A stretch of 64,000 bases of DNA from a virus: IMG/VR virus record IMGVR_UViG_3300045988_135886; one strand, given 5' to 3'. The notes under the pieces were generated by a model. It had not been told where the DNA came from. It worked only from the letters and a program-made list of their open reading frames with translations, and did no database searches. The translations under genes and the position numbers were made by a program. Positions within the stretch are counted from its first letter, which is position 1, and the number at the start of each line of letters is the position of its first letter. Shown here piece after piece: positions 1 to 64,000 of the stretch.

Positions 1-61
1 CTAAGGCTGGATTAATAATTCTCTGCATAGGTTTATACCTCCTACAGAGATTATAAATTAT

Positions 62-526
62 CTAGTTCCCTTGTGCAAGTGAAAAGATTCCTGTTTCAGC
101 ATTGTAAAAATATCCTTTGCCTTGATATTTTCTCTGACAGAGATTTTGGAATCTTTCCAAAGACATAAAACTTTCACCGATTAATATTGCTCGATCATCT
201 CCAGCACATCCTACATAGTAACTTTCGCCTAGTACCATTGCCAAGCGTTCCATTGCTCCTGGATAGAATAAAGTTATTGCTCCTTCGTCTCCGACAGAAG
301 TAGTCACTATCCACCATGGATAATCTGATTTTCTCATTTCTGTTGTGTAGAATCCTTCATCTTCATAAGGTTCACCTGTTAATTTCACTTCCATACACTG
401 ACCAATGGAACAAAGAATTCCTGGATACATTTTCTCTAATGACTCAAGATACACTGACTTTCTGTCCTCTGGTGTTTTGAATGAATCATTGCCAGAGAAC
501 TGTTTATATAATACTTCTAAGTTCAT
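62..526 (-). CDS. hypothetical protein (154 aa)
   Basis: Intact ORF. RBS gaaagaagg lies upstream of the ATG, and the gene is tightly packed against its neighbour at 528. No motif recognised. Confidence 0.6.
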   Translation of the reverse strand: MNLEVLYKQFSGNDSFKTPEDRKSVYLESLEKMYPGILCSIGQCMEVKLTGEPYEDEGFYTTEMRKSDYPWWIVTTSVGDEGAITLFYPGAMERLAMVLGESYYVGCAGDDRAILIGESFMSLERFQNLCQRKYQGKGYFYNAETGIFSLAQGN

Positions 527-527
527 A

Positions 528-932
528 TTAATACCTTCTTTCTAAATACCATGTTTCGCTTGCGAAGTGGGCTAAAGCCCCTTCTTCAGCTGCTTCTATT
601 TCTATTGGTTGTCCTTCGCTCACAACAGCCGATTTGATATAATCATCTACTGTTTTGGATGTGCCATTATTAGACACAACACAAGATACTGTGTCACCTA
701 CTGTGAAGCCTTTTCCTTTGTAACTCCAAGTGCGCTTATCAGGAGAAACTATTGAGATACTTCTCCCTGAAACAAAATATACAGTGCCTATCATTGGACG
801 GGTACTGTCTTCTGTAGCTCCTGTAGGCTTTACTACAGCTAATAAAAAAAGGAGTGCTATTAACACTCCTAATAATGAAGGAATTACTACTTCCTTGATT
901 AATTTCTGCTTTACTTTGTCTGCCTTGTTCAT
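528..932 (-). CDS. membrane-anchored hypothetical protein (134 aa)
   Basis: RBS ggagg lies 7 nt before the ATG. N-terminal hydrophobic segment VVIPSLLGVLIALLFLLAVV. Confidence 0.65.
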   Translation of the reverse strand: MNKADKVKQKLIKEVVIPSLLGVLIALLFLLAVVKPTGATEDSTRPMIGTVYFVSGRSISIVSPDKRTWSYKGKGFTVGDTVSCVVSNNGTSKTVDDYIKSAVVSEGQPIEIEAAEEGALAHFASETWYLERRY

Positions 933-1090
933 AATGATTTCCTCCTAGCTGCAATTTCAGCCGAACGTTTTTCATACATTTCCTTGCTGATAGTCTTTTT
1001 AATCCAATATGCTTTGCGAACTTCTTCCCAGATACAGGAAAGTTCGAAGGATGTTTTCGCTTGCGCAATTCTGGTCTTATAATTTTTCAT
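929..1090 (-). CDS. small hypothetical protein (53 aa, MKNYKTRIAQAK...)
   Basis: Not in the ORF track (<60 aa). Strong RBS ggaggaaattact before ATG 1090. Its stop overlaps the ATG of the next gene (ATGA coupling). The listed ORF 739-1068 is in another frame and lacks an RBS. Confidence 0.55.
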   Translation of the reverse strand: MKNYKTRIAQAKTSFELSCIWEEVRKAYWIKKTISKEMYEKRSAEIAARRKSL

Positions 1091-1123
1091 AGTAATTTCC
1101 TCCAATCAAAAAGACAACCGGTA

Positions 1124-1639
1124 TTAAACCGATTGCCTTATTTTCCATTTCATATCTATGTTTCGTACAATAAACGATTCATCAATTAAAAAGAAGAAAT
1201 CTGCATAGTTGAACAGACCAACAATTTCAGCTTCGGTGAACTCTTCTTTTCCTTCTGCTTCCAGAATTTTAACTTCATACGAAGCAATTTCCTTTTTGAG
1301 TTCTTTGATTCGTTTACCTAAGAGGTGTGACATTTTTTCATCTATATCTGAGAGAGATTCTCGGATTTTTCTAAGTTCCCATGTTTTGTTTTCCAGAAAT
1401 TTGATTTCCTTTTCACATACGTCTCTGATCGTGACAACTTCATAAATTGCAGATAAACGTGAGTAGAAAGTTTCTAAAATGAATGCCATATCCTTTGGCT
1501 CGTAGTTAAAAGGGAATAATTCCCCTTTCTGATGCCACAATCCATCAACGAATACATAGGTTTCGCTTCCGAAAATCCCTGTCGTTACTGTGAACTCAAG
1601 AAGTAAATTGTTAAGAACCTGATTAATTAATTTTTCCAT
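1124..1639 (-). CDS. hypothetical protein (171 aa), distant paralog of 2086-2661
   Basis: RBS gggagg. Shares the motif G.E.Y....G.W.....F.F.Y.P with ORF 2086-2661. Confidence 0.65.
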   Translation of the reverse strand: MEKLINQVLNNLLLEFTVTTGIFGSETYVFVDGLWHQKGELFPFNYEPKDMAFILETFYSRLSAIYEVVTIRDVCEKEIKFLENKTWELRKIRESLSDIDEKMSHLLGKRIKELKKEIASYEVKILEAEGKEEFTEAEIVGLFNYADFFFLIDESFIVRNIDMKWKIRQSV

Positions 1640-1653
1640 TGTAGTTTCCTCCC

Positions 1654-2073
1654 TTATGCAAACGTTGTGAATTTGTCACAACGCATTCTCTTCTGGTCTG
1701 GTGCTACACGCTCAAATCCTTCTACAGGTGTCATAGCTGCTACTTCTCCAGGGTATGCCTGTGCAGCTATAATACTACCGACAATCACAAGGGTTCCATT
1801 GGAGAACTGTCTGTTGTAAACAGACTTGATTCTCTCTATTGTTTCTTTACCTTCTTCTGTTCCTACGAACTCTGTCCGGACAAACAGATTAGAGACTTTC
1901 CGCTCTTCTGCCTTGGCATTGATCAGTACAGAAGTAGGTACAGTGATTAGTGTACCATCCATGTCCTGTATTGTTACAGGATGTGGAGTTGTGTTCACTA
2001 CTACTACGTTGTTGCTGAATGCTACGAAGTTGATTCCTTCCAGTTCCTTTGTTGTTTTCTTTAAGTTAATCAT
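1654..2073 (-). CDS. hypothetical protein (139 aa)
   Basis: RBS aggagg before the ATG. Compact operon spacing. Confidence 0.65.
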   Translation of the reverse strand: MINLKKTTKELEGINFVAFSNNVVVVNTTPHPVTIQDMDGTLITVPTSVLINAKAEERKVSNLFVRTEFVGTEEGKETIERIKSVYNRQFSNGTLVIVGSIIAAQAYPGEVAAMTPVEGFERVAPDQKRMRCDKFTTFA

Positions 2074-2085
2074 GATATTTTCCTC

Positions 2086-2661
2086 CTAAAAATTTCCTTC
2101 TATGATGTCCATGTCCACATAATCTACTACTTCGCCTGTGAACAGGTTGATAGTATACTCGTAGTTATCTCCTATCACTGTGATCAGCAGATTTGCTTTG
2201 TGCTTCTGTTTCTTTACAGAAGCTTTCCAGAGAAGAGAGAGTTCGCTTGTTGATGGACACATTAAGTTCGCATATGCGTACTCAAAGATTTCACTGTACC
2301 TAAGAACAAGAACGACAGCTTCCTTCTGCCTTGCTGAAAGACCAGAATACAATGATTTAAAATCATCAAGCTCATTATTCTCAAGCCAGTCTTTCAGAAG
2401 GTCTTTGGCTTCATTAATTGATTGCCTAAATTCTGCCTTGCCTTCTGTAATTTCTACATAGACATTGTTGAGTTCCGCCCATGCTTCATAGTTGGCAATA
2501 TACTGGCAGAACTGTTCTGGTGTGTAGCTGAAAGAAAATTCGTTGAGAACATCTGTCCAGTTTCCATTGTTACAGATGTAGAGTTCTCTGCCTAAAACAG
2601 ATTTCAGCTCTACAGATGTGGTTTTCTTGTTGATGATTCTTGTGTAGATAGTCTTTGTCAT
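2086..2661 (-). CDS. hypothetical protein (191 aa), distant paralog of 1124-1639
   Basis: RBS aggagg. N-terminal region can be aligned by eye to ORF 1124-1639. Confidence 0.65.
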   Translation of the reverse strand: MTKTIYTRIINKKTTSVELKSVLGRELYICNNGNWTDVLNEFSFSYTPEQFCQYIANYEAWAELNNVYVEITEGKAEFRQSINEAKDLLKDWLENNELDDFKSLYSGLSARQKEAVVLVLRYSEIFEYAYANLMCPSTSELSLLWKASVKKQKHKANLLITVIGDNYEYTINLFTGEVVDYVDMDIIEGNF

Positions 2662-2699
2662 AATTTTTCCTCCTGCCTTTTAGAGTGGCATAACTCATA

Positions 2700-3284
2700 T
2701 TATTTTTTTGCTTGTGTTTCAACAACATAGACCTTGCCTGGTCTGCACTTAATCTGTTTAATCTTCATGCCATCTCTACGACGTGCTTCTGGCGTGTCGG
2801 TGTAACCTTCGAAGCTATTAAAGCCCACCGGCGGTAATCTGTGACCTTCGGAATACTTGACAGGTAAACCATGACCGAATACAGGTTTGGAATCTTCTTC
2901 CCATGAGATGTTATAGCCCTGACCGTCAACTCGTGCCTGTGAGTAACAGCCGCTTTTTGAGCCATACATAGGTTGTGGATGCTTCTTCTCACGTGGAAGC
3001 ATGGAAGCTATAGCTCTAGTATCTCTACGACATTTTACAGGTTCTTCACTGATAAAATCAGCAGAGTTCATGAAAGCTATAATGAAATGTCTAATATCTG
3101 GATGGTCTTTAGTAGTGGTGTCTACCCATCTGTAGCCATTCCAGACTTTGAGCCGTGACACTCTGTAATGTGGTCTAATACACACGTAAAGTGTGCCATT
3201 GACATTACCAAAAAGGCTGTAAAGAGGTAACACATAGTTGTGAAAGTTAGTGCCAAAACCTCTGACCTGTGAACATGGTTTCAT
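2700..3284 (-). CDS. hypothetical protein (194 aa)
   Basis: RBS taggagg before the ATG. No motif recognised. Confidence 0.6.
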   Translation of the reverse strand: MKPCSQVRGFGTNFHNYVLPLYSLFGNVNGTLYVCIRPHYRVSRLKVWNGYRWVDTTTKDHPDIRHFIIAFMNSADFISEEPVKCRRDTRAIASMLPREKKHPQPMYGSKSGCYSQARVDGQGYNISWEEDSKPVFGHGLPVKYSEGHRLPPVGFNSFEGYTDTPEARRRDGMKIKQIKCRPGKVYVVETQAKK

Positions 3285-3354
3285 AGTTAATTCCTCCTAT
3301 CATATTGATATGACTACCTACGACCGAAGTCATAGGCAGAGCATATCAGTACGA

Positions 3355-4134
3355 TTAAGCCATACGAGTCTCCATAGATTCCTCTGCTGATACTTTGATA
3401 GCGTCATCTACTGGAATACCTAAGTATTCAAGATAAGACAGAATCAGCTGTCTGGATGCTTCGACTTCTTTACCATAGTTACGCTTTAAGCCCTTAGAGC
3501 CTGCCTGTAATTTACCCCAGATGAATGCACACAAGTTGTTAGCAACCCATGCTGGTGTAGCACCTAATGTGAAGTTTTTATACATGGAATCATCTGTACC
3601 GTCATTGGCAGTATTGAATACTGGTGACATGATGTCTTTACAGAGTTCTTTCACATATTTGAAATCACGTTGTCTATCAGCGTCGAATGACTCAACGTCA
3701 TTGTAAGTAGCCTGATAGTCTTTAGCATTGACATAGAGTGAATGAAAGCCTGTCAGTGTGAATGTACCGCCTGTCTGGAAGTAAGCCCATACATAGACGG
3801 AAGCAATGCGATTGCTAGTAGGCTTAGGGCAGAAACTGTCCTCTGAATATCTTTCAACAAGCTCTGATTTGAAAGTGTCAAGTGCTTCTTTAGCAGACTC
3901 AACTTTAGCGTCAAGGTCAGCTTTTTTAGCCTTAGATACTTCACCCTTTTCAAGGGCTTTTGTTCTTGATGCAACAGCTTTAGAATATTTATCAGACAAC
4001 TGTAAATAGTGCTGTCTGTCGTATTCTAACTGTACATCTTCACCAAACCGCTGTACATTGACAACCTGTTTTGGTGCAAATAACTCTTTCTCATTCTTTC
4101 CTGTGATTGTAATTTTAAAAGTTTTGTTTGACAT
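3355..4134 (-). CDS. hypothetical protein (259 aa from the internal ATG)
   Basis: The ORF track starts at 4173, but ATG 4134 (MSNKTFKITI...) is preceded by caggaggaaattatt. This is the first gene of the leftward block. Confidence 0.6.
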   Translation of the reverse strand: MSNKTFKITITGKNEKELFAPKQVVNVQRFGEDVQLEYDRQHYLQLSDKYSKAVASRTKALEKGEVSKAKKADLDAKVESAKEALDTFKSELVERYSEDSFCPKPTSNRIASVYVWAYFQTGGTFTLTGFHSLYVNAKDYQATYNDVESFDADRQRDFKYVKELCKDIMSPVFNTANDGTDDSMYKNFTLGATPAWVANNLCAFIWGKLQAGSKGLKRNYGKEVEASRQLILSYLEYLGIPVDDAIKVSAEESMETRMA

Positions 4135-4266
4135 AATAATTTCCTCCTGTGGATTTATTTTATTGTTTATCACTTAAAAAAATATATAGTTAGTCCGTAG
4201 ACTGTTAATAAGCATATGTAATATAGACAGCACTCTTGCGCTCTATTACTAGAGATTCCAGACAAT

Positions 4267-4312
4267 CCCATCAAGGTGAAAGTTTGGACGTGGCAAGCTA
4301 CCCATCAAGGTG
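4267..4312. repeat. two copies of the 12-mer cccatcaaggtg, 34 bp apart
   Basis: Exact copies at 4267-4278 and 4301-4312, inside the 285-nt untranslated leader between the 37-codon ORF and gene 4134. On the leftward RNA they read caccuugauggg (anti-SD-like). Confidence 0.5.
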
Positions 4313-4351
4313 TAGACGCACTAACTATATATGATTTCAAGGAACGTACTC

Positions 4352-4380
4352 TTGCATCATGCAAGGCAATATGGTATAAT
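4352..4380 (+). promoter_or_regulatory. sigma-A-type promoter, rightward (TTGCAT-17-TGgTATAAT)
   Basis: -35 ttgcat at 4352-4357, 17-nt spacer, extended -10 tggtataat ending at 4380. No plus-strand coding ORF with an RBS lies downstream before the terminator at 4562. Confidence 0.55.
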
Positions 4381-4420
4381 AGTTACAATAACTGTTTAGG
4401 GTTTAGGGGGCAAAAGCCCC

Positions 4421-4534
4421 CTATGGCTCAAGGTATTCTCTATAGTCACGGTATGAAGCAAAAAGCATATACCGCTGGATAGAGTCCACCCATCCCATGA
4501 ACCCATCTGGAACGTCAAAACCTTTAAGGTTCAT
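4421..4534 (-). CDS. small ORF (37 aa, MNLKGFDVPDGFMGWVDSIQRYMLFASYRDYREYLEP)
   Basis: RBS ggaggtg lies 5 nt before ATG 4534. The stop overlaps hairpin gggggc-aaaa-gccccc (4406-4421). Below the ORF-track size cutoff. Confidence 0.45.
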   Translation of the reverse strand: MNLKGFDVPDGFMGWVDSIQRYMLFASYRDYREYLEP

Positions 4535-4561
4535 GTAATCACCTCCTATTCAGTTATCTCT

Positions 4562-4587
4562 GCCCTTGTTAGCGCAAGGGCTTTTTT
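4562..4587 (+). terminator. rho-independent terminator (plus orientation)
   Basis: 7-bp stem gcccttg/caagggc, 6-nt loop, then tttttt (4582-4587). There is no U-tract in the minus orientation. Confidence 0.65.
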
Positions 4588-4622
4588 GTTACTCAACAAG
4601 TTGTGCTCTTGTTGATGATTGT

Positions 4623-4651
4623 ACTTTACCACAACTGTTTGGTTGTGTCAA
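4623..4651 (-). promoter_or_regulatory. sigma-A-type promoter, leftward (TTGACA-17-TGgTAAAGT)
   Basis: The reverse complement gives ttgaca (4651-4646), a 17-nt spacer, then tggtaaagt. It faces the 4352 promoter. Confidence 0.5.
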
Positions 4652-4762
4652 GTACTTTTTAAAACTTTTTGAAAAAGTTTTATTTACTGTTTTAGGAATT
4701 TTTCTGTGGATTCCAGAACCATTGTTTGAACTTGTCGACCGCCTTTCCTTATCGACACGCTT

Positions 4763-4791
4763 ATCATACTACTGTTACAGTAGGTTGTCAA
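4763..4791 (-). promoter_or_regulatory. sigma-A-type promoter, leftward (TTGACA-17-TATGAT)
   Basis: The reverse complement gives ttgaca (4791-4786), a 17-nt spacer, then tatgat (4768-4763). Confidence 0.5.
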
Positions 4792-4968
4792 TACTTTTTT
4801 TGAAAATATTTTTATTTACACGTTTACGAAAGCCTGCAAACCCGCATAAATACAGGCTTTTTGGCATGAAAAAAAGTTTTTTCGTGAAAAATTACTTCCT
4901 ATTAAAGCGAAAAATAAAGGTCGTCAGGAGCAGGCAGATTGCATACATAGTGTAATACATAGTTGTTA

Positions 4969-5019
4969 GAATATTTAGAATAGATTAAATATTTAGAATA
5001 GTTTAAATATTCAGAATAG
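4969..5019. repeat. three tandem 18-bp direct repeats (core ATATTYAGAATAG)
   Basis: Cores at 4971-4983, 4989-5001 and 5007-5019 with an exact 18-bp period. They lie immediately 3' of the RHH gene and upstream of the leftward promoters. Confidence 0.7.
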
Positions 5020-5037
5020 AGTGTTAATTAGTAAAGT

Positions 5038-5214
5038 TTAATCAATTATATCTGCAATACGTGATTTAATGAAAGTTGCTACTGCAATATTGTTAGAATC
5101 GCAATATTGTTTGAGTTTTTCGTATTCGTCAATACGCAATGCGACACCTATACGTTTTAAGTTCTTTTTATCCCACTCTTTTACATATTTCTTGTTATAT
5201 TCATAATTTGACAT
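5038..5214 (-). CDS. ribbon-helix-helix (CopG/Arc-like) DNA-binding protein (58 aa)
   Basis: Hand-translated: MSNYEYNKKYVKEWDKKNLKRIGVALRIDEYEKLKQYCDSNNIAVATFIKSRIADIID. This fits a beta-strand (KRIGVALR) followed by two helices. RBS aagagg. Below the ORF-track cutoff. Confidence 0.6.
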   Translation of the reverse strand: MSNYEYNKKYVKEWDKKNLKRIGVALRIDEYEKLKQYCDSNNIAVATFIKSRIADIID

Positions 5215-5440
5215 AAATCATAGCCTCTTTTCTATTCAATTTGTTGAGTTGTATATACAATTAAACTTCTAGTAAAAATTATTAGATAATTCAGTGCATA
5301 AGAAAACAATTGTCTGAAACATTGAATTTTAAAGCAAAATTGTATTCACAATCTTAAAAACACTATGGCTCGAGCAGAGAAAACAGACACAATTCAATAC
5401 AATTCGTTATATTGACTGAATACTCTGATTACTTTAGTAC

Positions 5441-5505
5441 TGTAAAATTCTGTAGTGTTATCACTGTAAAATTTTTCAATTGTAAAATTTCAATACTATA
5501 AAATT
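5441..5505. repeat. cluster of four TGTAAAATT-type boxes
   Basis: tgtaaaatt at 5441, 5465 and 5481; tataaaatt at 5497. A fifth copy at 5934-5942 abuts the -35 of the consensus promoter. The 13-mer tgtaaaattctgt is identical at 5441 and 5934. Confidence 0.6.
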
Positions 5506-5945
5506 TTGCTACGGTACGAATGCTACACACTGATTTATTAAAGTATACTAGGGCTATCCACTTTTACACTGTGAAGCCTTGAAAACAGGGCATTTGTAAA
5601 ACGATACATCTTACCATTGCGTATTCCATAGCATTCCTACTACTTCAGTCAGAAACAGTCAAAATCAGCCCGAACTGTTCATATCTGCCCACTAAAGGTT
5701 TGAAAATAAGCATTTTCGCACGTTTTAGACCGGGGGTACTTATGCCCTGAAAGCCTTGAAAACGCAGTGTTTTCCGGGGATGCAGAGCTTTTTTGACACC
5801 AAGTTCAGATTTCGGATCCATGTTCCCAGATTCTCCGATCATCACATCTCTCTCACTCGATTTCCAGATCAGAGTTTCTTCCTTATTATATATGTTTTCC
5901 TGATTCACCTGTTTTTATTTTTCTAAACAAGTTTGTAAAATTCTG

Positions 5946-5974
5946 TTGACATTTTTCATGGTTAATGCTATAAT
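5946..5974 (+). promoter_or_regulatory. consensus sigma-A promoter for the rightward block (TTGACA-17-TGcTATAAT)
   Basis: ttgaca at 5946-5951, exact 17-nt spacer, tataat at 5969-5974 preceded by tgc. Followed by hairpin atccc-gaaa-gggat and RBS caggagg before ATG 6015. Confidence 0.8.
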
Positions 5975-6014
5975 ACACTTATCCCGAAAGGGATAGAAAT
6001 CACAGGAGGCACAT

Positions 6015-6284
6015 ATGAACGACATTACTTTTATTGGAGTCAATCTTACTCAAGAACTCCAGAAACAACTTGATTCTCACAAATCAGCCATTCTATCTAC
6101 TGCACCTCCAGATGCAGTAAAAGGCTACAATCTAGGTGTACAAAACACTCTTCTACTCTTAGACTCACTTCTCTCATCTTTCGAATCCAACGAATTCCTG
6201 ATCAATACTACAGATTCCCACTTAACTGAGTATGACTATGATGAGCTTGAAGCTTTAACCCGTAAACAAGTTTATAAATCATAA
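6015..6284 (+). CDS. hypothetical protein (89 aa)
   Basis: RBS aggagg. First gene after the consensus promoter. Confidence 0.7.
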   Translation: MNDITFIGVNLTQELQKQLDSHKSAILSTAPPDAVKGYNLGVQNTLLLLDSLLSSFESNEFLINTTDSHLTEYDYDELEALTRKQVYKS

Positions 6285-6296
6285 GGAGCATTTTAT

Positions 6297-7397
6297 ATGA
6301 AGACTTTTACTAATACACACACATTACTATACCACACTAATGATTCAATTTCAATCCCTCTCAGATACTCTATCATTGAAGGCACCACATGGTTCATCGG
6401 TAAAGATGTTGCAGCTATCTGTGGTTACAAAGACACCTGGCGAGCTATAAAATACCATGTTTCACCGGAAAATATAGATCATATCATCCTAGATGGCCAT
6501 AAACATATTATTATCAATTTCTCTGGATTCGAACAGTTGGCACCTGACAAGAAGCCAGTAAACTGGTTTGTAAATAATAATATTGCTACTTTTACAGAAG
6601 AAAAATCAGTATCAGAACCCCCAACAGTGTTCACTCACCCACAATTTGGCACTGTCAGAACAGTAGAAATTGATAACGAAGTGTGGTTTGTAGGTAAAGA
6701 TGTAGCAGAAGCTCTAGGTTATTCTGATCCTAGAAGTGCAATTTCAAAGAAGATTGAGAATGAAGATAGAGGTGTTGCTAAAATGGCAACACCTTCCGGA
6801 ACACAGCAGATGACTATCATCAACGAATCCGGTCTCTACTCTCTCATCCTTAGTAGCAAACTTCCATCAGCAAAAGAGTTTAAGCACTGGGTTACGGCAG
6901 AAGTACTCCCATCCATCCGTAAGACAGGGGGCTACGTTAACCCATCACAGTCCGACCTTTTCCTAAACACCTATCTCCCATTTGCGGATCAGAACACTCG
7001 ACTTCTTTTTAAAACTACTCTTGATACTATCCAGCAACAGAACAATACAATTCAGCAGCAGAATCACACTATTTCACATCAGGAAGACATCATTCGTAAT
7101 CTTACATCAGACATTCCATTAGCAGATAAACGTCAGATCCTCAATAGAATTGTACGCTTTGGAGGAAATCCTCATACACGTTGGCCATTCCTCTATAGAG
7201 AGTTCGACAATAAGTTTCATATGAATACTAAAGTACAGCTTGAACATTACAATGAGACACATAAGCCTAAGTTGCAGAATCGTTTAGATTACATAGAGCA
7301 CATTGGAATGTTTAATGATCTAGCTGAGATTGCATGTGTAATCTTCGGTCCAGACATCGAAAAGCTGTCTGCTCAGTATTATGAAATATGCAAGTAA
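6297..7397 (+). CDS. Bro-N domain protein (antirepressor-like), two Bro-N-like segments
   Basis: WFIGKDVAAICGY... and VWFVGKDVAEALGYSDPRSAISKKIENEDRGVAKMATPSGTQQMTIINESGLYSLILSSKLPSAKEFKHWVTAEVLPSIRKTGGY match the Bro-N signature. Confidence 0.75.
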   Translation: MKTFTNTHTLLYHTNDSISIPLRYSIIEGTTWFIGKDVAAICGYKDTWRAIKYHVSPENIDHIILDGHKHIIINFSGFEQLAPDKKPVNWFVNNNIATFTEEKSVSEPPTVFTHPQFGTVRTVEIDNEVWFVGKDVAEALGYSDPRSAISKKIENEDRGVAKMATPSGTQQMTIINESGLYSLILSSKLPSAKEFKHWVTAEVLPSIRKTGGYVNPSQSDLFLNTYLPFADQNTRLLFKTTLDTIQQQNNTIQQQNHTISHQEDIIRNLTSDIPLADKRQILNRIVRFGGNPHTRWPFLYREFDNKFHMNTKVQLEHYNETHKPKLQNRLDYIEHIGMFNDLAEIACVIFGPDIEKLSAQYYEICK

Positions 7398-7501
7398 ATT
7401 TTGATTCTACAGTGAGAGGCTTACAACTTTACAGTGAGCCTCTTACAAAAGAAATTTGATCCATATACTCAAATAAAACCATTATATAGGGGGTAAGAAA
7501 G

Positions 7502-8347
7502 TTGATTGACACCACAAAAATTTTACCGGGTCAAGAATTTAAAAATATGCAGGAACTGTCAGTAGCTCTTACTGGTCAGAAGATGCCTGCCGGAAACAGA
7601 TATGTTGTCAGAGTCAATGAAATGAAGAAGTATCTTTCATGGGATAAGATTCCTGGAAGCAACAGAATTATTATTACTGATGTTCATGCTAAACAAGAAA
7701 ATAAATATATTCCAAGAGGTAGATATAATTCACAGATTTTGTCCAATATGAAATATTTAGAATTAAATAAAAAATATACTATCTATGATTTATACGAATT
7801 GCTCGGTATGACAAGTGAACGTTTTACTAAACCTAAGTATTTTTTAGATAGCGTGAACAATACAAAGTTGTCTTTGTCTACTTATAGGTACTTCTATAAA
7901 AAGTTAAATGCTACTCTCACACAAATGTTATATATTAACTTAAATATATTCGCTGAAAAAGGATGCATCTCTTACTATAGAGATTATTCATATGAGTTTG
8001 AAAAAGGTTATAAACCTGTAGATATACCAAAAGGTTATATGGAAAGTGTTAAACAAGAAGCTTTGGCACAATTTTCTTATGATAATGAATGGTCTGTAAT
8101 TCATAGCTCCAAGAGTCAGGAATACAAGGATTATATTTTAAAGAAATTGTCGCCTTATCATGTTAAACATTTCAATAGATGTTTTGTTTTTACTGATATA
8201 AAAGAATTCATTCAATTGCCTGAGGCCAATAAAACAGCAATGAATAAGTTAATTTTGGAAAAGTTAACCAATTATAGCCATCATTTTGAACCATGTAATC
8301 AGAAAAAAATTCAATCCATTATTTTTTCCACTGTTCCCCTTCAATAG
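7502..8347 (+). CDS. hypothetical protein (281 aa), TTG start
   Basis: RBS agggggtaag precedes TTG 7502. No motif recognised. Confidence 0.55.
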   Translation: MIDTTKILPGQEFKNMQELSVALTGQKMPAGNRYVVRVNEMKKYLSWDKIPGSNRIIITDVHAKQENKYIPRGRYNSQILSNMKYLELNKKYTIYDLYELLGMTSERFTKPKYFLDSVNNTKLSLSTYRYFYKKLNATLTQMLYINLNIFAEKGCISYYRDYSYEFEKGYKPVDIPKGYMESVKQEALAQFSYDNEWSVIHSSKSQEYKDYILKKLSPYHVKHFNRCFVFTDIKEFIQLPEANKTAMNKLILEKLTNYSHHFEPCNQKKIQSIIFSTVPLQ

Positions 8348-8367
8348 AGCGAAAGGCGAAGCCTGAG

Positions 8368-8466
8368 GTCTGAACACATGAAAGTTTTTTCAGCGCTACT
8401 TTCTACACTCGGCGGTTAAGCGCCTCGCCTAAAGCAGCTGCTTCTGAAAAAATTTTGCGTTCAGAC
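8368..8466 (+). terminator. long compound hairpin followed by a T-rich tract (terminator or attenuator-like element)
   Basis: Outer stem gtctgaac (8368-8375) / gttcagac (8459-8466). Second stem ttttttcag (8385-8393) / ctgaaaaaa (8444-8452). GC-rich inner hairpins. Followed by gttgattgtttttgtt. Confidence 0.45.
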
Positions 8467-8628
8467 GTTGATTGTTTTTGTTGGTGAAAAGTTTTCCATC
8501 GAACATAATATAATTAATATGTTTTTATTTAATTACTATATCTCAAGTAGAAAAAATGGTTTTCTTGAAAAAGGACTGAGCGAAGCGAAGAACTTTTGAA
8601 ACCGTTATCTACGTTAAAAAAGAAAGGA

Positions 8629-10275
8629 ATGATTACAATAGCAAAGCAGAAAAAATGTAAAAGATACTTATTCAAGCTCCACAGTGAACGTCTTCGTAGA
8701 TCACGCTGGAAGCTAGAATATCCATTAGAGGAAGCTCTAAACACAGAAAACATTATTTCTCTGTCTGATAGCCAAATTCTCAGATTCATTGATGAACTCA
8801 ACGGAGACACCAGTGAAGCCAGAGAAGAAGAAGCTTCTTATATAAAGAAAGAAATCAAGCGTCTCAAAAAATCTGATTCTTCTAAGAAAGATACTCTCAT
8901 AGCAAATCTCTATAAAAGATTCTATAATCTTCAATTTGTTCCAGATTACATGTGTCTGATCATTGATAAAATGTCTGATTATAACAGAGCCAATAAAGGC
9001 TTTTCTATCAATGGAATTAAATATCACAGACTCCTAGGCACCAACGGGGGCATAAAGAATTCTACTATTGTTTATGTCTCTGAAAGGCTATATCCCCAGC
9101 TCTATGAGCGTCTCTGTTGCGGCAGGAACCTAGAACAAAAATTTGTGCCAGCTAAACTTGAAGCGTACCAGGCACTGATCTGTTCCGGTAGTATTCCAGT
9201 AAGTATGCCAAAAGGGATCATAGTCGTTCCTGACTGCATTACTCATTTCACAGAAGACATTATTCGTGTAGATGACTCTCAGTCTGATGAACCAATAGTA
9301 GAGTTCCTCAAGGATCAAGAAATAGAGCTTACGGAATCAGACGGTTACGGAATCATGCTTCCATCACTCTCTTACCGTTGGGCAAGAGAGCTTGACGAAG
9401 AAGAAGATTTTTTATCTGGCTGTAATCTCAGAGGACTTCCATGGACAAAGGGCATGGTTTTCACAATGGATTACTTAGCTTTTGGGGAATCTATAGCGAA
9501 AAACTTCTATATAAAAGATGCCTGGGGAGATATGAGAGATATCAGAGAGTCTGAACTGATTATTACTACTTCTATGCTTAAATTATGGGATTCCTACTCT
9601 TCTTTCGAAGATTACTGGTCCAATATAGAAAAATATCATTATCAAATATCTATAGCCAAGACTGCTCCTGCAAGACTTGATGAGTACAGAAGCACAAATT
9701 ACCAGTTCCTGCAGAATTACCACCTTACACCGGAAGAAGTAACTGAATTGGTCCGTCCTACAGTAGAAGAAATTCAAGAAATCCTTGGATTAGATTACAG
9801 GAAGTCACTCCTATTTCTGAGAGGAACAAATCTTACAGAAGATTCCTATATTGATGAAGAGCCATATATCAACGCTCTCATGATTGAGCCACAGATGATT
9901 CATGATCCTTACATCAGAGATAGAATCTACAATATGATAAAGAAAAAAATCAGACAGGCCAAGATTGGTGTACTCAAAGTGAGGGGTAACTTTGCCATCA
10001 TTGGAGGGGATCCGTATAGCTTGATGCAGAGTATCTTTGGTTTACCGGTCACAGGATTGCTCCACGCTGGGGAATGCTGGCATAAACATTGGCTTGATCG
10101 AGGAGTCAGCGAGGTCTGCTGCTTCAGAGCACCTATGACAAGCAAATACAATGTGCGTAAGCTTAAGATAGTAGGGACTCCTGATATGACTTATTGGTAT
10201 AGATATATAAACACATGCATGTTGTTAAACTCATGGGATAGTACTAAGGAAGCTCTTAATGGAGCTGATTGTGAT
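8629..10275 (+). CDS. YonO/RdRP-like two-barrel RNA polymerase, exon 1
   Basis: ATG 8629 has RBS aaaggaa (the ORF track starts at TTG 8596). The C-terminal part, VCCFRAPMTSKYNVRKLKIV...CMLLNSWDSTKEALNGADCD, resembles the RdRP/YonO catalytic barrel. It ends inside the DxDGD motif and runs on only 12 more codons before a stop. Confidence 0.7.
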
Positions 10276-11268
10276 AAAACTCTGTCACCTTATACAGCGA
10301 TGTATATGTAAAACTCGGTGAACTTACAAATGTAAGGTGTCCGGAAGTACCGGGCTAACAGTGGAACTCTTATTGGAAAAATAGATTATAAAAAAGAAGG
10401 TGAGAACAATAGAAGAAAGAATTTTAAATGTAAAAGGTATTGATTACATAGTTCGTGAAGATGGAAAAATATTTAGTACTCATAATCGTGGTAGAGCGAA
10501 ATATCATCAGGAAATAAAACAACGTATGAATTCAGATGGGTACATGTGTATTACTGTCGGTAAAACAGGAAACAGAACAGTTGCCAGTGTTCATAGATTA
10601 GTAGCAAAAGCATTTATCCCTAATCCTTTAAATTTACCGGAAGTAAATCATAAAGATTACAATCGCACAAACAACAGTGTAGATAACTTAGAATGGTGTT
10701 CACATAAAGAAAATATTGACTATACTCTCGCTGCTGGCAGACATGCTTCGCAGACGTTAGATTATAGTGGCAAGAAAAATCCCAACTACGGAAACACCAC
10801 ACTCAGTCAGAAGTACAAAGCTGATCCTGCATATTCAAAAGAAAAACAATCTCGTCCCGGAGGACAGAATGGAAGAGCTATTCCAGTATGTTTGTTAGAT
10901 AAAGACAAAAATGTAATAGCAACTTTTCCATACATGCAGTTATGCGCAGAATATGTGTTGAAACAACTGCACTCTTCTTCATCTCCGGCAGGTCTAGCAG
11001 GAAGAATCCCATATTATATAGAAACAGGTAACATATATAAACACACATACTATTTTTCCAAAGACAATACTGTGCTAAGTCTCAATAATGAGAAAAGTTC
11101 AACGACTATCGAAAGCATAGCTTAAGAGAAATACTTAAGTAAAGAAGCAAGTAGAGTACCTTGTGAGTGGAATCCTCGCAGGGGAAGTGCCGAGCATCTG
11201 TATCTTGGTGATAGAGCTACAGATGAAGATATAGTCTAGTCCTTATGGAAACATAAGGTGTTAAGTCG
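10276..11268 (+). mobile_element. group I intron (HNH-encoding) in the RNA polymerase gene
   Basis: U10275 precedes the 5' splice site and G11268 is the last intron nucleotide. Guide ctct-gtcac (10080-series 10280-10288): gtcac pairs with gtgat (10271-10275), and ctct pairs with exon 2 ggag (11269-11272). R box gttcaacgactat at 11097-11109. S box gaagatatagtct at 11225-11237. Confidence 0.8.
10400..11125 (+). CDS. HNH homing endonuclease (NUMOD4-like N-terminus)
   Basis: IDYIVREDGKIFS...VHRLVAKAFIPNP...VNHKDYNRTNNSVDNLEWCSHKENI is a classic HNH signature. GTG start. Confidence 0.85.
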   Translation: MRTIEERILNVKGIDYIVREDGKIFSTHNRGRAKYHQEIKQRMNSDGYMCITVGKTGNRTVASVHRLVAKAFIPNPLNLPEVNHKDYNRTNNSVDNLEWCSHKENIDYTLAAGRHASQTLDYSGKKNPNYGNTTLSQKYKADPAYSKEKQSRPGGQNGRAIPVCLLDKDKNVIATFPYMQLCAEYVLKQLHSSSSPAGLAGRIPYYIETGNIYKHTYYFSKDNTVLSLNNEKSSTTIESIA

Positions 11269-12354
11269 GGAGACTTAATGTTTACTACTAACAATACTAT
11301 CTTATTAAAACATACAGAAAACCTACCGCCAATCTATTGCATCCAACGTAAAGGAAACAAGGTAGTTCCGACTGAGACAGATATGATACAAGCTAATAAA
11401 GGTTCTTTCGGTGATGCGATTGGTCCTATTACTAATGTTATCACTTCACAGATATGCTTACAGGCAAGGTTCCCGAAAGACAGTGAGGAATATAAAGTCT
11501 TAGACTACAGGATATTGTGTGGGCAGCTGTTCCAACAGAACTCTATTGATAAAGCTAAAGGAATCATCGCTAAACCTATGCCAAAACATTGGTATGACAA
11601 TAGCTACAACCGTATAGAAGAAACAGATACACCAGAAGAAATATCTAAGAAGGAATTCAATCAGAGAATTTGTGCAGATAAGAAGCCGTACTTCTTCATC
11701 TACAACTACCCTACTCTTATGAAAGAATACAAAGACTACATCAAAACATCAGATGCCGTGAGCAGGTCCAGATTTAATATTCCGCTGGAAGAGCTGCTGT
11801 CATCACAAGAGTTGACTGAAGAACAGGCAGAGTTTCTTAAATTCTATAAAGAATTCTATCCAGTCAATGCAGAAACCTGTGTAGTCAATGAACTCTGTTG
11901 GGAAATTGAGAAAACACTGGCTGATGTAAAAGAAAGTAAGGTACCGTTTGACAGTTCTATTCTGAAGTCAGATGCCACCTACACAAATAAGGATAAGGCT
12001 TTTATAAAACGTATCTATGATAAATATAACAAAACTTATGCAAACAGAATGAGCCGCCATAGCTCTGTGTATGAAGATACTTCTTTAACTCCTATTGGAA
12101 TGACTTTTGAATCAGAGTGTGCAGAATATGTTCCAGACGCAGAAAAGCTTTGTAACATTCTGGTTGATTTGGGATATAACACAAAAAAGGGTAAAACTTT
12201 CGTCTGGGAGATGTCCGGAGATACTATTATTGATAACCTTCTTTCTCGAACAGATGGTTATGCGCAGTTTCCTGTAAAGGATCCAGACGGTGATATAGAG
12301 TTTTGCGGCGAACACTTCTCAATGAAAAAAGTAAAAATGAAAGGCGAAGAATAA
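11269..12354 (+). CDS. YonO/RdRP-like RNA polymerase, exon 2
   Basis: In-frame codons GGA GAC (G-D) at 11269-11274 complete GADCD|GD. The ORF continues for 362 codons. Confidence 0.7.
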   Translation, partial: GDLMFTTNNTILLKHTENLPPIYCIQRKGNKVVPTETDMIQANKGSFGDAIGPITNVITSQICLQARFPKDSEEYKVLDYRILCGQLFQQNSIDKAKGIIAKPMPKHWYDNSYNRIEETDTPEEISKKEFNQRICADKKPYFFIYNYPTLMKEYKDYIKTSDAVSRSRFNIPLEELLSSQELTEEQAEFLKFYKEFYPVNAETCVVNELCWEIEKTLADVKESKVPFDSSILKSDATYTNKDKAFIKRIYDKYNKTYANRMSRHSSVYEDTSLTPIGMTFESECAEYVPDAEKLCNILVDLGYNTKKGKTFVWEMSGDTIIDNLLSRTDGYAQFPVKDPDGDIEFCGEHFSMKKVKMKGEE

Positions 12355-13232
12355 TGGATTTAATACTCAACGAAAAACAATATATAGAAAAAATGTTAGA
12401 ACTCGGTGATTGTAGCCCTAAAGATTTAGGAGCAAACATAGCTCTTCTAACTAGATATATGTATCAGGAAAAGTATACTCAGAAAGAAATTTATAATGGT
12501 ATAGAAGAATTTGCTTCCAAAGTAGATTCTGATTTTGATATCAATAACTGGTACTCATTTATAGACAAATGTATTGGTAAAGCTAAGAAGAGAGATCTGT
12601 TGAACATTGATTATATACCTATTACGCAGAAAGAGTTAGATACCATCAAGGAAATCAAGAATCCTGCCAGGGAAAGACTTGCATTCACTCTTTTAGTCAT
12701 TGCCAAGTTTAACAATCTAAAATCAGAAACCAATAATAACTGGATCAATTATTCTATGGACGTATATTTCAACCTTGCCAGAGTAACTTGTAAAGTAGAT
12801 GATCGTCCGTACATAATTTATGACTTAAAGGAATTGGGGTTGGTTGAAGTGAGTAAAAAGATAACTCGCTTCAATATAAGAATCACATTTGTTGATAATG
12901 AGTCTGATCCGGTGCTTAAAATTACAGATATGCGTGAGTTGGGCTATCAGTATCAGAACTTGGGCCCGAAGTCTAAGATAAAGCTGTGTAAACGCTGCGG
13001 GAAGCCGTATAAAGTGAAATATTCTAAAGGCGGTTCACCTTATTGCACCGATTGCCAGAATAAAAGTGCCAAGGATGAAACAAAACTTATTACGTGTGAT
13101 TGTTGCGGCAAAGAATTTATTGCAGTATCTAAAAATAATCGTTCTGTACTTTGTTCCGAATGTCAAAATATTATTGACTTAGAAAAAACTCGTCAAAGAG
13201 TTGCTAAACATAGAGAAAAAAGGCATATGTAA
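12354..13232 (+). CDS. hypothetical protein with C-terminal multi-CxxC zinc-ribbon region (292 aa)
   Basis: ATG 12354 overlaps the preceding TAA (TAATG). RBS gaaagg. CKRCGKPY...CTDCQ...CDCCGKEF...CSECQ. Confidence 0.65.
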   Translation: MDLILNEKQYIEKMLELGDCSPKDLGANIALLTRYMYQEKYTQKEIYNGIEEFASKVDSDFDINNWYSFIDKCIGKAKKRDLLNIDYIPITQKELDTIKEIKNPARERLAFTLLVIAKFNNLKSETNNNWINYSMDVYFNLARVTCKVDDRPYIIYDLKELGLVEVSKKITRFNIRITFVDNESDPVLKITDMRELGYQYQNLGPKSKIKLCKRCGKPYKVKYSKGGSPYCTDCQNKSAKDETKLITCDCCGKEFIAVSKNNRSVLCSECQNIIDLEKTRQRVAKHREKRHM

Positions 13233-13253
13233 CGCTATCAAACTAAACCAATG

Positions 13254-13290
13254 TCTCCGCAAATGCGCTCTACAGGCGCGTTTGCGAGAT
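13254..13290 (+). terminator. imperfect long hairpin after gene 12354-13232
   Basis: tctccgcaaatgcgc / gcgcgtttgcgaga stem with loop tctacag, followed by tttcgtt. Confidence 0.4.
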
Positions 13291-13328
13291 TTCGTTGATT
13301 GAGTATATATGAAAGGGAAGGTATAAGG

Positions 13329-13559
13329 ATGAAAAACAACAATAGACTTTATTTTGCCAGACAGAAATTTTTAGGAAAATGTCCTGTCTGTGGAAAAACA
13401 TTGAAAAAAGTAGATGGAGTAAATATCCTCCGCTGTGACAACGCAGTCTGTTCCGGAGTGACTGTGAGAAGAAATGGGGAGTCTTCTCAGGAACCTTACT
13501 ACAGGATGCTGAATGACAGGGGTATGGAAATCTACGAACATCTATTTAATAAAAAATAA
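13329..13559 (+). CDS. small zinc-ribbon protein (76 aa)
   Basis: ATG 13329 with RBS gaaagggaagg. CPVCGK...CDNAVC. Confidence 0.6.
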   Translation: MKNNNRLYFARQKFLGKCPVCGKTLKKVDGVNILRCDNAVCSGVTVRRNGESSQEPYYRMLNDRGMEIYEHLFNKK

Positions 13560-13572
13560 ATTATAGAAAGAG

Positions 13573-13752
13573 TTGATTATTATTAAACCGATTTCTAAGA
13601 AAGAAATTGAAAAACTAATGGACAAAGGTATCATTAGAAACACGCACAAAGGTTACATTAACAAAAAAGGATATCATGTAGGATATTATAAGACCTCAGG
13701 CAACAACAGATATATTGAGGACTACTATGCTGATAAAGCAAAATCACTGTAA
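13573..13752 (+). CDS. small hypothetical protein (59 aa), TTG start
   Basis: Not in the ORF track. aaagag lies 2 nt before TTG 13573. Open to TAA 13750-13752. Fills an otherwise empty gap. Confidence 0.4.
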   Translation: MIIIKPISKKEIEKLMDKGIIRNTHKGYINKKGYHVGYYKTSGNNRYIEDYYADKAKSL

Positions 13753-13766
13753 AGGAGTGCCTAACT

Positions 13767-14978
13767 ATTACTAAATTTTATGATACCAATGCTCTCCTGA
13801 ATCTCCAGGAGGCAGCATTCAAAGAAAGATTCTTCATCTCTGATGAAACTCTTAGAGAAATCGAAAATATCAAAACATCCTCTCGGAAAGATGAGGATAT
13901 CAAATACAAAGCTAGACATATAGCTCGTCTTTTAGATCAGAATCATGATCAGTATTCCGTAATAAATTATAATTTTGAAATGGAAAAACAGCTGTTAAAT
14001 TTCGAATTGGATCCAGTCAGACCAGACAACAGGATTGTTTTTAGTGCTTATACTCTATCTAAAGCTCAGGATATTGAATTCATTTCAGATGATTTGTGCT
14101 GCAAAAATATTGCAAGGAAAGTCTTTAACCTGCCAGTGTATGGAATCGTAGAGCCTACTAACGAGATATATAAAGGATATAAAGTAATTAAAGGTGATAC
14201 TAATGCTATCAATCAGGCTATGGCTGAACTAGATTATTCAACTTGGTACACCAATGAGTATCTCATTATTGAAAATACTGACGATGGCACTACTAAAGAA
14301 ATGCGCTATGACGGTCAGGGGTTTGTGGCATTAAAACTGCCATCTTCCAAATTTATTAAAGCAAAAAACTCCTTACAACGTTGTGCATTAGATATCTTGA
14401 ATAACCCAGATATTACTATTGCTGCTATTCTCGGTGGTTACGGCAGCGGAAAAACTTATCTTTCTATGCAAATGGCACTATACAATGTAAAGGAGAAAGG
14501 CAGAAATAGTAAAATCTTAGGTGTACGAGAAGTTTCTGGTGAAGGTAAAGAGATCGGATTCCTTCCAGGCGACATGGAAGATAAAGTTGGGAGATTCTTT
14601 GAACCACTCTCTCAGTCTCTTAATGGCGGAGAGTTTGAATTACAGAGTTTGAAAGTATCTGGTGTGTTAGATACTAATGTACCGTTCTTTATGAAAGGTA
14701 CTACTTATAATGACACTGTTATTCTCTGTGATGAAGCAGAAGATTTATCAGAAAGTCAAATTAAACTTATTGGTACACGACTCGGAGAGAACAGTAAAAT
14801 TTATCTTGCAGGTGATTATAAACAATCCCTGTTAAGTAAAACGATTAATAATCCTCTCATTAAAATGTGCAATGAGTTTAAAGGAAATGAAAAATTTGGA
14901 TGTATCTATCTTGGAGAAGATGTGCGATCAGAAACCAGTAAACTCTTCGCTGATCTTTTCGAAAAGGATCACTTCTAA
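13767..14978 (+). CDS. PIN-domain / PhoH-like ATPase (YlaK-type), probable ATT start
   Basis: Walker A GGYGSGKTY and Walker B VILCDEAEDL. The frame is open upstream to 13737 and encodes the PIN N-terminus ITKFYDTNALLNLQ...ISDETLREIENIK...ARHIARLLDQ. The only start-like codon behind RBS aaaggag (13751-13757) is ATT 13767, at 9-nt spacing. Confidence 0.7.
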   Translation: MTKFYDTNALLNLQEAAFKERFFISDETLREIENIKTSSRKDEDIKYKARHIARLLDQNHDQYSVINYNFEMEKQLLNFELDPVRPDNRIVFSAYTLSKAQDIEFISDDLCCKNIARKVFNLPVYGIVEPTNEIYKGYKVIKGDTNAINQAMAELDYSTWYTNEYLIIENTDDGTTKEMRYDGQGFVALKLPSSKFIKAKNSLQRCALDILNNPDITIAAILGGYGSGKTYLSMQMALYNVKEKGRNSKILGVREVSGEGKEIGFLPGDMEDKVGRFFEPLSQSLNGGEFELQSLKVSGVLDTNVPFFMKGTTYNDTVILCDEAEDLSESQIKLIGTRLGENSKIYLAGDYKQSLLSKTINNPLIKMCNEFKGNEKFGCIYLGEDVRSETSKLFADLFEKDHF

Positions 14979-15005
14979 AAATATAAGGATTACAAGGAGA
15001 AACAT

Positions 15006-15623
15006 ATGGAAGAATTATTTGATTTTCCAATTATGAAAAGTGGAGTAGATGAATTAGTTGCTGATATCATCAAAAGCAACTATGACAATCGTAGATTAAT
15101 CATTAACGATGAAATCAATAACAATCTATTAGAGTCCATCTGTTTATATATTTTGAAATATAATCAGGAAGATAAAGATGTTCCTGAAGATAAAAGAAAG
15201 CCTATTTGGATTATTTTAAATTCAGTAGGTGGAGTCGTAAACTTCGGAATGGGACTCATTGATTGTATTAAACATAGTATCACACCTGTTTATTGCTTAA
15301 TAATTGGAATGGCTGCAAGTATGGCAAGTTATATTCCAATGGTTTGTGATAAATCATATATCTTTCCTAATAGTACAATTTGTATTCATGATGGACAAAC
15401 CGGTATTATGCAGACTTCCAGAAAAGCAAATGACATCATGAATTTTTATAATAAATGTGATGAACGATTAGCTGAACTTGTATATGCCAATACCTCTATT
15501 ACCAAAGATTTTTTAGACGGTATTGCTGATCGAGAATATTATATGTTCCCAGAAGAAGCTAAAGAATTGGGAATTGTTGATACTATTGTTGGCGTTGACT
15601 GCCCTATTGATGAAATATTATGA
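15006..15623 (+). CDS. ClpP-family (S14) serine protease-like protein
   Basis: ILNSVGGVVNFGMGLIDCI...VYCLIIGMAASMASYI...ICIHDGQTG...REYYMFPEEAKELGIVD follows the ClpP Ser/His/Asp pattern. Confidence 0.7.
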   Translation: MEELFDFPIMKSGVDELVADIIKSNYDNRRLIINDEINNNLLESICLYILKYNQEDKDVPEDKRKPIWIILNSVGGVVNFGMGLIDCIKHSITPVYCLIIGMAASMASYIPMVCDKSYIFPNSTICIHDGQTGIMQTSRKANDIMNFYNKCDERLAELVYANTSITKDFLDGIADREYYMFPEEAKELGIVDTIVGVDCPIDEIL

Positions 15624-15964
15624 AATATTCCAAAAAGGAATTGATTGCTAAGGTTTCAGAAAAAACAGGCTATCAAGAAGAAAATATAGCTGAAATATAT
15701 GAAGCTTTAGAAGAAACTGTGTATGATTTACTCCTGTCAGCAAATGAACATAAGGATGTAGAAATTCGACTGTTCACAGGATTTGGTATGTTTAGTAAAT
15801 TAGTACCAAGTCATGAGAAAAAGATGCCTGACGGAGAAATTAAAACAATAGAACCTACTTTAAAATTCTCTGCACGTTACAGTGCTCGCTGGAGGAAAGA
15901 TAATATTAAAGAGTACAGAGAAGCTTTAAAATTGTGGGAAAGAGTGAAAGGAAGAAAAGGATGA
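15620..15964 (+). CDS. divergent HU/IHF-family DNA-binding protein
   Basis: KKELIAKVSEKTG...VEIRLFTGFGMFSKLV...TLKFSA follows the HU fold pattern. ATGA overlap with the upstream gene. Confidence 0.55.
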   Translation: MKYSKKELIAKVSEKTGYQEENIAEIYEALEETVYDLLLSANEHKDVEIRLFTGFGMFSKLVPSHEKKMPDGEIKTIEPTLKFSARYSARWRKDNIKEYREALKLWERVKGRKG

Positions 15965-16152
15965 ATGGAGTAGAAATTAAAACAACAACTACTACCCAGA
16001 TGAAAATCAAGAAGGCTACAATTGATGAACAGGGAGCTGTTTACGTAGATGGCGAGGTAGTTGATCTTATCAATGCACTGAAGAATACATTTGAAGGCTG
16101 TATTTTTGATTTAGCTGTCACAGAAAAAACAGAGGTCCCTGTAGAGGACTGA
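15961..16152 (+). CDS. small hypothetical protein (63 aa)
   Basis: ATG 15961 overlaps the upstream stop. The ORF track starts at GTG 15934. Confidence 0.5.
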   Translation: MNGVEIKTTTTTQMKIKKATIDEQGAVYVDGEVVDLINALKNTFEGCIFDLAVTEKTEVPVED

Positions 16153-16158
16153 TGTTGA

Positions 16159-16932
16159 GTGTCCTGTGGTATATATTGCATTGAGAATAAAATAAATCAC
16201 AAAAAGTATGTTGGTCAATCTATTGATATTAAATCACGATGGACTCAGCATAGACATACAAGTTCTTTAGTAAGAGATACATTTCTTTATAGAGCAATGG
16301 ATAAATACGGTGTTGAGAACTTTGATTTTTATATACTTGAAGAATGCCAACCTGACGAGTTAGATATTAAAGAAATTTATTGGATAGCTACATTAGATAC
16401 ATATAATTATGGGTATAATATGACTCTTGGTGGATCAGGCTTGGTAGGTTACAAAGCTTATAATAGAAACTGTATTCCTAAAAATTTTGGAATGCTTTCT
16501 AATGGTGTAGACGAAACTGTACCTATTATAAAGTTAGATACTAACTATGAAGTGTTAGAGTATTATGTAAGCGTACAGGACTGTGCCAGAGCTAATGGCA
16601 TAGCTTCCACAAACATTTCTAAAACTGCATCAGGGAAAAACAATACATGTCATGGATATATTTTTATGTATTTCAATGACATTAAGGATATGACCACTGA
16701 TGAAATTATTTCTTATAGATTACATCAAAGAAAGAATTATAAAGATTCTACCCTAAAATCTATAGATCGAATCTCCTCTTCTGGAGAAATTATCAATAAT
16801 TATGAAAGTATTAGTCAAGCAGCTAAAGAATTAAATTTAGATCCATCTTCTATAAGCAAGGTGTGTAAAGGAAAACTAAAACAAACTCACGGCTATAAAT
16901 TTAGATATGCCGTAGTAAATAATAAAGAATAA
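16159..16932 (+). CDS. free-standing GIY-YIG homing endonuclease
   Basis: CGIYCIENKINHKKYVGQSIDIKSRWTQHRH...YNYGYNMTLGG. Paralog of the capsid-intron ORF 27459-28241. Lies between intact genes, not within a split gene. Confidence 0.8.
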   Translation: MSCGIYCIENKINHKKYVGQSIDIKSRWTQHRHTSSLVRDTFLYRAMDKYGVENFDFYILEECQPDELDIKEIYWIATLDTYNYGYNMTLGGSGLVGYKAYNRNCIPKNFGMLSNGVDETVPIIKLDTNYEVLEYYVSVQDCARANGIASTNISKTASGKNNTCHGYIFMYFNDIKDMTTDEIISYRLHQRKNYKDSTLKSIDRISSSGEIINNYESISQAAKELNLDPSSISKVCKGKLKQTHGYKFRYAVVNNKE

Positions 16933-16949
16933 AAGGAGAAATAATTATT

Positions 16950-17222
16950 ATGACAAAAGCAGAAGTTATTACAAAAGTAGCAGAAACAACAGGAATCACA
17001 AAGAAAGATACTGGAGCAATGGTTGACGCATTTCTTCAGGTTATCACTAATGAACTGGCAAGCGGAGGAAAAGTAGCATTCACAGGATTCGGTTCTTTCT
17101 CAGTTGTTGAAAGAGCTGCTAGAGAGTGTCGTAATCCGCAGACGGGAGAAACTATGATGACAGAAGCTCATCTTGCACCTAAATTCAAAGCCGGAAAAGC
17201 ATTAAAAGATGCAGTGAAATAA
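16950..17222 (+). CDS. hup: HU-type DNA-binding protein (canonical)
   Basis: MTKAEVITKVAETTGITKKD...VAFTGFGSFSVVERAARECRNPQTGETM...PKFKAGKALKDAV. Confidence 0.85.
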   Translation: MTKAEVITKVAETTGITKKDTGAMVDAFLQVITNELASGGKVAFTGFGSFSVVERAARECRNPQTGETMMTEAHLAPKFKAGKALKDAVK

Positions 17223-17263
17223 ATATTAAATTGCTGACCTGGTGAATTCCAGGTTGGCGATTT

Positions 17264-17335
17264 GTCCGGTTAGTCTAGCGGTTAAGACACTGCGCTTTCA
17301 ATGCAGTAACATGGGTTCAATTCCCGTACCGGATG
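17264..17335 (+). tRNA. tRNA-Glu (anticodon UUC)
   Basis: Hand fold: 7-bp acceptor (G1:U72), 4-bp D stem gtct/agac, anticodon stem ctgcg/tgcag with loop cuUUCaa, 4-nt variable loop, T arm atggg-ttcaatt-cccgt. No encoded CCA. Confidence 0.8.
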
Positions 17336-17426
17336 TTTGTATATTTGAGAGTTGTGGGTAATCTCAAATGTCATTTTCCGTATAGTTGTTTCTTTGGGGA
17401 GAACTGGAACTCCCCCCTCCTATTCT

Positions 17427-17509
17427 GCAAAGTAAATTCACAAGGTGTGGAACCGACCTGCTAAGTCGTGTGATCCGACAGGATTGAGTTTCGATTACTC
17501 TGCTTTGCG
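17427..17509 (+). tRNA. type II tRNA-Ser (anticodon GCU), atypical
   Basis: Acceptor gcaaagt/gctttgc, loop cuGCUaa, variable-arm stem atcc/ggat, T loop ttcgatt. The D arm is non-standard, and the anticodon and T stems each have one mismatch. Confidence 0.5.
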
Positions 17510-17576
17510 TTACAAGATATGTAGATTACAGCCCACCTCCTGTGGGAATTCGTAGGTGAAAATCCTACCATGTAAC
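17510..17576 (+). pseudogene. tRNA-like cloverleaf with a 5-nt anticodon loop (degenerate tRNA?)
   Basis: Acceptor ttacaag/catgtaa (one A:A mismatch), D stem tgta/taca with a 3-nt loop, stem cccac/gtggg closing loop ctcct, T arm gtagg-tgaaaat-cctac. Confidence 0.3.
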
Positions 17577-17638
17577 TCTTGGTTATGTGATTGTAGCATA
17601 TCATGAATATAAAGATAACCGGATTGATTCCGGTTGAA

Positions 17639-17663
17639 AGGCAGGACTACTCTCCTGCCTTTT
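17639..17663 (+). terminator. hairpin with a short U-tract inside the tRNA cluster
   Basis: 8-bp stem aggcagga/tcctgcct, 6-nt loop, then ttt. Confidence 0.45.
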
Positions 17664-17720
17664 ACTTATAATTAGGAAATGGCTGCGGAGCGGCCTAACA
17701 ATCTGGAAAGACAGATTAAT

Positions 17721-17804
17721 GTTGCGTGTCCGGTAGGTCGAGGGTGCAGTCTTGAAAACTGTCTGGGTGTAAAAGCCTCTGGGGTTCGAATCCCTAACGC
17801 AACG
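17721..17804 (+). tRNA. type II tRNA-Ser (anticodon UGA)
   Basis: Perfect 7-bp acceptor gttgcgt/acgcaac, anticodon stem gcagt/actgt with loop cuUGAaa, long variable arm, T arm tgggg-ttcgaat-cccta. Confidence 0.7.
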
Positions 17805-17807
17805 TCC

Positions 17808-17889
17808 GGGAGAACGGTAGAGATGGAGATCTACGGCGGTCTGTAAAACCGTTGCAATTGCTTTGAGTGTTCGAATCACTCTTCTCCCA
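17808..17889 (+). tRNA. type II tRNA-Tyr (anticodon GUA)
   Basis: Acceptor gggagaa/ttctccc, D stem gtag/ctac, anticodon stem gcggt/accgt with loop cuGUAaa, long variable arm, T arm gagtg-ttcgaat-cactc. Lies 3 nt after tRNA-Ser. Confidence 0.8.
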
Positions 17890-18030
17890 TGAGGTTGACA
17901 AATTAAATCAAAATTCCATAAAACAAGTAGATAAGTTTTACTATGAGATGTGTATACGCATGGATTAGGTTTATTAGAAGGTTTTGTCTCTGATTGCAAC
18001 AGATAATGAGCCTTTTGAGTCTACAAATAC

Positions 18031-18103
18031 CGCAGGTTACGTAGGATCGGTTCCTCGGAGCTTTCATAGGGCTTGTAGATGGGTTCAACTCCCATACCTG
18101 CTA
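18031..18103 (+). tRNA. tRNA-like element, possible CAU anticodon (Met/Ile2), atypical D arm
   Basis: T arm atggg-ttcaact-cccat. Acceptor gcaggt/acctgc with a C1:U72 mismatch. Best anticodon stem gagct/ggctt gives loop uuCAUag. The D region cannot form a standard 4-bp stem. Confidence 0.4.
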
Positions 18104-18108
18104 TTACT

Positions 18109-18130
18109 AAGATACTTCGGTATCTTTTTT
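18109..18130 (+). terminator. rho-independent terminator closing the tRNA cluster
   Basis: Stem aagatac/gtatctt with a ttcg tetraloop, followed by tttttt. Confidence 0.75.
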
Positions 18131-18155
18131 AATTGGATAAAAAGGAGGTGCTCTA

Positions 18156-19358
18156 GTGGCACAAGAAGTTGAAAAAAAGCCTGTACCAAGGGCAAAACCT
18201 AAAGCACCTGCTCAAAAAGTTATTGATCGTGCTATTGATGAAGCTCTCTATGAAGTAGGGCGTACTAAATTTACATGTAATATGTGTGGAAAGCTGAAAG
18301 ATGCTTCCGACTTTTATAAAAGTACAGATCCTCTATGTACTACTGGTGTGACAAGAATATGTAAAATGTGTGCAGCAAAGTTGGCATATTCTGAAGATTT
18401 AAAAGGCAATAAGAAAGCCCCTGATGAACAGAGTGTCCAGTTAGCGCTCAGATATTTAGACAAACCTTTCTTTCAAAAGCTTTATGATGAATCTATTCTT
18501 GAAGCTGCTAACACTATGTCTGGTCGGCCCAAAAATAATACCTGGACTAGTTATATAAAAAATATATCTATGCCACAATATAATACATTAACTTGGAAAG
18601 ATGGTGATTGTGGCAATAGTTCTACTCTTCTACCGTCTATTGGGTCTGTAGATAACTCTGATGAAGTAAAAAAAATGTATAAAACCAATAAAAGAACTGT
18701 TATTTCAGCTCTTGGTTATGATCCATTCGAATCTGCTGCTGATGCAGATAAACCATTAATGTATGGAAAATTAGTAGGTTTCCTCGATGAAAGTACGCAA
18801 GACGATGAATTGAAGTTAGGTGCCTGTGTAGAGATTGTACATAGTCTTAACCAATCTGAAAAAATCAATACTGTAATTAATGCTCTGCAGAAAACTCCAG
18901 AATCTATTATAAAAAATTCTGCTACTATCAAAGCTCTTGAAGCCACTAAAAAAGACATTATGAAAACTACTCTTGATTTGGCTCGTGATAATGGAATTAG
19001 TATTAAGCATAGCAATCATAATACTAAAGGTGCTAATACCTGGACCGGGAAAGTAAAAGAGCTTAAGGAAATGAAGCTTCGTGAACAGGAAGTAAATGCT
19101 TTTGATATAGGAACTTCTCAAGGTATGCTTCAGGTTGCGGAAGCCAGTACTGCTGCAATCATGAAACAGTTGGCTTTAGATGAAAATGACTATACTGAAA
19201 TGATATCAGCCCAACGTCAGAAGGTGTTGGAATTAGAAAATAAATGTGATGCTGCGGTTGAAGAAGCACGTATTCTTCGTAGAGAGAACGATGATCTAAA
19301 AAATTTCCTTAGAGATAAGAAATTGATTGATGAAAATGATGAGGTGATTGTGGAATGA
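18156..19358 (+). CDS. putative small terminase subunit (position-based), GTG start
   Basis: RBS aaaaggagg. Immediately upstream of, and overlapping, the large terminase gene (ATGA). Zinc-ribbon CNMCGK...CKMC and a C-terminal coiled coil. No family motif recognised. Confidence 0.4.
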   Translation: MAQEVEKKPVPRAKPKAPAQKVIDRAIDEALYEVGRTKFTCNMCGKLKDASDFYKSTDPLCTTGVTRICKMCAAKLAYSEDLKGNKKAPDEQSVQLALRYLDKPFFQKLYDESILEAANTMSGRPKNNTWTSYIKNISMPQYNTLTWKDGDCGNSSTLLPSIGSVDNSDEVKKMYKTNKRTVISALGYDPFESAADADKPLMYGKLVGFLDESTQDDELKLGACVEIVHSLNQSEKINTVINALQKTPESIIKNSATIKALEATKKDIMKTTLDLARDNGISIKHSNHNTKGANTWTGKVKELKEMKLREQEVNAFDIGTSQGMLQVAEASTAAIMKQLALDENDYTEMISAQRQKVLELENKCDAAVEEARILRRENDDLKNFLRDKKLIDENDEVIVE

Positions 19359-19906
19359 AACAGACTGATTCTGGTATATGGGTTCCAGATACACCTACTA
19401 TTTTTGTTAAGCCTACAGAAGAAATCATTTCTCAACGAAAAATGGAAGGAATGCAGAAACTTTCTGAAATTAAACAATGGGGATTAAGGAATCCAACTAA
19501 ATTTATGGAAAGATTCATAGGTGTTGACCTTCTTGATGTGCAGACCTATACATTTATGAATTCTTGGGATAAGATGTATGCTCTATGGCTATGTACCAGA
19601 AACTACGGAAAATCGACATTGCTTGCTTTATATTACATGACAAGAGGTATGCTTCTTAATAATTGTAGATGTTATATATGCGCTGGCACCAGTGACCAAT
19701 CCATAGAAACTTTTGAAAAGATTGTATCTATCGCTAAAAATGAAATTGAGTCATTCACTGGATTAACTGATGTATTTAGGAATGAAGTTGTCATTAATAT
19801 GACCAATAATGATGGTTTTATAAGAAATCCTGCAGGCTTTACTTATAGATTGTATAATGGTAGCTTCGTTAAAACACTTAACAGTAACGTCAACGCAAAA
19901 AGAGGT
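19355..19906 (+). CDS. terL: terminase large subunit, exon 1 (ATPase N-terminus)
   Basis: Walker A-like LCTRNYGKST. Ends ...NSNVNAKRG, then 9 unrelated codons and a stop. The boundary could alternatively be at 19913. Confidence 0.75.
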
Positions 19907-21176
19907 AAAAAATATAATACGGTTTTATATAAATAAATCTTAGGAGGAACGTATAATGCCAAACAAAAACTGGGACACTGCTGAAGTGTCTTTTTTAATT
20001 GCAAATTATAATACGCTTTCAAATGAAGAAATAGGTATTCACTTAAACAGAAGTACAGGTGCCATAACAGCTAAATGCTACCAACTTGGATTAAAAAAGA
20101 AACAGACTTGGTCAGACAGCGAAATTTCTTATTTAAAAAGTAATTATAATTTTCTTACGCAAGAACAAATAGCTAATTACTTAGGACGCACTAAAAGTGC
20201 TGTGAATATAAAGGCTAGTAAATTAGGATTAAAAAAAAGATATGAATATAACCATGATTATTTTGAATGTATAGATTCTGAAGATAAAGCTTATTGGTTA
20301 GGTTTTATTTGGGCTGATGGGGCTTTATTTAAAAATGAAAAAGCTAACTCAGGAGAACTGTCTATTGAATTGCAATTACAAGATAAAGAACATTTAAAAA
20401 AATTCAATAAAAGTATAGACGGAAATTTACAAGTAAAAGAGAGAACACGATCAAATTGTTTCAGTGGGAAATACAAAGATAATGTATATACTACTTGTTT
20501 TATTCGCGTACATAGCATCAAGATCGTCAATGACTTAATTAAATTAGGATGTACTCCAAATAAATCAGCAACTATTGGATTACCAGATTTGCCTGAAAAT
20601 TTAATGTGGCATTTCATTAGAGGCTACTTCGATGGTGACGGCTGTGTAGTTTATCAAGATCATAAAACCAATGTAAGATGTGACTTCACTTCTATCTCTT
20701 CTTCTTTAGTCAACCAACTCAGAACATGGTTATATCAACATGGAATCAATTCATATATTACACATGATAAAAATAAATTAAGATTGTGCATCGCTGGCAG
20801 AGACTATAATCTTCTATTCTTATCTAAAATCTATGACAATTCTACAATTTATTTATCTAGGAAATATCAAAAACAACTTCAAATCAGAAATCATATCATT
20901 CAAAAAAAAATCAGCTTAATTGCCTCGTTTATTGGTAACAATAAATTACGAAAGTCAAATGGGAAAGAAAACTGGAAGTGCTGAAATGCGAACCAGACTG
21001 GAAGGCTGTATTTAAAAGTACAGTCACAGGCAGAGCATAGAGAATGAACCTGTGAAAACAGAATATAATTTCTCCAAGAGTCCCCATCTCCTTACTAAGG
21101 ATGAAAAGGTATGCCGAACTTATAAGAAATACAATTATAAGAATTAGAAGATAAAAAGCTTCTAAGATAACATATG
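19907..21176 (+). mobile_element. group I-type intron (LAGLIDADG-encoding) in terL
   Basis: U19906 and G21176 flank it. Joining them gives RG-KRAEAVCF-DE. The alternative 19914..21183 (U19913/G21183, P1 aaaat/gtttt with G19922) gives RG-KKSEAVCF-DE, which has the same length. Tentative P7 boxes: ccagactgg (20993-21001) and aagtacagtcac (21016-21027). Confidence 0.65.
19956..20984 (+). CDS. double-motif LAGLIDADG homing endonuclease
   Basis: YWLGFIWADGAL and FIRGYFDGDGCV motifs. Own RBS taggagg. Two N-terminal helix-turn-helix-like repeats (...IGIHLNRSTGAITAKCYQLGLKKK / IANYLGRTKSAVNIKASKLGLKKR). Confidence 0.85.
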   Translation: MPNKNWDTAEVSFLIANYNTLSNEEIGIHLNRSTGAITAKCYQLGLKKKQTWSDSEISYLKSNYNFLTQEQIANYLGRTKSAVNIKASKLGLKKRYEYNHDYFECIDSEDKAYWLGFIWADGALFKNEKANSGELSIELQLQDKEHLKKFNKSIDGNLQVKERTRSNCFSGKYKDNVYTTCFIRVHSIKIVNDLIKLGCTPNKSATIGLPDLPENLMWHFIRGYFDGDGCVVYQDHKTNVRCDFTSISSSLVNQLRTWLYQHGINSYITHDKNKLRLCIAGRDYNLLFLSKIYDNSTIYLSRKYQKQLQIRNHIIQKKISLIASFIGNNKLRKSNGKENWKC

Positions 21177-22631
21177 AAAAGAGCTGAAGCAGTTTGTTTT
21201 GATGAATCTGGTTTCCTGGACGAAGAAGTATTTCAGGTTATTGAACCATATACAGCTCAGGATAAGAACTTTAAAATGGGTGGAAGTGTAAATGTAACTA
21301 CTCTTCCTAAAGAATTGCCTAACCAATTACTCTACACTTCAAGTGCCAGCACTACTGATTCTTACTTTTATAAAAAGTATAAAGAATACAGTAAAGCTAT
21401 GATCTGGGGTTCCAAAGACCATTTTGTAGCAGATATCAACTGTGAAATTATGTTTAATGCTACATATAGAGGTAAGATTTATCCAGCATCTCTGTTAACC
21501 AAAGAAAAGGTTGACAATGCAATGCGTGAAAATAAAGAAAAAGCTCTTCGTGAGTATTACAATATATTCACTTCTGATGGCGGTGCAGATGCCATCTTCA
21601 AACGTTCTATGATAGTAAAAAATTCTACTATCCGTCCCCCAATTATGTTTAATGATACAAAAGACAGACTTTTTGCCTTAGCATATGATCCAGCTAGATC
21701 TATGGATAACTCTTTTGTCCTTGTTGGAGAATATTATAAAGATTCTTCAGACAATTGGAGAATGCGTATTGCTAATGGTATTAATTTTATGGATCTTAGT
21801 AAAAAGAATAAAACTCCTATGCGTACACCTGAACAGGTCAAGAAACTGAAACAACTGATTCTTGACTATAACGGTGATGGAGTCGATGACTATACAAACA
21901 TAAGTAATATCTTTATAGATGCTGGTTCTGGTGGTGCCGGTGTTAATATTGCAGATTATCTTATGGAAGATTGGTATGAAGAAGGACATGAAGGTGAACA
22001 GAAATATTTACATAGAGGTCTTATAGATAAAGAACAGTCGTCTGATTATGTCAAAAAATTTCCTAATGCTGTAGATAAAATTAAATTATTACCGCCTACT
22101 ATGTATAAATCTATTATCTATGAAGCTGCTATTGAAATGATGAGACTTGATCTCATAGATTTCACTGCTGAGTATGATAATAAAGGATATTTAACAATGC
22201 TAGATATAGACGAAAAAGAAATGGCAAAAGCAAAAAAAGATTTAATTGCTAAGTATAAAGATAAATCTATGTCTAAAGGTGAATTAGATCGTTTAGTTGA
22301 AGAAGAACTTCAAGAAAGAAATTTGGCCTCAACTAAAATTTATAAACTATCTCCTGATGAGGAACTTGGTCTAGTACAGATCGACTCGCTAAAGGAGGAA
22401 ATGGTTAATATGGTACGAAAGAAACGAGAATCTGGTAAAGATGGCTTTGAACTGTCTACAGAGAAGCAAAACAAATTGCATGATGATCGTTCGTATTGTT
22501 TCTCAATGCTCTGTTATGGACTCTCAGAACTTCGTAGAGAACATATTAAAAATAAGAAACGTCCCAAAAAAGAAAATATAGCTGCTGCTATGCCTATTCG
22601 TAAAGGTGTAGTAAGAAAAATGTTTAGTTAG
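21177..22631 (+). CDS. terL: terminase large subunit, exon 2 (Walker B plus nuclease)
   Basis: Begins KRAEAVCFDESGFLDEE (Walker B hhhhDE). No SD before the listed ATG 21174 (aagataacatATG). In-frame stop at 21168. Confidence 0.75.
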   Translation, partial: KRAEAVCFDESGFLDEEVFQVIEPYTAQDKNFKMGGSVNVTTLPKELPNQLLYTSSASTTDSYFYKKYKEYSKAMIWGSKDHFVADINCEIMFNATYRGKIYPASLLTKEKVDNAMRENKEKALREYYNIFTSDGGADAIFKRSMIVKNSTIRPPIMFNDTKDRLFALAYDPARSMDNSFVLVGEYYKDSSDNWRMRIANGINFMDLSKKNKTPMRTPEQVKKLKQLILDYNGDGVDDYTNISNIFIDAGSGGAGVNIADYLMEDWYEEGHEGEQKYLHRGLIDKEQSSDYVKKFPNAVDKIKLLPPTMYKSIIYEAAIEMMRLDLIDFTAEYDNKGYLTMLDIDEKEMAKAKKDLIAKYKDKSMSKGELDRLVEEELQERNLASTKIYKLSPDEELGLVQIDSLKEEMVNMVRKKRESGKDGFELSTEKQNKLHDDRSYCFSMLCYGLSELRREHIKNKKRPKKENIAAAMPIRKGVVRKMFS

Positions 22632-22642
22632 GAGGTGAGACA

Positions 22643-24187
22643 TTGGCTATTAAAGAGGAAAAAACAACTCAAGAGATAAAAAATTATGCTCTTAAACAAC
22701 AGGCATTACAAGAAAAATTCGCTCAAGTAAAGCAAGCCGTACAGCTTATTGATTTAACTAAAACAGAAACAAGAACATTTACTGTATTTAGTAAAGATAA
22801 ATTACGTCAATATATGCAAAACCCTAAAACCAATGAATCTAACCTTCGTAATTTGAGCAGATTCTTATATAGAGTTTCTCATAATTACAGAAGACTTATC
22901 TCCTATCAGGCAGAAATGGTAGATTTAACAGCTCTTAATGTTATACCTCAGATAGATTTTACTGAGGATGCGCATGACGATGAAAAAATAAAGACTAGTT
23001 ATTTTAATACTTTAGTACAACTTGATAAGATGAATATGCAGTCAGAGATTTTAAAATGCCTATTGATTGCATGGCGTGAAGATACATTTTATGGTTATAC
23101 ATATGAAGATGATTCTGGATTCTTCATTTACCCTCTTGATGGAGATTATTGTAAAGTATCTTCTGTCAATTATGATGGCACTCTTAATTGTGCCTTTGAT
23201 TTCAGTTATTTCAGAAGTCATACTGCCGACTTAGAATACTGGGATTCTGAATTTAATTCTAAATACAATTCCTTTCAAAGTGACAATACTCTTCGTTGGC
23301 AAGAGTTGGATCCAGAAAGAACTTTTGTAATTAAAGTTAACATTGATGATCCAACGCTTAATATGCCACCTCTTTCTGGTTTGTTCGAACCACTTATTGA
23401 TCTTATTGATCTCCAAAGTATTCAGTCGGTAAAAGATGACTTATCAATCTATAAACTTCTGGTTGCAAGATTAGAAACACTTACTAACTCTGACGAACCA
23501 GATGATTTCTCAGTAGATATTGATACAGCCATTGAATATTATAATAGACTAGTTGAATCTCTTCCAGATTGTGTATCTGCAGCTATCTCCCCTCTTAAAA
23601 TTGAACCTATAGAGTTTCAAGGTGACCAGACTCAAGATGTTAATAGAATTGCTACTGCTACTTCGAATTTATTTAAAAATTCTGGTGGTGCACAGATTCT
23701 TGATAATGACAAAGTCTCAGGTACGACAGCTTTTACTGCTGCTATTCTTTGTGACACAATGATGGCTATTAAAACTGTCCTTCCACAGATAGAAGAACGA
23801 GTTAATAGATATCTTACTTTTGCTATTGGTGATGATCATGCTAGAGTAAAATATTTTGAGGTATCTCCTTATACAAAAGCTTCTAAAAAAGAAGAACTTA
23901 TGAAATCTGGAGAACGAGGTGTGCCAGTAAAGCTAGCCGTTGCTGCTCTTGATGGTATCTCACCTCTTGAAGCTTTATCTATGGATTATCTTGAGAATAC
24001 TGTTCTAAAACTTCACGAAACATGGATTCCTTTTAGTACTTCTTTCACATTGAGTGGATCTGCCTCACAGCAAGTTATTGATGGTAAAACAGATGATACA
24101 AAAGGTGGAAGACCTCAATCCGACAACCTTACAGATGAAGGTGAAAAAAGTAGAGAATCAGAAAAGTCCAGTGAACAGGAGGGATAA
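22643..24187 (+). CDS. putative portal protein (position and size), TTG start
   Basis: RBS taggaggtg. 514 aa. Directly downstream of terL. Confidence 0.55.
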   Translation: MAIKEEKTTQEIKNYALKQQALQEKFAQVKQAVQLIDLTKTETRTFTVFSKDKLRQYMQNPKTNESNLRNLSRFLYRVSHNYRRLISYQAEMVDLTALNVIPQIDFTEDAHDDEKIKTSYFNTLVQLDKMNMQSEILKCLLIAWREDTFYGYTYEDDSGFFIYPLDGDYCKVSSVNYDGTLNCAFDFSYFRSHTADLEYWDSEFNSKYNSFQSDNTLRWQELDPERTFVIKVNIDDPTLNMPPLSGLFEPLIDLIDLQSIQSVKDDLSIYKLLVARLETLTNSDEPDDFSVDIDTAIEYYNRLVESLPDCVSAAISPLKIEPIEFQGDQTQDVNRIATATSNLFKNSGGAQILDNDKVSGTTAFTAAILCDTMMAIKTVLPQIEERVNRYLTFAIGDDHARVKYFEVSPYTKASKKEELMKSGERGVPVKLAVAALDGISPLEALSMDYLENTVLKLHETWIPFSTSFTLSGSASQQVIDGKTDDTKGGRPQSDNLTDEGEKSRESEKSSEQEG

Positions 24188-24190
24188 TAG

Positions 24191-24376
24191 ATGAACAAAC
24201 ATTTTATCCGAACTGCTGACCAGGAAACAGCAAATATTTTAAAATCTATTGGCTTTCCTCAGGTCGGCTATACTAAAGGTATCTATACATTTGCAAATTG
24301 TTCATCTCTTTCTTTTGCAAATGTAAATATAGATATAAACAAGCTAACTTATACCGATATTTATTGTGCAAGTTAG
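24191..24376 (+). CDS. small hypothetical protein (61 aa)
   Basis: RBS caggaggg before the ATG. Confidence 0.5.
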   Translation: MNKHFIRTADQETANILKSIGFPQVGYTKGIYTFANCSSLSFANVNIDINKLTYTDIYCAS

Positions 24377-24424
24377 TACTCCTCTTCTATGAGGATAAAA
24401 ATACACAATAGAAAGGAGGCTAAC

Positions 24425-26017
24425 ATGAAGAAAAAAGTACTTACATTAGATGATCTCTATTCTTTTTTTGAACAGAGGAATCAGACAACTGTATTCAGTG
24501 CCAAAGAGTCTGGATATAATATTGCAGTTCAGGTTCCGGCAAAATTTGAATTAGAAGATTCTGATGAAGATGATGGTTTTTTACGAACTAAATTCAAAGT
24601 AAATCATTTATATGAAAATAGAAATAAATCTTATATATCTGAAGAAGCTCAGTTAGAAGCTTTACCGTCTTTACACTATAGACCAGTTCTGGCCGCTATT
24701 ACCACTTTATCTGATGGAACTACTGATTTTACTTCTCATGCTATGGAATTTGATGATGAAGGAAACATTACATACATTGAACAACCTATTGGTGTTTTTG
24801 TCAATCCTGAAGGATATCATCTTGAGTATGATAAAGAACATGATAAAACATATGTTATTGCCGATGCGGTAATTTATAACGATTATTGTGCTCCAGCATG
24901 TGAAATTATTCAGCGTAAACAAGGAAGTAAAGTAAGTTGTGAATTAAGTATTTCAGAACTCTCTTTTGACACTAAGGACAAAGTGCTTCACTTAGATAAA
25001 TTCAGATATAATGGTGTAACTTGTTTAGGCACTGATCCTATCACCGAGAAACCCGTTGAAGAAGGTATGGAGGGTGCCAGATTAGATATTGCTGATTTCA
25101 GTGAAGAGAATAATAGTCTTTTTACTAATACAGAAGAAAAATTACTAAAGGTTATTCAGTCTTTGCAGGAGACTCTTGCTAAGTTTGAAATTGAAGAACC
25201 AACGAAAGGAGGAAACCAAACGTTGAAACTCAATGAATTATTAGAGAAATACTCTAAAACTGTTGAAGACCTTGACTTTGATTATGAGTCTATGTCCGAT
25301 GAAGAGTTAGAGGCTAAGTTTGCTGAATTATTCGAAGGTACAGAAGATCCAGACGAACCGGTAAAAGAACCAGTTGCTGATCCGGAAGCTGATCCAGAAT
25401 CAAATGACAATTCAGAGTTTAGCAATAAAAAAAGATATACAAAAAAAGAAAATGGTAATACTGAAGTTACTTTTGAAATTAGTCATGAAGATGTAAGAGG
25501 TGCATTATATACTCTTCTGTCTACTTGGGAAGAAAATGATAATGAATGGTATTTTATTAATGCTACATATGATGACCATTTTGTATATAGCAACTGGGAT
25601 GAAAGTAAAATTTTCCGTCAGGGCTATACAAAAGATGGCGATGCAGTATCTCTCTCAGATGAAAGAACAGAATTATTTAAAGAGTATCTTACACTTTCAG
25701 AAAAAAGTGAATTAGAAGAACTCAGAAGTAACTATGCTGCTCTTCAGAATAGAGTTAATGAGTATGAATCAAAAGATAAAGAAGCTGTTCTTGGTGCTGA
25801 AATTTACACTGAACTGAAAGATAGAGAAGATTTTAAAGAACTGATCAAAAATCAGGCTATCTACAGTGTAGAAGAAGTACAGACAAGAGCCGATGCTATT
25901 TTAGGTAAATATGTTAAAGAAAAAGGCACTTTCAACTATCAGCAGAAACCTAGTGCTATTGGTTTTACTGAACCTAAGAAAGCTAAGAAACCATATGGAA
26001 GTTTATTTAAGGATTGA
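24425..26017 (+). CDS. putative scaffolding protein, possibly with an N-terminal prohead-protease-like domain
   Basis: ATG 24425 with RBS gaaaggagg. Acidic linker EDPDEPVKEPVADPEADPES and a C-terminal coiled coil. Lies between the portal and capsid genes. Confidence 0.4.
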   Translation: MKKKVLTLDDLYSFFEQRNQTTVFSAKESGYNIAVQVPAKFELEDSDEDDGFLRTKFKVNHLYENRNKSYISEEAQLEALPSLHYRPVLAAITTLSDGTTDFTSHAMEFDDEGNITYIEQPIGVFVNPEGYHLEYDKEHDKTYVIADAVIYNDYCAPACEIIQRKQGSKVSCELSISELSFDTKDKVLHLDKFRYNGVTCLGTDPITEKPVEEGMEGARLDIADFSEENNSLFTNTEEKLLKVIQSLQETLAKFEIEEPTKGGNQTLKLNELLEKYSKTVEDLDFDYESMSDEELEAKFAELFEGTEDPDEPVKEPVADPEADPESNDNSEFSNKKRYTKKENGNTEVTFEISHEDVRGALYTLLSTWEENDNEWYFINATYDDHFVYSNWDESKIFRQGYTKDGDAVSLSDERTELFKEYLTLSEKSELEELRSNYAALQNRVNEYESKDKEAVLGAEIYTELKDREDFKELIKNQAIYSVEEVQTRADAILGKYVKEKGTFNYQQKPSAIGFTEPKKAKKPYGSLFKD

Positions 26018-26028
26018 GCTATCAAATA
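26006..26028 (+). terminator. rho-independent terminator
   Basis: Stem gagcta/tagctc, loop tcaaa, then tttttt. Confidence 0.6.
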
Positions 26029-26071
26029 GCTCTTTTTTATTGCCTAAAAATATTTAAAGGAGGAAATAAAA

Positions 26072-26545
26072 ATGGCATCTAATTTTCAGAAATTTATGGC
26101 TACTGCTGAAAAACACGCTGTTGCTGGTAGCTCTAAGCTGAAAGCTACTATTGCAGGTCATATTTATAACATTCAGATTGAAGAAGATCTGGACAACGGA
26201 TCAATTGTTGCAAAAGGCGATTATATCAAACCGGAGACTTATAAAGCTAAAGATTCTACTGGTTTTGCTGGTGTAGTACTGGATAAAGCAGCTAACGGAA
26301 ATTGGTATGTAGAAGTTAAAACACCAGGAGATGCTCTGTTACTGCTCCAGGTACCAATGTTATACGAAGAATATACTACCGCTCTTAAACATGAAAGTAA
26401 TTTCTATAACGCAAATGGTGACATCGTTCGAGCATATGAGCTTTATGTAGGTGATGTGTTTGAAGTATCATCTGAAGGATTTAGTGGTACTCCTGCTAAA
26501 GGTGCAACTGTAACTGTAGCAGACAAAAAGCTGACAATTGGTTAA
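26072..26545 (+). CDS. capsid-associated protein (decoration or accessory, position-based)
   Basis: Very strong RBS aaaggagg. 157 aa. Immediately upstream of the major capsid gene. Confidence 0.4.
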   Translation: MASNFQKFMATAEKHAVAGSSKLKATIAGHIYNIQIEEDLDNGSIVAKGDYIKPETYKAKDSTGFAGVVLDKAANGNWYVEVKTPGDALLLLQVPMLYEEYTTALKHESNFYNANGDIVRAYELYVGDVFEVSSEGFSGTPAKGATVTVADKKLTIG

Positions 26546-26563
26546 TGAAAGGAGGAATACATA

Positions 26564-27024
26564 ATGAAACTTAATTTTTCAAGTAATGAAGTAAGAAATA
26601 TTTTTGCTGAAAATGATTATGCAGAGTACTCCCAGCTTATGTTTGACACAGCTAAGGGAGAAGAAAAAGTATCTACAAAAGATGCTAATAATAAAATCAG
26701 AGAGATTATGTTCTCTGTACTTGGAGTAGATGAAAACTGCTCAAGAAAAGAACTTAGAAAAGCTATTCGTAGACATAAAATTGATGTATTTGAAATTATC
26801 GAAGAGACAGTAGAGAATCTGCTTGTTTCTGGTTGGGGAGAAAACCCATTCTTCAATGAATTTGTAGAAATCAAATCTATGGCTGACGGTGATACTAATG
26901 AGTTCTATGTACCGGATGAAGTTATTCTGACAGTGTCTGAACTTGCAGGCAATCATCATGACCTGATCAGACAGCGTCTGGCAGAAGGACAGACATTCTC
27001 TGTTAGAACTTCATGGTATGGGAT
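26564..27024 (+). CDS. major capsid protein, exon 1
   Basis: RBS aaaggagg. Ends ...FSVRTSWYG, then 3 codons and a stop. Together with 28265-28883 it makes a 359-aa protein in the capsid position. Confidence 0.65.
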
Positions 27025-28264
27025 TAACTTTTAGTCCCCAAGTACTGTAAAGTGCTTTGTACAAACTAACGCATTGAATTGCTGGAATTTCTTAAAGCTA
27101 ATTACACTACAACGTAAGTATGAAATAAAACTAAGCGTGAATGTTATGAAAATAGAAAGAAGTAATTAGATGATACAAGGTTAAATCCTAAATATCGAGA
27201 GCACTCAACACCTATAACAGGTGTTTTTATTATGCTTAAAATAGAGAATCAGCAGCCAAGATCCGAACAGGATAAGGTTCAACGACTATCTGGAAACAGA
27301 GTAGAACTACAAGCGATTGGTAGTTCGAAGTGGTGCGCACCCTCAATTAGGGTGAAGATATAGTCTAATCTTTAGTGAAAGCTAAAGGGCTTTTAGCCAA
27401 CACAGAGTAGCGTCTGAATTAATATCATTTTTCAAAATAATTATATAAGGAAGTATACATGAAAGAAAAACTATGTGGCATTTATTGCATAGAGAATATA
27501 CTCAACAATAAAAAATATATTGGTATGTCAAGAGATATAAAACGGAGATGGTCTGAACATAAAACAGAATTAAACTCTCATACTCATGTCAATCAGTATT
27601 TACAAGCTGCCTGGGATAAGTACGGCAAAGAAAATTTTAAGTTTTATATTATTGAGTTATGTGATGAAGAGAATCTCAGTGAACAAGAATGTCATTATAT
27701 ACGTTTTTATAAATCATTATCACATGAAAATGGATACAATCTGACTACTGGTGGAGAAAATACTTCTATCGGCAAATCAGTAATATCATTAAAAGATGGG
27801 GCTATCTACAATTATGTAAATGATGCAGCTCAAAATGCCAACGTTCAGTCAGCAACTATGATTTCATGGTGTCGTCAAAAACATAACTATATGTATTTAG
27901 ATGAGTATAACGCTCTTTCTCAAGATGAGAAAGAATATTGGAAAAATTTTGATTGGAAAAACTTTGATCATAAAAAATTAAGTCAAGTACATTCTCGAGA
28001 AAATCTCTCAACAACTACCCTGAAAAAACTAAGTCAAGCGACATCTGGAGATAAAAATCCAAGAGCGCTAAAAGTGTATTGCCCACAATTAAATGAAACA
28101 TTTGATTGTATAAAATATGCATCAGATAAGTATGGCGTTAATAGAGGAAGTATAACTTCTTGTATTAAAGGTAGACTTAAAAGTGCCGGTAAACATCCCG
28201 CTACCGGAGAAAAATTAACATGGGAACTAATTGAAAAATGATATTAAAGTGTTAAATATAAATG
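27025..28264 (+). mobile_element. group I intron (GIY-YIG-encoding) in the major capsid gene
   Basis: P box gaattgctggaa (27076-27087), Q box aatcagcagcc (27247-27257), R box gttcaacgactat (27277-27289), S box gaagatatagtct (27354-27366). Guide tttta-gtccc (27029-27038): gtccc pairs with gggat (27020-27024, U27024:G27034), and tttta pairs with exon 2 taaaa (28265-28269) after G28264. The join is in frame. Confidence 0.8.
27459..28241 (+). CDS. GIY-YIG homing endonuclease (intron-encoded)
   Basis: CGIYCIENILNNKKYIGMSRDIKRRWSEHKT...NGYNLTTGG. RBS aaggaag. Confidence 0.85.
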   Translation: MKEKLCGIYCIENILNNKKYIGMSRDIKRRWSEHKTELNSHTHVNQYLQAAWDKYGKENFKFYIIELCDEENLSEQECHYIRFYKSLSHENGYNLTTGGENTSIGKSVISLKDGAIYNYVNDAAQNANVQSATMISWCRQKHNYMYLDEYNALSQDEKEYWKNFDWKNFDHKKLSQVHSRENLSTTTLKKLSQATSGDKNPRALKVYCPQLNETFDCIKYASDKYGVNRGSITSCIKGRLKSAGKHPATGEKLTWELIEK

Positions 28265-28883
28265 TAAAATTTACGCAGAATATGAGCTGTTTATGGCAGG
28301 TCGTATTGACTGGGCTGGATTCGTACAGAAAATCTATGAAGCTTTTGACAAGAAAATTAATGATATGGTATATGCGGCTGTAATGGCAGCAGGTGAGAAG
28401 GTTCTCCCGTCTACACAGTTTAATAAGACAGGTACACTTTCAGCAGCTACAAAAGATGAGTTTATGACTCTAATCGAAGATGTACAGATGGCTACAGGTG
28501 ATGAAGTAGTTGTTATGGGTACCAAATCTGCTCTTGCAAAACTTTCTGCTATGGAAGATATTACTTGGGTATCTAATGCAATGAAAGATGAAAGACACAC
28601 TACAGGCCGTTTAGGTATGTTTGAAGGTATTCGTCTTGTTGAAATTCCACAGAGATTTGCTAATAATGACACAAGTAAAAAGTTAGTAGATAATACTAAA
28701 CTTCTGATTATGCCAGTAGCTGATAACAAATTTATCAAAATCTACAATGAAGGCGACGCTCAGATTAAAGAAGTATCTGATGGAAATACAAATATGGATA
28801 AAACTATTGAGTATGAATATCAGATTAAAATGGGTGTGGCCACAATTATTGGAAAGCGTTTCGGAGTTTGGACACTTAAATAA
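28265..28883 (+). CDS. major capsid protein, exon 2
   Basis: The frame is open from 28248. The junction reads SWYG-I-KIYAEYELFMAGRIDW. No SD before the listed ATG 28293. A strong hairpin follows. Confidence 0.65.
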
Positions 28884-28893
28884 AAAACTATTT

Positions 28894-28918
28894 AAAGAGG
28901 TGGAATTACCACCTCTTT
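28894..28918 (+). terminator. 10-bp-stem hairpin after the capsid gene
   Basis: aaagaggtgg / ccacctcttt with loop aatta. Weak U-tract. Confidence 0.5.
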
Positions 28919-28942
28919 AACTGATTAAAAAGGAGTAATAAC

Positions 28943-29479
28943 ATGGCAACAAGAAGAGCTGCAACAAAAACTGTTGCTACTACTGAAAATACTACAAAGG
29001 AAACAGCTCCTGTTAAAACTACTAAAAAGTTTGAACAGAACGAACTTATTGAATGTCGTTCTTTAGTGCAGGGAACATTATTTATGCCTGGTAAACAAAG
29101 TGATATTCTATACCGTTGGGATGGATATGGAGATGTTCGTGAAGTAGAATATAGAGATTTGTACTCTCTTAAATCTAGCCGATCACCATATATTTATGAT
29201 CCATGTTTCCAGATTGAGAATGATGAATTATTAGAGGATCCTAGATGGAAAGATGTAAAAGATCTTTATGATAATCTTTATGATGCTTCTGATATTAATC
29301 AGTTTCTTGCTCTCTCACCAGCTCAGTTTAAGAAAGCACTTGCTGAAGTTCCTAAGGGACTTAAAACAGCAATTAAAATTGAGGTAGCAACTAGACTGGA
29401 TAATGGTACATTTGATTCTATTCAGAAAGTACGTGCTGTAGATGAAATTTGTGGTACAGAGTTAGAAAAAATGATTTAG
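28943..29479 (+). CDS. hypothetical head/neck-module protein (178 aa)
   Basis: RBS aaaaggag. No motif recognised. Confidence 0.55.
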   Translation: MATRRAATKTVATTENTTKETAPVKTTKKFEQNELIECRSLVQGTLFMPGKQSDILYRWDGYGDVREVEYRDLYSLKSSRSPYIYDPCFQIENDELLEDPRWKDVKDLYDNLYDASDINQFLALSPAQFKKALAEVPKGLKTAIKIEVATRLDNGTFDSIQKVRAVDEICGTELEKMI

Positions 29480-29489
29480 GAGGTGTTCT

Positions 29490-29939
29490 ATGACCTCTTA
29501 TGAAACAGTATTTAAACGATTTGAAAATAAAGTTGAAGATATAAAAGTATTAAAATTAGCGTCTGATGACTGGACTGAATTGTGCTTAGAATGGCTAAAT
29601 AGTGCTATTGCAATGATTGAATTAGACCAGTTAAAAATAGAACATGATTTAACGAAAAAAAATGATGTTCTGTTCGAATTCGAGGACACCCTTACTAATG
29701 GTGAAATAGAAGTCGTTGCTTTATATATGGTCGTTGCTTGGTATGATATTCGTTTGAATTCTTTAGAGCATACTAATATGTTTTATGGTTCAAAAGATGA
29801 AAAATGGACCAGCCAAAAAGAACATGCCAATTATATTATGAGCATTCAAAAGAAATATAAAAAGGAAGCCAGAAAATATTTTAGGAATCACTCTTCCAGA
29901 AGTAATTCTTATCTGGATGGTGATCAGAATGAAGTATAA
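29490..29939 (+). CDS. hypothetical head-tail joining module protein (149 aa)
   Basis: RBS taggaggtg. Position only. Confidence 0.5.
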   Translation: MTSYETVFKRFENKVEDIKVLKLASDDWTELCLEWLNSAIAMIELDQLKIEHDLTKKNDVLFEFEDTLTNGEIEVVALYMVVAWYDIRLNSLEHTNMFYGSKDEKWTSQKEHANYIMSIQKKYKKEARKYFRNHSSRSNSYLDGDQNEV

Positions 29940-30243
29940 ATATGGAACTTTTAATGACAATCAGTTCTCTGATTATATAGAATTACTACATAATAAAATT
30001 CATTGGCTTTTAATCTATCAAGAAAACTCTTATCCAAAACTTGACAATTATTTTAATAACTTGCAATTATATATTGCAGCATTAGCTGAATTAATCCCAT
30101 CACCTTATATAATTGATTTGGCTAATACAATAGAATGCGCCAAACTTGAATTTAATAATCCTAATTTCAACCATCAAAAATATAGAAAAATAATTTTTGA
30201 TGCTCATTCTATCATAGATAAAATAGGTGATAACCATGAGTGA
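29929..30243 (+). CDS. hypothetical neck-module protein (104 aa)
   Basis: The second ATG (29929) has ggtga upstream. The ORF track starts at 29917. Confidence 0.5.
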   Translation: MKYKYGTFNDNQFSDYIELLHNKIHWLLIYQENSYPKLDNYFNNLQLYIAALAELIPSPYIIDLANTIECAKLEFNNPNFNHQKYRKIIFDAHSIIDKIGDNHE

Positions 30244-31294
30244 TATTTTCAAAAAAAGAATGGCTTTATGCGGTAATACTGTATCAGACAGTATTCGTAC
30301 TCAGTCAGACGAAATCATGCAGAAAACTTTCACCAATGACTTAGGTTACAGACAATGTAAGCTATATTCTAGGACTATGGAATACTTAGAAGATGTTGAA
30401 ATCAAATATCAGTATTCTCAAACCTATACAATCAATAAGGACCAGGTTGAGTATCTAGCTCAATTCAGACCTGGCTATTTCCCTGAAAAGAAATATATGG
30501 ACCAAGATAGTATTGAACGTTTTGGTTTTTATCTTGAAATACCGGATAAGAACACAGGTGTTCATGAGCTATGGCTTATTTTAGGGAAGAATGATAAAAA
30601 CTCTTTCATAAGATATAACATTCTTAAATGTAATTGGATGTTTAAATGGATAAAGAATAAACAAATTTATAGTTGTTTTGGTGTATTAAGAAACCGCAAC
30701 AACTACAACAGTGGCGTATGGAGCGATGGTTTCTTTACATCGGTAGATAATCAGTCACAGTTTATTGTCCCTACTACTCCAACTACGCAAACAATTGATT
30801 ATAATGATCGGTTCATGTTGAGTGATTCTATGATTAGGCCTTTAGTTTTTGAAGTGTCAAAACTAGAAGATACGTTCCCATGCGGAGTAACTAAAGTAAC
30901 GCTTAAACAGGATCATTTCAATAAAGTTACAGATAATGTTGAATTAAAAATATGTGACTATTATGACTCTCCGGTTATTCCTCAAGAGCCAGAAATAGAG
31001 GACATTGTTTTATCATGTTCAGGTACTAATAGAGCTTTACGTGTTGGAGGCTCTAAAAGAACTATTTCAGTTGCGAATGATATTAAAGATAAATCTGTCA
31101 TTTGGTCTTATGAGTTCAATGGAAACAAATTATCTGTAGAAGAATTATCTAATGACTTTGAAATCTCTGAAGGTAAGAATACGTTAAGTATCAAAGCTTT
31201 GTTAAATTATAATAATTTAGGAAAAGTAATAAAGATTATTGCTACTCTTCCAAATAAGCAACCATCTTCTATTGAATTGGAGGTGATGCGATGA
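30236..31294 (+). CDS. hypothetical neck/tail-module protein (352 aa)
   Basis: ATG 30236 with aggtga 6 nt upstream. The ORF track starts at GTG 30227. Confidence 0.55.
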   Translation: MSDIFKKRMALCGNTVSDSIRTQSDEIMQKTFTNDLGYRQCKLYSRTMEYLEDVEIKYQYSQTYTINKDQVEYLAQFRPGYFPEKKYMDQDSIERFGFYLEIPDKNTGVHELWLILGKNDKNSFIRYNILKCNWMFKWIKNKQIYSCFGVLRNRNNYNSGVWSDGFFTSVDNQSQFIVPTTPTTQTIDYNDRFMLSDSMIRPLVFEVSKLEDTFPCGVTKVTLKQDHFNKVTDNVELKICDYYDSPVIPQEPEIEDIVLSCSGTNRALRVGGSKRTISVANDIKDKSVIWSYEFNGNKLSVEELSNDFEISEGKNTLSIKALLNYNNLGKVIKIIATLPNKQPSSIELEVMR

Positions 31295-31857
31295 ATCAAG
31301 AGCGTATTGATAGATTATTTTCTTGTAGAAATGAACAGGGATTTGACAGTATTTCTTATGATAAGAGAAAAATCTTAGAGGATTTATACAAAGATTCAGA
31401 TATTATTGAAATCTTAAATAATAAAGAACTTCAAGCAGTTAATGCGTGTCCGGAAGATTATTATAATGTAAATATTTATTCTTTTTTAAAGATTCCAGAT
31501 GCACAAAGTAAAGTCAAAAACTTTATTTGTTTTGAAGTAAATGACACTGAAATTGTATACTCAAATAATATTATGGTTTCTAAACAAATTATTTTTAGAA
31601 CTATAGCTCACCAGGATGATGTCAGTACTATTTGGGGTATTGATCGACAGGATTTACTAGCAGCTTTAGTTAAAGAAAGATTTCAATGGTCAAACATATT
31701 AGGTACGCAGTTAATAAAAACATATGATTCTGGCAAAGTGGCTGAAAATGGTTATTACTATAGGAATATGTATTTTGAACAGACTGCTCCGAATGATATT
31801 CAAAATAGGCTTAAGAGTAATCGCTTAGATAAGTTAGGTCGTGATTATTATGGATAA
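31291..31857 (+). CDS. hypothetical neck/tail-module protein (188 aa)
   Basis: ATGA overlap with the upstream gene. Confidence 0.55.
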   Translation: MNQERIDRLFSCRNEQGFDSISYDKRKILEDLYKDSDIIEILNNKELQAVNACPEDYYNVNIYSFLKIPDAQSKVKNFICFEVNDTEIVYSNNIMVSKQIIFRTIAHQDDVSTIWGIDRQDLLAALVKERFQWSNILGTQLIKTYDSGKVAENGYYYRNMYFEQTAPNDIQNRLKSNRLDKLGRDYYG

Positions 31858-32641
31858 ACTTCTCATTTATTTAGGTGAGAATCTTAAAATTAATGATCAG
31901 ATTACTATTTATCAACCTTCTATTCTTGATATAGCTAAATATGGAGAAAATCATTATTTTAATGTAGTTTATAAAATATGTTCTATACCTTCTGATTATA
32001 AGTCTGAATTGTGGGATCTTGGTTATAACTATAGTAAGTTGGATGATTTTGATTTATTCATACTTCTTACTCGTGATATAGGTGTTGAAGATACCTGTCT
32101 TCTTTTAGGTGATACTATTTCATTGAAAGATATGACACCTTTAGTCGATCCGGAAACTCATAATATAATGCTTTATGATGAAAATACTGAATTAATAATT
32201 ACTCGTGATATATACATAGAAATGATATCTTTCATTCGTGAGATGCACAATATTCATCCTAAGCGTGAACGAGCTGCAAACAAAGAAACCTTACAGCTAT
32301 TAGTAGATGAAGATAGAAGGAAAAAAATTCAAAGAGTAAAAGAAGCTTCTCAAGAACCCTCTCCGGGTTCTTTTTTATTGCCTTTAATTTCATCTATGGT
32401 AAATAGTCCTGGTTTTAAATATGACATTAACAGTCTTAAAAGTCTTGGAATCTATGCATTTTTAGATTCTGTTCAAAGGATTCAGGCCATTAATACTGCT
32501 GCCTCCATCTCTGCAGGAATGTACAGCGGAATGGTTGATATGTCTAAGAATCCAAATCTACTTAAACAATTAAATTGGTTACGTGACTTATCTAATGAGT
32601 ACTCCTCTTCGAGCAATGTACGAGTCACTAAAACCGAATAA
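31841..32641 (+). CDS. hypothetical neck/tail-module protein (266 aa; alternative ATG 31850)
   Basis: Overlaps the upstream stop. Intact ORF. Confidence 0.55.
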   Translation: MIIMDKLLIYLGENLKINDQITIYQPSILDIAKYGENHYFNVVYKICSIPSDYKSELWDLGYNYSKLDDFDLFILLTRDIGVEDTCLLLGDTISLKDMTPLVDPETHNIMLYDENTELIITRDIYIEMISFIREMHNIHPKRERAANKETLQLLVDEDRRKKIQRVKEASQEPSPGSFLLPLISSMVNSPGFKYDINSLKSLGIYAFLDSVQRIQAINTAASISAGMYSGMVDMSKNPNLLKQLNWLRDLSNEYSSSSNVRVTKTE

Positions 32642-32662
32642 TAAATCAAGGAGGAAAATATT

Positions 32663-33463
32663 ATGGCAAATTTTGATTCTCTGGTTATTGATAGAGTCTT
32701 AGAAATTGTTGGTGAAAATAGCGATGGAGATTTACTCTATCTGTTAAACAATTTATCTAATGTTTCTATTAATACAACTTCTGAAAGTAAAGATAAAACA
32801 GATGCTCTTGGTGTACTGATTAAGAGATTCTATACATCCAAATCTGTAGAAGTATCTGCTGATTGTAACTTACTTTCATTCTCTATGCTGTCTCAGACAT
32901 TTGGCACAGATAAGATTATTGCTTCAAAAGAATCTAAGATTCTTGCACCAAAAATCTTACATATTGATACAACTGGCATTAAGGAATATACAATTCCTGA
33001 AAAGCTGAAACCGAAAGCTCCACTTACAAAGCTTTATGCTCTGGAAGCAAACGGCACATTAGGAAAAGCTTATACTGCTTCTACTACTGCTGCTCCTACT
33101 GCTGATACTTTTGTATACACTGAAGATAGCGGAAAAATTACTCTTCCTACTGGAGTAACAGGTACTCTTATTGCTAAATATGAATATGAGACAGAAAGTG
33201 GTGTTAAGGTTACTAATGAGTCTGATAAGTTCCCGGCCACATCTTCTATTACAATGAAAGTTCTTGTTGCAGACACATGTTCTGTAGATGTAGTTCGTGC
33301 AGCTTATATCGTATTCCCAAGTTTCCAGGTATCACCAGATTGCGATCTGACACTTGAAACAGATAGTACAATTACATTCTCTGGTGTAGCTCAGAGAGAT
33401 TATTGTCAGACAGGTTCTCCACTGTATTACATTGTAATGACAGAGGATGATGTAGAGGAATAA
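32663..33463 (+). CDS. putative major tail (tube) protein
   Basis: Strongest-type RBS aaggagg. 266 aa. Followed by a 10-bp UUCG-loop hairpin. Position upstream of the chaperone-like pair and tape-measure gene. Confidence 0.5.
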   Translation: MANFDSLVIDRVLEIVGENSDGDLLYLLNNLSNVSINTTSESKDKTDALGVLIKRFYTSKSVEVSADCNLLSFSMLSQTFGTDKIIASKESKILAPKILHIDTTGIKEYTIPEKLKPKAPLTKLYALEANGTLGKAYTASTTAAPTADTFVYTEDSGKITLPTGVTGTLIAKYEYETESGVKVTNESDKFPATSSITMKVLVADTCSVDVVRAAYIVFPSFQVSPDCDLTLETDSTITFSGVAQRDYCQTGSPLYYIVMTEDDVEE

Positions 33464-33476
33464 TCCTTGAATTGTT

Positions 33477-33504
33477 ATGCCCCGGATTCGTCCGGGGCAT
33501 TTCT
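33477..33504 (+). terminator. strong hairpin terminator after the tail-tube gene
   Basis: atgccccgga-ttcg-tccggggcat followed by ttct. Confidence 0.65.
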
Positions 33505-33528
33505 AATAAGGCAAAGGAGGAATACTCA

Positions 33529-33834
33529 ATGAAATCAAAACCAAGAATTTGTGTAACTTGTGGCACTACTTATGAGTATTGTCCTAAGTGCACTAAAGAT
33601 GCAGATAAACCTGTTTGGATGGTAGCTTTTCATACAGAAGAATGTAGAAAAGTATATAACATTATTGCTAAATACAATACTGGTGATGTGACCAAAGAGG
33701 ATGCAAAAAAAGAATTGGCTGATGCTGTTACTCATAAAACAAGATTTACTAAACCTATTCAGGATAAAGTAAATGAAATTATGAAAGAAGAACAGCCTAA
33801 AGCAAAAACTAAAAAAATAGTGACGGAAAATTAA
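33529..33834 (+). CDS. small zinc-ribbon protein (101 aa)
   Basis: ATG 33529 with RBS aaaggagg. CVTCG...CPKC. Confidence 0.6.
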   Translation: MKSKPRICVTCGTTYEYCPKCTKDADKPVWMVAFHTEECRKVYNIIAKYNTGDVTKEDAKKELADAVTHKTRFTKPIQDKVNEIMKEEQPKAKTKKIVTEN

Positions 33835-33846
33835 ATATTTTATTGA

Positions 33847-33888
33847 GGGGAAAGCCGCACTATTTTTGCAGTTTCCCCTTATTTTTTT
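33847..33888 (+). terminator. rho-independent terminator
   Basis: Stem ggggaaa/tttcccc followed by ttattttttt. Confidence 0.55.
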
Positions 33889-33900
33889 CGGAGGAATTAA

Positions 33901-34110
33901 ATGGAGATTGTAATACCTAACTTAAAAGGAGTTCCTTATGATCCTGTTCAAGCAGTAAAAATTATTGATCCAAATCAACAGAAACTCTACCTCAAACATG
34001 GATTAAAACCTTTAGATGTTTATTATAGTCCAGATGTGATTGTAATGTTGTTTGATAAAAAAGAAAGTTATCCGTATTACAAAGAATATCAAAATTATAC
34101 TTTGGAGTGA
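33901..34110 (+). CDS. small hypothetical protein (69 aa)
   Basis: RBS cggagg before the ATG. Confidence 0.5.
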   Translation: MEIVIPNLKGVPYDPVQAVKIIDPNQQKLYLKHGLKPLDVYYSPDVIVMLFDKKESYPYYKEYQNYTLE

Positions 34111-34114
34111 TAAC

Positions 34115-34597
34115 GTGAGGAACTATAAAAAAAGATCTAAATATGGTGTCGATCAAACTACTAAAGGTAAACAGAATCGTACTGTTATAGATAGAAAAAC
34201 AGAAAAAGAAGTATGTTTCGATTCTCTATTAGAGAAAAGATTTTATGAAGACATCGTATGCGCTGGATTGGACTCTGGTGAAATTGTAGATTATGAATTA
34301 CAAAAAAAATATAAATTGCAACCGTCTTTCAAACATAATGGAAAGACTATACGTGCAATAGATTATGTTGCTGACTTTTGGGTCAAATACTCAGATGGAA
34401 GCGAACGTGTCTACGACACTAAAGGTGGAATGGTTGATCCTTCTGCCAAGATTAAACGGAAACTGATGTATTATATCTATCCTGATTTGGACTATGTATG
34501 GATCACTCATACTAAGTCTACTGGTTGGATCGATTGGGATGAAAATGAAACTTTAAAAAGAGCAAGGAAGAAAGAGGGAAAAAAGGATGGAAATTAA
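34115..34597 (+). CDS. DUF1064-like PD-(D/E)xK nuclease (Holliday-junction-resolvase-like), GTG start
   Basis: FDSLLEKRFYEDIV...IDYVADFWVKYSDGSERVYDTKGG fits the S..E...pDF.v....E/D.KG pattern. ggag lies 7 nt before GTG 34115. Confidence 0.55.
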   Translation: MRNYKKRSKYGVDQTTKGKQNRTVIDRKTEKEVCFDSLLEKRFYEDIVCAGLDSGEIVDYELQKKYKLQPSFKHNGKTIRAIDYVADFWVKYSDGSERVYDTKGGMVDPSAKIKRKLMYYIYPDLDYVWITHTKSTGWIDWDENETLKRARKKEGKKDGN

Positions 34598-35102
34598 TAT
34601 TTTAGAATTTGTAAAAGAATATAAAGAGAACCCAGTAGGGGCTTTAGAAAAACTTGAAGTTGAAAATTATGTGCCGTTTGCTACTAAACGAGCACTTATA
34701 GATACAGTTATTGAAAGTATTATTGAATATGATACTTCTCTTCTTACATACGAACCAATGAATAAGCATTTAAACTTTTCTCTGACATGTGTGGTTATCT
34801 ATACTAATCTCACCTACGAAGACGAAGAAGGCCTTGATGCTTATGATGCCTTAGTATCTTCTGGTCTTTTAGATAAAATTATTGAAATGATTGGTGTTGA
34901 TTATGGAGATATGGTTGCTATGTTTGAAGAAACACTTTCTGCTCGTATTTCATTTACTAACTCTATGTCTAATAGATTAAGTGCATTATTTGGGATATTA
35001 GAAAATGTTTTTAAAGAAGCTACTCCGGAACAGTTAGATTATTTACGAAAGTTGGCTGATGTAAAAGATGGGGACAATTCCACAGTTAAGAAAGCTGATT
35101 GA
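34587..35102 (+). CDS. putative tail assembly chaperone (position-based)
   Basis: Acidic 171-aa protein directly upstream of an overlapping ORF and the tape-measure gene. Confidence 0.4.
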   Translation: MEINILEFVKEYKENPVGALEKLEVENYVPFATKRALIDTVIESIIEYDTSLLTYEPMNKHLNFSLTCVVIYTNLTYEDEEGLDAYDALVSSGLLDKIIEMIGVDYGDMVAMFEETLSARISFTNSMSNRLSALFGILENVFKEATPEQLDYLRKLADVKDGDNSTVKKAD

Positions 35103-35523
35103 CCAGGGAATAACTATTGGTTTACAGCAGTTTGTTAATGACTACAAGCCTAAGATGGAAAGAGATGCACAACAGTCAGAAGAAAAATATTATAATGACT
35201 ATTCCTCTTGGGCGGATGGTTATAGACTTTATGATTTAAAAAATATTCATACAATTACAGGCTTTGCTTATAGTCGAAGTGCAGAGCTTAGAGCACGATT
35301 TGATTCAAGCCATATGTCTGGAGGACATGGCATATGGGAACCATTGGAAGGTGATCCAGAAATAGTTTTTTCTTGGGGATTTGAAACAGGTAATCATGGA
35401 TTTCGTAAAACAATAACTCCTATCAGAAATTATTGGGAACAATATTTTCGTGCTAGAAAAATGCATGCCAAAGGGCAAGCAACAAAATTCGTTATCAGCG
35501 GATTACATTCTGTTGGTTTATAA
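35068..35523 (+). CDS. hypothetical protein overlapping the chaperone 3' end in the +1 frame
   Basis: No SD before ATG 35068. The frame opens at 35065, and the overlap contains A-AAA-G motifs. Confidence 0.45.
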   Translation: MGTIPQLRKLIDQGITIGLQQFVNDYKPKMERDAQQSEEKYYNDYSSWADGYRLYDLKNIHTITGFAYSRSAELRARFDSSHMSGGHGIWEPLEGDPEIVFSWGFETGNHGFRKTITPIRNYWEQYFRARKMHAKGQATKFVISGLHSVGL

Positions 35524-35537
35524 AGTGAGGTGAGAAA

Positions 35538-38069
35538 ATGGCTGATTATATAATAAACGTTGGTGTACAAGTCGAGGACAGTGCGCTAAATGCATTAGAA
35601 ACACGAATTAATTCTTTAAAAGAGAAGCACATTAAACTAGGTGTGGAATTAAGTAATACTAAACAGCTAACTAAAAATGCACAGACAGCGGTAAAGACAA
35701 TAAGTAAAGCAACTGCCAAAGCCGCTAAAAATACTCCTGTTATTAAGGGATCTAATCTTGTAGAACAGATGGTAAATCCTGAAGAAGCTTTAAAATCTAT
35801 GGCTAATACAGTCAGTAAGCTGTCAAGGTATCAGGACAAGCTTGATCTAGGAGAAGTAAAACTTTCCGTAAATCAAGGTATTATGGGGGAGCTTGATGGA
35901 CTTTTAGCCAAACTTAATGAAATAAAATCTACAGCTAAAAACATGGGCTCTATTAAGCTTACTGTTGGAGACAATATAAAAACTAAAGACGGTAAAATAG
36001 TTGTTGGAGAAACTACTAGTTCTTCTAATACTGCAAGATCTACAGGCATTACTCTTAGACAAGCTCAAGCTGAAATTAAGAGAAATATGAAGACAATAGG
36101 AACCCTACAGGAACAGTATATAAGTGGGATTATTGATGAAAGTACTTATAAACAGTCAAAGAGAACTATAGGACATAGAAATTCTCAGCTGGCTAGACAG
36201 ATACAAAATCAAGGTACTGCTTCTGATTGGGTTACTTCTGCATCTGACATTCGAGGAGCACAGGCTAAGAATCAAGAAGCATACAAAGCAATGACTCAGA
36301 GTGCTTCAGAATATGACAAAGTTATCACTAATTTGGGTGAGAAACAGAAGACATTCAATAAAATGGCTCAAGTATATAATCCTAACAATGGTAAACCATT
36401 AGATAAAACTCTAGGACAAGGTTATGATGAAAGATTAAAATCTTTCAATGATACATATGAGCAATTAAAAAAATCTCGTGATAGTCTTGCGACTCTTACT
36501 GGAGACGAAAGAGACACTGAGCAAGTACGTTTTGCTGCTCTTCGCTCTGAAGCCAATCGTCAAGCTAGATATCTCGGTAATACTAATCAGTTTTTCTCAC
36601 GTACTCCAAATAGATATAGCCGTTCAGAATATATTGGTACAGATTTAGATCCAGCATCTGATAAGGTCCGTCTTAAGATGGAACAAATGTCAGCAGATCT
36701 GGCAAAAGGAAGCAAATACACAACAGAGTTTAATGCAGCACAAGGTAAAATGTATGCTACTATTGATAGAGGGTCTGGTGTATTTGAAAAATATCAATTA
36801 GCATATAAAAATGGTCCAGGTAATATTGACCAGTCTCTTACTAAAGTTACACAAAGTGTAAAACCTTTATCTAGTTATCTTTCTGAAATGGGACAAAAGT
36901 TCCGTAGTCTTAGCCAGTATCTTGTAAGCAATTTTGGATTCCAAGCATTAACAACGGGTGTCAGATCCGGTGTCGAATCAATAAAAGAATTAGATTCAGC
37001 GATGACTGAACTTAAGAAAACATCAGATGGTACAAAACAAGAATATAGAGACTTTACTACTCAGGCCAGAACTGATGCCAAAGACATTGGTAGTACAACA
37101 ACTCAGATTACTAGTAGTGCTGCTGATTTTTCTCGTCTTGGATATAGCTTAAATGAATCTCAGACTTTAGCTAAAAATACAGGTATTTTAAAAAATGTAT
37201 CAGAATTCGGATCTATAGATGATGCAACAACCGCTATGATTTCCATGATGAAAGCATACGATGTAAAAGTTGATGATTCTATGGATCTCGTTGATAAAAT
37301 GAATCTTATTGGTAACAACTATGCAATTTCTACAGACGGAATTGCCACTGCTTTACAAGATTCAGGTTCAGCATTAGTAGCAGCGGGAAATGACTTCGAT
37401 AAATCAGTTGCTCTCGTTACGGCAGCAAATAGTGTAGTGCAGGATCCATCGAAGGTAGGTGCTGGTCTTAGAACAATTGCATTACGACTTAGAGGCACTT
37501 CTGCTGAAGAATTATCTTCTATGGGTGAAGATACAGAAGGTCTTGTAGAGACCACTTCTAAACTTAATTCAAATATTAAATCTCTTACTGCCGTTAACGG
37601 TAAGGCTGGAGTTTCTATTCTTGATATGAATGGAAACTATAGAGATACTTATGATATTTTAAAAGATATCTCTCAGGTTTGGGATGATATTGGTAAACAA
37701 GATTTGGCAGATGGTCAGAATAGACAGGCTGCTCTGCTTGAAATGATGGCAGGAAAAAATAGAAGTAATATTCTTGCATCCATATTGCAGCATCCTGAAT
37801 TGCTTACAGATGTTTATAATGATTCCGCAAATAATTATCAAAATTCAGCTCAGAACGAGCTTAATACATACCTTGATTCTATCGAAGCAAAAACAACTAA
37901 AATTAAAGAATCTTGGTCACAGTTATGGCAATCAGAAGGTAGTACTAATACTTTTAAAGGATTGCTTGATATTGGCAACGGCGCTGTAGGACTCTTAAAT
38001 GGTTTGGGACTTAATAAATCCTTAGCCGGAGTCGGCGGTATGCTTGTTAGCCATGCTATGAACTGGGGT
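35538..38069 (+). CDS. tail tape measure protein, exon 1 (TP901-type core region)
   Basis: RBS gaggtgag. NLIGNNYAISTDGIATALQDSGSALVAAGNDFDKSVALVTAANSVVQDPSKVGAGLRTIALRL. The listed ORF runs 9 further codons to 38096. Confidence 0.75.
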
Positions 38070-38525
38070 GGGACAAATTATCAGTTGGTCCTTTAGAAAA
38101 CGCCCCATGTAACCTGGTGGTGACACGGAACGATCTCATATGAGAAAGGGGTTACTAAGCAAACAACCGAAACTGTCTTTATTCGAAGGAATAGAGAAAT
38201 GCTTTTAATTTAGCATTCAGGGTGAACCGAAGTATATACTACTCCCCTATTACAGCAATGTAATAGGTATAGTAACAACGTATATATATGGGTGATCTGC
38301 AGCGAAGCTTCTCTCTGAGAAGAACGTTCATCGACTATAATGGGAACTTGGTCTCTGGATCAAGAAGGAATAGTCAGGACTGTTAGGCAGCTTGCGCCGA
38401 ATAAATTAAAGGGTAAATACATCTTACTCTCGTAAGCAATCTTACCTTATGTGCAAAGGTGATGTAAGCACAAATCTTTACTTTATTATTCTTCTATGCT
38501 ATATTTCACATAGGAGGGTAAAACT

Positions 38526-38990
38526 ATGATAATAAATAATTCTATCAGAACTTATGCACCAATTGCTCCGCCATATTTTGACGGATGCTTATTTATGAAT
38601 GCAACTTATGAAATGCCAGAGGAACTGGCCAATTTGTTTACTAAAGGATTAGAATCCTTAAGCAAACATTTATATGAAAAAAATATTGATCCTACTAAAT
38701 TATTTCCTGTAAGTTTAATATTTACAAAAGATGGCAGTTTTTCTGTCACCGAAAATGAAGCAACCACTTATGGAAGATGTATGTCTTTTTTAGTATACTC
38801 CATGGAACGAATAATTACATCTAACAATCAACACATGCAGCTATTCGCATTTATTGAAGAATTAGTGCATTACTATTTTCAAGAAACAAATGAAACAAAA
38901 GTCAAACTAACTACTTTTTCTGTTGTCCAGAAAATATTCCCAGAAATAACTTTCGAGGAGGTAACATCATGGGGAGTAAATTGGAGTTAA
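38526..38990 (+). CDS. intron-cargo hypothetical protein (154 aa)
   Basis: RBS taggaggg. No homing-endonuclease motif. Contains FIEELVHYYFQE. Confidence 0.55.
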   Translation: MIINNSIRTYAPIAPPYFDGCLFMNATYEMPEELANLFTKGLESLSKHLYEKNIDPTKLFPVSLIFTKDGSFSVTENEATTYGRCMSFLVYSMERIITSNNQHMQLFAFIEELVHYYFQETNETKVKLTTFSVVQKIFPEITFEEVTSWGVNWS

Positions 38991-39254
38991 TGTTTATTAG
39001 CAAAGAGAAAAGTCAAATAATTAATTCTCCTATTATAAAAGGTATTACTTGTGATACTTATAAAACAAACTTACAAAATTCATCAAAAGAGCAAAAGACT
39101 ATTCAGTCTCCTGCTCTTTCTTAATATAATACGTACAATCTTCGTTTTCAAAGTACGGACATTCCTCTTCCCTGCACTCTTTATAAAGAGGACATTCTAA
39201 TATTTCCATAATCTTTAAACCTCCATAATATAGTTTTGAAAGTAGGTGTATTTA

Positions 39255-39425
39255 ATGGATAAAAACATTTTTGATAGATTAGTTCCTAAATATCTTCAAA
39301 AGCTAAGCTCAGACGAAATTACAGATTTACTTATAGAAATCAGTGATATTGGCAGAACAAAATTTATCAGTAATTACCCAAAAGAAATTGCTGATCAACT
39401 CCCAGGATATGACTTATACGAATAA
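39255..39425 (+). CDS. intron-cargo small ORF (56 aa, MDKNIFDRLVPKYLQKL...)
   Basis: RBS gtaggtg. Below the ORF-track cutoff. Followed by the hairpin at 39503. Confidence 0.4.
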   Translation: MDKNIFDRLVPKYLQKLSSDEITDLLIEISDIGRTKFISNYPKEIADQLPGYDLYE

Positions 39426-39502
39426 TCTTTTTCGGTTGTATTCAATGCAGTCGAGATTGTTAACTTTCCTATAGTATTGTGCAGAGTGTTAGTGTACAGA
39501 AA

Positions 39503-39526
39503 GGAGAACTGTGGTGGCAGTTCTCC
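39503..39526. terminator. bidirectional hairpin between the convergent cargo blocks
   Basis: 9-bp stem ggagaactg/cagttctcc. T-rich on both sides in the respective orientations. Confidence 0.55.
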
Positions 39527-39604
39527 TTCTATTAAATAAAAATTTTAAAAAGAGAAATACATATGACGAAGTAATTAAATGATAAAGTAGAACATTATTA
39601 GCGA

Positions 39605-39790
39605 TTAGTCAACTTTTTTATTCTTGTATTGTCTTTTCATCATTCCGGTGATAAATTTGACTTTCTCATCAGATAATTCTGGATGATTGCAAATTTGATC
39701 AACAGTATGATTTTTCGAGTTGTAATATAGACCAGCTAATATTACAACAAGTAAAAGACTACTAAGAGATATTATTATTCCAGTATTCAT
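39605..39790 (-). CDS. intron-cargo single-pass membrane protein (61 aa)
   Basis: ATG 39790 with RBS gggggtg. Transmembrane segment IIISLSSLLLVVILAGLYY. Confidence 0.55.
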   Translation of the reverse strand: MNTGIIISLSSLLLVVILAGLYYNSKNHTVDQICNHPELSDEKVKFITGMMKRQYKNKKVD

Positions 39791-40037
39791 ATTCTTCTTT
39801 TCACCCCCTTCCCTTATAAATTTCTTTATTGGGGAAGTGTATTGCCCAGAACGGGCAGATTCTTCGTCCACATCAACAATACAGAATGTATGCCAACACT
39901 TCTGCATGATCAAAAGAAATGATCAAGTATATTATCGTGCAGCGAGTTATAATGCAGCACCTATAACCATAATATACCTAGTAGTATAATAACAATATTC
40001 GACAACTTTGTATATACAGAACATTAGTTTATTATAA

Positions 40038-40547
40038 TCAAAACTTAGCTCCACACTTACAGCACTGATAAGTCTTACCAAGATCACCTGCTCCAAAAAG
40101 ACCAAACAGACCTATCTTCATTGCTTTTCTTGTTCCAGTGATTTTCTTAAGATTTGTGCTGCCGCAGATTGGACACTTAGGCCCAGTAGAGAATTTCTGA
40201 GCATTCTGTTTGGCATACCACTGGTCTGTGTTTTTGTTTCGTTGCTCTACTCCTTCAGGAGATTCCCAGTATTTTCTTTCTGCAGTGGCTGCTTTGGTAA
40301 CATCAGAGTCTAGCTTGCCATAGAAATATTTCTCTCGGAGCATTTCATCAGATTCTTCTATGCTAGGATAATCACCATTATGTGTTTTTTTATACTCTTC
40401 TGTTACTTCTGCATAAGCTTTAGAAAAGTTTATTGTTGTACCTATAAGATTACCCTTTAAACAACTTGAACATAAATCACCTATAGTATTTGAACAACTC
40501 ACTGCTCCACATTTATTACAAAATAAAAGTTCACTCATAATTTTCAC
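40038..40547 (-). CDS. intron-cargo double zinc-ribbon protein (169 aa)
   Basis: RBS aaaggtg. CNKCG...CSSC at the N-terminus and CPICG...CCKCG at the C-terminus, with a G-rich hydrophobic patch IGLFGLFGAG. Confidence 0.6.
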   Translation of the reverse strand: MKIMSELLFCNKCGAVSCSNTIGDLCSSCLKGNLIGTTINFSKAYAEVTEEYKKTHNGDYPSIEESDEMLREKYFYGKLDSDVTKAATAERKYWESPEGVEQRNKNTDQWYAKQNAQKFSTGPKCPICGSTNLKKITGTRKAMKIGLFGLFGAGDLGKTYQCCKCGAKF

Positions 40548-40575
40548 CTTTTATATAGTTTTTAAGATGAACTAT

Positions 40576-40604
40576 ATTATATCACAGTATCTGGTTTTTG
40601 AAAA
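40576..40604 (-). promoter_or_regulatory. leftward promoter for the antisense cargo block, straddling the predicted 3' splice site
   Basis: The reverse complement gives ttttca (40604-40599), 17 nt, then tgatataat (-10 at 40581-40576). About 30 nt upstream of ATG 40547. Confidence 0.5.
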
Positions 40605-43600
40605 GAACGATCAAGGTGGAATTTTACCAGAAACACGTTGGAGTAGAAGAACAAGATTGTACAACGAAGGTCGTGCGGAGGCTTTATCAAATTGGAAAGA
40701 ATATGATAATGACACAAGAGCATTGACCCAGCTTAATAATGCACTTCAGAATAATGGTCAAACTATTACCGATAACGCAGAAAGACAGAAAATTGCTGAT
40801 AAAACTCTAAAAAATGCCAGTGAAAGAGCGAAAGAATATGGTAACCAAATTGTAGCGAATACGAAAACTCTTAGTGACTTTAAGAAAGAGAATGAAGTAG
40901 AGGACCCCAATAAGCAAGTAAAACCTAAATTTACTGATGGATTAAAAAGTTTTGCTTCTTCTGCACTTTCATCAATTGGTAATGCTGTTGTTTCTGCCGG
41001 TACAGCAATGATTGCACAGCAATTAATCTCATGGGGACTTCAAGGTATTGATGCTATTGTTCATTGGAATGATAACATTATTGCTAAAGGAAAAGAAGCA
41101 AAAGAAACAATCCTTGAGCAAAATCAAACTTATAAAGATCAGAAGTCTCAATTAGAAGAGCTCCAAGAACAATATACAAAATACGCTTCAGGTGTCAAAA
41201 TCTCTGGTAATATTATTAAAAATGCCACTCTTTCGGATGAAGATTTTCAAGCGTTTCTCGATACAAGTAATCAAATTGCTAACTTAGCACCTTCTATGAT
41301 TGATGGTTGGGACTCTGAAGGCAATGCTATTCTTAAATTTGGAACGGATACCAAAGAAGCTAATCAGCAAATTTCAGATTATATTCAACTCCAACGTGAC
41401 GTAACACATCTATCCATTAGAGATAATCTACAGGATGAGTATAAGGGTGTAGTTAAAGATGCAGAGAAAACTGGAAAAGAAATTTCTAATAAAAAAGATC
41501 AAAAAAAGGAAGCAGATACTATTACATCTGGATGGACCGCATTAAAAAATGCAACCGAAACAGATGGACCTATTACTTTTACTACAACTGCACCACAAAA
41601 AGAAGTTGAAGAATTACTAGATAAATATAAAGTTACATCGTTAATAACTAGCGATGTAAATGGTGATACTTATACAGTAGATATGTCAGAGCTTTCTGCG
41701 GCAGATAAAAATGCTCTTAAAACGTCTCTTGAATCTAAAGAAGCATTAGCTCAAGGTAATGCCAATTTAATTGAATCTGAAAAACTTGCTCAAGAAGCTG
41801 TACAAGCATCTAAATGGAAAGATTTACTTCCAAGTTTACAAGCATATGTTGAATCATCAAATATGTTTGATAACATGGATTCAGATGTTGCAGAAAGAGC
41901 TAAAAATGGCATTAACACAATGCTATCCAATATTGATATTTCTAAAATGACAGATCAAATAAAAGATGCTGGTGGTATTGATGATTGGATTGATAAGACT
42001 TTAATCGCTCCTATGACATCGGGTTCGAAAGATGTTCAAAAAGCTTGGGCTGACCTTTTTTCATTGGAAGACTCTTATGGTTCCGAAGATTCAAAGATGA
42101 CAGTTGGAGAATGGTCCAAACAGCGAAATGATTATCTTAAAACAATTTCTGAAGGTACTGGTGAAAGTTTTGATAGTCTTGCTAAAAAATTAGGATATAA
42201 AACTGATGAAGGTTGGACTGTTAGAGAACAGATTAACAATGCAGCTGCTCGTCTTTATGGAAAAAACTATGATAGAGATCAAAGAGCGGAAATAGGTAGT
42301 TATTTAAATGGATTGACCAAAGATAATTATGAAATAGCTATTGATTTACTTATTAATGGTGATAAAGCATTTTCTTCTTTAGATGAATTTAAAGAAAAAG
42401 TTAATGAAGCAATAAGCAATGCTAAGAATCAGGCAGATGAAGCTGCTGTTTCTTTAGATTCAATGGAAACGAAAGTATCAACTGCTAAGTCTACTCTTTC
42501 TTCTATGGGAACTATTCTTACAGAGACTACTTCTGCAGGTGGAATTTCTAAAGACAATGTTAAGATCCTTTCTACTGCTTTCAAAGATGTGAAAGATCCT
42601 CGTGGCATTGAGCAAAATGTTAATGATTTATTCACCACTACTTCTGATGGTATCAAACTAAACATAGATGCTTTGAAAACCTTTACGGAATATCAGGCTG
42701 AAGCCACTGATGGAGATTTCGAAAAGGGTATTAAGTTACAGACTAAAGCTATTGCCGAGCAAGCAGAAGAAACAGATAAAGCTTGGAAAGCTATTGCTAA
42801 AGCCGATGACAAGGAAGCAGCTAGAGCAACTTATGACGCAGAAAAAGATAAATTAAAAGATGCTAGAGACGAATATTTATCCTATATGCAATCTCAGTCT
42901 GAATGGCAAGCGACTAAGAAACAGCAACAGGAACTTCTCTCCTATTATTCTCAGTGGCAACGTGCTCAGAGTACGGAGAATGCCGGAGATAAATATAATA
43001 ACATTGTCGCAGGACTAAAGAATGCTAAAGATGCATATGATAAAGGTCTTGTAGGTACAGATGATTTTAAATCATTTGCTGCTCTTATTTCTCCTACAGG
43101 TTCAGATGATAGAGCAAACTTTGCAGAGAATTATGGTAAAGCTGTAAGATACCTCACAGAAGATAAGACAGGTGTTAATAATTTCTTAGCTGATCTTAAA
43201 TCTAAGGGTATGGCATCTTATGATGATGCAAGTAAAAGATGGTCATTTGACATAGATGATATGAGTAAAGCCGCTCGATCAATGGGAATCAGCAAAGAAT
43301 TCATGAGTGCTAACTTCGGTCGTCTTCGTGATTATGGCATTGATAATAACTTTATATCATCTATAGAGGAAGGTATAGACAGAACTCAAGAACTTACTTC
43401 TGCCCTTTCAGATGAACAGAAACGACTCGAAGAACTGAAAAATACAGATAGTACTAACACTACTGCTATTTCTGCTTCTGAGGATAAAGTTAATAAATAT
43501 AAACAGGATTTAAAAGAAACCTATGATAACATGGAGTCTTATTCAGAAGATGCTGCTCAAAATGCTGTTGATAATTTCAATTCATCTGCCATGGGAGCGC

Positions 43601-46600
43601 AAGCCTACGAAGAAGAGATAAAAAGAGTTCAAAAAAATGATCAATTGACAAATGATCAGCGAAATGCAGCTATTAATCAATTAAAAGCTAAACAAGAAGA
43701 GCTAGCTGCTTCTGCCGGTACAACTGTTGAAGCTCTTTTAGGAACAGATGTATCTTCATTAATGGATGGTATCATAACAGATTCTGCTTCTGTTACTACA
43801 GCTCTTGATGGTATCAATAAAGCATATGAAGAACAGAACACAGATGTTACTTCTTTAGTAGACACTCTTGGAAAATATACTTCTGAACAGTTAGAAGGTA
43901 TAGATTTCAATGATGGTAAATGGGACACTGAATTAGGTGATGCAGAAAAAGCTGTTGAATCTTTATGCGAAAAACTCGGTTTAACTAAAGACCAAGCTCG
44001 TTCTGTTATTGAGGCTTTAAAAGAAGCTGGTAAATTAAAAGATTCTGAGAAAAGTAGTGATTCCTCTAAAGAAACTACTAAGGGGTCTTGGGAGAAACCA
44101 CAGACTGCTGAACAGATGGGATTCGGTGATGATCCTGATAGGGCTGCTGAATATACACATTCATTGGAAGCTCTTACTGCTGCCCATAAAGAAAACGATG
44201 CCGCTACTGAAAAGTCATTTGAAACCCTTTCTAAATATAACCGTACACAATTAGAGGGCATCAAATTAAATGATGGTGCTTATAATGTTGAGGGTATGGA
44301 ACAGGCTGAAGATGCCATACAACAGTTAGCAGATAAGACTCAGTTGTCTAAAGATCAGATCCTTACTGCTCTTGAAGGTCTTGGTGTTTTGAAAGTTAAT
44401 GCTCCTACTATGGATGCGACAAAAGGTTTGGAAGATTTAGTTTCTGAGGCTAAAGATGCACAGGACGAATTGTCTGACCTTACTGGTAAAACATACACAT
44501 TTGATTTTGATACTACTGATTTAGATACTGCTCATAAACAGGTAGCTGACCTGCAGGAAGAAGTAAATAAATATAGAGATCGTGATGGTAAATACCATCC
44601 AGAGATTACTGGCGGAGAACAGGTGCAATCAATGTACAAAGCCGCTATTGCTCAAGAACAGAATGCTGAATATAGTTCTTCTGCTATTGGACAGTCTAGC
44701 TTATCATCAGATGTCGTACAAGCTGCTCAAGATTTCATGCAAGCCAAGAATGAAATGGATCAACAAACACAACTCTATCAGAATGGTATGGACAACACCC
44801 TTGATCAGGCTACTCAAGATGCCAATGCAGCTTTTGAAACCTTACAACAGGCTCAGACTGATTCAGGTATCAAATTAGTAGATACAGACAATATTCAAAC
44901 TGCCGAAGATCAGTTATTACAATTATCCAATGAAGATATTGGTGATAAAATCAAAATAGATGTTGATACAACTTCTGTTGATGACGCTCTTGCCGATGTA
45001 CAAGCACTTGCAGCAGACGGAAAAATGGGAAGTATTGACTTAGATTTTAATGTTAATACGATGTCTATTGATGATATAGATTCTAAGATAGAAGAATTGA
45101 CAAATCAACAGAAAGTATTAACTATTCTAGGAGATGTTGAGGGAGCAGATAAAGTACAAGCTCTTATTGATGCCTTGCAGCAAGTACATGACAAACAAGT
45201 TGAAGTTGTTGCACAGACCCAAGGTGCAGATTTAGTAGACCAACTTCAGTCACGAATAGCCGAATTGCAAGATAAGAATGTATCTATTGATGCAATTGTT
45301 CAAGATGATAAAGTTCAAAGTCTTATAAGTGAAATTGCTGCTCTCCCACCAGAAGTCCAAATAGCTATTGGTGTAAATGAAAATAATGTAGGAAATGCAG
45401 AAGCTATCAAAGCTCAGATTGAATCCGATCCTGCAAGTATTACTGTAAATTATGTTAAAGGTGAAGAACCTGAAAAAGCGGATGACATTGAAGGAAAAGC
45501 TAATTTTACTCTTGGAGAACATCCTACAAAAGCTCCAGACATTTCAGGTACAGCTAATTATAGTCTTGGTAGTTATCCTAAAACTGCTCCAACTATTTTT
45601 GGTACTGCTGTTTATACTAAAAAGATTCAAGCTTCTGGCACAATGACATCAGTTGCTCACGCTTCTGGAACAGCTTATAACGTTCTTAATATGAGACCTC
45701 TCTCTTCTGCTCATGCAAAAGGTGATGTAGCACTTAAACATGATGAGCAAGCACTTATTAATGAGGTATGCATCAACGGTCATTCTGAATCCATAGTGCG
45801 TGATGGTGTATGGTCGCTTATTCCTGGTGGTGCTCATATTGAGAATTTGAAAAAAGGTGACATCATCTTTTCAGCTACTCAAACAGAGGATTTATTAAAA
45901 CATGGTGCTACACATGGTCATGCTAGAGCATATGCACAAGGCACTGCTTCCAGTGTAACCCTTGCTCCTGCCTATGCAGACGGTACATCAGAATTAGATG
46001 ATACAATTAAAAAAGTAAGTACTCAAGCTAAAGACTGGATAGAAACTGCTCTTGATCGTTTAGAGAGAATCGTTGAAAAGTATCAAGATATCGCTGAAAG
46101 CGATTATAGTAATTATAAGTCTTCTGAGAAGAATTATGATAAAGCACTTAAAAATCTGAATAAACAATTACAGACACAAAAAGATTCCAGAGCAAAATAC
46201 GTAGCTAAAGCAAATGAAGTTGCTTCTGCTGTTGGTTTATCTGACGAACTGAAAAAGAAAGTCCAGAATGGTACAATCAATATTGAAAGTTTATCCGAAG
46301 ATGATAAGAAACGTGTTGACGCATATCAGGAATGGTATGAAAAAATCTTGGATTGTGACAAAGCGATTCGTGAACTCACTAAGTCACAGAAAGATTTAGC
46401 TAAAGCAAAGGTCGAACGTGTTATTGAAGCTTATGACACCGTCATAGGTAAACGTGAGAATAAAGCTGACTATTACAAAGCTAAACAGGAATTGAGAATC
46501 TCACAAGGGTATAATCAGAAACCTGGTTCTAAATATGAAAAATACATGAAAAAGGAACTCTATTATACCAATGAACAGAAACGTCTTACTGATAAAGAAA

Positions 46601-49179
46601 TAAAAGAATATAAAGGTAGGATGAAAGAATATCTTAAGGTAAATGGACATAAAACTGTCGATCCAGAATACCAAAAGATGAAGAAACAGCTTTATAGTCT
46701 CCAGACAGAGGCTGTTAAGTTAGAAAATGAAGCTGCTGAATTAGTTCAGGCTTTACAAGATAATCGTGAACAGATAAAACAATGGGCTGTTGACCGCTGG
46801 GATCGTGCAGGTTCCAAGCAGGATGCAGTAATTGATTACGCAAAAGCAAATGATAATCCTGAGTATCAGATTAACGAAAAGATTTATCAGGAGCGCATTA
46901 AATCTAATGCGAGACAGATCAATGCACTTCAAAAGCTTCGTGCAGAAAAAGCCGAATACTATGATACTCATTTTTCTTCTATGAATAATGAAGAAGCCCA
47001 GAAATATCTTAATTCTATAGCACAGATTGACGAACAAATTTTAAAAATCGGCAGTGATATAGAAAATCTGAAAAATGAAATCATGGAACTTCGCTGGAAA
47101 CCATTTGATGATGCACAAGATAAACTATCAAATGTTATCACTGAATATCAGACTATGCAAAAACTTCTCGGTGACGCTGAAAGTTTTTACAATGATGATG
47201 GTTCATTTACTACAAATGGATTAACTAACATTTTATTAACTCAAGAATCTATAGATGCGACAAAACAGAAGATTGCTAACTATAGGGAAGGTCTTAATAA
47301 GCTTGAAGAACAATATAAAAATGGTTGTTACAGCTTAGACGAATACAATGAGAAAAGCAAACAACTTCTTGATGGTATTCAACAAGAATCTACTGCTCTT
47401 TCTGAACTGAAACAGAATATGCTTGATATGTATGAGACTCAAATTAAGAAAGAGAATGATTTACTTCAGGAAAATATTGATAAGCGTAAAGACGCTCTTT
47501 CTGCTAAAGAGAAATATTACGATTATGACAAAACTTTAAAAAAGAAGTCTAAAGATATTAATACTCTTAAATCCCAGATAGCTGCCCTTGAAGGAACCAG
47601 TAATGCTGCCGCCAAAGCTCGTCTTGAGAAATTACGTGCGGAACTTGCAGATGCCGAAGATGATATGGCAGATACCATGCATCAACACGAAGTCGATATG
47701 AAAAATACCGGCTATGAGAATTTCTCTAATGAAGCGAATAAAGCTCTTGATAATACACTTGATGCAGTAAAGAAAAATTCTTCGTTTCAGGAAGCTATTA
47801 TTAATGGAATGCTTACCAATGTAACCACTAATTATGATAACACATATAAACATTTACATACTGTGATGGATCAGTATGGTGTTAAGGTGTCTGGCACATT
47901 TGATACTATGATAGGTAAGTCTGCTGATTTCAATACAAGTTTAATTCAACAGATAAAAGCATTAGAAACCATTTCTAATATGAAAGTTACTCTTCCATAC
48001 GGAACAAGCAATGGACAAGGTGGTTCTACAACTGGTAATAATACATATACCGGTGCTGAGAATGGTATTCACAATACATTTAATAGCAATAAAGACTCCA
48101 CTGGTGCTGGAAATGAAACTCCAGGTACAGTTAATAACAAGAAATACAGTTTAAAACTAAACGCTACTGATATTTATTTAACTTATGACCATATTAAACA
48201 GCAGCTTAAAGCAACATGGTCACCAAGCAAACCGGAACACTCTGATATTGAGTGGAAAAGTTCTGATGAATCTATTGCAAAAGTTTCTTCTGATGGTACA
48301 GTTCGTGGTGTGTCTTCAGGTCTTAATAAGAACGGTTTAATGGCGCGTGATGAGTCTAAAACAAGAAAATGTATCATTACTGCTATTGGCGGTGGTGGTC
48401 TTGCTAAAGCTACTTGTACCGTTCATGTAATGCCAAATGCTCATTACGAAGCAATTAAATCCTATGCAGCTAATGCAGGGATTGATGTTACTTCTGGAGA
48501 TAACTTAAGAGCCGCCATGCAATATGCATATCAAAATGGGGCTAATCATAGCTACCAGTCTGATGTCGCAGTTGAAGGATTCAAAAAGGCATATCTGAAG
48601 GATTGGACAAGCTCTCTACCTAATCGTCCAGATGGAGCAACTGATATTCCATCTGGTGTTAGTCAGTTAGTAGGTTACTTCAATTCCAAAGGTAAAAAAG
48701 TCGGACCAAAAGAAATGCAACAGCTTGCAGATATTCTTGGAATTAGTACTCCAGGTGTTAAAAAATATGATTCATGGGGTTCTGCTTTAAAAAATCAGAT
48801 ACTTCAAAAGTATAAATCATATGGTTTTGCTACTGGTGGAATAATAAATAAGCTAATACCTGCTGATATGAGTACTCTTTTAGGTAAAGCTATTATTAGT
48901 AATGGAGATCAGGGATTCATTGGTGCAAAAGTTGGCGAATCAGTAATGACCGAGGAATTTACTCGTCTGCTCAAACCTTCTATTGCTGCAATGAATGACT
49001 TTACCAATATGTTTAACCCGGTTACTCCTACTGCCACAAATAATGATTATACTATCAACAACGAAGTGAACATTAATGTAGCAAATATGAGTAATGATTT
49101 AGACATCCAAGATGTCGCAAACAAAGTTTCTACAATTATTAATAAAAATATGACTAGAGACTGGAGAAAGCTTAGATGA
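40594..49179 (+). CDS. tail tape measure protein, exon 2 (2861 aa)
   Basis: Long coiled-coil protein directly before Dit and Tal. The listed ATG 40567 has no SD. Has hydrophobic segments, a C-terminal Big_2-like Ig domain and repeated A[HY]AxGT motifs. Confidence 0.7.
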   Translation, partial: VFEKNDQGGILPETRWSRRTRLYNEGRAEALSNWKEYDNDTRALTQLNNALQNNGQTITDNAERQKIADKTLKNASERAKEYGNQIVANTKTLSDFKKENEVEDPNKQVKPKFTDGLKSFASSALSSIGNAVVSAGTAMIAQQLISWGLQGIDAIVHWNDNIIAKGKEAKETILEQNQTYKDQKSQLEELQEQYTKYASGVKISGNIIKNATLSDEDFQAFLDTSNQIANLAPSMIDGWDSEGNAILKFGTDTKEANQQISDYIQLQRDVTHLSIRDNLQDEYKGVVKDAEKTGKEISNKKDQKKEADTITSGWTALKNATETDGPITFTTTAPQKEVEELLDKYKVTSLITSDVNGDTYTVDMSELSAADKNALKTSLESKEALAQGNANLIESEKLAQEAVQASKWKDLLPSLQAYVESSNMFDNMDSDVAERAKNGINTMLSNIDISKMTDQIKDAGGIDDWIDKTLIAPMTSGSKDVQKAWADLFSLEDSYGSEDSKMTVGEWSKQRNDYLKTISEGTGESFDSLAKKLGYKTDEGWTVREQINNAAARLYGKNYDRDQRAEIGSYLNGLTKDNYEIAIDLLINGDKAFSSLDEFKEKVNEAISNAKNQADEAAVSLDSMETKVSTAKSTLSSMGTILTETTSAGGISKDNVKILSTAFKDVKDPRGIEQNVNDLFTTTSDGIKLNIDALKTFTEYQAEATDGDFEKGIKLQTKAIAEQAEETDKAWKAIAKADDKEAARATYDAEKDKLKDARDEYLSYMQSQSEWQATKKQQQELLSYYSQWQRAQSTENAGDKYNNIVAGLKNAKDAYDKGLVGTDDFKSFAALISPTGSDDRANFAENYGKAVRYLTEDKTGVNNFLADLKSKGMASYDDASKRWSFDIDDMSKAARSMGISKEFMSANFGRLRDYGIDNNFISSIEEGIDRTQELTSALSDEQKRLEELKNTDSTNTTAISASEDKVNKYKQDLKETYDNMESYSEDAAQNAVDNFNSSAMGAQAYEEEIKRVQKNDQLTNDQRNAAINQLKAKQEELAASAGTTVEALLGTDVSSLMDGIITDSASVTTALDGINKAYEEQNTDVTSLVDTLGKYTSEQLEGIDFNDGKWDTELGDAEKAVESLCEKLGLTKDQARSVIEALKEAGKLKDSEKSSDSSKETTKGSWEKPQTAEQMGFGDDPDRAAEYTHSLEALTAAHKENDAATEKSFETLSKYNRTQLEGIKLNDGAYNVEGMEQAEDAIQQLADKTQLSKDQILTALEGLGVLKVNAPTMDATKGLEDLVSEAKDAQDELSDLTGKTYTFDFDTTDLDTAHKQVADLQEEVNKYRDRDGKYHPEITGGEQVQSMYKAAIAQEQNAEYSSSAIGQSSLSSDVVQAAQDFMQAKNEMDQQTQLYQNGMDNTLDQATQDANAAFETLQQAQTDSGIKLVDTDNIQTAEDQLLQLSNEDIGDKIKIDVDTTSVDDALADVQALAADGKMGSIDLDFNVNTMSIDDIDSKIEELTNQQKVLTILGDVEGADKVQALIDALQQVHDKQVEVVAQTQGADLVDQLQSRIAELQDKNVSIDAIVQDDKVQSLISEIAALPPEVQIAIGVNENNVGNAEAIKAQIESDPASITVNYVKGEEPEKADDIEGKANFTLGEHPTKAPDISGTANYSLGSYPKTAPTIFGTAVYTKKIQASGTMTSVAHASGTAYNVLNMRPLSSAHAKGDVALKHDEQALINEVCINGHSESIVRDGVWSLIPGGAHIENLKKGDIIFSATQTEDLLKHGATHGHARAYAQGTASSVTLAPAYADGTSELDDTIKKVSTQAKDWIETALDRLERIVEKYQDIAESDYSNYKSSEKNYDKALKNLNKQLQTQKDSRAKYVAKANEVASAVGLSDELKKKVQNGTINIESLSEDDKKRVDAYQEWYEKILDCDKAIRELTKSQKDLAKAKVERVIEAYDTVIGKRENKADYYKAKQELRISQGYNQKPGSKYEKYMKKELYYTNEQKRLTDKEIKEYKGRMKEYLKVNGHKTVDPEYQKMKKQLYSLQTEAVKLENEAAELVQALQDNREQIKQWAVDRWDRAGSKQDAVIDYAKANDNPEYQINEKIYQERIKSNARQINALQKLRAEKAEYYDTHFSSMNNEEAQKYLNSIAQIDEQILKIGSDIENLKNEIMELRWKPFDDAQDKLSNVITEYQTMQKLLGDAESFYNDDGSFTTNGLTNILLTQESIDATKQKIANYREGLNKLEEQYKNGCYSLDEYNEKSKQLLDGIQQESTALSELKQNMLDMYETQIKKENDLLQENIDKRKDALSAKEKYYDYDKTLKKKSKDINTLKSQIAALEGTSNAAAKARLEKLRAELADAEDDMADTMHQHEVDMKNTGYENFSNEANKALDNTLDAVKKNSSFQEAIINGMLTNVTTNYDNTYKHLHTVMDQYGVKVSGTFDTMIGKSADFNTSLIQQIKALETISNMKVTLPYGTSNGQGGSTTGNNTYTGAENGIHNTFNSNKDSTGAGNETPGTVNNKKYSLKLNATDIYLTYDHIKQQLKATWSPSKPEHSDIEWKSSDESIAKVSSDGTVRGVSSGLNKNGLMARDESKTRKCIITAIGGGGLAKATCTVHVMPNAHYEAIKSYAANAGIDVTSGDNLRAAMQYAYQNGANHSYQSDVAVEGFKKAYLKDWTSSLPNRPDGATDIPSGVSQLVGYFNSKGKKVGPKEMQQLADILGISTPGVKKYDSWGSALKNQILQKYKSYGFATGGIINKLIPADMSTLLGKAIISNGDQGFIGAKVGESVMTEEFTRLLKPSIAAMNDFTNMFNPVTPTATNNDYTINNEVNINVANMSNDLDIQDVANKVSTIINKNMTRDWRKLR

Positions 49180-49183
49180 TAAA

Positions 49184-49206
49184 AGGACTGCTTCGGCAGT
49201 TCTTTT
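49184..49206 (+). terminator. rho-independent terminator after the tape-measure gene
   Basis: 8-bp stem aggactgc/gcagttct with a ttcg loop, followed by tttt. Confidence 0.65.
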
Positions 49207-49241
49207 ATTGTATGAAATTATAAAATGAAAGAGGTGAATAA

Positions 49242-50186
49242 ATGTTACAATTTGAATTTGATGGACATAATTCTAGTGAATACGGGATTATAATGACTGG
49301 AATCACAGACAATGATAATCTTGAAAGCAGATCTTTACAGTTAGGAGAAAAGAATAGATATAGAGCAAGAGAAAATCATTTCGGAGCAGTGTACGGTGAT
49401 AATTATAGCTTTACACTTAGCATCATGAAAAATCCTTGTCACAATACAAATGTGACACCTGAATTATCTAGTGGAATCATCACATATCCAGAAAAATGTA
49501 CTCCTATATTGAAAAATGGTATTATTACTTTCCCATTGGAGTACATTCCAGATGTTAAATTAGGTGTTATACAGATGAATGATACGGATTACCTTTCTTC
49601 AAGCAATATCCGTATTATTAATGGCTGGTTAACTTCTCCACAAACACCAAAATTATTTAAGATAATTGGTGGTGACTACTTCTACGAAGATATAGAGTTC
49701 TTTGCTACATTCACAGAAATTACTACTGATCATGTTGTGTTCCCATATGAAATGAATTTTACAGTCACTTGCGACAGTCCATATGGTTACACTCCTGAGA
49801 TTACGCATAATATCACCTCTTCTTCTACTCTTCCAAAAACTTATATAATTAACAACACTTCTGACTGTCATGAAGATTACATCTATCCTCTTATTAAAAT
49901 TTCCCCTAAAAGCCATGGCACTATTACAATCCAAAATGTAACAGACAATAACGGAACAATGAAAATAAATGCTTTAAAAGATGATGACTTTTATATTGAT
50001 TGCCAGCATTTAAAAATATATGACATTACTAATTCAATTATAAGTTTTGAAGATTTGGGTGTAAAAGATATAGATAATATATACTGGCTTAGATTGGCTT
50101 ACGGTGAAAATGAATTAAGATTCACTGGTGATGCTACATTTGAGCTTATTTATAGAGAACCAAGAAAGGTGGGTGCGTTTGGGTGA
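49242..50186 (+). CDS. distal tail protein (Dit-like)
   Basis: MLQFEFDGHNSSEYGIIMTGI... is a typical siphovirus tail-family N-terminus. Lies between the tape-measure gene and Tal. Confidence 0.6.
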   Translation: MLQFEFDGHNSSEYGIIMTGITDNDNLESRSLQLGEKNRYRARENHFGAVYGDNYSFTLSIMKNPCHNTNVTPELSSGIITYPEKCTPILKNGIITFPLEYIPDVKLGVIQMNDTDYLSSSNIRIINGWLTSPQTPKLFKIIGGDYFYEDIEFFATFTEITTDHVVFPYEMNFTVTCDSPYGYTPEITHNITSSSTLPKTYIINNTSDCHEDYIYPLIKISPKSHGTITIQNVTDNNGTMKINALKDDDFYIDCQHLKIYDITNSIISFEDLGVKDIDNIYWLRLAYGENELRFTGDATFELIYREPRKVGAFG

Positions 50187-53100
50187 AAATAAATCATAAG
50201 TATGATATTTATGGACGTACTGAGCCTTCTATTATTTATTTAGCTAAACCTGGCAAAAGATTATATTGTGCGCTAGGAGGCATTGATACATCTACCGTTT
50301 CATTGTCATTAAAAACTAATAATACAGCTGAATTAACATTTACTGTTGATAAATACATAAACAATACTGTTACTGACGGGTATGAAGAACTTGATGAGCT
50401 AATGGAGCTATACTGTGATGGCATTTGGTTCAAAATAGTAGATCCGCCAACTATTAATAACGATGGTTTGCGTGAAACTAAAGAGATTACTGCTGAGTCT
50501 TATGAAATCATGCTTACTCAATATAAACTGAAAAACTTTAAAATTAATATGGGCGAAGAAGATTCCTATGAAATGATGTATCAGGCAACTCATGATACAA
50601 ATAAGTTTTATCAGATTAAGTTTTATGATTCAGAAAATGAAGATCTAAGTTTTTTACATTTAGTATTAAAACATGCAGATGTTCCTGGTTGGCATATAGG
50701 TTATGTGGATAATATTACTCCTGATGACGACGGAAAATTACTCCCTAATAATATATGTAACTTTGAAGTAGACGATCAAAATGTATATGCTTTCTTAACA
50801 CAAGAGGCCGCACAAGCCTATAAATGTGTGTTTGAGTTTGATACTGTAAATATGACCATAAATGTTTATAGACCTGACAGCTTAGGTAAAGATACAAATG
50901 TAGTTTTGGGTTTTAGAAACATTCAGAATAGTATAACTATTTCCAGAGATGAAAATTTAGTTACACAATTTTATGTTGAAGGCTTAGATGATTATAATAT
51001 TGATGCAGTCAATTTTGGTGATTCTGTAATTACTGATCTTTCCTATTTTGTATGTGAGCCTTACATGGACACTTCACTACAAGAAAAATATAATGCATGG
51101 CAAAGCTACCGGGAGTCCCGCAGAGAAGAGTTTATTAATTTATCCAAAGAATATAATAAAAATCTGGAAGTTCTTACTGAATTAATGAATAGAGTCCCAA
51201 TTGATACTGCTCAAACAAATTGGTTCGGGAAAAAAGTTGAAGATTTAAAAGATGCATATAATGCTAACATGGCAATCATTAAGGGTTTAGAAGCTCTATA
51301 TGTTGACGATGAAAAGAATTTTGATTTAGAAGCTTTAAAAAAGTCACATGATTGGCCTTTATATGAATCAATTATGAACTACACTCTTCCATCTATTGTG
51401 GCTGCATTACAAGCTCAAGACGAAACCGTAGAAGGATTCGGTAAAGGAAATATTATTTCATGTGTAAATCCGATTGTATTGGGCCAAGATTGGTATATGG
51501 TAAACCCTGGAACTTCTTCTTTTCAAACTATACAAATTGATGATGCTCCTGCTTATGGAATCACTCGTGGAGTTAAAGTAACTGGTACTAATGGAGGAAT
51601 TTATCAACACAATATTAGTATTGAACCATCTCAGAGATATACTCTTAGTTGTTTTGTAAAAGGATCCGGTACATTTTATCTTGGTTATAATAACACCGGA
51701 GAGGACAGAAAGAATATTTCTTATAACATCACATCTTCTTGGACCAGAGTTTATACTTCTTTCAATCTTTCTTCTCGTTTAATTGATGTAGCATTCACTG
51801 GAACTAATGATTTCACTATATGCGGTATGCAATTAGAGATGGGCGATTCACCTAGCCAGTTTGGGTATTTCACGCAATCTGAAAATATTATAAAAGCTTA
51901 TGAAACTGATTGGAAGTTATATGGAATCTCAGAATTAAAAGTAAAGATTTCAACTTACGATAGCTGTATTAAAGAATTAAAAAAGAGTGGTTATGCAGAT
52001 GGGTATAATCCTTTATCTGGATATGAAGAAGCATATTTTACTCAGATGCATCAAAAATATCTGGATTATCTGAATTTAAAAGATCAGGCTGAGACTGCTT
52101 TAAAAGAACGCCAGGCTGAATATGATAAGGCTAAGAAACCTGAAATTCAAGAGAAACGAAACCAGATTGCAAAAGATGTATTACTTGAAAATTTTGGTAA
52201 AGTACAGAACAAATACTCAGCTTTTACTGATAAAGAAACATATATTATTAAGAGTTTATATAGCCAATCCACTTATACAAATGAAAATATTATTATTACT
52301 ACTCTTGACAGTACTGCTGATGCCGTAGATAAGTCTAAAGTTCTTTATGACGATGCATTGGAAGAATTGTATGTGGAATCACATCCACAATATACATATA
52401 CTGATGATGTAGAGAATGTATACGCTCTTCCAGAATTTAAGGAGTACCATGAACAGCTTGCGGTAAATGATTTTGTACGTGTAGGAATCACTGATACTAA
52501 TTATATTAAACTAAGAGTAATTGAGATCACATATAATCCTTGTGATTTAGATGAATCTATGGAAGTTACTTTTAGCAATATGATTCAGTACAAAGCTAAA
52601 AGGAATGATTATAATACTCTTTTAAACGATGCTCTTAATACTTCCAACCGTAATGGTGGTCGTGTTAACTCAGTCAACAAATCTTCTACTTCTGATTATG
52701 TCATCACATCAGAAGCTATCAAACAAATCTTTTCAAATCCTCTATTCAATTCAATGTTAGGTGGAACTGTCACTGGAGGATCCGGATCTGGTGGAACCAT
52801 TACCGCTGATACAATTATTGCAGAACTCGTGAAAGCAAAAGAAGGTATATTTGATAAGCTTACTGTTGACACTGCTTTCATGAAATATCTCGATGTAAAA
52901 CTTATTTCCGCAGATAAGATCACAACTCGTATTCTCGAAGCGGAACAGGCAAATATTGAAAAGCTGTCAGCTAAGATTATAGAATCTAATCAGATTAATG
53001 CTGATATGATTAATGTAAAAAATCTTCTTGCAGGTCATGCAGGAGTTGGAGAATTACATACAATTCATCTTACTGTAGAAAATGCAGAAATTGATCAGGC

Positions 53101-56100
53101 TGTTATTACTAATCTCATCGCAAAGAAAATTGCAGTTGGAGATTTAATGGCTCAAAATGCTCTTGCAAATCAAATTGTACTTATCTCTAAAGACAATAAA
53201 CCTACTATTGCATTTCAAGAAAGTACTCAACAGTTTTATGATTCCAAAGGAAATGTTCGTGTGCAGATTGGTATGGACGGTAAAGGGGATTTCAACTTTA
53301 TTGTTAAAAATGGAGACAGAGCCGCTTTATTTGATGAAAATGGTATTACCCAGACAGGTATTCCAGATAATACAATTCTTGGAGACATGATTAATAACGC
53401 CACCATTACCAAAGACAAACTTGGATTTCAAATCATAGAACCAAATGAACAAGGTGGTATTGACATCACTAATATTTATGATGGCAAAGGAAATCAATGG
53501 TGGGGAATAGAAAAGACGACTATTACAGATGACTACACAAAGCAGATTAAGAATGTTACAGATACTCTGACCGGACAAATCGAAACTAAGGTTAGTAATA
53601 CTCAATATCTTAAAGATCAAGAATCTATCCGAACAGATTTTTCTGATATCAAACAAAATGTTTCTGGGATTACATCTACTGTAAGCAGTATGCAAACAGA
53701 TCTTTCTGAAGCTCAAGAAAAAATTAAAGCAAACACCTCTTCTATTACTCAGAATTCAGATAAAATCAGTTTTATGGTAACTGGTGACAAAGAGTCTGAG
53801 TTCACAGTTACTGATAAATTTATTCAGATGATTTCTGACCATATTAGCATTGATGCCAGCACCATTGACATTAATGGTATTATCACTGCAATGAATACAC
53901 ACACTGGACCAGGTAAAACTAAAATCGACGGTGGTATTATTGAAACCAATACTATTACTGCTGATTCTATTAAAGTTGATGCAATCAGATCAAAAATATT
54001 TGAAGATGATCTGACATCTAATTATTCACTAAAAGGTATCTGGTTTGATTTATCAGAGAACGGTGCTATTAAAGGTAAAAATTTTGCTGTTGATTCTAAT
54101 GGTAATGCTTATATTCGTGGTGACAGCACTGTTGAGGGAACCATTATAGCTAATAAAGGTTATATTGGTGGTATTGGCGGTTTCCATATTGAAGCGGGAA
54201 AATTGTATTCTGGTATGGATAGCCTTCCTGAACAACCAACATCAGTATCAAAGGATAAAAATGTATATATTGGTACAGACGGAATTGCTCTTGGTAGTGG
54301 AAACTTCAGAGTTGATTCAAATGGTAAGCTTTATGCTAACTCTGGTACATTCTCAGGAACTATTTACGCTGATGGAGGAACTATTGGCGGTTGGAATATA
54401 TCTGCAAATTCATTAAGCAACAGAGACGGATCCATAAGTTTAAATCCTGATGGTTTAAAACTTGGCAATCAGTTAAATGTAGATAATCAAGGGAATGCAA
54501 CTTTTGGTGGTAAACTATCAGCTGCTACCGGAAGTTTTTCTGGTGAATTAGTTGCAGCAACAGGTAGCTTTTCTGGAGAATTAAAAGCTGCAAGAGGTAG
54601 TTTTAAAGGAGAACTTTCTGGTGCAACTGGAAGTTTTACAGGTAGTGTTATTGCTACATCTATTACTGCAAAGCAATCATATTCTATTTATTATAACGAT
54701 GTTGGAACTGGTGAACCAACTGATTCAGTACAAGTAATTACTGCATTTGACTGGGGAACTAATACAACTCAAATTGGATTTGGGTTGATAGATTCATCTT
54801 TAGACTCTTCAAAAATGCATGGAATGCTTCTGATAAAAGAACAAGGCGCAAGAGTTCTAACATTAATTGCAGATGATATTAATACAAATGGATGGTTAAA
54901 TGTTAATAAACTTAATATTACTGATTCATTCGGACAGTATAAAGGAGTGCCATATAAATCAATTATGTGGAAACCAACAGACACATTTGACTTTAATGGT
55001 TATAATCATCATCACACTATTCTTCCTTATAAAAACGGTAACTTTGCAGTAGGTATGGAAAGTACGACTACAGGAATGTTATCTATTAGTTTATTACCAT
55101 ATTTGTTATCAACTGAAACCGATGCATATGGTAATATTACAGTAAGTAAAACTAAAGATACTACTTCTCAGATAAGCATTGGAGCAACAGCTAATCCATA
55201 TGCATGTATTTATGTAGATGCTATTTATCTTACTGGTGATAAAAAAACTTATACTTCACTGGCTAATTTAGGTGAAGGCGGCACAACTAATTATAATGGA
55301 CTTACAAATAAACCTAAAATTAATAATGTTGAATTGGCAAGCGGAAATAATACATTATCTAATTTAGGGATCGCTGCACGATCACATTCCCATTCAAATT
55401 CTGACATTAATTGGAGTACTACGTTAGGGTATAAAGGATTTGGTCACAACCATACCATGATTTATGATGGAAATGGTAAAAAAGCTATTGCTATTGCAGG
55501 TTCTGGTTCAAATACGGGGTTGATTCCATATGATGTGTCATATAATAATGCGGATAATATTTCTCTGACTCGTGGCGGGACTATGTATCTTGGTGCGGCT
55601 TATTATTCTAATAAATTAACTGCTTATCCTTTTGAATGCGGATATTTTAAAAACATTAAAGTTTACAAAGGTAGTGGAGATGCAAGTGATATAGATAATT
55701 ATATTACTCCATCTGGTAGTGATTCTTCTATCACTGGTGGATTGACTATTAAACTAAATGGAACACCGAAAATTAGTTCGTGGAAAGGGGCATCAGATGT
55801 CTCTGTGAACATAACGGCAAGTAGTATTGGAGCTGCAACTTCTAACCATTCACATGATATGAGTAGTTATGCTACTACAAGTTGGGTTAAAAGGGCATTT
55901 GGAAGTACAATAGATGTTTCTAATGGATATTTATACTTATATAACAATAATGGTACTCAATTAAGCTCCGTACAATTACCAACAAGTTCTGGTGGAAGCT
56001 CCATTCCTTCACACGCTATTGCATCGGATGGCACAACTAGACCTATTGTTACATCTGGAACAGCGGGCAGCAATACCTATACTGCATGGATCGGAACATA

Positions 56101-56536
56101 TTATGAAAGTAGCAATTATGTATTAAAAGTCAATGGTAGATGGGGTTCTTCATCATCGTGGGAAACACATGGATTCAAATCAAATTATTCGGATATTAGA
56201 TTAAAAACAAATATTTCAAATTCAAATAGAAAAGCTTTAGATATTATTAATTCTATAAAAATTCGTCAATTTGATTGGATACGAAGTGGAGAACATCAAG
56301 ATATTGGATTCATAGCAGATGAATTAGAAACTCTTGATCAACATTTTACATTTGGTGGAGGATATGAAGAAGATGGATCTATGAATATTAAATCTGTGGA
56401 TTCCTTGTATCTTCAAGGTTATGAAGTAAAAGCTATTCAAGAATTATCTCAAGAAAATCAAAAACTTAAAAACACTATTCTCTCATTGCAAGGAGAAATT
56501 GCAATCATAAAACAAAAATTGGAGGAATTAGCATGA
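50183..56536 (+). CDS. tail-associated/fibre protein (Tal-like, 2117 aa) with a C-terminal S74 intramolecular chaperone domain
   Basis: GTGA overlap with Dit. C-terminus SDIRLKTNISNSNRKALDIINSIKIRQFDW...GFIADELE...YEVKAIQEL matches the endosialidase-chaperone (peptidase S74) pattern at about 56189-56533. Contains Gly-rich fibre repeats. Confidence 0.7.
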   Translation: MKINHKYDIYGRTEPSIIYLAKPGKRLYCALGGIDTSTVSLSLKTNNTAELTFTVDKYINNTVTDGYEELDELMELYCDGIWFKIVDPPTINNDGLRETKEITAESYEIMLTQYKLKNFKINMGEEDSYEMMYQATHDTNKFYQIKFYDSENEDLSFLHLVLKHADVPGWHIGYVDNITPDDDGKLLPNNICNFEVDDQNVYAFLTQEAAQAYKCVFEFDTVNMTINVYRPDSLGKDTNVVLGFRNIQNSITISRDENLVTQFYVEGLDDYNIDAVNFGDSVITDLSYFVCEPYMDTSLQEKYNAWQSYRESRREEFINLSKEYNKNLEVLTELMNRVPIDTAQTNWFGKKVEDLKDAYNANMAIIKGLEALYVDDEKNFDLEALKKSHDWPLYESIMNYTLPSIVAALQAQDETVEGFGKGNIISCVNPIVLGQDWYMVNPGTSSFQTIQIDDAPAYGITRGVKVTGTNGGIYQHNISIEPSQRYTLSCFVKGSGTFYLGYNNTGEDRKNISYNITSSWTRVYTSFNLSSRLIDVAFTGTNDFTICGMQLEMGDSPSQFGYFTQSENIIKAYETDWKLYGISELKVKISTYDSCIKELKKSGYADGYNPLSGYEEAYFTQMHQKYLDYLNLKDQAETALKERQAEYDKAKKPEIQEKRNQIAKDVLLENFGKVQNKYSAFTDKETYIIKSLYSQSTYTNENIIITTLDSTADAVDKSKVLYDDALEELYVESHPQYTYTDDVENVYALPEFKEYHEQLAVNDFVRVGITDTNYIKLRVIEITYNPCDLDESMEVTFSNMIQYKAKRNDYNTLLNDALNTSNRNGGRVNSVNKSSTSDYVITSEAIKQIFSNPLFNSMLGGTVTGGSGSGGTITADTIIAELVKAKEGIFDKLTVDTAFMKYLDVKLISADKITTRILEAEQANIEKLSAKIIESNQINADMINVKNLLAGHAGVGELHTIHLTVENAEIDQAVITNLIAKKIAVGDLMAQNALANQIVLISKDNKPTIAFQESTQQFYDSKGNVRVQIGMDGKGDFNFIVKNGDRAALFDENGITQTGIPDNTILGDMINNATITKDKLGFQIIEPNEQGGIDITNIYDGKGNQWWGIEKTTITDDYTKQIKNVTDTLTGQIETKVSNTQYLKDQESIRTDFSDIKQNVSGITSTVSSMQTDLSEAQEKIKANTSSITQNSDKISFMVTGDKESEFTVTDKFIQMISDHISIDASTIDINGIITAMNTHTGPGKTKIDGGIIETNTITADSIKVDAIRSKIFEDDLTSNYSLKGIWFDLSENGAIKGKNFAVDSNGNAYIRGDSTVEGTIIANKGYIGGIGGFHIEAGKLYSGMDSLPEQPTSVSKDKNVYIGTDGIALGSGNFRVDSNGKLYANSGTFSGTIYADGGTIGGWNISANSLSNRDGSISLNPDGLKLGNQLNVDNQGNATFGGKLSAATGSFSGELVAATGSFSGELKAARGSFKGELSGATGSFTGSVIATSITAKQSYSIYYNDVGTGEPTDSVQVITAFDWGTNTTQIGFGLIDSSLDSSKMHGMLLIKEQGARVLTLIADDINTNGWLNVNKLNITDSFGQYKGVPYKSIMWKPTDTFDFNGYNHHHTILPYKNGNFAVGMESTTTGMLSISLLPYLLSTETDAYGNITVSKTKDTTSQISIGATANPYACIYVDAIYLTGDKKTYTSLANLGEGGTTNYNGLTNKPKINNVELASGNNTLSNLGIAARSHSHSNSDINWSTTLGYKGFGHNHTMIYDGNGKKAIAIAGSGSNTGLIPYDVSYNNADNISLTRGGTMYLGAAYYSNKLTAYPFECGYFKNIKVYKGSGDASDIDNYITPSGSDSSITGGLTIKLNGTPKISSWKGASDVSVNITASSIGAATSNHSHDMSSYATTSWVKRAFGSTIDVSNGYLYLYNNNGTQLSSVQLPTSSGGSSIPSHAIASDGTTRPIVTSGTAGSNTYTAWIGTYYESSNYVLKVNGRWGSSSSWETHGFKSNYSDIRLKTNISNSNRKALDIINSIKIRQFDWIRSGEHQDIGFIADELETLDQHFTFGGGYEEDGSMNIKSVDSLYLQGYEVKAIQELSQENQKLKNTILSLQGEIAIIKQKLEELA

Positions 56537-56757
56537 TTAAAATTAATACAACAACTAATGTAAGTGCAAATATTTATGTTGGGGAAGCAGAAAATCAAAA
56601 GAATGTCGCTTATGCAAACGCATCTGTAAGTAAGAATGGTGACGTTTCTATTAACAAATCCATTCAAGATGGTGAAGCATTCAAAGCTAATAAAGAATCA
56701 GTTCTGAAAGACTTTACAGAGTTTGAAACATACGTATATGGAATTATTCCTGAATAA
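56533..56757 (+). CDS. small hypothetical protein (74 aa)
   Basis: RBS ggagg. ATGA overlap with Tal. Confidence 0.55.
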   Translation: MIKINTTTNVSANIYVGEAENQKNVAYANASVSKNGDVSINKSIQDGEAFKANKESVLKDFTEFETYVYGIIPE

Positions 56758-56810
56758 ATAAGAGGCCATGAGCAATCGTGGTCTTTTATTATGTAAAGAA
56801 GGTGAAATAT

Positions 56811-57185
56811 TTGACCAGTCGAGAATATGAACTTGAATTAAAGAAAATTAAAGCCCAAAATCGGCAGATTGAAATGAAACGAAATCTGAAGGCAGCAAAG
56901 GTTAAGAGATTCAATATTCCAAGAGTCTCTACAAGTAAATTGATACTTGTTGCTGTACTTTTACTTAATCTACAGATTATTCATTTTGTAGAAAAAGCAA
57001 TCATGACCTATGGAGATTTATCTGCTCTCTACGCTCTCATTGCTATTCCAGCAACACTCGTCCCTACAGTTTGGGCTTATTATGCAAAGGCTCGTGCAGA
57101 AAACTGCACAGGAGGCATTACTTATGATTCTGCAATGGAACAACTTAGACAGTCATCTTCAGAAAATGATGAAGCTGTCGGTTAG
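56811..57185 (+). CDS. two-TM membrane protein (holin-like?), TTG start
   Basis: gaaggtg lies 6 nt before TTG 56811. Hydrophobic segments LILVAVLLLNLQII and LYALIAIPATLVPTVWAYY. Confidence 0.4.
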   Translation: MTSREYELELKKIKAQNRQIEMKRNLKAAKVKRFNIPRVSTSKLILVAVLLLNLQIIHFVEKAIMTYGDLSALYALIAIPATLVPTVWAYYAKARAENCTGGITYDSAMEQLRQSSSENDEAVG

Positions 57186-57194
57186 GAGGAAATT

Positions 57195-57593
57195 ATGAAT
57201 ATTAAACAGGGTATTCAGGACGTATTATATCTGATCATTACTGGTATTCTTCCACTTCTTATTACTTATGGAATCCTCTTCCTAAAAGTAAAGATTAAAG
57301 AACAGGAAAAGAACTTGGAGAATGATCAGCTCGTAAAATATATAGACGCTGCTACTGATGCTATTAGTAAAGCAGTGCTCACAGTTAATCAGACTTATGT
57401 AGATGCTTTGAAAAAGGAAGGTAAGTTTGACGCAGAAGCTCAGAAAACTGCTAAACAGATGGCTATTGATAAAGCTAAGGCGTTGATTACAGAAGATTCT
57501 AAAGCGGCTATCGAAACATTATATTCTGACTTTGAAGCATATCTAAATGATGCTATTGAAGAACTCGTCAGAGAAAATAAAGTTACATATTAA
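57195..57593 (+). CDS. N-terminally anchored membrane protein (132 aa)
   Basis: RBS taggagg. Transmembrane segment VLYLIITGILPLLITYGILFL. Confidence 0.5.
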   Translation: MNIKQGIQDVLYLIITGILPLLITYGILFLKVKIKEQEKNLENDQLVKYIDAATDAISKAVLTVNQTYVDALKKEGKFDAEAQKTAKQMAIDKAKALITEDSKAAIETLYSDFEAYLNDAIEELVRENKVTY

Positions 57594-57614
57594 TATAAAA
57601 GGAGTACAAGGATT

Positions 57615-58058
57615 ATGAAAAAAGTTATTGTAAATGCAGACATTATGGCAATGTATAAAACATTAAATTCTATGAAGAGTCGTGCGGATTTAATCGCAGG
57701 AGATGTTGATGTATTCTGGGCGAATACAATGAATCTAAAGGCTCTTAAGGCGCAGGTAGATAAAATCTCAGAGGTCGAGCAGGAGTTAGTTGATTCTTAT
57801 TTTACAGAGGAAAACTCACATCCTATTGTTGACGAAAACGGTAATGAAACAGGAAATCGTGTTCTTAATGATGACATAAAAGATAAAATCATCCCTGAAA
57901 TCCAAGAAAGTCTGCAGAAAATTTATGATAAAACATGTGAACTTGATGTTGAGATGATTCCAGAGGAATCTCTCAAGAAAATGCTTAAATCTAATGAAGA
58001 CAAACTGTCTATGCTTGATATGACAGTACTATATGAATTTGTAGAAAAAGGTGAGTAA
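57615..58058 (+). CDS. hypothetical protein (147 aa)
   Basis: RBS aaaaggag. Confidence 0.55.
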   Translation: MKKVIVNADIMAMYKTLNSMKSRADLIAGDVDVFWANTMNLKALKAQVDKISEVEQELVDSYFTEENSHPIVDENGNETGNRVLNDDIKDKIIPEIQESLQKIYDKTCELDVEMIPEESLKKMLKSNEDKLSMLDMTVLYEFVEKGE

Positions 58059-58060
58059 TA

Positions 58061-58507
58061 ATGGCAACATATATTCAGGGAATTCAAACCTCTGTTGGTG
58101 TTGTTAAGTATGATTACAATTATCTGGCTAATCTCCCTGAATCAGATATGACATTATCTAAACAGGGTGCATTCGCTGATGCCCTTGTTGTTGGAAGAAA
58201 ACTTACTCAGCTGGGAGCTGATGTGGATAAATTGAAAGAATCTATGACTGCAGTACAGAAATCTATCTCTGATCTGCAGTCTGCAGATTCTTCTTCTAAC
58301 ACTTCAATTGAACAGATCAATACATCATTACTTAGCATGACCAATAATATCGAAACAATACAGAACAATATTACTACTTTGACTCAGAATACTGCTGAGA
58401 TCAAGAAAAGTGCTGATAATGCGAATTCATCAGTCACAACACTGCAGGAAACTATTAAGTCACTACAGACTAGAATTGAAGCTTTAGAAAAAACTCAGAC
58501 TAAATAA
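58061..58507 (+). CDS. coiled-coil fibre-like protein (148 aa)
   Basis: RBS aaaggtgag. Heptad-rich, Ser/Thr/Asn-rich C-terminal half. Confidence 0.5.
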   Translation: MATYIQGIQTSVGVVKYDYNYLANLPESDMTLSKQGAFADALVVGRKLTQLGADVDKLKESMTAVQKSISDLQSADSSSNTSIEQINTSLLSMTNNIETIQNNITTLTQNTAEIKKSADNANSSVTTLQETIKSLQTRIEALEKTQTK

Positions 58508-58521
58508 GGAAGGAGGCAGTT

Positions 58522-59229
58522 ATGTATACACTAAAAATTACAGATGAAAATACTGTTGTAACAACAGTCAAAGAATCAATTGTGGAAAGAAGTAACTATG
58601 TAGATAAGATTCAGATTGTGACAAGCAAACTATACAGAGAACAGATTGATATGACTGATACTACTGTTTATATGAAATATAAGCTTCCGATATCAAATAA
58701 AATCAAAATGACACAGCTGATTCCGAATGATCTTGCATATGAACAGAATTATATCCAGTATTTAATTCCCGTTGATGCCGGACTTACTGCTGAAGCTGGT
58801 GATATTGAAGTATCTTTCACATTTTTAAAACTGATTGCAAATGAAGACAAATCTTACACTTCTTATATTCGCAAGACCACATCAGGTGTTATCCATATCA
58901 CTCCACTTGTACAATTTGATAAATATGAACCTTCAGAAATGTTTACTGAAATTGATCAGAGACTTCTTGTTATGGAAGGAATGATTAAAGATTTAGATGC
59001 TCAGAACAAAGCTGCTTATGAAGGTATGGTAAAAGATATTCGTCTGGATACAGATGGAAGAAAGATTACGCTGACAGACAGAAACGGTGATGACACCGGA
59101 GATGGTATCGTTGTAAAAAATCTTTCTGCTATGGTAGCCGAAGATATGACAGGTAAAGATCCTGATGGAACACAGGATGGAGTTGTCCATCTTGATCAGG
59201 TTGTTGACCTGGATAAATTATTAAAGTAA
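58522..59229 (+). CDS. hypothetical structural-module protein (235 aa)
   Basis: RBS aaggaaggagg. Confidence 0.55.
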   Translation: MYTLKITDENTVVTTVKESIVERSNYVDKIQIVTSKLYREQIDMTDTTVYMKYKLPISNKIKMTQLIPNDLAYEQNYIQYLIPVDAGLTAEAGDIEVSFTFLKLIANEDKSYTSYIRKTTSGVIHITPLVQFDKYEPSEMFTEIDQRLLVMEGMIKDLDAQNKAAYEGMVKDIRLDTDGRKITLTDRNGDDTGDGIVVKNLSAMVAEDMTGKDPDGTQDGVVHLDQVVDLDKLLK

Positions 59230-59241
59230 AGGAGTCATGAT

Positions 59242-62200
59242 ATGTCATTTAAAGATTCTAAAATTGCTGCTGCGGCTAATTCGGCAATGACTTTGAGTGC
59301 TGAGTTAGCCGTAGACACTGAGGAATATACATTATGTACTGATGGTCGTTATGAAGTATATACCAAATATCAAGACAATGCATATTCAACAGTGGATAAC
59401 TTAAAAAATATTGCCGTTGATGCTACACAGATTAATATTATGCAGGAAGAAAACAGCCAGTATATGCCATTTAGGATTCCAAGATATTGGGATGGTATGG
59501 ATCTTATGGATATGCTCATCCAGATAAGATATGAATCTGTAGCTGAGAAAAAAGGTAAAGTAGCGACAGTTATCAATGTAGCTTCCAACAATACTTATAT
59601 TCGATTTGGTTGGTTGATTGATGCTGCTGTTACAGCAAATGCCGGAGATATAATTTTTGAAATTATGGCTACTGGCGTAAATGAAAAAGGAAACAATTAT
59701 ATTTGGAGAACCAGACCAAATGGTAAGTTTACTGTTCTTCAAGGATTAAATTATGACGGAATCATTGAACCTTCTGAAGATTGGTATACAAGTTTTGTAA
59801 ATATGATTCTTGGTCATGTAGCCGAAGCAAAACAATACGCAGATGAAGCAAAAGCTTCCGCTGCTTCTATTAATGTAGATGATATAAAAGCAGATGTAAA
59901 AACATCTGTTATGAATGATCTTAATGGAACAGTAACTGAATCTCTGAAAGCATATTATACAAAAACAGAAGTTGATACAAAAGTCAAAGAATTAAACACT
60001 GCTATTTCTGGTATTGACAGTTTGAAGAACTTAAAAGTTGAATATGACAACACAACTGGAAATTTAGTGTTTAAAGATGGAACGGAACCTATTGGAGAAC
60101 CTATTACTATTAACAGTCTTGCAAACCTTATAGTTGAGTATTCTGTTGTCAATGGAAAAGGTTCATTAGTATTCAAAGATGGAGAAACTATTATTCAGAC
60201 TGTAGAACTTAGTTCTATTGAGCCATCTGCTGAGTGGAGAGCTGCATTGAAGCAGGAACTTGAAGCAGAAATGGACGAGAAAGATACAGTAATCTCTAAT
60301 CGAATTGGTCCACTTGAAACAGCTAAAACTGAAATCGAAAAGAATGTAAATGCCAATACTGCTGCTGTCTCAGAGATAAAAACTACTATTTCAAACATTG
60401 AGAAGAAAGTAGAAAGTGCTACTACAAAATCTGATGAGGCCAAAAATGCTGTAGATATCTTGAAACAAAATATGACTTCTTATGATACTCAGTTTGAAGG
60501 AATTAATACAGATATTACAGATGTTAAGGCCGCTATTGAAGAAATCAAGAAAAATCCTGCGGCTGCAGAGTACGATGTTACATACGAAAATAGTATTTTT
60601 ACATTTTTAAAGGATGGAGAAATCCAGAAAAGCTTTAAAATTGAAGGTGGTGGAGGATCTTCCTCAGATACTACTACTATTACTATTAAAAGAATCACAA
60701 ATGCAGATGCTATTTTCTTACTTGGTTCAAAAGCAATTATTGAATATAGTTTTTCATCTGTAGATAATACTGGTGATACAACTGGAGCCGGTACTGCTGT
60801 GTGGAAAGTTGGTAATACTATTGTAGCTACGAATACGGCTGCGCAAGGAAACAATAGTTTTGATATCACTGAATATCTTAATGTCGGTGCAAATACTATT
60901 AGATTAACTATTACCGACAGTTTTGGGACACTTGCCACTAAGACATGGACTGTTACTATTGTAGAATTCAAACTTGAAAGCACATTTGATGATACTTTGT
61001 TATATACAAATACAGATGTAGTATTTAGGTATACACCTTACGGAAATGTCAATAAGACTCTTCATTTTATTCTTGATGGAAAAGACTTAGGCACTGTTGA
61101 AACTCAGTCTTCAGGTAGAATTATGTCTTATAATATTCCTAAACAGGAACATGGCAGCCATTTACTCAAAGTATATATGACTGCGACAATTAACAATAAA
61201 GAAATAACCTCAAATACTATTTGTAAGGATATTATTTGTGTTGATCCTACAAATAGAACTCCTATTATTGGATGTGCTCAACAGGAATTTACAGCACAAC
61301 AGTACCAGGCAACAAGTATTAAATATGTTGTATATGATCCTGATCACAATCCAGCCTCTGTAAAACTATCAATTGATGGTAAAGTACAGAGCACTCTTTC
61401 TGTAAATCGTTCTGCTCAAATCTGGAGTTATAAGTCATCCACTGAAGGAAAACATAACCTGACCATCTCATGTCGTAAAGTGACTAAGATTTTATCAGTT
61501 AATATCACTAAACTTGATATTGATGTTGAACCAATCACAGCCAACTTAGCATTTGATTTTAACCCTGTTGGAAAATCCAATGGAGATACCGACAGACTCT
61601 GGACCGATAAAAATAACTCTGCTATTACTCTTTCAGTATCAGATAACTTTGACTGGGATAATGGTGGATACCAGATTGATGCTTCTGGAAACCAGTATTT
61701 CTGTGTAAAAGCTGGAACAACTGCTCAGATTAATTATAATCTCTTCGGAAAAGACCCGAAACAGACTGGTTCTGAATTCAAATTTGTATTTAAGACTCAG
61801 AATGTTCGCAATGCTTCTGCTACTTTCTTATCATGTATTGATGGTACTGAAGGCTCTGACGTAGGTATTAAAATGGATGTTCACGAAGCATACGTGAACA
61901 CTTCTACTGACAGCTTATATTTTCCATATAGCGAAGAGGATATTATTGAATTTGAATATAATATCAATACAATTGATACAAAAGACACATCTGCAACTTC
62001 TATCATTATGACTTATGAAGACGGAGTTGGAGGAAGACCTCTTATTTATGATAATTCTCATAGACTGCACCAGTATTCTCCTGTTCCGATTACTATCGGT
62101 TCTCCGGATTGTGATGTGTTGATTTATAGAATGAAAGCTTATTCTGCTTCTCTCACAGATTCTGACATTCTTGCTAACTTTATTGCAGATGCTAGAGATT

Positions 62201-64000
62201 CAGATGAAATGATTGCAAGATATAATAGAAACCAGATCTACAATGACAATAATGCTCTTACTCCAGATTCTGTAGCTAATGCTTGCCCGAATTTAAGAAT
62301 TATAAAAATTGAAGCCCCTCACTTTACAAATGATAAGAAGGATTTTGTTAAAAATACTTCTATGGAATGTATTTATAAGAATGGGGATCCTAAATTAGAT
62401 AACTGGAAATTTATTAACTGTTTCCACGCCGGACAGGGAACTACAAGTAATGAATATGGTTTTGCTGCCAGAAATATTGATGTTATTTGTTGTGCGGATG
62501 GTGTACATCAGATCAATAGTAAGATTCCTCTTGATCCTAACTATAAGACAGAGTTAGTTCTTGGTGATGGCACAAAATATGAGGACGGAACTGGTAAGAT
62601 TAGTCTTACAAGAAACTCTGTTCCAAATAATTGGTGGAATTTTAAAGTAAATGTAGCATCTTCAAATATGGCAACTAATGCATTAGGACAGAAGAGATTC
62701 AACGACTTTTTACCATATGAAAGTCCTGCGGTACGTAGAGATCCTAAAGTTAAAAACTCTATGGAATTTGTCAACTGTGTAATCTTTATTAAAGAATCTG
62801 ATCCTGATATTACTACTCATAGAGAATTTCAGGATACAGACTGGCACTTCTACTCTCTCGGTAATATGGGAGATTCAAAGAAGACTGATATTACAAGAGC
62901 TTATGATCCAGAGGATATGAAAGAATTCTGTATTGAAATCAGTGACAATACTCTTCCAAACTCTGCATTCCAGACCGGTATAACAAACCAAGATGGAACT
63001 ATGAAATATCCTATCAGTAAAGCTGAATGGAAAACTGGTAATACAGCATATGATGCTCTGTATAATAACTGGGATGGATCATTTGAATTCAGATATGATT
63101 GTTGCGGCGATTCTAAGGATGGTTCTGCTCTTACTTCTGATGAAGCAAAAAAGAAAATACGTACAGATAATAAACAGATTTGGAGAGACTTCTATGAGTT
63201 TGTAATTACGTCTAGTGATAAAGAATTTAAAGATGGCTTGAAAGATTGGTGTATTCAGGATGCAATGCTCTATTTCTATTTAGTTACACTCAGATATAGT
63301 ATGATTGATAATAGAGCCAAGAATGTTTTCCCGCATTGGGCAAAACATTATATCACTCAGGAAGAAGCTACAACTATGGGTGATAAAGCTAAATATTATA
63401 CTATAGATGATGATGCGGCTGCTCTGCATAATGGTTATAGATTTGATCTATGGGCATATGATATGGACACTCAGCTTGGTATTAATAATTCAGGTGAGCT
63501 GTCATTCCCATATGGTAAGGAAGATACTGACTATAAAGAAGAAGGAAATCCTTCATCTGGTTATGTTTTCAATGCTGCTGAATCTGTATTGTGGTGCAGA
63601 ATACGTGATGTATTTACACAAGAATTAAGAAACATGTATCAGTCTGTAGACTCTAACTGTTGGTCAGACTCCCACTTAATCAATGAGTATGAAGCATGGC
63701 AGAATCAGTTCCCAGAAGAACTGTGGAGAATCCACTATGAAAGATTGTATATAAGAACATATCGTGCTGGAACAGTAAGATTCCTTAATGAGATGATGAA
63801 TGGACGTGGAAAATATCATCTCAGACAATGGGAACGTGACCAGCATATTTATATGGGAACGAAATTCTTACATACAGATGTAAAGTCTGATCAGATTATG
63901 TTCAGATGTAATACACCTAAGAAAGTTGTAGTTAAACCAGATTATACTCTGAAAATCATTCCTTATTCTGATATGTATATTTCTGTACTTTATGGTAATT
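59242..64000 (+). CDS. giant structural/fibre protein, 5' partial (at least 1586 aa, open at the window end) with a CotH-like C-proximal region
   Basis: Absent from the ORF track because no stop is reached. ATG 59242 with RBS aaaggag. I read the frame continuously to 64000. Only short antisense ORFs are listed across it. LHNGYRFDLWAYDMDTQLGINNSG and IDNRAKNVFPHW resemble CotH kinase-fold motifs. Confidence 0.7.
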   Translation, partial: MSFKDSKIAAAANSAMTLSAELAVDTEEYTLCTDGRYEVYTKYQDNAYSTVDNLKNIAVDATQINIMQEENSQYMPFRIPRYWDGMDLMDMLIQIRYESVAEKKGKVATVINVASNNTYIRFGWLIDAAVTANAGDIIFEIMATGVNEKGNNYIWRTRPNGKFTVLQGLNYDGIIEPSEDWYTSFVNMILGHVAEAKQYADEAKASAASINVDDIKADVKTSVMNDLNGTVTESLKAYYTKTEVDTKVKELNTAISGIDSLKNLKVEYDNTTGNLVFKDGTEPIGEPITINSLANLIVEYSVVNGKGSLVFKDGETIIQTVELSSIEPSAEWRAALKQELEAEMDEKDTVISNRIGPLETAKTEIEKNVNANTAAVSEIKTTISNIEKKVESATTKSDEAKNAVDILKQNMTSYDTQFEGINTDITDVKAAIEEIKKNPAAAEYDVTYENSIFTFLKDGEIQKSFKIEGGGGSSSDTTTITIKRITNADAIFLLGSKAIIEYSFSSVDNTGDTTGAGTAVWKVGNTIVATNTAAQGNNSFDITEYLNVGANTIRLTITDSFGTLATKTWTVTIVEFKLESTFDDTLLYTNTDVVFRYTPYGNVNKTLHFILDGKDLGTVETQSSGRIMSYNIPKQEHGSHLLKVYMTATINNKEITSNTICKDIICVDPTNRTPIIGCAQQEFTAQQYQATSIKYVVYDPDHNPASVKLSIDGKVQSTLSVNRSAQIWSYKSSTEGKHNLTISCRKVTKILSVNITKLDIDVEPITANLAFDFNPVGKSNGDTDRLWTDKNNSAITLSVSDNFDWDNGGYQIDASGNQYFCVKAGTTAQINYNLFGKDPKQTGSEFKFVFKTQNVRNASATFLSCIDGTEGSDVGIKMDVHEAYVNTSTDSLYFPYSEEDIIEFEYNINTIDTKDTSATSIIMTYEDGVGGRPLIYDNSHRLHQYSPVPITIGSPDCDVLIYRMKAYSASLTDSDILANFIADARDSDEMIARYNRNQIYNDNNALTPDSVANACPNLRIIKIEAPHFTNDKKDFVKNTSMECIYKNGDPKLDNWKFINCFHAGQGTTSNEYGFAARNIDVICCADGVHQINSKIPLDPNYKTELVLGDGTKYEDGTGKISLTRNSVPNNWWNFKVNVASSNMATNALGQKRFNDFLPYESPAVRRDPKVKNSMEFVNCVIFIKESDPDITTHREFQDTDWHFYSLGNMGDSKKTDITRAYDPEDMKEFCIEISDNTLPNSAFQTGITNQDGTMKYPISKAEWKTGNTAYDALYNNWDGSFEFRYDCCGDSKDGSALTSDEAKKKIRTDNKQIWRDFYEFVITSSDKEFKDGLKDWCIQDAMLYFYLVTLRYSMIDNRAKNVFPHWAKHYITQEEATTMGDKAKYYTIDDDAAALHNGYRFDLWAYDMDTQLGINNSGELSFPYGKEDTDYKEEGNPSSGYVFNAAESVLWCRIRDVFTQELRNMYQSVDSNCWSDSHLINEYEAWQNQFPEELWRIHYERLYIRTYRAGTVRFLNEMMNGRGKYHLRQWERDQHIYMGTKFLHTDVKSDQIMFRCNTPKKVVVKPDYTLKIIPYSDMYISVLYGN

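What the first reader, a model, noticed from the sequence alone, without database searches (positions are those of the whole stretch)
26564..28883. Major capsid gene interrupted by a GIY-YIG group I intron with textbook P, Q, R and S boxes
ORFs of 156 aa and 196 aa flank a 1240-nt insert. The insert contains P (gaattgctggaa), Q (aatcagcagcc), R (gttcaacgactat) and S (gaagatatagtct) elements, followed by a GIY-YIG ORF that ends 23 nt before the 3' splice site. Guide tttta-gtccc (27029-27038) pairs with gggat|(27020-27024) and with |taaaa (28265-28269). The join splits one codon (AT|T = Ile) and gives ...SWYG-I-KIYAEYELFMAGRIDW..., 359 aa in total. The most abundant virion protein therefore depends on splicing.
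Basis: partly seen in the sequence, partly recalled or inferred. Interest (0 to 1): 0.65.

Follow-up and report, generated by a model that had tools for sequence, protein, structure and literature searches.

The report
Mobile self-splicing intron in capsid gene
The major capsid gene of this uncultivated SPbeta-like gut phage is split by a well-formed group I intron carrying its own homing endonuclease gene. This is a real and cleanly documented case of a kind of element already known in phages.

Summary
Window 27025-28264 is a 1240-nt group I intron (Rfam RF00028, 72.3 bits, E 2e-16). It lies in a 359-aa HK97-fold capsid gene (Pfam YonB family).

Near-identical contigs lack exactly these 1240 nt. 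They encode an uninterrupted 359-aa protein that reads ...SWYG-I-KIYAEYE... across the predicted joint.

Thirteen distinct relatives of the intron at the same site support the fold. 98% of cells are paired, and 54 of 96 pairs show compensatory changes, including P1, P7 and P10. The window's copy forms 96 of 96 pairs.

It belongs to subgroup IA (P7.1 and P7.2 present). An I-TevI-like GIY-YIG gene (27459-28241) sits in an 832-nt cassette between P9.2 and a conserved 15-nt 3' tail.

Empty sites, intron with endonuclease gene, and intron without it all coexist in public metagenomes. A second intron site lies 60 nt upstream in relatives and is empty here.

Splicing itself could not be tested, because no RNA data were available.

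Capsid-gene group I introns are already known (Tuc2009, mycobacteriophage LittleE), so this is a new member of a known kind.

In passing, the polymerase and terminase genes of the window are also interrupted.

The parts
26564..27024 (+). Capsid gene exon 1 (153 codons plus AT of codon 154)
   Evidence: ORF list and translation. Collinear with the intron-less alleles L001/L002.
27025..28264 (+). Group I intron, subgroup IA, 1240 nt. It begins UAAC and ends with the terminal G at 28264.
   Evidence: Rfam RF00028, 72.3 bits. Exactly this stretch is absent from L001/L002. Covariation in alignment A2.
27020..27038 (+). P1: exon GGGAU plus intron UA (27020-27026) pairs with UAGUCCC (27032-27038), with U27024.G27034 at the 5' splice site. 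An in-frame stop UAG lies at 27032-27034.
   Evidence: The fourth pair is A-U here, G-C in most relatives and U-A in L078, each matched to a change of the codon (Ile, Val, Leu).
27025..27033 (+). P1 loop UAACUUUUA, the intron strand of P10. It is complementary to the first 9 nt of exon 2.
   Evidence: 83.6% of cells paired against 20-55% in slid controls, with 4 pairs changed on both sides. The L078 loop UAAACA..GC follows its different exon AGCUGUUUA.
27042..27416 (+). Ribozyme core, with these helices:
- P2: 27042-46 / 27051-55
- P3: 27071-75 / 27332-36
- P4: 27080-85 / 27249-54
- P5: 27090-92 / 27243-45
- P5 extension: 27098-27196
- P6: 27255-57 / 27276-78
- P6a: 27261-64 / 27270-73
- P7: 27284-88 / 27361-65
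- P7.1: 27289-92 / 27297-300
- P7.2: 27304-10 / 27320-26
- P8: 27340-42 / 27350-52
- P9: 27370-76 / 27381-87
- P9.1: 27388-91 / 27395-98
- P9.2: 27403-06 / 27413-16
   Evidence: Column-to-coordinate map of the structure tested. The window row forms 96 of 96 pairs.
27199..27240 (+). Optional peripheral hairpin inside the P5 extension, found only in some relatives. It contains a terminator-like stem 27207-27225 followed by a T-run.
   Evidence: Alignment A2 columns 204-247; terminator scan. Function not tested.
27415..28249 (+). Endonuclease cassette (832 nt net) inserted between P9.2 and the 3' tail. The boundaries are ambiguous by a few bases.
   Evidence: The ORF-less intron of L051 (408 nt) equals the window intron minus this stretch: 386 of 390 and 15 of 15 identical. 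L064, L065 and L067 keep remnants of both cassette ends.
27459..28241 (+). GIY-YIG homing endonuclease gene, 260 aa, I-TevI-like. Its own Shine-Dalgarno sequence AAGGAAG lies at 27447-27453.
   Evidence: Pfam PF01541 at 9e-12 and an I-HmuI NUMOD-like C-terminal match. PHROG homing endonuclease families. I-TevI catalytic domain 1mk0 at 6e-10. TIGR01453 at 85 bits against a cut-off of 56.
28250..28264 (+). Conserved 3' tail GUUAAAUAUAAAUG ending in the terminal G. GUUA 28251-28254 is predicted to pair with UAAC 27067-27070 at the base of P3.
   Evidence: Near-invariant in all 13 relatives. Predicted helix 3 is 96% paired, with one pair changed on both sides; this is weak support.
28265..28883 (+). 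Capsid gene exon 2 (T of codon 154, 205 codons, then stop). The first 9 nt, UAAAAUUUA, are the exon strand of P10.
26964..26965 (+). Empty second intron site (site A), 60 nt upstream of the occupied site.
   Evidence: Relatives L034-41, L051, L064, L065, L070, L072, L079 and L080 carry an insert of about 1.1 kb here. Rfam scores 67.5 and 72.6 bits in L051 and L064. L051's insert has a 235-aa GIY-YIG ORF, and its double splice restores 359 aa.

Best explanation
Window 27025-28264 is a mobile subgroup-IA group I intron in the gene for the HK97-fold major capsid protein (YonB family) of an uncultivated SPbeta-like phage.

Mechanism:
- The capsid gene is transcribed with the intron.
- Exon GGGAU pairs with the guide GUCCC to form P1, with U.G at the junction.
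- An external guanosine attacks after U27024.
- The P1 loop then holds the first 9 nt of exon 2 (P10).
- The terminal G28264 enters the guanosine site in P7, and the exons are ligated.
- Ligation rebuilds codon AUU (Ile154) in ...TSWYG-I-KIYAEYE... and yields a 359-aa protein.

The intron carries an I-TevI-like GIY-YIG endonuclease gene in a separate 832-nt cassette. The cassette lies between P9.2 and a conserved 15-nt 3' tail, so the core is complete only once the tail is transcribed.

The endonuclease presumably cuts intron-less capsid alleles of co-infecting relatives, and repair copies the intron into them (homing).

What is shown: the RNA family, the fold by covariation, the exact joint, and the mixture of empty and occupied sites with and without the endonuclease gene. 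What is inferred: catalysis, splicing efficiency, endonuclease activity and target.
For: - RNA family: Rfam RF00028, 72.3 bits, E 2e-16, full-length model match.
- Exact joint: intron-less contigs L001 and L002 are 98.5-99.4% identical on both flanks and lack exactly the 1240 nt. P0001 and hundreds of homologues are collinear 355-365-aa proteins across the joint.
- Fold: 13 distinct site-B introns from hosts with 48-99% capsid identity give 98.1% paired cells, against 35-45% when the partners are slid. 54 of 96 pairs show compensatory change, including P1, P3, P7, P7.1 and P7.2.
- P10 covaries with the coding sequence.
- The window copy forms 96 of 96 pairs.
- Endonuclease: PF01541, TIGR01453 above cut-off, and the I-TevI catalytic domain. 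Its 90%-identity cluster has 138 members, and all 15 listed are 260 aa long.
- Cassette nature: ORF-less L051 is 386 of 390 identical to the window intron, and L064 and L067 hold cassette remnants.
- Population: the exon-1 ORF is seen on 207 contigs, and the intron-less 359-aa form is also common. Of 76 IMG/VR loci, 21 carry a site-B intron.
- All 7 close intron-bearing alleles have G at -3, which P1 needs. 13 of 14 close uninterrupted alleles have A there.
- Capsid identity: all 50 listed Foldseek PDB hits are HK97-fold capsid or encapsulin-type shell proteins at probability 0.97-1.00, with 145 hits at E <= 0.001. Homologues are annotated as major capsid protein in Bacillus phages, in the order terminase, portal, protease, 157-aa protein, capsid. 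Cluster member DAG68368.1 is named capsid protein.
Against:
- The capsid model has low confidence (pLDDT 64, TM-scores 0.3-0.5), so the fold assignment rests on many consistent but individually weak matches.
- The predicted tail-to-P3 helix has little covariation.
- A terminator-like hairpin sits inside the intron.
- A few intron-less alleles (L016, L039, L040) also have G at -3, so that change is not strictly linked to the intron.
Confidence: 0.93

Rival explanations
1. The insert is a decayed, splicing-dead relic, so the capsid gene in this genome is a pseudogene in a defective phage or prophage.
For: Splicing was not observed. ORF-less and remnant-bearing copies show that parts of the element do decay.
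Against: The window copy keeps all 96 consensus pairs and every conserved core box. The same split allele is found on more than 200 contigs. All 15 listed members of the endonuclease cluster keep the full 260-aa ORF.
Confidence: 0.03
2. This is a gene in pieces. The endonuclease insertion split the capsid gene, and two polypeptides (156 aa and 196 aa) assemble without RNA splicing, as with the endonuclease-split ribonucleotide reductase of phage Aeh1 (own knowledge).
For: Both pieces are ORFs, and the second starts with ATG.
Against: - That ATG is an ordinary internal Met of the family and is not conserved.
- No ribosome-binding site precedes it (direct reading).
- This reading would drop 9 conserved codons (KIYAEYELF) and leave an intact, covarying ribozyme unexplained.
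- P1 and P10 covary with the exon codons.
Confidence: 0.02
3. The intron is real, but the host protein is another HK97-fold or head-module protein, not the major capsid subunit.
For: The local Pfam copy and the PDB sequence search gave no hit. PHROG 4088 has no assigned function. The NCBIfam capsid model matches only at 20 bits, against a cut-off of 80.
Against: The fold search returns only HK97-fold capsid or encapsulin-type shell proteins. No other HK97-fold candidate lies in the head module. The position after portal, protease and a small protein is the capsid position. Homologues are annotated as major capsid protein.
Confidence: 0.05

Closest known systems
Phage T4 group IA2 introns with GIY-YIG endonucleases, especially nrdD/sunY (I-TevII) and td (I-TevI)
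   Same: - Subgroup IA architecture, with P7.1 and P7.2.
- I-TevI-like GIY-YIG catalytic domain (1mk0, E 6e-10).
- The ORF has its own ribosome-binding site.
- As in sunY (own knowledge: Michel et al. 1992, Genes Dev), the ORF lies 3' of the core, so a short remote 3' tail must be transcribed before the core is complete.
- A CNNNG motif (CTCTG, 26998-27002) lies 23-27 nt upstream of the insertion point, which is the I-TevI cleavage geometry (own knowledge; untested here).
   Different: - The host gene is a virion structural gene, not a nucleotide-metabolism gene.
- The endonuclease is only about 30% identical in the catalytic domain and has a different C-terminal half.
- The host is a low-GC gut Firmicutes-type phage.
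- P10 is unusually long (up to 9 pairs).
Group I introns in other phage capsid genes: lactococcal phage Tuc2009 and mycobacteriophage LittleE (PMC3706429)
   Same: A major capsid gene is interrupted by a self-splicing intron. LittleE splicing was proven by RT-PCR and N-terminal sequencing across the joint. The intron there also carries a homing endonuclease gene.
   Different: - The capsid families are unrelated.
- The LittleE intron is 819 nt, with an HNH gene on the opposite strand, and its class was left uncertain.
- Here the class is clear, the endonuclease is GIY-YIG on the same strand, and the family has two sites 60 nt apart.
Intron of Enterocloster phages CB457P2 / CB473P1-3 (OP172753-7)
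   Same: This is the closest ribozyme in the phage collection: 67.7% identity over intron positions 50-356 and Rfam 95.9 bits. The layout is the same, with the core followed by an I-TevI-like ORF (24% identity).
   Different: It interrupts a different gene (CDS 00009/00011, with no similarity to the capsid). The gene looks like a terminase to me, but that was not tested.
Twort-like Staphylococcus phage introns (Romulus/Remus, phiIPLA-RODI and others)
   Same: Intron positions 8-170 (P1 to the P5 extension) are 74-75% identical. In Romulus the match starts where a truncated 113-aa 'capsid protein' CDS ends, which suggests a related intron in another capsid-module gene.
   Different: Only the 5' third is similar. 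The host genes are unrelated to YonB. This was not analysed further.

Membership tests
Group I intron (Rfam RF00028) | Covariance-model score at or above the curated gathering score | tested here: met
   72.3 bits against 50, E 2.1e-16, model positions 1-253.
Group I intron (Rfam RF00028) | P1 formed by the 5' exon and an internal guide, with U.G at the 5' splice site | tested here: met
   GGGAU pairs with GUCCC, with U27024.G27034. The U.G pair is kept in 12 of 13 relatives, and the neighbouring pair covaries (A-U, G-C, U-A).
Group I intron (Rfam RF00028) | [quoted passage not shown] | tested here: met
   G28264 is invariant in the conserved AAUG end. P10 is 83.6% paired, with 4 compensatory pairs.
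Group I intron (Rfam RF00028) | Conserved core P3-P9, including the P3/P7 pseudoknot | tested here: met
   22 helices, 98.1% of cells paired, 54 of 96 pairs with change on both sides. P7 has a U-A to C-G change in L073.
Group I intron (Rfam RF00028) | Excision restores an uninterrupted, conserved reading frame | tested here: met
   Intron-less alleles L001, L002 and L008-L018 and protein P0001.
Group I intron (Rfam RF00028) | Guanosine-dependent self-splicing of the RNA | not testable with these tools
Subgroup IA | Extra helices P7.1 and P7.2 between the 5' strand of P7 and the 3' strand of P3 (own knowledge: Michel and Westhof 1990) | tested here: met
   Hairpins 27289-27300 and 27304-27326 lie at that place. 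3 of 4 and 6 of 6 of their pairs have compensatory changes (helices 16 and 17).
Subgroup IA | Assignment to IA1, IA2 or IA3 | not tested
   No subgroup-specific models are on hand. The IA2 label rests on resemblance to T4 introns only.
GIY-YIG homing endonuclease, I-TevI type (PF01541 / TIGR01453) | Profile scores above the curated cut-offs | tested here: met
   PF01541 at 45.6 bits against 22.6. TIGR01453 at 85 bits against 56.
GIY-YIG homing endonuclease, I-TevI type (PF01541 / TIGR01453) | Catalytic motif residues: GIY, YIG, the Arg after the second motif, Glu, and Asn of GYN | tested here: inconclusive
   GIY 7-9, YIG 20-22, KRRW 28-31 and GYN 92-94 align with I-TevI. The catalytic Glu aligns one residue off (Q/E), so it is likely present but not certain.
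GIY-YIG homing endonuclease, I-TevI type (PF01541 / TIGR01453) | Site-specific cleavage of the intron-less allele, and homing | not testable with these tools
   There is indirect support only. Empty and occupied sites coexist in 99%-identical genomes, and sequence differences near the site sort with intron presence.
HK97-fold major capsid protein | HK97 fold | tested here: met
   Foldseek against PDB gives 145 hits at E <= 0.001. All 50 listed hits are HK97-fold capsid or encapsulin-type shell proteins, at probability 0.97-1.00. However, the model pLDDT is 64 and TM-scores are 0.3-0.5.
HK97-fold major capsid protein | Position in the head module after terminase, portal and protease/scaffold | tested here: met
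   The window order matches that of Bacillus phage Thrax3, where the homologue is annotated as major capsid protein.
HK97-fold major capsid protein | Most abundant protein of the virion shell | not testable with these tools
   No isolate and no proteome are available.

The most novel reading that the evidence does not exclude
The intron and its endonuclease are more than a passenger. Intron-bearing and intron-less capsid alleles coexist at 99% identity in gut metagenomes, so the GIY-YIG enzyme may act as a weapon in phage-phage competition. It would cut the capsid gene of co-infecting intron-less relatives and so depress their yield, as shown for the intron endonuclease gp210 of PhiPA3 (PMC11620839). 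The two intron sites 60 nt apart in the most conserved block of the capsid gene would then mark an arms race over one essential target. Separately, the 1270-nt terminase insert that Rfam does not recognise could be a divergent or unclassified self-splicing RNA.
Probability: 0.25. Interest if true: 0.6.

Novelty: new member of a known kind. Interest (0 to 1): 0.35.

Why it matters
- Annotation: automatic gene callers report two hypothetical proteins and an endonuclease where there is one capsid gene. The split ORFs occur on hundreds of public contigs. PHROG families 22779 and 27131 match only residues 153-356 and 34-138 of the protein, as families built from such halves would (their membership was not checked).
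- Biology: production of virions in this lineage would depend on efficient RNA self-splicing.
- Evolution: all stages of the homing cycle are present in natural populations, namely the empty site, the intron with endonuclease gene, the intron with endonuclease remnants, and the clean ORF-less intron. There are also two sites 60 nt apart. Together these give a convenient natural data set for studying intron gain and loss in phage structural genes.
- Novelty: none of this changes current understanding of group I introns.

Tried and rejected
- Megablast of 26000-29500 against 50,697 phage records found no match, so the phage is not a sequenced isolate.
- The capsid profile found nothing meaningful in the PDB sequences. 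The local Pfam copy lacks PF27364, so it gave no hit.
- An intein was rejected. The insert has in-frame stops from 27032 and a separate ORF with its own ribosome-binding site.
- The genes-in-pieces and dead-relic readings were rejected (see rivals).
- Rfam at gathering threshold missed site-B introns in L060, L066 and L075, which nevertheless align and pair at 88-94 of 96 pairs. An Rfam negative is therefore weak evidence, which matters for the terminase insert.
The alignment has 538 columns, above the 400-column limit.
- For the terminase insert, all five full-length copies are identical over the last 270 nt of the insert, and the ORF-less copy in L112 differs at one base. No covariation test was therefore possible. 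Its fold z-score is only -2.4.
- The search for YonB in the literature gave nothing relevant.
Full report
**Observation.** Reading 26400-29000 and the ORF list confirm the basic layout.
- There is a 156-aa ORF (26564-27034) and a 196-aa ORF (28293-28883) on the + strand.
- Between them lies a 260-aa ORF (27459-28241).
- Joining 27024 to 28265 gives an open 1080-nt frame and a 359-aa protein that reads ...TSWYG-I-KIYAEYELFMAGRIDW....
- The endonuclease stop codon ends 23 nt before 28264.

Every number in the finding is correct.

**Is it a group I intron?** Rfam places a full-length RF00028 match at 27015-27387 (72.3 bits, gathering 50, E 2e-16). Its P1 is GGGAUUAA...UUAGUCCC, and the four boxes fall on the P4, P6 and P7 strands.

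Independent support comes from relatives. A scan of IMG/VR with the capsid alignment returned 76 loci. In 21 of them the gene is interrupted at exactly this codon. The inserts are either 1224-1253 nt with an endonuclease gene or 374-408 nt without one. The host capsids range from 48% to 99% identity.

I aligned 13 distinct introns with the endonuclease cassette removed (alignment A2).
- RNAalifold predicts the standard helices.
- I added the P7 pseudoknot and counted pairs. 98.1% of 1238 cells are paired.
- 54 of 96 pairs have changes on both sides. No shuffle out of 500 reached this.
- Sliding the partners by 1-3 columns gives only 35-45% paired.
- The window's own copy forms 96 of 96 pairs.

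Two covarying hairpins (27289-27300 and 27304-27326) lie between the 5' strand of P7 and the 3' strand of P3. These are P7.1 and P7.2, the mark of subgroup IA, to which the T4 and SPO1 introns belong. The subgroup definition is from my own knowledge.

**Splice sites.**
- In P1, the fourth pair is A-U in the window, G-C in most relatives and U-A in L078. In each case the change comes with a change of the interrupted codon (AUU Ile, GUU Val, UU|A Leu).
- The whole P1 loop (UAACUUUUA, 27025-27033) is complementary to the first nine bases of exon 2 (UAAAAUUUA). This P10 is 83.6% paired across the family against 20-55% in slid controls. Four of its pairs are changed on both sides.
- In L078 the exon reads AGCUGUUUA and the loop reads UAAACA..GC.
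- The intron ends in an invariant ..AAUG.
- An in-frame UAG (27032-27034) inside P1 stops ribosomes three codons into the intron, and it is conserved.

**Proof of the joint from DNA.** The spliced protein finds P0001, a 359-aa protein that is 99% identical, along with hundreds of collinear homologues of 355-365 aa.
- The contigs that encode P0001 (L001, L002) match the window at 98.5-99.4% on both sides. They lack precisely 27025-28264.
- The residues around the joint (T149 S150 W151 G153 K155 Y157 E159 E161) are among the invariant columns of the family. Homing endonucleases typically target such sites.
- All seven close intron-bearing alleles have GGG-AU at the junction. 13 of 14 close uninterrupted alleles have GGA-AU, which would put an A.C mismatch in P1. 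Three intron-less alleles also have G, so the link is strong but not absolute.

**The endonuclease and its cassette.** The 260-aa ORF matches:
- PF01541 (9e-12), plus an I-HmuI/NUMOD-like C-terminal segment;
- PHROG homing-endonuclease families;
- the I-TevI catalytic domain structure 1mk0 (6e-10);
- TIGR01453 'group I intron endonuclease', above its cut-off.

It has its own AAGGAAG ribosome-binding site.

The ORF-less intron of L051 (408 nt) is the window intron minus 832 nt. The first 390 nt are 386 of 390 identical. The four differences are compensatory within P9.2 (CAGA/UCUG against UGGA/UCCA). The last 15 nt are identical. The gene is therefore a separate cassette that sits between P9.2 and a conserved 15-nt tail.

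L064, L065 and L067 lack the ORF but keep remnants of both cassette ends, so endonuclease loss has happened more than once.

RNAalifold also pairs GUUA of the tail (28251-54) with UAAC at the base of P3 (27067-70). Support for this is weak, with one compensatory pair. By analogy with the T4 sunY intron (own knowledge), a remote 3' tail could keep the core inactive until the whole intron is transcribed. This is inference.

**Is the host gene the major capsid gene?**
- The precomputed Pfam family is PF27364 (YonB). Neighbouring genes carry YonG_N, YonD_N, YomW and YomU_Tube, which makes this an SPbeta-like head-tail module.
- Homologues at about 33% identity in large Bacillus siphophages (Thrax, Kirov, PJN02) are annotated as major capsid protein. 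They lie in the same order: terminase, portal, protease, small protein, capsid.
- One cluster member is named capsid protein.
- An AlphaFold model is mediocre (pLDDT 64). Even so, Foldseek gives 145 PDB hits at E <= 0.001, and all 50 listed hits are HK97-fold capsid or encapsulin-type shell proteins.

I accept the assignment with about 0.9 confidence.

**Population picture.** The exact exon-1 ORF occurs on 207 contigs, and the commonest exon-2 ORF variant on 182. The endonuclease occurs on 153 contigs, plus 104 for a close variant. Intron-less 359-aa forms are also common.

Relatives also have a second site, 60 nt upstream (window 26964|26965, codon CU|N in HHDL|IRQRL). It is occupied in 15 of the 76 loci by an intron of about 1.1 kb. 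In L051 that intron carries a paralogous 235-aa GIY-YIG gene. Rfam scores 67.5 and 72.6 bits in L051 and L064. Four loci carry both introns around a 60-nt exon, and in L051 the double splice restores the 359-aa protein. In the window this site is empty.

**What is known.** Group I introns in phage capsid genes have been described. Examples are Tuc2009 and mycobacteriophage LittleE, where splicing was proven (PMC3706429). Gut phage genomes rich in introns are also on record (PMC12880540).

The nearest ribozyme among sequenced phages is in Enterocloster phages, in another gene. The 5' third resembles introns of Twort-like staphylococcal phages.

The finding is therefore a new, very well supported member of a known kind.

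**Not shown.** Splicing, endonuclease activity and homing are inferred, because no RNA data could be reached.

**Seen in passing.** Two more essential genes of the window are interrupted.
- The YonO-like RNA polymerase gene is split inside its DxD|GD motif by a 993-nt insert (10276-11268). The insert has an ORF (10400-11125) that I read as HNH-like, and an Rfam group I match of 49.7 bits.
- The large terminase gene is split next to Walker B by a 1270-nt insert. The insert carries a LAGLIDADG gene, and Rfam does not recognise it.

Noticed in passing
window 19907-21179 (ORF 19956-20984): - The large terminase gene (19355-19909 plus 21180-22631) is interrupted next to its Walker B motif (VCFDE) by a 1270-nt insert. 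The joined protein is 668 of 669 identical to the uninterrupted L001 gene.
- The insert carries a LAGLIDADG_3 endonuclease ORF (342 aa).
- Rfam finds nothing there, even at E <= 1.
- L112 has an ORF-less 283-nt version at the same site that is 267 of 268 identical to window 20909-21176. The end of the ORF therefore overlaps the conserved RNA.
- By eye, exon GAGGU pairs with GCCUC (20922-20926) with U.G at the junction, the insert ends in G, and AGCUY pairs with exon GAGCU. This looks like a group-I-like P1 and P10 with the ORF in the P1 loop.
- All copies are essentially identical, so covariation could not be tested. The fold z-score is -2.4.
   Followed up: partly
window 10276-11268 (ORF 10400-11125): - The YonO-like two-barrel RNA polymerase gene (ORFs 8596-10311 and 11278-12354) is split inside its catalytic DxD|GD motif by a 993-nt insert.
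- The exon ends in T and the insert ends in G.
- The insert holds a 241-aa ORF that looks like an HNH endonuclease from its sequence motifs; no profile search was run on it.
- Rfam Intron_gpI matches at 10843-11258 with 49.7 bits, 0.3 below gathering, E 1.2e-9.
- The joint was fixed by alignment to the uninterrupted Enterocloster phage PMBT24 homologue.
- The homologues in Clostridium phage c-st and Enterocloster CB457P1/CB473P3 are also in two pieces.
   Followed up: partly
window 26964|26965; L051 2854-3999; L034-L041, L064, L065, L070, L072, L079, L080: There is a second intron insertion site in the same capsid gene, 60 nt upstream of the occupied one. It is empty in the window and occupied in 15 of 76 related loci. 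Its group I intron is about 1.1 kb, and in L051 it carries a 235-aa GIY-YIG gene. Four loci have both introns around a 60-nt exon.
   Followed up: yes
window 27207-27233: A terminator-like hairpin (AACACCTATAACAGGTGTT followed by TTTATTAT) lies inside the intron, in an optional peripheral hairpin of the P5 extension that only some relatives have. Whether it attenuates capsid transcription is unknown.
   Followed up: no
window 26998-27002: The motif CTCTG (CNNNG) lies 23-27 nt upstream of the intron insertion point. This is the spacing at which I-TevI cuts its td target (own knowledge). It is a possible cleavage site of the intron endonuclease and is untested.
   Followed up: no
window 17263-17889: A cluster of three phage tRNA genes lies upstream of the terminase module: Glu-TTC, Ser-TGA and Tyr-GTA (ARAGORN). 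Rfam had scored the last two weakly as tRNA-Sec.
   Followed up: yes
L072 6783-7091; L112 2177-2512; L107/L108 1525-2501: Relatives carry further inserts that the window lacks.
- L072 has a group I intron in a gene downstream of the capsid gene (92.5 bits).
- L112 has one at terminase residue 593/594 (85.6 bits).
- L107 and L108 have an unexamined insert near terminase residue 77-90.

This phage lineage is intron-rich.
   Followed up: partly
L005 (Staphylococcus phage Romulus, JX846613) 2501-2654: Intron positions 8-170 are 74% identical to a stretch that begins exactly where a truncated 113-aa 'capsid protein' CDS ends in Romulus and Remus. This hints at an unannotated related intron in a staphylococcal capsid-module gene.
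   Followed up: no
PHROG families 22779 and 27131: These two PHROG families of unknown function match only residues 153-356 and 34-138 of the capsid protein. They look like families built from the two halves of intron-split capsid genes in sequenced phages. Their membership was not checked.
   Followed up: no

Follow-up and report, generated by a model that had tools for sequence, protein, structure and literature searches.

A probable group I intron with largely minus-strand cargo in the tape-measure gene of an SPbeta-like gut phage

Two ORFs of an SPbeta-like phage from the gut very probably constitute one tape-measure protein (TMP) gene that is interrupted by a 2,524-nt group I intron (38070-40593). 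The phage is represented by a 64,000-nt stretch of viral DNA (IMG/VR record IMGVR_UViG_3300045988_135886; here, the window), and all features lie on its plus strand unless the minus strand is named. It is the comparative data, rather than the window by itself, that show the pattern to exceed chance.

Two exons of one tape-measure gene

ORF1 (35538-38096; 852 aa) encodes a TP901-type core, with a PF10145 PhageMin_Tail domain at aa 512-722, followed by a short tail, as the sequence-only reading had described. ORF2 (40567-49179) encodes 2870 aa, and a gene for a DUF6558 tail protein lies 3' of it. The putative exons comprise 844 codons (exon 1, 35538-38069) and 2861 codons plus the stop (exon 2, 40594-49179). 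Joining 38069 to 40594 in silico keeps the frame, with one terminal stop, and gives a 3,705-aa TMP that reads ...HAMNWG/VFEKNDQGG... across the junction; on unspliced RNA, translation would run into an 8-aa read-through tail, GTNYQLVL, closed by the UAG at 38094-38096.

The end of exon 1 and the start of exon 2 were used as tblastn queries against 26 related phage loci. Exon homology broke off and resumed exactly at 38069 and 40594, ending at ...NWG and restarting at the V of VFEKND in 25/25 loci with an exon-2 match, including those with an exon-2 identity of only 50 to 60%; the exon-2 start of locus L003 was set by hand. Both splice sites and the in-frame junction proposed from the sequence alone are therefore supported by the relatives. 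Furthermore, both exons find collinear matches in the uninterrupted TMPs of Sundance (2528 aa) and pW2 (3126 aa), and dozens of uninterrupted proteins of 2254 to 5226 aa match a 358-aa junction query in a single stretch; at the junction, the uninterrupted giant TMPs have G followed by [VILF]F, with no indel.

The same arrangement could be taken for two independent genes, with ORF1 coding for a short tail protein that is complete in itself, ORF2 for a giant tail protein translated on its own, an accessory island between them, and the ribozyme-like segment a dead relic. Gene callers do see two genes, since the close relatives among the best 120 protein matches all give ORF1 products of about 852 aa; there is no significant Rfam match; and the island genes have Shine-Dalgarno, promoter-like, and terminator-like sites of their own. 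However, ORF2 has neither a Shine-Dalgarno sequence, its ATG being preceded by tatatagtttttaag, nor a conserved start codon: L004 has ATA at the position of the window's ATG (40567), and L011, L004, L023, L015, and L003 lack any in-frame start 5' of exon 2. In addition, homologues are continuous over the junction, P1 and P10 change in step with the exon sequences, and no DNA of the region is better conserved than the alleged relic (99% identity versus 59 to 79% in the flanks). We regard two separate genes as extremely improbable. The sequence-only reading had also remarked on the missing Shine-Dalgarno sequence of ORF2, correctly, but overstated the contrast in assigning such motifs to nearly every other gene; an SD-like motif was found at 26/40 mechanically called plus-strand starts in the window.

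Splice sites and the ribozyme module

The 5' strand of P1, UGGGGU (38064-38069), pairs with the internal guide sequence GCCCCA (38102-38107), and the 5' splice site falls after U38069, which forms a U.G wobble with G38102. The adjoining half of the guide, GAAAAC (38096-38101), pairs with GUUUUU, the first 6 nt of exon 2 (40594-40599), to give P10. The final intron nucleotide, omega-G (G40593), was found in the 25 relatives compared together and in L003 and L147; every relative has a G just before exon 2, which opens with GUUUU(U/C), the complement of GAAAAC. The contiguous guide and both of its exon partners had been placed at exactly these coordinates from the window sequence. P1 and P10 covary across three intron lineages, those of the window type, L003, and L147. 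In L003, P1 is GUGGGU/GCCCAC and P10 is AUAUUC/GAAUAU, with the in-frame junction GVG/IFKHDTDKDG; in L147, a compact 488-nt copy without an ORF, they are GCGGGU/GCCCGC and AAUUUAC/GUAAAUU.

We infer splicing itself, in cis on a single long transcript, as well as the timing of cargo expression. A late structural transcript would span exon 1, the intron, and exon 2, and its first 405 intron nt would fold into the ribozyme. Pairing of the guide (38102-38107) with the last six exon-1 bases would present the wobble for cleavage after U38069 by exogenous guanosine; the neighbouring guide half would then form P10 with the first six exon-2 bases, omega-G would enter the G-binding site, and exon ligation would yield the single TMP. 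The late genes of SPbeta form one operon, and the polymerase that transcribes it, YonO, is highly processive (PMC5467207).

The predicted 5' module of the ribozyme (38070-38474; 405 nt) contains a P1 extension, a P2 domain, H3, P4-P6, P7, P8, P9, P9.1, and P9.2. It is a conserved block in all relatives, ending ...GCACAAA, and the expectation that the stretch after 38096 would be noncoding held, with no plus-strand ORF of at least 40 aa in 38097-38525. P2 (38109-38155; 38109-14 with 38150-55) encloses a GNRA-capped hairpin (38117-38126) and P2b. The H3 hairpin (38198-38217; stem 38198-203 with 38212-217, in five versions) abuts P4, and its loop, UUUAAUUU (38204-38211), is the 5' strand of a long-range pairing with AAAUUAAA (38403-38410), between P9 and P9.1, that also has five covarying versions. 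P4, P5, P5a, and P5b (38218-38299; P4, 38218-21 with 38296-99; P5a, 38232-39 with 38280-87; P5b, GNRA capped) show compensatory changes between lineages, and P5a is also seen in the centroid fold. The conserved core (38294-38338) comprises P4' (Q), P6 (38308-13 with 38317-22), J6/7, and the P7 5' strand (R). The R box, gttcatcgactat (38326-38338), the S box, gaaggaatagtcagg (38364-38378), and the P7 complementarity of GACUAU (38333-38338) to AUAGUC (38370-38375) stood as first proposed, while the Q box, gatctgcagcg, had been placed one base off and lies at 38294-38304. P8, J8/7, and the P7 3' strand occupy 38347-38375 (P8, 38347-53 with 38358-64), and P9, P9.1, and P9.2 occupy 38386-38472 (38386-88 with 38396-98, 38423-27 with 38432-36, and 38450-54 with 38468-72, respectively). 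No segment could be assigned to a canonical P3: AAUGGGAA (38339-38346) stands at the expected position of P3', and no pairing partner for it was identified.

Across six tabulated intron lineages, each helix except P7 occurs in three to six complementary versions, the sole failed pairing being one irregular P2b in two lineages; P7 is invariant and thus has no covariation support. In a Lachnospiraceae set, 96% of cells are paired, and double changes occur in 36 pairs, against 15.7 ± 2.8 in shuffles (0/500) and 4 to 10 in slid controls. The window module folds with a z score of -2.73, and its centroid recovers P1, P2, P5a, P6, P7, and P8. Relative to L004, the ribozyme is 99% identical, compared with 59% for the last 60 nt of exon 1 and 77% for the cargo, a contrast that would count toward selection or mobility. 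Because no intron-less allele was found in a close relative, mobility is argued solely from this jump in identity.

The intron escapes the standard detection model. A significant match to Rfam Intron_gpI (RF00028), whose absence the sequence-only reading had listed among the outcomes that would count against its proposal, was not obtained: nothing in the window reached the gathering threshold, a scan of 37800-40800 at E<=10 returned nothing, and a narrow scan gave a nonsignificant 15.2 bits (E=0.2; 38169-38397) against a gathering score of 50. This miss is not decisive, because the model also misses the compact 488-nt relative, which has clear splice sites. Positions 38266-38338 match introns of the jumbo Pseudomonas phages PhiPA3 and HPP-Temi, with 85 to 96% identity over 50 to 73 nt of the P4'-P6-J6/7-P7 core, at sites that are themselves Rfam Intron_gpI matches (71.7 and 59.2 bits), and the core motif marks Rfam-positive introns in 10/18 tested genome loci.

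Cargo and the 3' splice site

Downstream of P9.2, and ahead of a short 3' terminal module, lies a variable cargo region of about 2.1 kb (38475-40552) whose content is modular in the relatives, where intron length ranges from 1711 to 3846 nt. It holds a 154-aa ORF (38526-38990) with a GGAGGG Shine-Dalgarno sequence, assigned to phrog_33355, of unknown function; a 36-aa Cys-rich ORF on the minus strand (39099-39209; GGAGG), to which DNA directly 3' of the ribozyme corresponds in the 1711-nt introns; a 59-aa ORF (39246-39425) present in 16 relatives; a 102-aa minus-strand ORF with a hydrophobic stretch (39605-39913); and a minus-strand gene for a 166-aa double zinc-ribbon protein (40038-40538), the only cargo gene found in every relative. 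The AF2 model of the latter (pLDDT 83) had no fold match in the PDB. A minus-strand terminator-like hairpin (39085-39120) ends the minus-strand genes, and a candidate sigma-70-like promoter for them on the minus strand (TTTTCA-17-TATAAT, TG extended; 40576-40604), a consensus match only, lies across the 3' end of the intron and the opening codons of exon 2; minus-strand genes within the intron imply converging transcription. No homing endonuclease was recognisable in the window cargo. The largely minus-strand cargo, the lack of a homing endonuclease, the lack of a canonical P3, and the prior knowledge of TMP introns are four points that the sequence-only reading did not contain.

The 3' terminal hairpin (40553-40577; stem 40553-60 with 40570-77, loop UUUAAGAUG) occurs in eight versions, every one paired, and in five of them G.U pairs are valid only on the plus strand. 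No helix closing the 2.1-kb cargo was found; therefore, recognition of the 3' splice site would depend on P10 and omega-G, perhaps together with putative tertiary contacts. Such a layout might also be served by trans-splicing of a discontinuous intron, in which exon 1 and the complete ribozyme on one transcript would associate with the 3' module and exon 2 on another through P10 and a loop contact of UAAGAU (40563-40568) with AUCUUA (38439-38444 or 38421-38426). The missing closing helix is in keeping with this, as are the minus-strand genes and terminator-like hairpin between the modules. So too is the distribution of the UAAGAU loop and of a complementary AUCUU in J9.1/9.2, which are found in the window type and in L003, the two lineages with cargo, but are absent from the compact L147. 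However, the loop contact has essentially no covariation, the intron contains no strong plus-strand terminator, and there is no convincing plus-strand promoter just upstream of the 3' module, where weak 9/12 matches are no more frequent than in shuffles. Moreover, a highly processive polymerase reads the SPbeta late operon (PMC5467207), and IStrons splice in cis with 1 to 2 kb of cargo at the same position (PMC4227781). Trans-splicing thus seems quite unlikely.

Relation to known introns

An intron in a TMP gene has precedents in the group I introns at three sites (TMP-IVS1, IVS2, and IVS3) of B. cereus-group prophage TMP genes (Tourasse & Kolsto 2008, PMC2504315). Like the window intron, these have P1 and P10 fitted to the insertion site and were defined by comparison with intron-less TMPs, and some copies lack a complete homing endonuclease gene (HEG). 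They are, however, compact IA1/IA2 introns with standard cores, whereas the introns described here are 1.7 to 3.8 kb long and carry several non-HEG genes on both strands. Unlike them, the window intron has no P7.1/P7.2 and no assignable P3 and escapes RF00028; it is hosted by an SPbeta-like phage, and the relatives of its ribozyme occur in Lachnospiraceae.

IStrons (CdISt1 and BcISt1) likewise have a 5' ribozyme module, kilobases of cargo after P9.2, and a distal 3' splice site (PMC4227781; bioRxiv 10.1101/2023.11.20.567912), and they share the ~40-nt P4'-P6-P7 core motif with the window. It can be envisioned that the intron is an IStron or a derivative, a group I ribozyme that an IS200/IS605 or IS607 transposon made mobile, which reached the TMP gene by transposition and is not of the homing type; this is a question of origin and is compatible with splicing. 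The core motif is common to loci with the IS607 TnpB guide RNA RAGATH-18 about 1.4 kb downstream on the same strand, and the L003 intron contains an IS200/605 TnpA and TnpB. Nevertheless, IStron cargo is a sense-strand IS200/605 or IS607 transposon (tnpA, tnpB, and guide RNA), whereas neither a transposase nor TnpB is encoded in the window intron, whose constant gene is antisense. The L003 element sits mid-cargo, 1.1 kb from the 3' splice site, and looks like a secondary insertion, nhmmer similarity to the RAGATH-18 loci is limited to the ~40-nt core, and the P7.1 and P7.2 that characterise IStron ribozymes are missing. An IStron origin is therefore unlikely.

The PhiPA3 and HPP-Temi introns, the latter in a DNA polymerase gene with an HNH ORF, follow the standard layout, in which P7.1/P7.2 are present and P3 is clear, and their host genes and all peripheral domains differ from those of the window. 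The phage T4 nrdD (sunY) intron likewise has its ORF on the 3' side of the catalytic core and depends on a short 3' terminal domain to place the 3' splice site at that core. Unlike in the window, the core is of the canonical IA2 type, and the only ORF lies on the sense strand and encodes a homing endonuclease. Didymium Dir.S956-2, a nuclear rDNA group I intron with an antisense HEG (PMC3679873), shares with the window a protein gene opposite in strand to the ribozyme; however, it is eukaryotic, resides in rDNA, and carries a homing endonuclease.

In conclusion, TMP introns have been known since 2008; what is new here is a probable one that is missed by the standard model and that carries, with no homing endonuclease, a small set of backward-facing genes.

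The tape-measure gene and its proposed splice junction

The tape-measure protein (TMP) gene appears to be divided between two plus-strand open reading frames: ORF1 (35538-38096; 852 aa), which encodes a TP901-type PhageMin_Tail domain (PF10145) at aa 512-722, and ORF2 (40567-49179; 2870 aa), the first 1000 aa of which had no Pfam match and which is followed by the gene for a DUF6558 phage tail protein. After an initial 430 nt with no plus-strand ORF, the DNA between them holds short ORFs in both orientations, and a minus-strand gene for a 166-aa zinc-ribbon protein ends approximately 30 nt from the ATG of ORF2. The sequence-only reading had proposed that a group I intron (38070-40593) separates exon 1 (35538-38069) from exon 2 (40594-49179). 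Joining 38069 to 40594 did preserve the reading frame, giving a product of 3,705 aa and the predicted ligated sequence ATGAACTGGGGT|GTTTTTGAAAAGAAC, and all of the motifs named in that reading were located in the window, with the Q box lying one base from its proposed position (at 38294-38304). The joined product has the features of a TP901-type TMP, namely, PF10145 in exon 1, a very long protein, and a DUF6558 tail gene after exon 2.

Single, uninterrupted TMPs are encoded by Brevibacillus phage Sundance (2528 aa) and Bacillus phage pW2 (3126 aa), with the TP901 core in the N-terminal third. In BLASTP comparisons, the Sundance protein aligned with exon 1 as far as the junction (E=4e-53) and was collinear with exon 2 from approximately residue 124 onward; the pW2 alignment passed the junction by 3 residues and was collinear beyond it. 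When a 358-aa spliced query (junction at 106|107) was run in a full HMMER search, 1174 proteins matched; dozens of them are 2254 to 5226 aa long and cover query residues 1 to 356 in one stretch. Pairwise alignments with these uninterrupted proteins had no indel at the junction, and the pattern G|[VILF]F was common to them (for example, GLG|LFGKNG, AVG|IFAQNKG, and NKG|VFTTVED). As is expected of a group I intron, taking out the intervening DNA leaves a single frame, which runs uninterrupted in homologues that have no intron.

An intron-less close allele was not present among the best 120 protein matches or in the IMG/VR loci; the apparent 45-156 matches to such alleles were rejected, as they represent read-through of the open frame. 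A tblastn search of the phage collection with a 302-aa junction peptide had no match, and the ligated 22-mer had none in viral contigs and three in metagenome contigs, all of which were unrelated, chance matches.

The splice sites were compared in 26 related loci (identified by L numbers), in which YonB, YomU, and YomW domains mark the phage as SPbeta-like. Homology to exon 1 stopped at ...NWG in all 26, although the alignment of the diverged locus L003 ended at residue 81 of the query, which has 100 residues. Homology to exon 2 began at the V of VFEKND in each of the 25 loci in which exon 2 was matched, even where exon 2 was 50 to 60% identical while exon 1 was 98 to 100% identical; the exon 2 start of L003 was set by hand. 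The intervening DNA ranged from 1711 to 3846 nt. The terminal guanosine of the intron (omega-G; G40593 in the window) was present in 25/25 relatives, as well as in L003 and in L147, a compact Lachnospiraceae copy.

In the window, the guide pairs through its GCCCCA half (38102-38107) with the exon end UGGGGU to form P1, with a U38069.G38102 wobble at the 5' splice site, and through its GAAAAC half (38096-38101) with GUUUUU to form P10; exon 2 likewise starts with GUUUU(U/C) in the relatives. L003 has different sequences at both helices: the exon end GUGGGU faces the guide GCCCAC, and AUAUUC, directly after the G, faces GAAUAU. Joined there, the L003 exons stay in frame and read GVG|IFKHDTDKDG, which is homologous to NWG|VFEKNDQGG. 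With the addition of L147, P1 and P10 are each known in three versions, every one of them complementary. The ATG at 40567 is not conserved, being ATA in L004; L011, L004, L023, L015, and L003 offer no start codon in frame ahead of exon 2, and the closest candidates downstream lack a Shine-Dalgarno sequence.

Two side observations concern other possible interruptions in these phages. In L011 (at approximately 1442-3168) and in L012, L024, L025, and L027, a further insertion of about 1.7 kb lies in TMP exon 1, near aa 740-756; it carries a 377-aa ORF with helix-turn-helix domains, had no Rfam group I match, and may thus far be counted as a possible second intervening element of the TMP gene. In the window itself, the long plus-strand ORFs at 28293, 24389, 21174, and 8596 have no Shine-Dalgarno-like motif at the mechanically assigned start. 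Each may be the downstream exon of another split gene, like the capsid and RNA polymerase genes, for which the sequence-only reading mentioned introns.

The ribozyme module

The block retained in all window-type copies is 38070-38474; past ...GCACAAA, the copies diverge into different cargo. Its helices were checked for complementarity in six lineages. Six sequence versions were found for P2, P2b (irregularly paired in two lineages), P9, and P9.1; five for P5, P5a, P6, H3 (a hairpin at 38198-38217), and the long-range pair formed by the H3 loop; four for P8; and three for P1, the P1 extension, the GNRA-capped P2a, and P4. The P4-P5-P6 domain with its Q element is homologous to that of Rfam-positive introns, and P4, P5, P5a, and P6 show compensatory changes. 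The P8 and P9 hairpins flank the P7 3' strand, as in group I introns, and all of their versions are complementary. P7 (GACUAU/AUAGUC; the R and S elements) and J8/7 (GAAGGA-AUAGUC), which would form the guanosine-binding site, agree with the family consensus; the predicted P7 helix exists in a single version, invariant in all copies and so without covariation.

RNAalifold analysis of five Lachnospiraceae copies gave 126 pairs, with 96% of cells paired. Double-sided changes occurred in 36 pairs, compared to 15.7±2.8 in shuffled alignments (0/500 shuffles) and 4 to 10 when the partners were slid, for a structure that was derived from the same Lachnospiraceae alignment. The window module had a folding z score of -2.73, and its centroid structure contained P1, P2, P5a, P6, P7, and P8. 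An RNAalifold run on the window-type copies plus L003 was not used, because near-identical rows dominated it and the exon was mispaired. RNAalifold also paired 38060-38074 (UGGGGUGGGA, the end of exon 1 and the start of the intron) with 38436-38445 (UCUUACCUUA), downstream of P9.1; this G.U-rich alternative to P1, which overlaps one copy of the motif AUCUUA, is probably spurious.

The module departs from the textbook core around P3. P7 and P8 are separated by only 8 nt (AAUGGGAA, 38339-38346), and the P7.1/P7.2 hairpins that subgroup IA2 and IStron-type introns carry between P7 and P3' are absent. This segment occupies the expected place of P3', and no consistent partner was found for it. When complements of the 14 nt after P7 were sought in the six lineages, the candidates for P3 were rejected, since they overlapped P5 or P8 or held in some lineages only. 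Of the 123 core-motif copies examined from bacterial genomes, the 7 from Lachnospiraceae are the only ones with this P7-P8 layout. H3 adjoins P4 where the 5' strand of P3 would be expected, and its loop (38204-38211) pairs with a segment between P9 and P9.1 (38403-38410); this pairing may take the place of P3 or supplement a P3 that escaped detection. The loop and partner read UUUAAUUU / AAAUUAAA in the window, GACAG / UUGUC in L003, GACAG(C) / (G.)CUGUC in L155, L156, and L112, GAUAUC / GAUAUC in L147, and GAUAUU / AAUAUC in L173.

A search with the Rfam Intron_gpI model had been proposed as a check on the intron; it returned no match at this site at the gathering threshold and none on 37800-40800 at E<=10. 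A narrow scan with the same model (RF00028) scored 15.2 bits, against a gathering score of 50, over 38169-38397 (E=0.2). A blastn search of phage genomes with 38266-38338, however, revealed 85% identity to Pseudomonas phage PhiPA3 and 96% identity to phage HPP-Temi, in both cases at sites inside Rfam Intron_gpI matches (71.7 and 59.2 bits, respectively). The shared stretch spans P4', P6, J6/7, and the 5' strand of P7; the HPP-Temi element contains an HNH ORF and lies between the two halves of a DNA polymerase gene. A scan for the core motif in one genome per bacterial species identified more than 120 loci, and the motif fell within an Rfam-positive group I intron in 10 of the 18 loci tested. 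In L058, L059, L069, and L080, the core motif is followed on the same strand, after approximately 1.4 kb, by RAGATH-18, the RNA that serves IS607 TnpB as its guide-RNA scaffold; these four loci are probably IStrons that have the P4'-P6-P7 core in common with the window intron. A classical group I intron is also present elsewhere in the window (27015-27387; Rfam, 72 bits), followed by a GIY-YIG endonuclease ORF (27459-28241) and located upstream of a YonB-like gene; the same arrangement occurs in L003 (274-658; 79.9 bits) and L004 (GIY-YIG ORF).

Extended relatives of the 5' module, detected by nhmmer, are present in Lachnospiraceae genomes, namely, L111, L112 (two copies), L147, L155, L156, and L173 (Lientehia hominis). 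L147 is a 488-nt copy that lacks an ORF. Its 5' splice site (GCGGGU|GAGAGG), guide (GUAAAUU-GCCCGC), and in-frame 3' splice site (...GCUCAG|AAUUUAC) can all be assigned, and the DUF6558 tail protein that comes after exon 2 in the window also comes after the long host ORF of L147. RF00028 misses L147 completely; the missing Rfam match is therefore a limit of the model and not evidence against the window intron. Because both the window intron and its compact relative are invisible to RF00028, this ribozyme lineage has probably been undercounted in genome surveys. In L112, a Lachnospiraceae metagenome-assembled genome, two units, each consisting of about 100 nt of the same exon end plus the ribozyme module, lie 2.8 kb apart on the reverse strand (at 1573 and at 4349). 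The arrangement resembles a duplication of the 5' intron half together with an exon stub; one copy has a 51-nt insertion ahead of the P7 3' strand.

Cargo, 3' module, and exchange

The cargo ORFs were clustered across 23 distinct introns. A minus-strand double zinc-ribbon family was found in every intron, adjoining the 3' end and at times in two copies. The other modules vary: a 154-aa and a 59-aa plus-strand ORF, a 102-aa hydrophobic minus-strand ORF, and, in some relatives, further minus-strand ORFs of 305 or 225 aa. In the shortest introns (1711 nt), the ribozyme is directly followed by DNA that matches both the minus-strand terminator hairpin and the 36-aa Cys-rich ORF of the window, and all clustered cargo ORFs of at least 100 aa are on the minus strand. 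Pfam and PHROGs searches detected no homing endonuclease (LAGLIDADG, GIY-YIG, HNH, His-Cys, or PD-(D/E)xK) in any cargo ORF, and the window contains no transposase, TnpB, or RAGATH-18. The zinc-ribbon family comprises approximately 140 clusters, all unnamed; no function could be assigned to the protein with Pfam, PHROGs, homologue searches, AlphaFold2, or a Foldseek comparison with the PDB, and its confidently predicted model (AlphaFold2 pLDDT, 83) had no PDB fold match. The L003 intron carries an IS200/IS605 TnpA (149 aa) and TnpB (364 aa) pair on the sense strand at 805-2345 (locus, approximately 11388-12928), within the cargo and 1.1 kb from the 3' splice site.

Within its last ~45 nt, the intron has a hairpin (40553-40577), which was paired in 8/8 sequence versions. 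Pairing was checked by script; a MAFFT alignment of the 3' modules placed L023 out of register. Five versions of the hairpin include G.U pairs, whose minus-strand counterparts would be mismatched, so it is a feature of the plus-strand RNA. The loop sequence, UAAGAU, is complementary to two copies of AUCUUA, at 38421-38426 and 38439-38444; AAGAU and AUCUU are found at corresponding places in L003, and both are missing from the compact L147. We postulate that this contact could help to bridge the cargo; the motifs show almost no variation. The UAUUAUA that follows the hairpin is the -10 box of a promoter-like site on the minus strand, the -35 box of which lies in exon 2.

Identity between the window and L004 was 59% over the last 60 nt of exon 1, 99% over the ribozyme module, 77% over the zinc-ribbon region, 96% over the last 45 nt of the intron, and 79% over the first 300 nt of exon 2, with the first jump located exactly at UGGGGU|GGGAC. 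The ribozyme is therefore not in decay; strong constraint, a recent exchange, or both account for its conservation. L023 and L015 match exon 1 of the window at 100% identity; the value is 57 to 68% from the cargo through the 3' module to nt 300 of exon 2 and then returns to 96%. Judged from these alignments, the pattern is a mosaic patch centred on the 3' end of the intron, which appears to be a recombination hotspot that swaps the cargo together with the start of exon 2 (38475-40900).

Relationship to known introns

Introns of this kind are already known, as they have been described in TMP, capsid, and tail genes: group I introns occupy three sites of prophage TMP genes in the Bacillus cereus group (PMC2504315), and introns in the capsid and tail genes of cluster J mycobacteriophages have been shown to splice (PMC3706429). 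Antisense genes are found in group I introns of nuclear rDNA (PMC3679873). In IStrons, a transposon is carried downstream of P9.2 (PMC4227781), the position that the cargo occupies in the window; unlike IStrons, the window intron has no IS200/605 or IS607 tnpA/tnpB or guide RNA, while L003 has TnpA and TnpB internally. The late genes of SPbeta form one operon that is transcribed by the highly processive YonO polymerase (PMC5467207). By analogy with this operon and with IStrons, we infer that the TMP intron would be spliced in cis, from one long precursor.

The window intron is unusual in that it combines several features: a ribozyme lineage not detected by RF00028; a core in which P7.1/P7.2 are absent and P3 is not assignable, but which has an extra covarying long-range helix; 1.7 to 3.8 kb of exchangeable cargo that is placed as in IStrons and lacks a homing endonuclease; a constant antisense gene with a promoter-like site that overlaps the 3' splice site; and the presence of the intron in every sampled relative. 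It is conceivable, though we consider it unlikely, that the ribozyme is an undescribed, rewired branch of group I introns and also a permanent "safe harbour" in an essential gene for a fast-changing island of accessory genes. In such a rewired ribozyme, the local hairpin beside P4 may replace the P3-P7 pseudoknot, with its loop forming the covarying helix with J9/9.1; in such a safe harbour, the island would include the antisense set, the promoter-like site of which overlaps the 3' splice site, so that cargo expression and TMP splicing could be coupled.

As regards annotation, the TMP is called as two genes in an abundant group of gut phages; a single ORF1 cluster from this group numbers 1,665 sequences. 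With a predicted product of approximately 3,700 aa, the expected tail length and any protein-based classification would change. With several non-endonuclease genes on both strands, exchangeable cargo, and a presence in every sampled relative, the element stands between classical homing introns and IStrons. It is a tractable case for studying the recognition of a 3' splice site that lies 2 kb from the core, as well as the possible role of introns as shelters for accessory genes.

Follow-up and report, generated by a model that had tools for sequence, protein, structure and literature searches.

A tail tape-measure (TMP) gene of a gut phage, split into two exons, was identified in the window, the 64,000-nucleotide stretch of viral DNA analysed here (IMG/VR record IMGVR_UViG_3300045988_135886). 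The group I-type intron that separates the exons is probably a recombination hot spot for accessory genes, with a constant leftward zinc-ribbon unit as its anchor. The computed observations comprised the split gene, covariation of the guide sequence with the exons, purifying selection on five ORFs, mosaicism among relatives, conservation of the promoter motif and the lack of an endonuclease signature. The features of the region are collected in Table 1.

Table 1. Features of the split TMP gene, its predicted intron and the intron cargo (positions in the window).
Feature	Position	Strand	Description
TMP exon 1	35538..38069	+	844 codons; C-terminal end ...AMNWG
TMP exon 2	40594..49179	+	2,861 codons, long ORF; first residues VFEKNDQGG
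Predicted intron-less TMP junction DNA			...AACTGGGGT / GTTTTTGAA...
Group I-type intron (predicted)	38070..40593	+	2,524 nt; 5′ ribozyme core, cargo, short 3′ tail ending with G40593
Internal guide sequence (putative)	38096..38107	+	top-scoring in-frame solution of an unbiased search
P2-like helix	38109-38115/38149-38155	+	encloses hairpin 38134-38145
Catalytic-core block	38169..38474	+	conserved in 22 of 22 relatives up to 38474
ORF154	38526..38990	+	154 aa, strong AGGAGG RBS, usual endonuclease slot
ORF36	39209..39099	-	36 aa, Cys-rich, GGAGG RBS
Intrinsic-terminator-like hairpin after ORF36	39120..39085	-	16-pair stem, then T-rich tail
ORF56	39255..39425	+	56 aa, optional; GTG 39246 is the start in the ORF list
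Hairpin between convergent ORF56 and ORF61	39500..39528	.	-19.5 / -19.8 kcal/mol on the two strands
ORF61	39790..39605	-	61 aa, single-pass membrane protein
ORF169	40547..40038	-	a zinc ribbon at each terminus, helical middle; adjoins exon 2
3′-terminal intron hairpin	40553..40577	+	9 bp (40553-40561/40569-40577), constant loop UUAAGAU
Leftward sigma-70/SigA-type promoter (candidate)	40604..40576	-	-35 TTTTCA, 17-nt spacer, TGaTATAAT

The first-pass annotation had placed the cargo region inside a TMP intron, and this was borne out by an uninterrupted homologue, the absence of stops after joining of the exons and the lack of an RBS in front of exon 2. In the homologues L024 and L025, a single 4,938-aa ORF in one frame spans both exon homologies. 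This homologous protein, uninterrupted across the junction, is 38-44% identical to the TMP of the window, and shows that the gene of the window is truly split. Joining of the exons resulted in a 3,705-aa ORF with zero stops, the intron being inserted in phase 0 after a glycine codon (GGT). Neither an RBS nor a conserved start was found for exon 2, and the ATG at 40567 is missing from most relatives. The PhageMin_Tail domain (PF10145) is assigned, in relatives of identical architecture, to the 852-aa ORF that contains exon 1; in the window the stop and the last eight codons of this ORF are intronic under the revised 5′ splice site. The sequence evidence thus supports the location of the 2.1 kb within an intron of one TMP gene.

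The suggested comparison with intron-less or cargo-less alleles succeeded only for the distant uninterrupted TMPs of L024 and L025, but not for close alleles. No close intron-less allele was found by a protein search across the junction (no spanning protein), by the spliced-junction pattern (chance matches only among viral and metagenome contigs) or by a 26-mer of the ribozyme core, which occurred in the same 25 contigs only, once per contig and always in the TMP gene. The TMP query gave no match to species-representative genomes. The annotated phage collection held no close relatives, only the core similarity to PhiPA3 described below and a weak match to the TMP of a Clostridioides phage.

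Both splice sites were revised in a P1/P10 search, which placed the 5′ site after U38069 (38069/38070) and the 3′ site at 40593/40594. GCCCCA (38102-38107) would form a 6-bp P1 with exon-1 UGGGGU (38064-38069), including the wobble U69.G102, and the directly adjacent GAAAAC (38096-38101) a 6-bp P10 with exon-2 GUUUUU (40594-40599). The score of the window was equalled in 48 of 500 shuffles, and its P1/P10 evidence appears convincing only when combined with that of other lineages. Homologous phase-0 junctions with differing pairing sequences were recovered by the unbiased search in four diverged relatives: L028 (CGAUGGU/GCCAUCG, P1+P10 of 7+6, score reached by 10 of 500 shuffles), L045 (GUAGGU/GCCUAU, 6+5, 25 of 500), L101 (7+8, 0 of 200) and L112, which has the same guide arrangement.

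The 3′ splice site of the first-pass annotation (about 40587) was misplaced, as the terminal G and the reading frame in both 3′ sequence variants were satisfied only by 40593/40594, the site that also provides P10. Variants of the L003 type have a C at 40587, and the sole alternative G would require another 5′ site, yet P1 is identical. The junction GGTTTT is invariant in relatives, whereas the preceding 5 nt vary freely. A second candidate, in which exon 1 ends at the stop codon and the guide lies in the GGGG run at 38148-38151, was rejected because G38151 pairs with C38113, a pairing supported by a compensatory change in L023.

The catalytic part corresponds to the first ~400 nt of the intron (core 38070-38474). 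Comparison with L023 revealed compensatory double changes from C113-G151 to U-A in the P2-like helix and from C137-G142 to U-A in the enclosed hairpin. In the conserved block, P4-P6, J6/7-P7 (GACUAU), a P8 hairpin, J8/7-P7′ (AUAGUC), P9 and a series of distal hairpins that ends with the one at 38450-38472 were distinguished; a search for P3 by hand gave no convincing assignment. The P4′-P6-P7 segment (38266-38338) was 85% identical to the DNA-polymerase intron of PhiPA3 (nhmmer E 9e-11), which itself scores 71.7 bits against Rfam RF00028. With at least 50 bits against this model as the criterion for a group I core, a narrow segment around the core gave a weak match (15.2 bits, E 0.18), whose alignment includes the motifs J6/7-P7 and J8/7-P7′. 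No group I match was obtained at permissive thresholds in the 3.1-kb region or in the L028 and L045 cores, nor at the gathering threshold in 16 distant loci.

At the other end of the intron, 88.7% of the cells of the 3′-terminal hairpin were paired, in comparison with 27-63% in slid controls. Compensatory changes were detected at three pairs, and the covariation score was reached in three of 500 shuffles. Docking of the hairpin loop to the core sequence AUCUUA (38421, 38439) was also considered and discarded, being without statistical support (present in 13% of shuffles). The element can be read as an intron of the self-splicing, group I type, for which guanosine self-splicing is predicted, and we infer that it is spliced in vivo. 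In such a reaction the guide would align both exon ends through P1, with its U.G wobble, and the adjacent P10, the conserved hairpin and the terminal G would form a short 3′ tail closing the intron, and splicing would yield the 3,705-aa TMP. The ~2.1 kb separating the core from this tail would be a tolerated peripheral insertion, serving as a hot spot for moron-like accessory genes and not for a homing endonuclease.

All four ORFs described in the first-pass annotation (ORF154, ORF56, ORF61 and ORF169) are present, in forward and reverse blocks within the intron as proposed. That inventory, correct in its ORFs and hairpin, missed a fifth gene, ORF36, and a second terminator, the one that follows it. 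Purifying selection was detected on all five cargo ORFs, with pN/pS values of 0.07-0.25. The lowest value characterized ORF154. Roughly every second relative lacks this gene, its breakpoint leading from 38474 directly to 39084/39107. This protein matched phrog_33355, a family without assigned function (1.5e-8); no Pfam match was found, and its AlphaFold model gave no significant fold match in the PDB. ORF56 (pN/pS 0.25) occurs in some variants only and had no family match in Pfam or PHROGs. Translation of these optional sense genes probably takes place on the pre-mRNA or on the intron after its excision. ORF36 was intact in 22 of 22 relatives (pN/pS 0.08), in which it is called by gene callers. 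ORF61 (pN/pS 0.09) indeed has the profile of a single-pass membrane protein, with one strongly hydrophobic segment that averages 2.48 on the Kyte-Doolittle scale (residues 3-21). TATACA-17-TATTAT with TG, a promoter-like sequence at 40014..39986, may drive its expression.

The capsid gene of the window contains another intron (27015-27387), which carries a GIY-YIG ORF (27459-28241). The GIY-YIG gene, detected at 9e-12, served as a positive control for the domain searches. The cargo of the TMP intron, in agreement with the earlier claim that it has no HNH, GIY-YIG or LAGLIDADG signature, showed no such domain in any ORF. None of the families considered (LAGLIDADG, GIY-YIG, HNH, His-Cys box, PD-(D/E)xK and EDxHD) was found in Pfam at E<=1, and PHROGs, PADLOC and NCBIfam gave nothing relevant to endonucleases for the cargo proteins. 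The structure prediction proposed as a check pointed the same way, the AlphaFold models of ORF169 and ORF154 yielding no informative match and no endonuclease. In Foldseek searches of both models against the PDB, and of ORF169 also against BFVD, no such match had E<0.4. A likeness to I-DmoI, with a TM score of 0.21 from a model of pLDDT 66, was dismissed as noise. TnpA, TnpB and DDE domains were likewise not found in the cargo.

Among 22 close relatives the cargo proved to be a mosaic with 13 different gap lengths, blocks being replaced at sharp boundaries between flanks of 97-99% identity. Only three parts were constant, namely the ribozyme core, ORF36 and the zinc-ribbon gene, the latter antisense and preceded by its extended -10 promoter. 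The variable slots hold the membrane protein, a HEPN RNase, an HExxH-motif protein, a 305-aa protein and others, and the smallest variant is one leftward operon of three genes. The HEPN protein belongs to the cargo of relatives and is absent from the window; it matched pEK499_p136 (PF18736) with 60.2 bits against a cut-off of 26.6, its Rx4H motif being present as RNAVCH. This domain is annotated on the neighbour of the zinc-ribbon gene in L041-L043. The mosaic cargo, including this RNase, gives strong comparative support to the earlier idea of the intron as a moron carrier. Relatives are also present in bacterial chromosomes and MAGs, which fits prophages and is not a proof of them. The leftward unit would be ordered as the zinc-ribbon gene, interchangeable genes (the small membrane protein in the window; the HEPN RNase, the HExxH-motif protein or the 305-aa protein in relatives) and the 36-aa Cys-rich gene with its terminator.

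A total of 146 homologues of ORF169 were found, and every one examined sits between TMP exons. In L028 and L045 they adjoin exon 2, and the same layout occurs in at least 14 loci from Clostridia genomes, including distant loci that are presumably prophages. The TMPs of lineages with the zinc-ribbon gene are only 22-51% identical. The antisense zinc-ribbon gene is thus the constant companion of the TMP intron site across distant Clostridia phages, the other genes being interchangeable. ORF169 most likely starts at ATG 40538, giving 166 aa as in the homologues; GTG 40547 falls inside its Shine-Dalgarno sequence. The CxxC pairs reported at both ends are present and conserved in 34 homologues. Its AF2 model (pLDDT 80) had no fold match in the PDB, and the sole significant match in BFVD was an uncharacterised member of the same family. 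The sequence-profile search of the PDB with this family returned only ribosomal zinc-ribbon noise.

The zinc-ribbon protein could instead be the selfish or maintenance factor of the intron, either an unrecognised homing/targeting protein or a splicing cofactor, with the other genes hitchhiking. This would explain why the gene accompanies the intron site everywhere, as the only coding companion in every intron-containing allele examined despite the divergence of the TMPs. The family also keeps the charged residues H56, E68, K78, D80, R91, E98 and E101, and one C-terminal variant resembles the zinc ribbon of the IS1595 transposase (21.6 bits, under the cut-off of 25.4). However, such a factor seems unlikely: no nuclease domain or fold was found in the protein, and its widespread C-terminal domain is shared by thousands of small proteins unrelated to it (3,306 representatives). 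Moreover, known phage intron endonucleases are not arranged antisense with a housekeeping-type promoter, and another intron of the same genome is of the normal kind and bears a GIY-YIG gene.

In the preferred reading, an accessory-gene hot spot, the constant leftward unit would be driven by an extended -10 SigA-type promoter straddling the 3′ splice site. The first-pass annotation had described such a promoter with the -10 in the intron and the -35 in exon 2, and this still holds under the revised splice site: the -35 (40604-40599) occupies exon-2 nucleotides +6 to +11, and TGaTATAAT (40584-40576) is intronic, with the -10 located 12-17 nt upstream of the terminal G. It was the best promoter-like site in 37900-40900 (10 of 12 matches plus TG), a region in which the total of such sites was not above chance (15 vs 13.4 in shuffles). 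The -10 is kept in all variants, some of which have an alternative -35, TTGGCG. At nine of the 11 other loci examined (seven of nine distant loci together with L041 and L044), the homologous gene is preceded by an extended -10 at a distance of 26-49 nt, and the sequence of L045 contains an analogous site, aTGACA-17-TGTTATAAT. The leftward promoter is presumably active.

The transcript had been expected to run antisense across the 3′ splice site, which did not hold for the window. The predicted start (~40569, about 7 nt downstream of the -10) lies 24 nt inside the intron, from where the RNA would run away from the junction, antisense to the intron interior, and only promoter DNA overlaps the splice junction. 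In L028 the extended -10 is in exon 2, and therefore an antisense RNA would cross the splice site there. At the distant loci the promoter was read as lying deep in the intron, and the motif of the 3′ splice site as lying further upstream.

An alternative is that the leftward promoter mainly regulates TMP, its occupancy, convergent transcription or an RNA duplex formed with inner intron sequence gating splicing or late exon-2 expression, with the proteins being secondary. This is consistent with a promoter that overlaps P10 as well as the 3′ splice site, both in the window and in L045, with the crossing predicted for L028 and with a promoter position conserved despite sequence turnover. It is nevertheless quite improbable, as the transcript of the window would leave the splice site uncovered, the promoter is well inside the intron at distant loci, and a SigA-type promoter is probably active at another time than late TMP transcription. 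The zinc-ribbon ORF is, moreover, under purifying selection and its protein sequence is conserved, which indicates that the protein matters. Antisense control of splicing is a speculation.

The hairpin noted earlier at 39503-39526 is real and stable (39500-39528; z = -4.7 / -5.3 on the two strands), with an invariant stem and a variable loop in relatives. It is plausibly a weak bidirectional terminator, and it was omitted by the terminator scan because its U-tracts are short. The hairpin at 39120-39085 reached -21.1 kcal/mol (z -5.2). As two stable hairpins in the path of rightward transcription, they could lower the expression of exon 2.

The closest known system appears to be the IStrons (CdISt1, BcISt1) of Firmicutes and Fusobacteria hosts, in which a group I intron is fused to an IS element and the whole unit is removed by splicing (PMC4227781). 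More generally, introns are able to incorporate protein-coding and RNA genes (PMC4227781). The window element resembles IStrons in its 5′ group I core, which is followed, ahead of the 3′ splice site, by ~2 kb of genes other than endonucleases (cargo 38475-40552), and it is proposed to act alike for the RNA part. In contrast to IStrons, its cargo is not a transposon, no TnpA, TnpB or DDE domain having been found; it is present in a single copy at one conserved site of a phage structural gene, its constant gene is read antisense from a promoter of its own, and relatives differ in their mosaic cargo. The possibility that it is a decayed IStron-like chimera, in which remnants of a former transposable element were overwritten by other genes, draws on this shared organization, the Firmicutes host range (PMC4227781) and the weak IS1595 resemblance. 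It is very improbable, given the lack of any transposase domain, the occurrence of the core 26-mer once per genome in the TMP gene only and an insertion site that is homologous across lineages, like those of homing introns and not transposons. Equally improbable is an intergenic island between TMP ORFs that represent distinct genes or whose two transcripts are trans-spliced; the two hairpins that could stop rightward transcription and a core unrecognised by Rfam at its threshold would fit this, but exon 2 has no RBS or conserved start, the guide pairs with both exon ends in five lineages, a homologue has the gene uninterrupted, and the ~40 nt of intron left on the 3′ side of the antisense gene are not enough for the 3′ half of a trans-spliced intron.

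In the intron of T4 nrdD/sunY the ORF is likewise located downstream of the core. The TMP intron shares with phage introns bearing a 3′ endonuclease ORF, such as the capsid-gene intron of the window, a core followed by an ORF in an essential gene, with ORF154 occupying the same slot as an optional sense gene with a strong RBS. It differs in having no signature of an endonuclease family and in its load of five genes, where those introns have one; three of the five are antisense, and promoter(s) and terminators lie within the intron.

Morons are promoter-gene-terminator units inserted between conserved late genes of phages. The cargo resembles them as a set of promoter-bearing autonomous units in a tail-gene region, variable among close relatives and defence-like in content (HEPN RNase in relatives, small membrane protein); its own promoter (40604-40576) and terminators (39120-39085, 39500-39528) support this likeness at the consensus level only. 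Unlike morons, the island is anchored by a constant antisense gene and lies not between genes but in the intron of an essential gene, so its harmlessness would depend on RNA splicing. Fungal mitochondrial rnl introns carry rps3, and organellar group I introns with non-endonuclease genes are similar in that the intron carries a gene useful to the host. The present case differs from them in that the host DNA is that of a bacterial virus and that the intron holds several genes, some of them antisense, in cassettes that are rapidly exchanged. In the literature searched, no precedent was found for phage introns with morons, antisense ORFs or defence cargo, which is not a proof of absence.

The most likely class of role for the cargo would be superinfection exclusion, defence or counter-defence. 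A bolder reading, to be held tentatively, is that the TMP intron and the antisense zinc-ribbon gene are old partners in phages and prophages of Clostridia, and that the zinc-ribbon protein represents a new class of intron-associated factor, acting in mobility, splicing or late-TMP gating. The intron would then be a protected docking site for exchanged defence or counter-defence cassettes, with the junction promoter coupling cargo expression to TMP.

Phage group I introns are usually viewed as vehicles of homing endonucleases. Here, the intron of an essential structural gene bears fast-exchanging accessory genes, including a HEPN RNase in relatives, and the antisense promoter, the P10 pairing and the first exon-2 codons overlap in the same few nucleotides. 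Gene callers now fragment such TMPs and extend exon 1 by residues that belong to the intron. Should splicing and leftward transcription be confirmed, introns would emerge as safe harbours for moron-like or defence-related phage cargo, and an uncharacterised zinc-ribbon family of wide distribution could be described as intron-associated. The element would then also provide a tractable system for studying how 2 kb of inserted DNA, transcribed convergently, is accommodated by a ribozyme.

The tail tape-measure (TMP) gene of the window was found as two ORFs separated by a gap of about 2.5 kb (see table), and a PF10145 phage tape-measure domain was detected on the 852-aa product in relatives of the same architecture. 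In two IMG/VR contigs with 38–44% identity (L024 and L025), one uninterrupted ORF of 4,938 aa matched exons 1 and 2 in one frame with the expected spacing, and TMP is therefore one gene, interrupted in the window. Exon 2 lacked a Shine-Dalgarno sequence, and most relatives did not have its ATG at 40567.

Features of the TMP region and of other loci in the window
Feature	Position	Strand	Basis or remark
tRNA gene	17264-17335		Rfam, 63.6 bits
Canonical group I intron	27015-27387		RF00028, 72 bits
GIY-YIG endonuclease ORF	27459-28241		Pfam, 9e-12
TMP ORF, 852 aa	35538-38096	+	ORF listing
ORF154	38526-38990	+	ORF listing
Hairpin of the 36-aa gene	39120-39085	-	fold scan
ORF36, 36 aa, Cys-rich	39209-39099	-	ORF listing; GGAGG ribosome-binding site
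ORF56	39246/39255-39425	+	ORF listing
Bidirectional hairpin	39500-39528	both	-19.5 and -19.8 kcal/mol; z -4.7 and -5.3
ORF61	39790-39605	-	ORF listing
ORF169, zinc ribbon	40547-40038	-	ORF listing
3'-terminal intron hairpin, 9 bp	40553-40561/40569-40577		last 40 nt of intron
Putative leftward promoter	40604-40576	-	TTTTCA-17-TATAAT, with TG just before TATAAT
TMP ORF, 2,870 aa	40567-49179	+	ORF listing

The 3' splice site placed at G40587 in the first-pass annotation corresponds to C in the commoner 3' variant of the relatives and was abandoned. An unbiased search of all in-frame pairs made up of a 5' site ending in U and a 3' site ending in G, in which a U.G wobble was required and contiguous P1 and P10 pairings were scored, gave a single best solution with the 5' site after U38069, the terminal G at 40593 and the guide G at 38102. 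P1 (UGGGGU/GCCCCA) and P10 (GUUUUU/GAAAAC) were directly adjacent. With this 5' site, the final eight codons of the 852-aa ORF belong to the intron, and the predicted spliced ORF is stop-free and 3,705 aa long (junction ...AMNWG/VFEKNDQGG; nucleotides ...ATGAACTGGGGT joined to GTTTTTGAAAAGAAC...). The P1 and P10 score of the window alone was reached by 48 of 500 shuffles. In diverged relatives the same search again placed homologous junctions in phase 0 behind a Gly GGT codon, with other sequences forming the pairings: 7 + 6 bp in L028 (...KGDG/IFKNL; score reached by 10 of 500 shuffles), 6 + 5 bp in L045 (...GKAVG/SLQK; 25 of 500), 7 + 8 bp in L101 (0 of 200) and 6 + 4 bp in L112 (...IKNAG/ILKTF; 46 of 200). 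The predicted P1 and P10 covary across the lineages of the window, L028, L045, L101 and L112. The GGGG run at 38148–38151 was rejected as the guide sequence; two compensatory pairs between the window and its close relative L023 (C38113-G38151 to U-A and C38137-G38142 to U-A) put it in a P2-like helix. At another compared locus, L095 (TMP-sense 4214–5480), the beginning of TMP exon 2 was complementary over 21 nt to the 5' part of the intervening sequence, a length far beyond that of a normal P10.

The TMP intron, in which the exon-recognition features were found and the Rfam core score was only 15.2 bits (E 0.18 in a narrow scan, below threshold with the general group I model), was classed as group I-type from its sequence. 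The weak narrow alignment included J6/7-P7 (GACUAU) and J8/7-P7' (AAUAGUC). The segment 38266–38338 was 85% identical to an unannotated intervening sequence within PhiPA3's DNA-polymerase gene (L048:2499–2573), which Rfam scored as a group I intron at 71.7 bits. With an nhmmer profile built from the focal core, matches were obtained to PhiPA3 (9e-11), to L028 (6e-6) and, on its TMP-sense strand, to the prophage locus L083 (2e-6). No convincing P3 could be assigned in the window core, and the L028 and L045 cores had no Rfam match. The likeness to Pseudomonas phage PhiPA3 was surprisingly close for such different phages and hosts, and in HPP-Temi the same core segment also reached 93% identity over 57 nt.

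The hairpin at the 3' end of the intron had a constant UUAAGAU loop and compensatory changes at three pairs. At distant prophage loci (L078, L079, L083, L090, L091, L098 and L108), one to three hairpins with covarying stems and a constant 7-nt loop, TGTGGAG (CUCCACA in the TMP sense), separated the zinc-ribbon promoter from the TMP 3' splice site, 100–130 nt upstream of the zinc-ribbon gene. They may correspond to the hairpin with the UUAAGAU loop in the window family. In L028 (11764–11782) the constant loop was also the ribosome-binding site of the zinc-ribbon gene on the other strand.

All four ORFs named in the first-pass annotation were present in the gap, where a fifth gene, ORF36, had been overlooked; the hairpin it described was indeed stable on either strand, and a second one resembled a terminator of the 36-aa gene. 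The pN/pS values of the five ORFs against the alleles of relatives (0.07, 0.25, 0.08, 0.09 and 0.13) show that purifying selection acts on all of them. ORF61 contained a single strongly hydrophobic segment. The start of ORF169 is most likely ATG 40538, because its homologues of 165–168 aa begin with M-x-E-L-L-F-C and GTG 40547 lies inside an AAGGTG Shine-Dalgarno sequence.

The proposal that the intron carries accessory genes was strongly supported by comparison with related phages, as the cargo was mosaic among 22 distinct IMG/VR alleles. The core (38070–38474) was 94–99% identical in relatives (86% in L023), and the gap took 13 distinct lengths from 1,681 to 3,816 nt, with cargo blocks swapped at sharp boundaries. 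About half of the alleles lacked ORF154, the breakpoint jumping from 38474 to 39084/39107. The region 39237–40137 was replaced in some relatives by a HEPN protein of 183–198 aa (Pfam pEK499_p136 at 60 bits, above the cut-off of 26.6) and in others by a 225-aa protein with a HEITH motif, and was extended in some by a 305-aa ORF. Only three parts were constant in all alleles: the core, the 36-aa gene followed by its terminator, and the antisense zinc-ribbon gene along with the sequence upstream of it. The shortest allele was a single leftward operon of the zinc-ribbon, HEPN and 36-aa genes, in this order. The zinc-ribbon protein itself occurred with either of two exchangeable C-terminal modules (...GAGDLGKTYQC.CGAKF or ...SKKINKSFKC.CGYTW), the recombination breakpoint falling within the gene (40137–40162). 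The HEPN ORFs of the relatives L016 and L021 ended in ...GKTYQCCKCGAKF, a copy of the last 12 residues of the zinc-ribbon gene, and this duplicated tail is evidently a recombination scar from cassette insertion.

The absence of a homing endonuclease from the cargo was upheld, as the ORFs of the window and of the tested relatives had no endonuclease family match in Pfam, PHROGs, PADLOC and NCBIfam, with the GIY-YIG gene of the window's other intron, readily found, serving as a positive control. The AlphaFold model of ORF169 (pLDDT 80) had no PDB match below E 0.6, and its sole significant match in BFVD was an unannotated member of its own family. For the ORF154 model (pLDDT 66) no match below E 0.45 was obtained; repeated rows for I-DmoI at TM 0.21 were dismissed as noise. 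ORF154 belonged to phrog_33355, a small family of unknown function with 11 clusters.

The second, canonical group I intron and the GIY-YIG ORF following it together interrupt an apparently single structural gene (26564–27034 and 28293–28883; region 26564–28883). This ordinary intron with an endonuclease, in the same genome, is useful to set against the TMP intron. The tRNA gene was located upstream of the structural module. Further insertions were observed in TMP exon 1: a canonical group I intron in L023 (9145–9502, 61.9 bits) at window-equivalent 37427, a segment of about 1.96 kb at 37616/37801 in L020, L021, L022, L026 and L027, and one with a 307-aa multi-zinc-finger ORF in L028 (8712–9998). 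In this phage group, TMP is a hot spot for introns.

ORF169 had 146 close homologues, all unannotated, and in the contexts examined they were located between TMP exons 1 and 2, divergent from exon 2. L045 and L028, which are more distant and differ in their intron sequences, likewise had a minus-strand zinc-ribbon gene adjoining exon 2, and hhalign indicated homology of these genes to ORF169 (85%, 6e-6 across the entire length; 97%, 3e-11 for the C-terminal domain). The C-terminal zinc ribbon of about 50 aa was widespread (3,306 representatives in a profile search). The family profile detected 43 loci in species-representative genomes of Lachnospiraceae, Oscillospiraceae and other Clostridia, at least 14 of which had exon-2-like sequence immediately upstream of the gene on the other strand and/or exon-1-like sequence beyond it. 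TMP frames at the Clostridia loci stopped and restarted at a homologous G-rich segment. Judged from these contexts, the antisense zinc-ribbon gene is a constant companion of the TMP intron. A skipping-rope RNA (RF02924, 81 bits) was noticed beside the zinc-ribbon gene of an Oscillospiraceae MAG locus (L086:5488–5566, minus strand).

The leftward promoter proposed earlier was the best promoter-like site in 37900–40900, a region in which the number of such sites was not above that in shuffles. TGnTATAAT was retained in all window-family variants, with TTTTCA or TTGGCG as the -35. In L045, aTGACA-17-TGTTATAAT spanned the splice site, and L028 had an extended -10 in exon 2. An extended -10 was found 26–49 nt upstream of the start codon in 9 of 11 other loci examined (7 of 9 distant ones, L041 and L044). 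What is conserved in the putative promoter is its function rather than its sequence. The window's -35 (40599–40604) occupied exon-2 nucleotides +6 to +11, sharing its first base with P10, and the -10 was located 12–17 nt before the terminal G. Transcription antisense across the 3' splice site, as first suggested, fails for the window allele because the predicted transcript starts at about 40569 and heads away from the junction. Interference with TMP by promoter occupancy or convergent transcription is possible.

In the scheme considered most likely, the late TMP transcript would pass through the intron and the 5' core would fold, the guide sequence would bring the ends of the two exons into line, and the 3' hairpin and terminal G would complete the splice site. 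The 2.1-kb insertion would be tolerated as a peripheral extension, as in IStrons, which have a 5' group I core and a 3' insertion sequence and are spliced out as one unit (PMC4227781). It would serve as an accessory-gene island, whose leftward unit has a predicted housekeeping-type promoter, so that its expression could do without late transcription. The presence of relatives in bacterial chromosomes hints at possible prophage states. The small membrane protein in the window and the HEPN RNase in relatives point to a putative role of the cargo in exclusion, defence or counter-defence; the pEK499_p136 family has been linked to restriction and Pgl systems (PMC3710099).

Group I introns with non-endonuclease cargo are already known from IStrons and organelles (PMC4227781). 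In the literature searched, no description was found of a phage intron combined with a mosaic promoter-bearing island and a constant antisense gene that anchors it, conserved across a wide range of Clostridia phages. Phage introns in structural genes are ordinary, and the interest of the TMP intron island is that it is comparative, testable and widespread.
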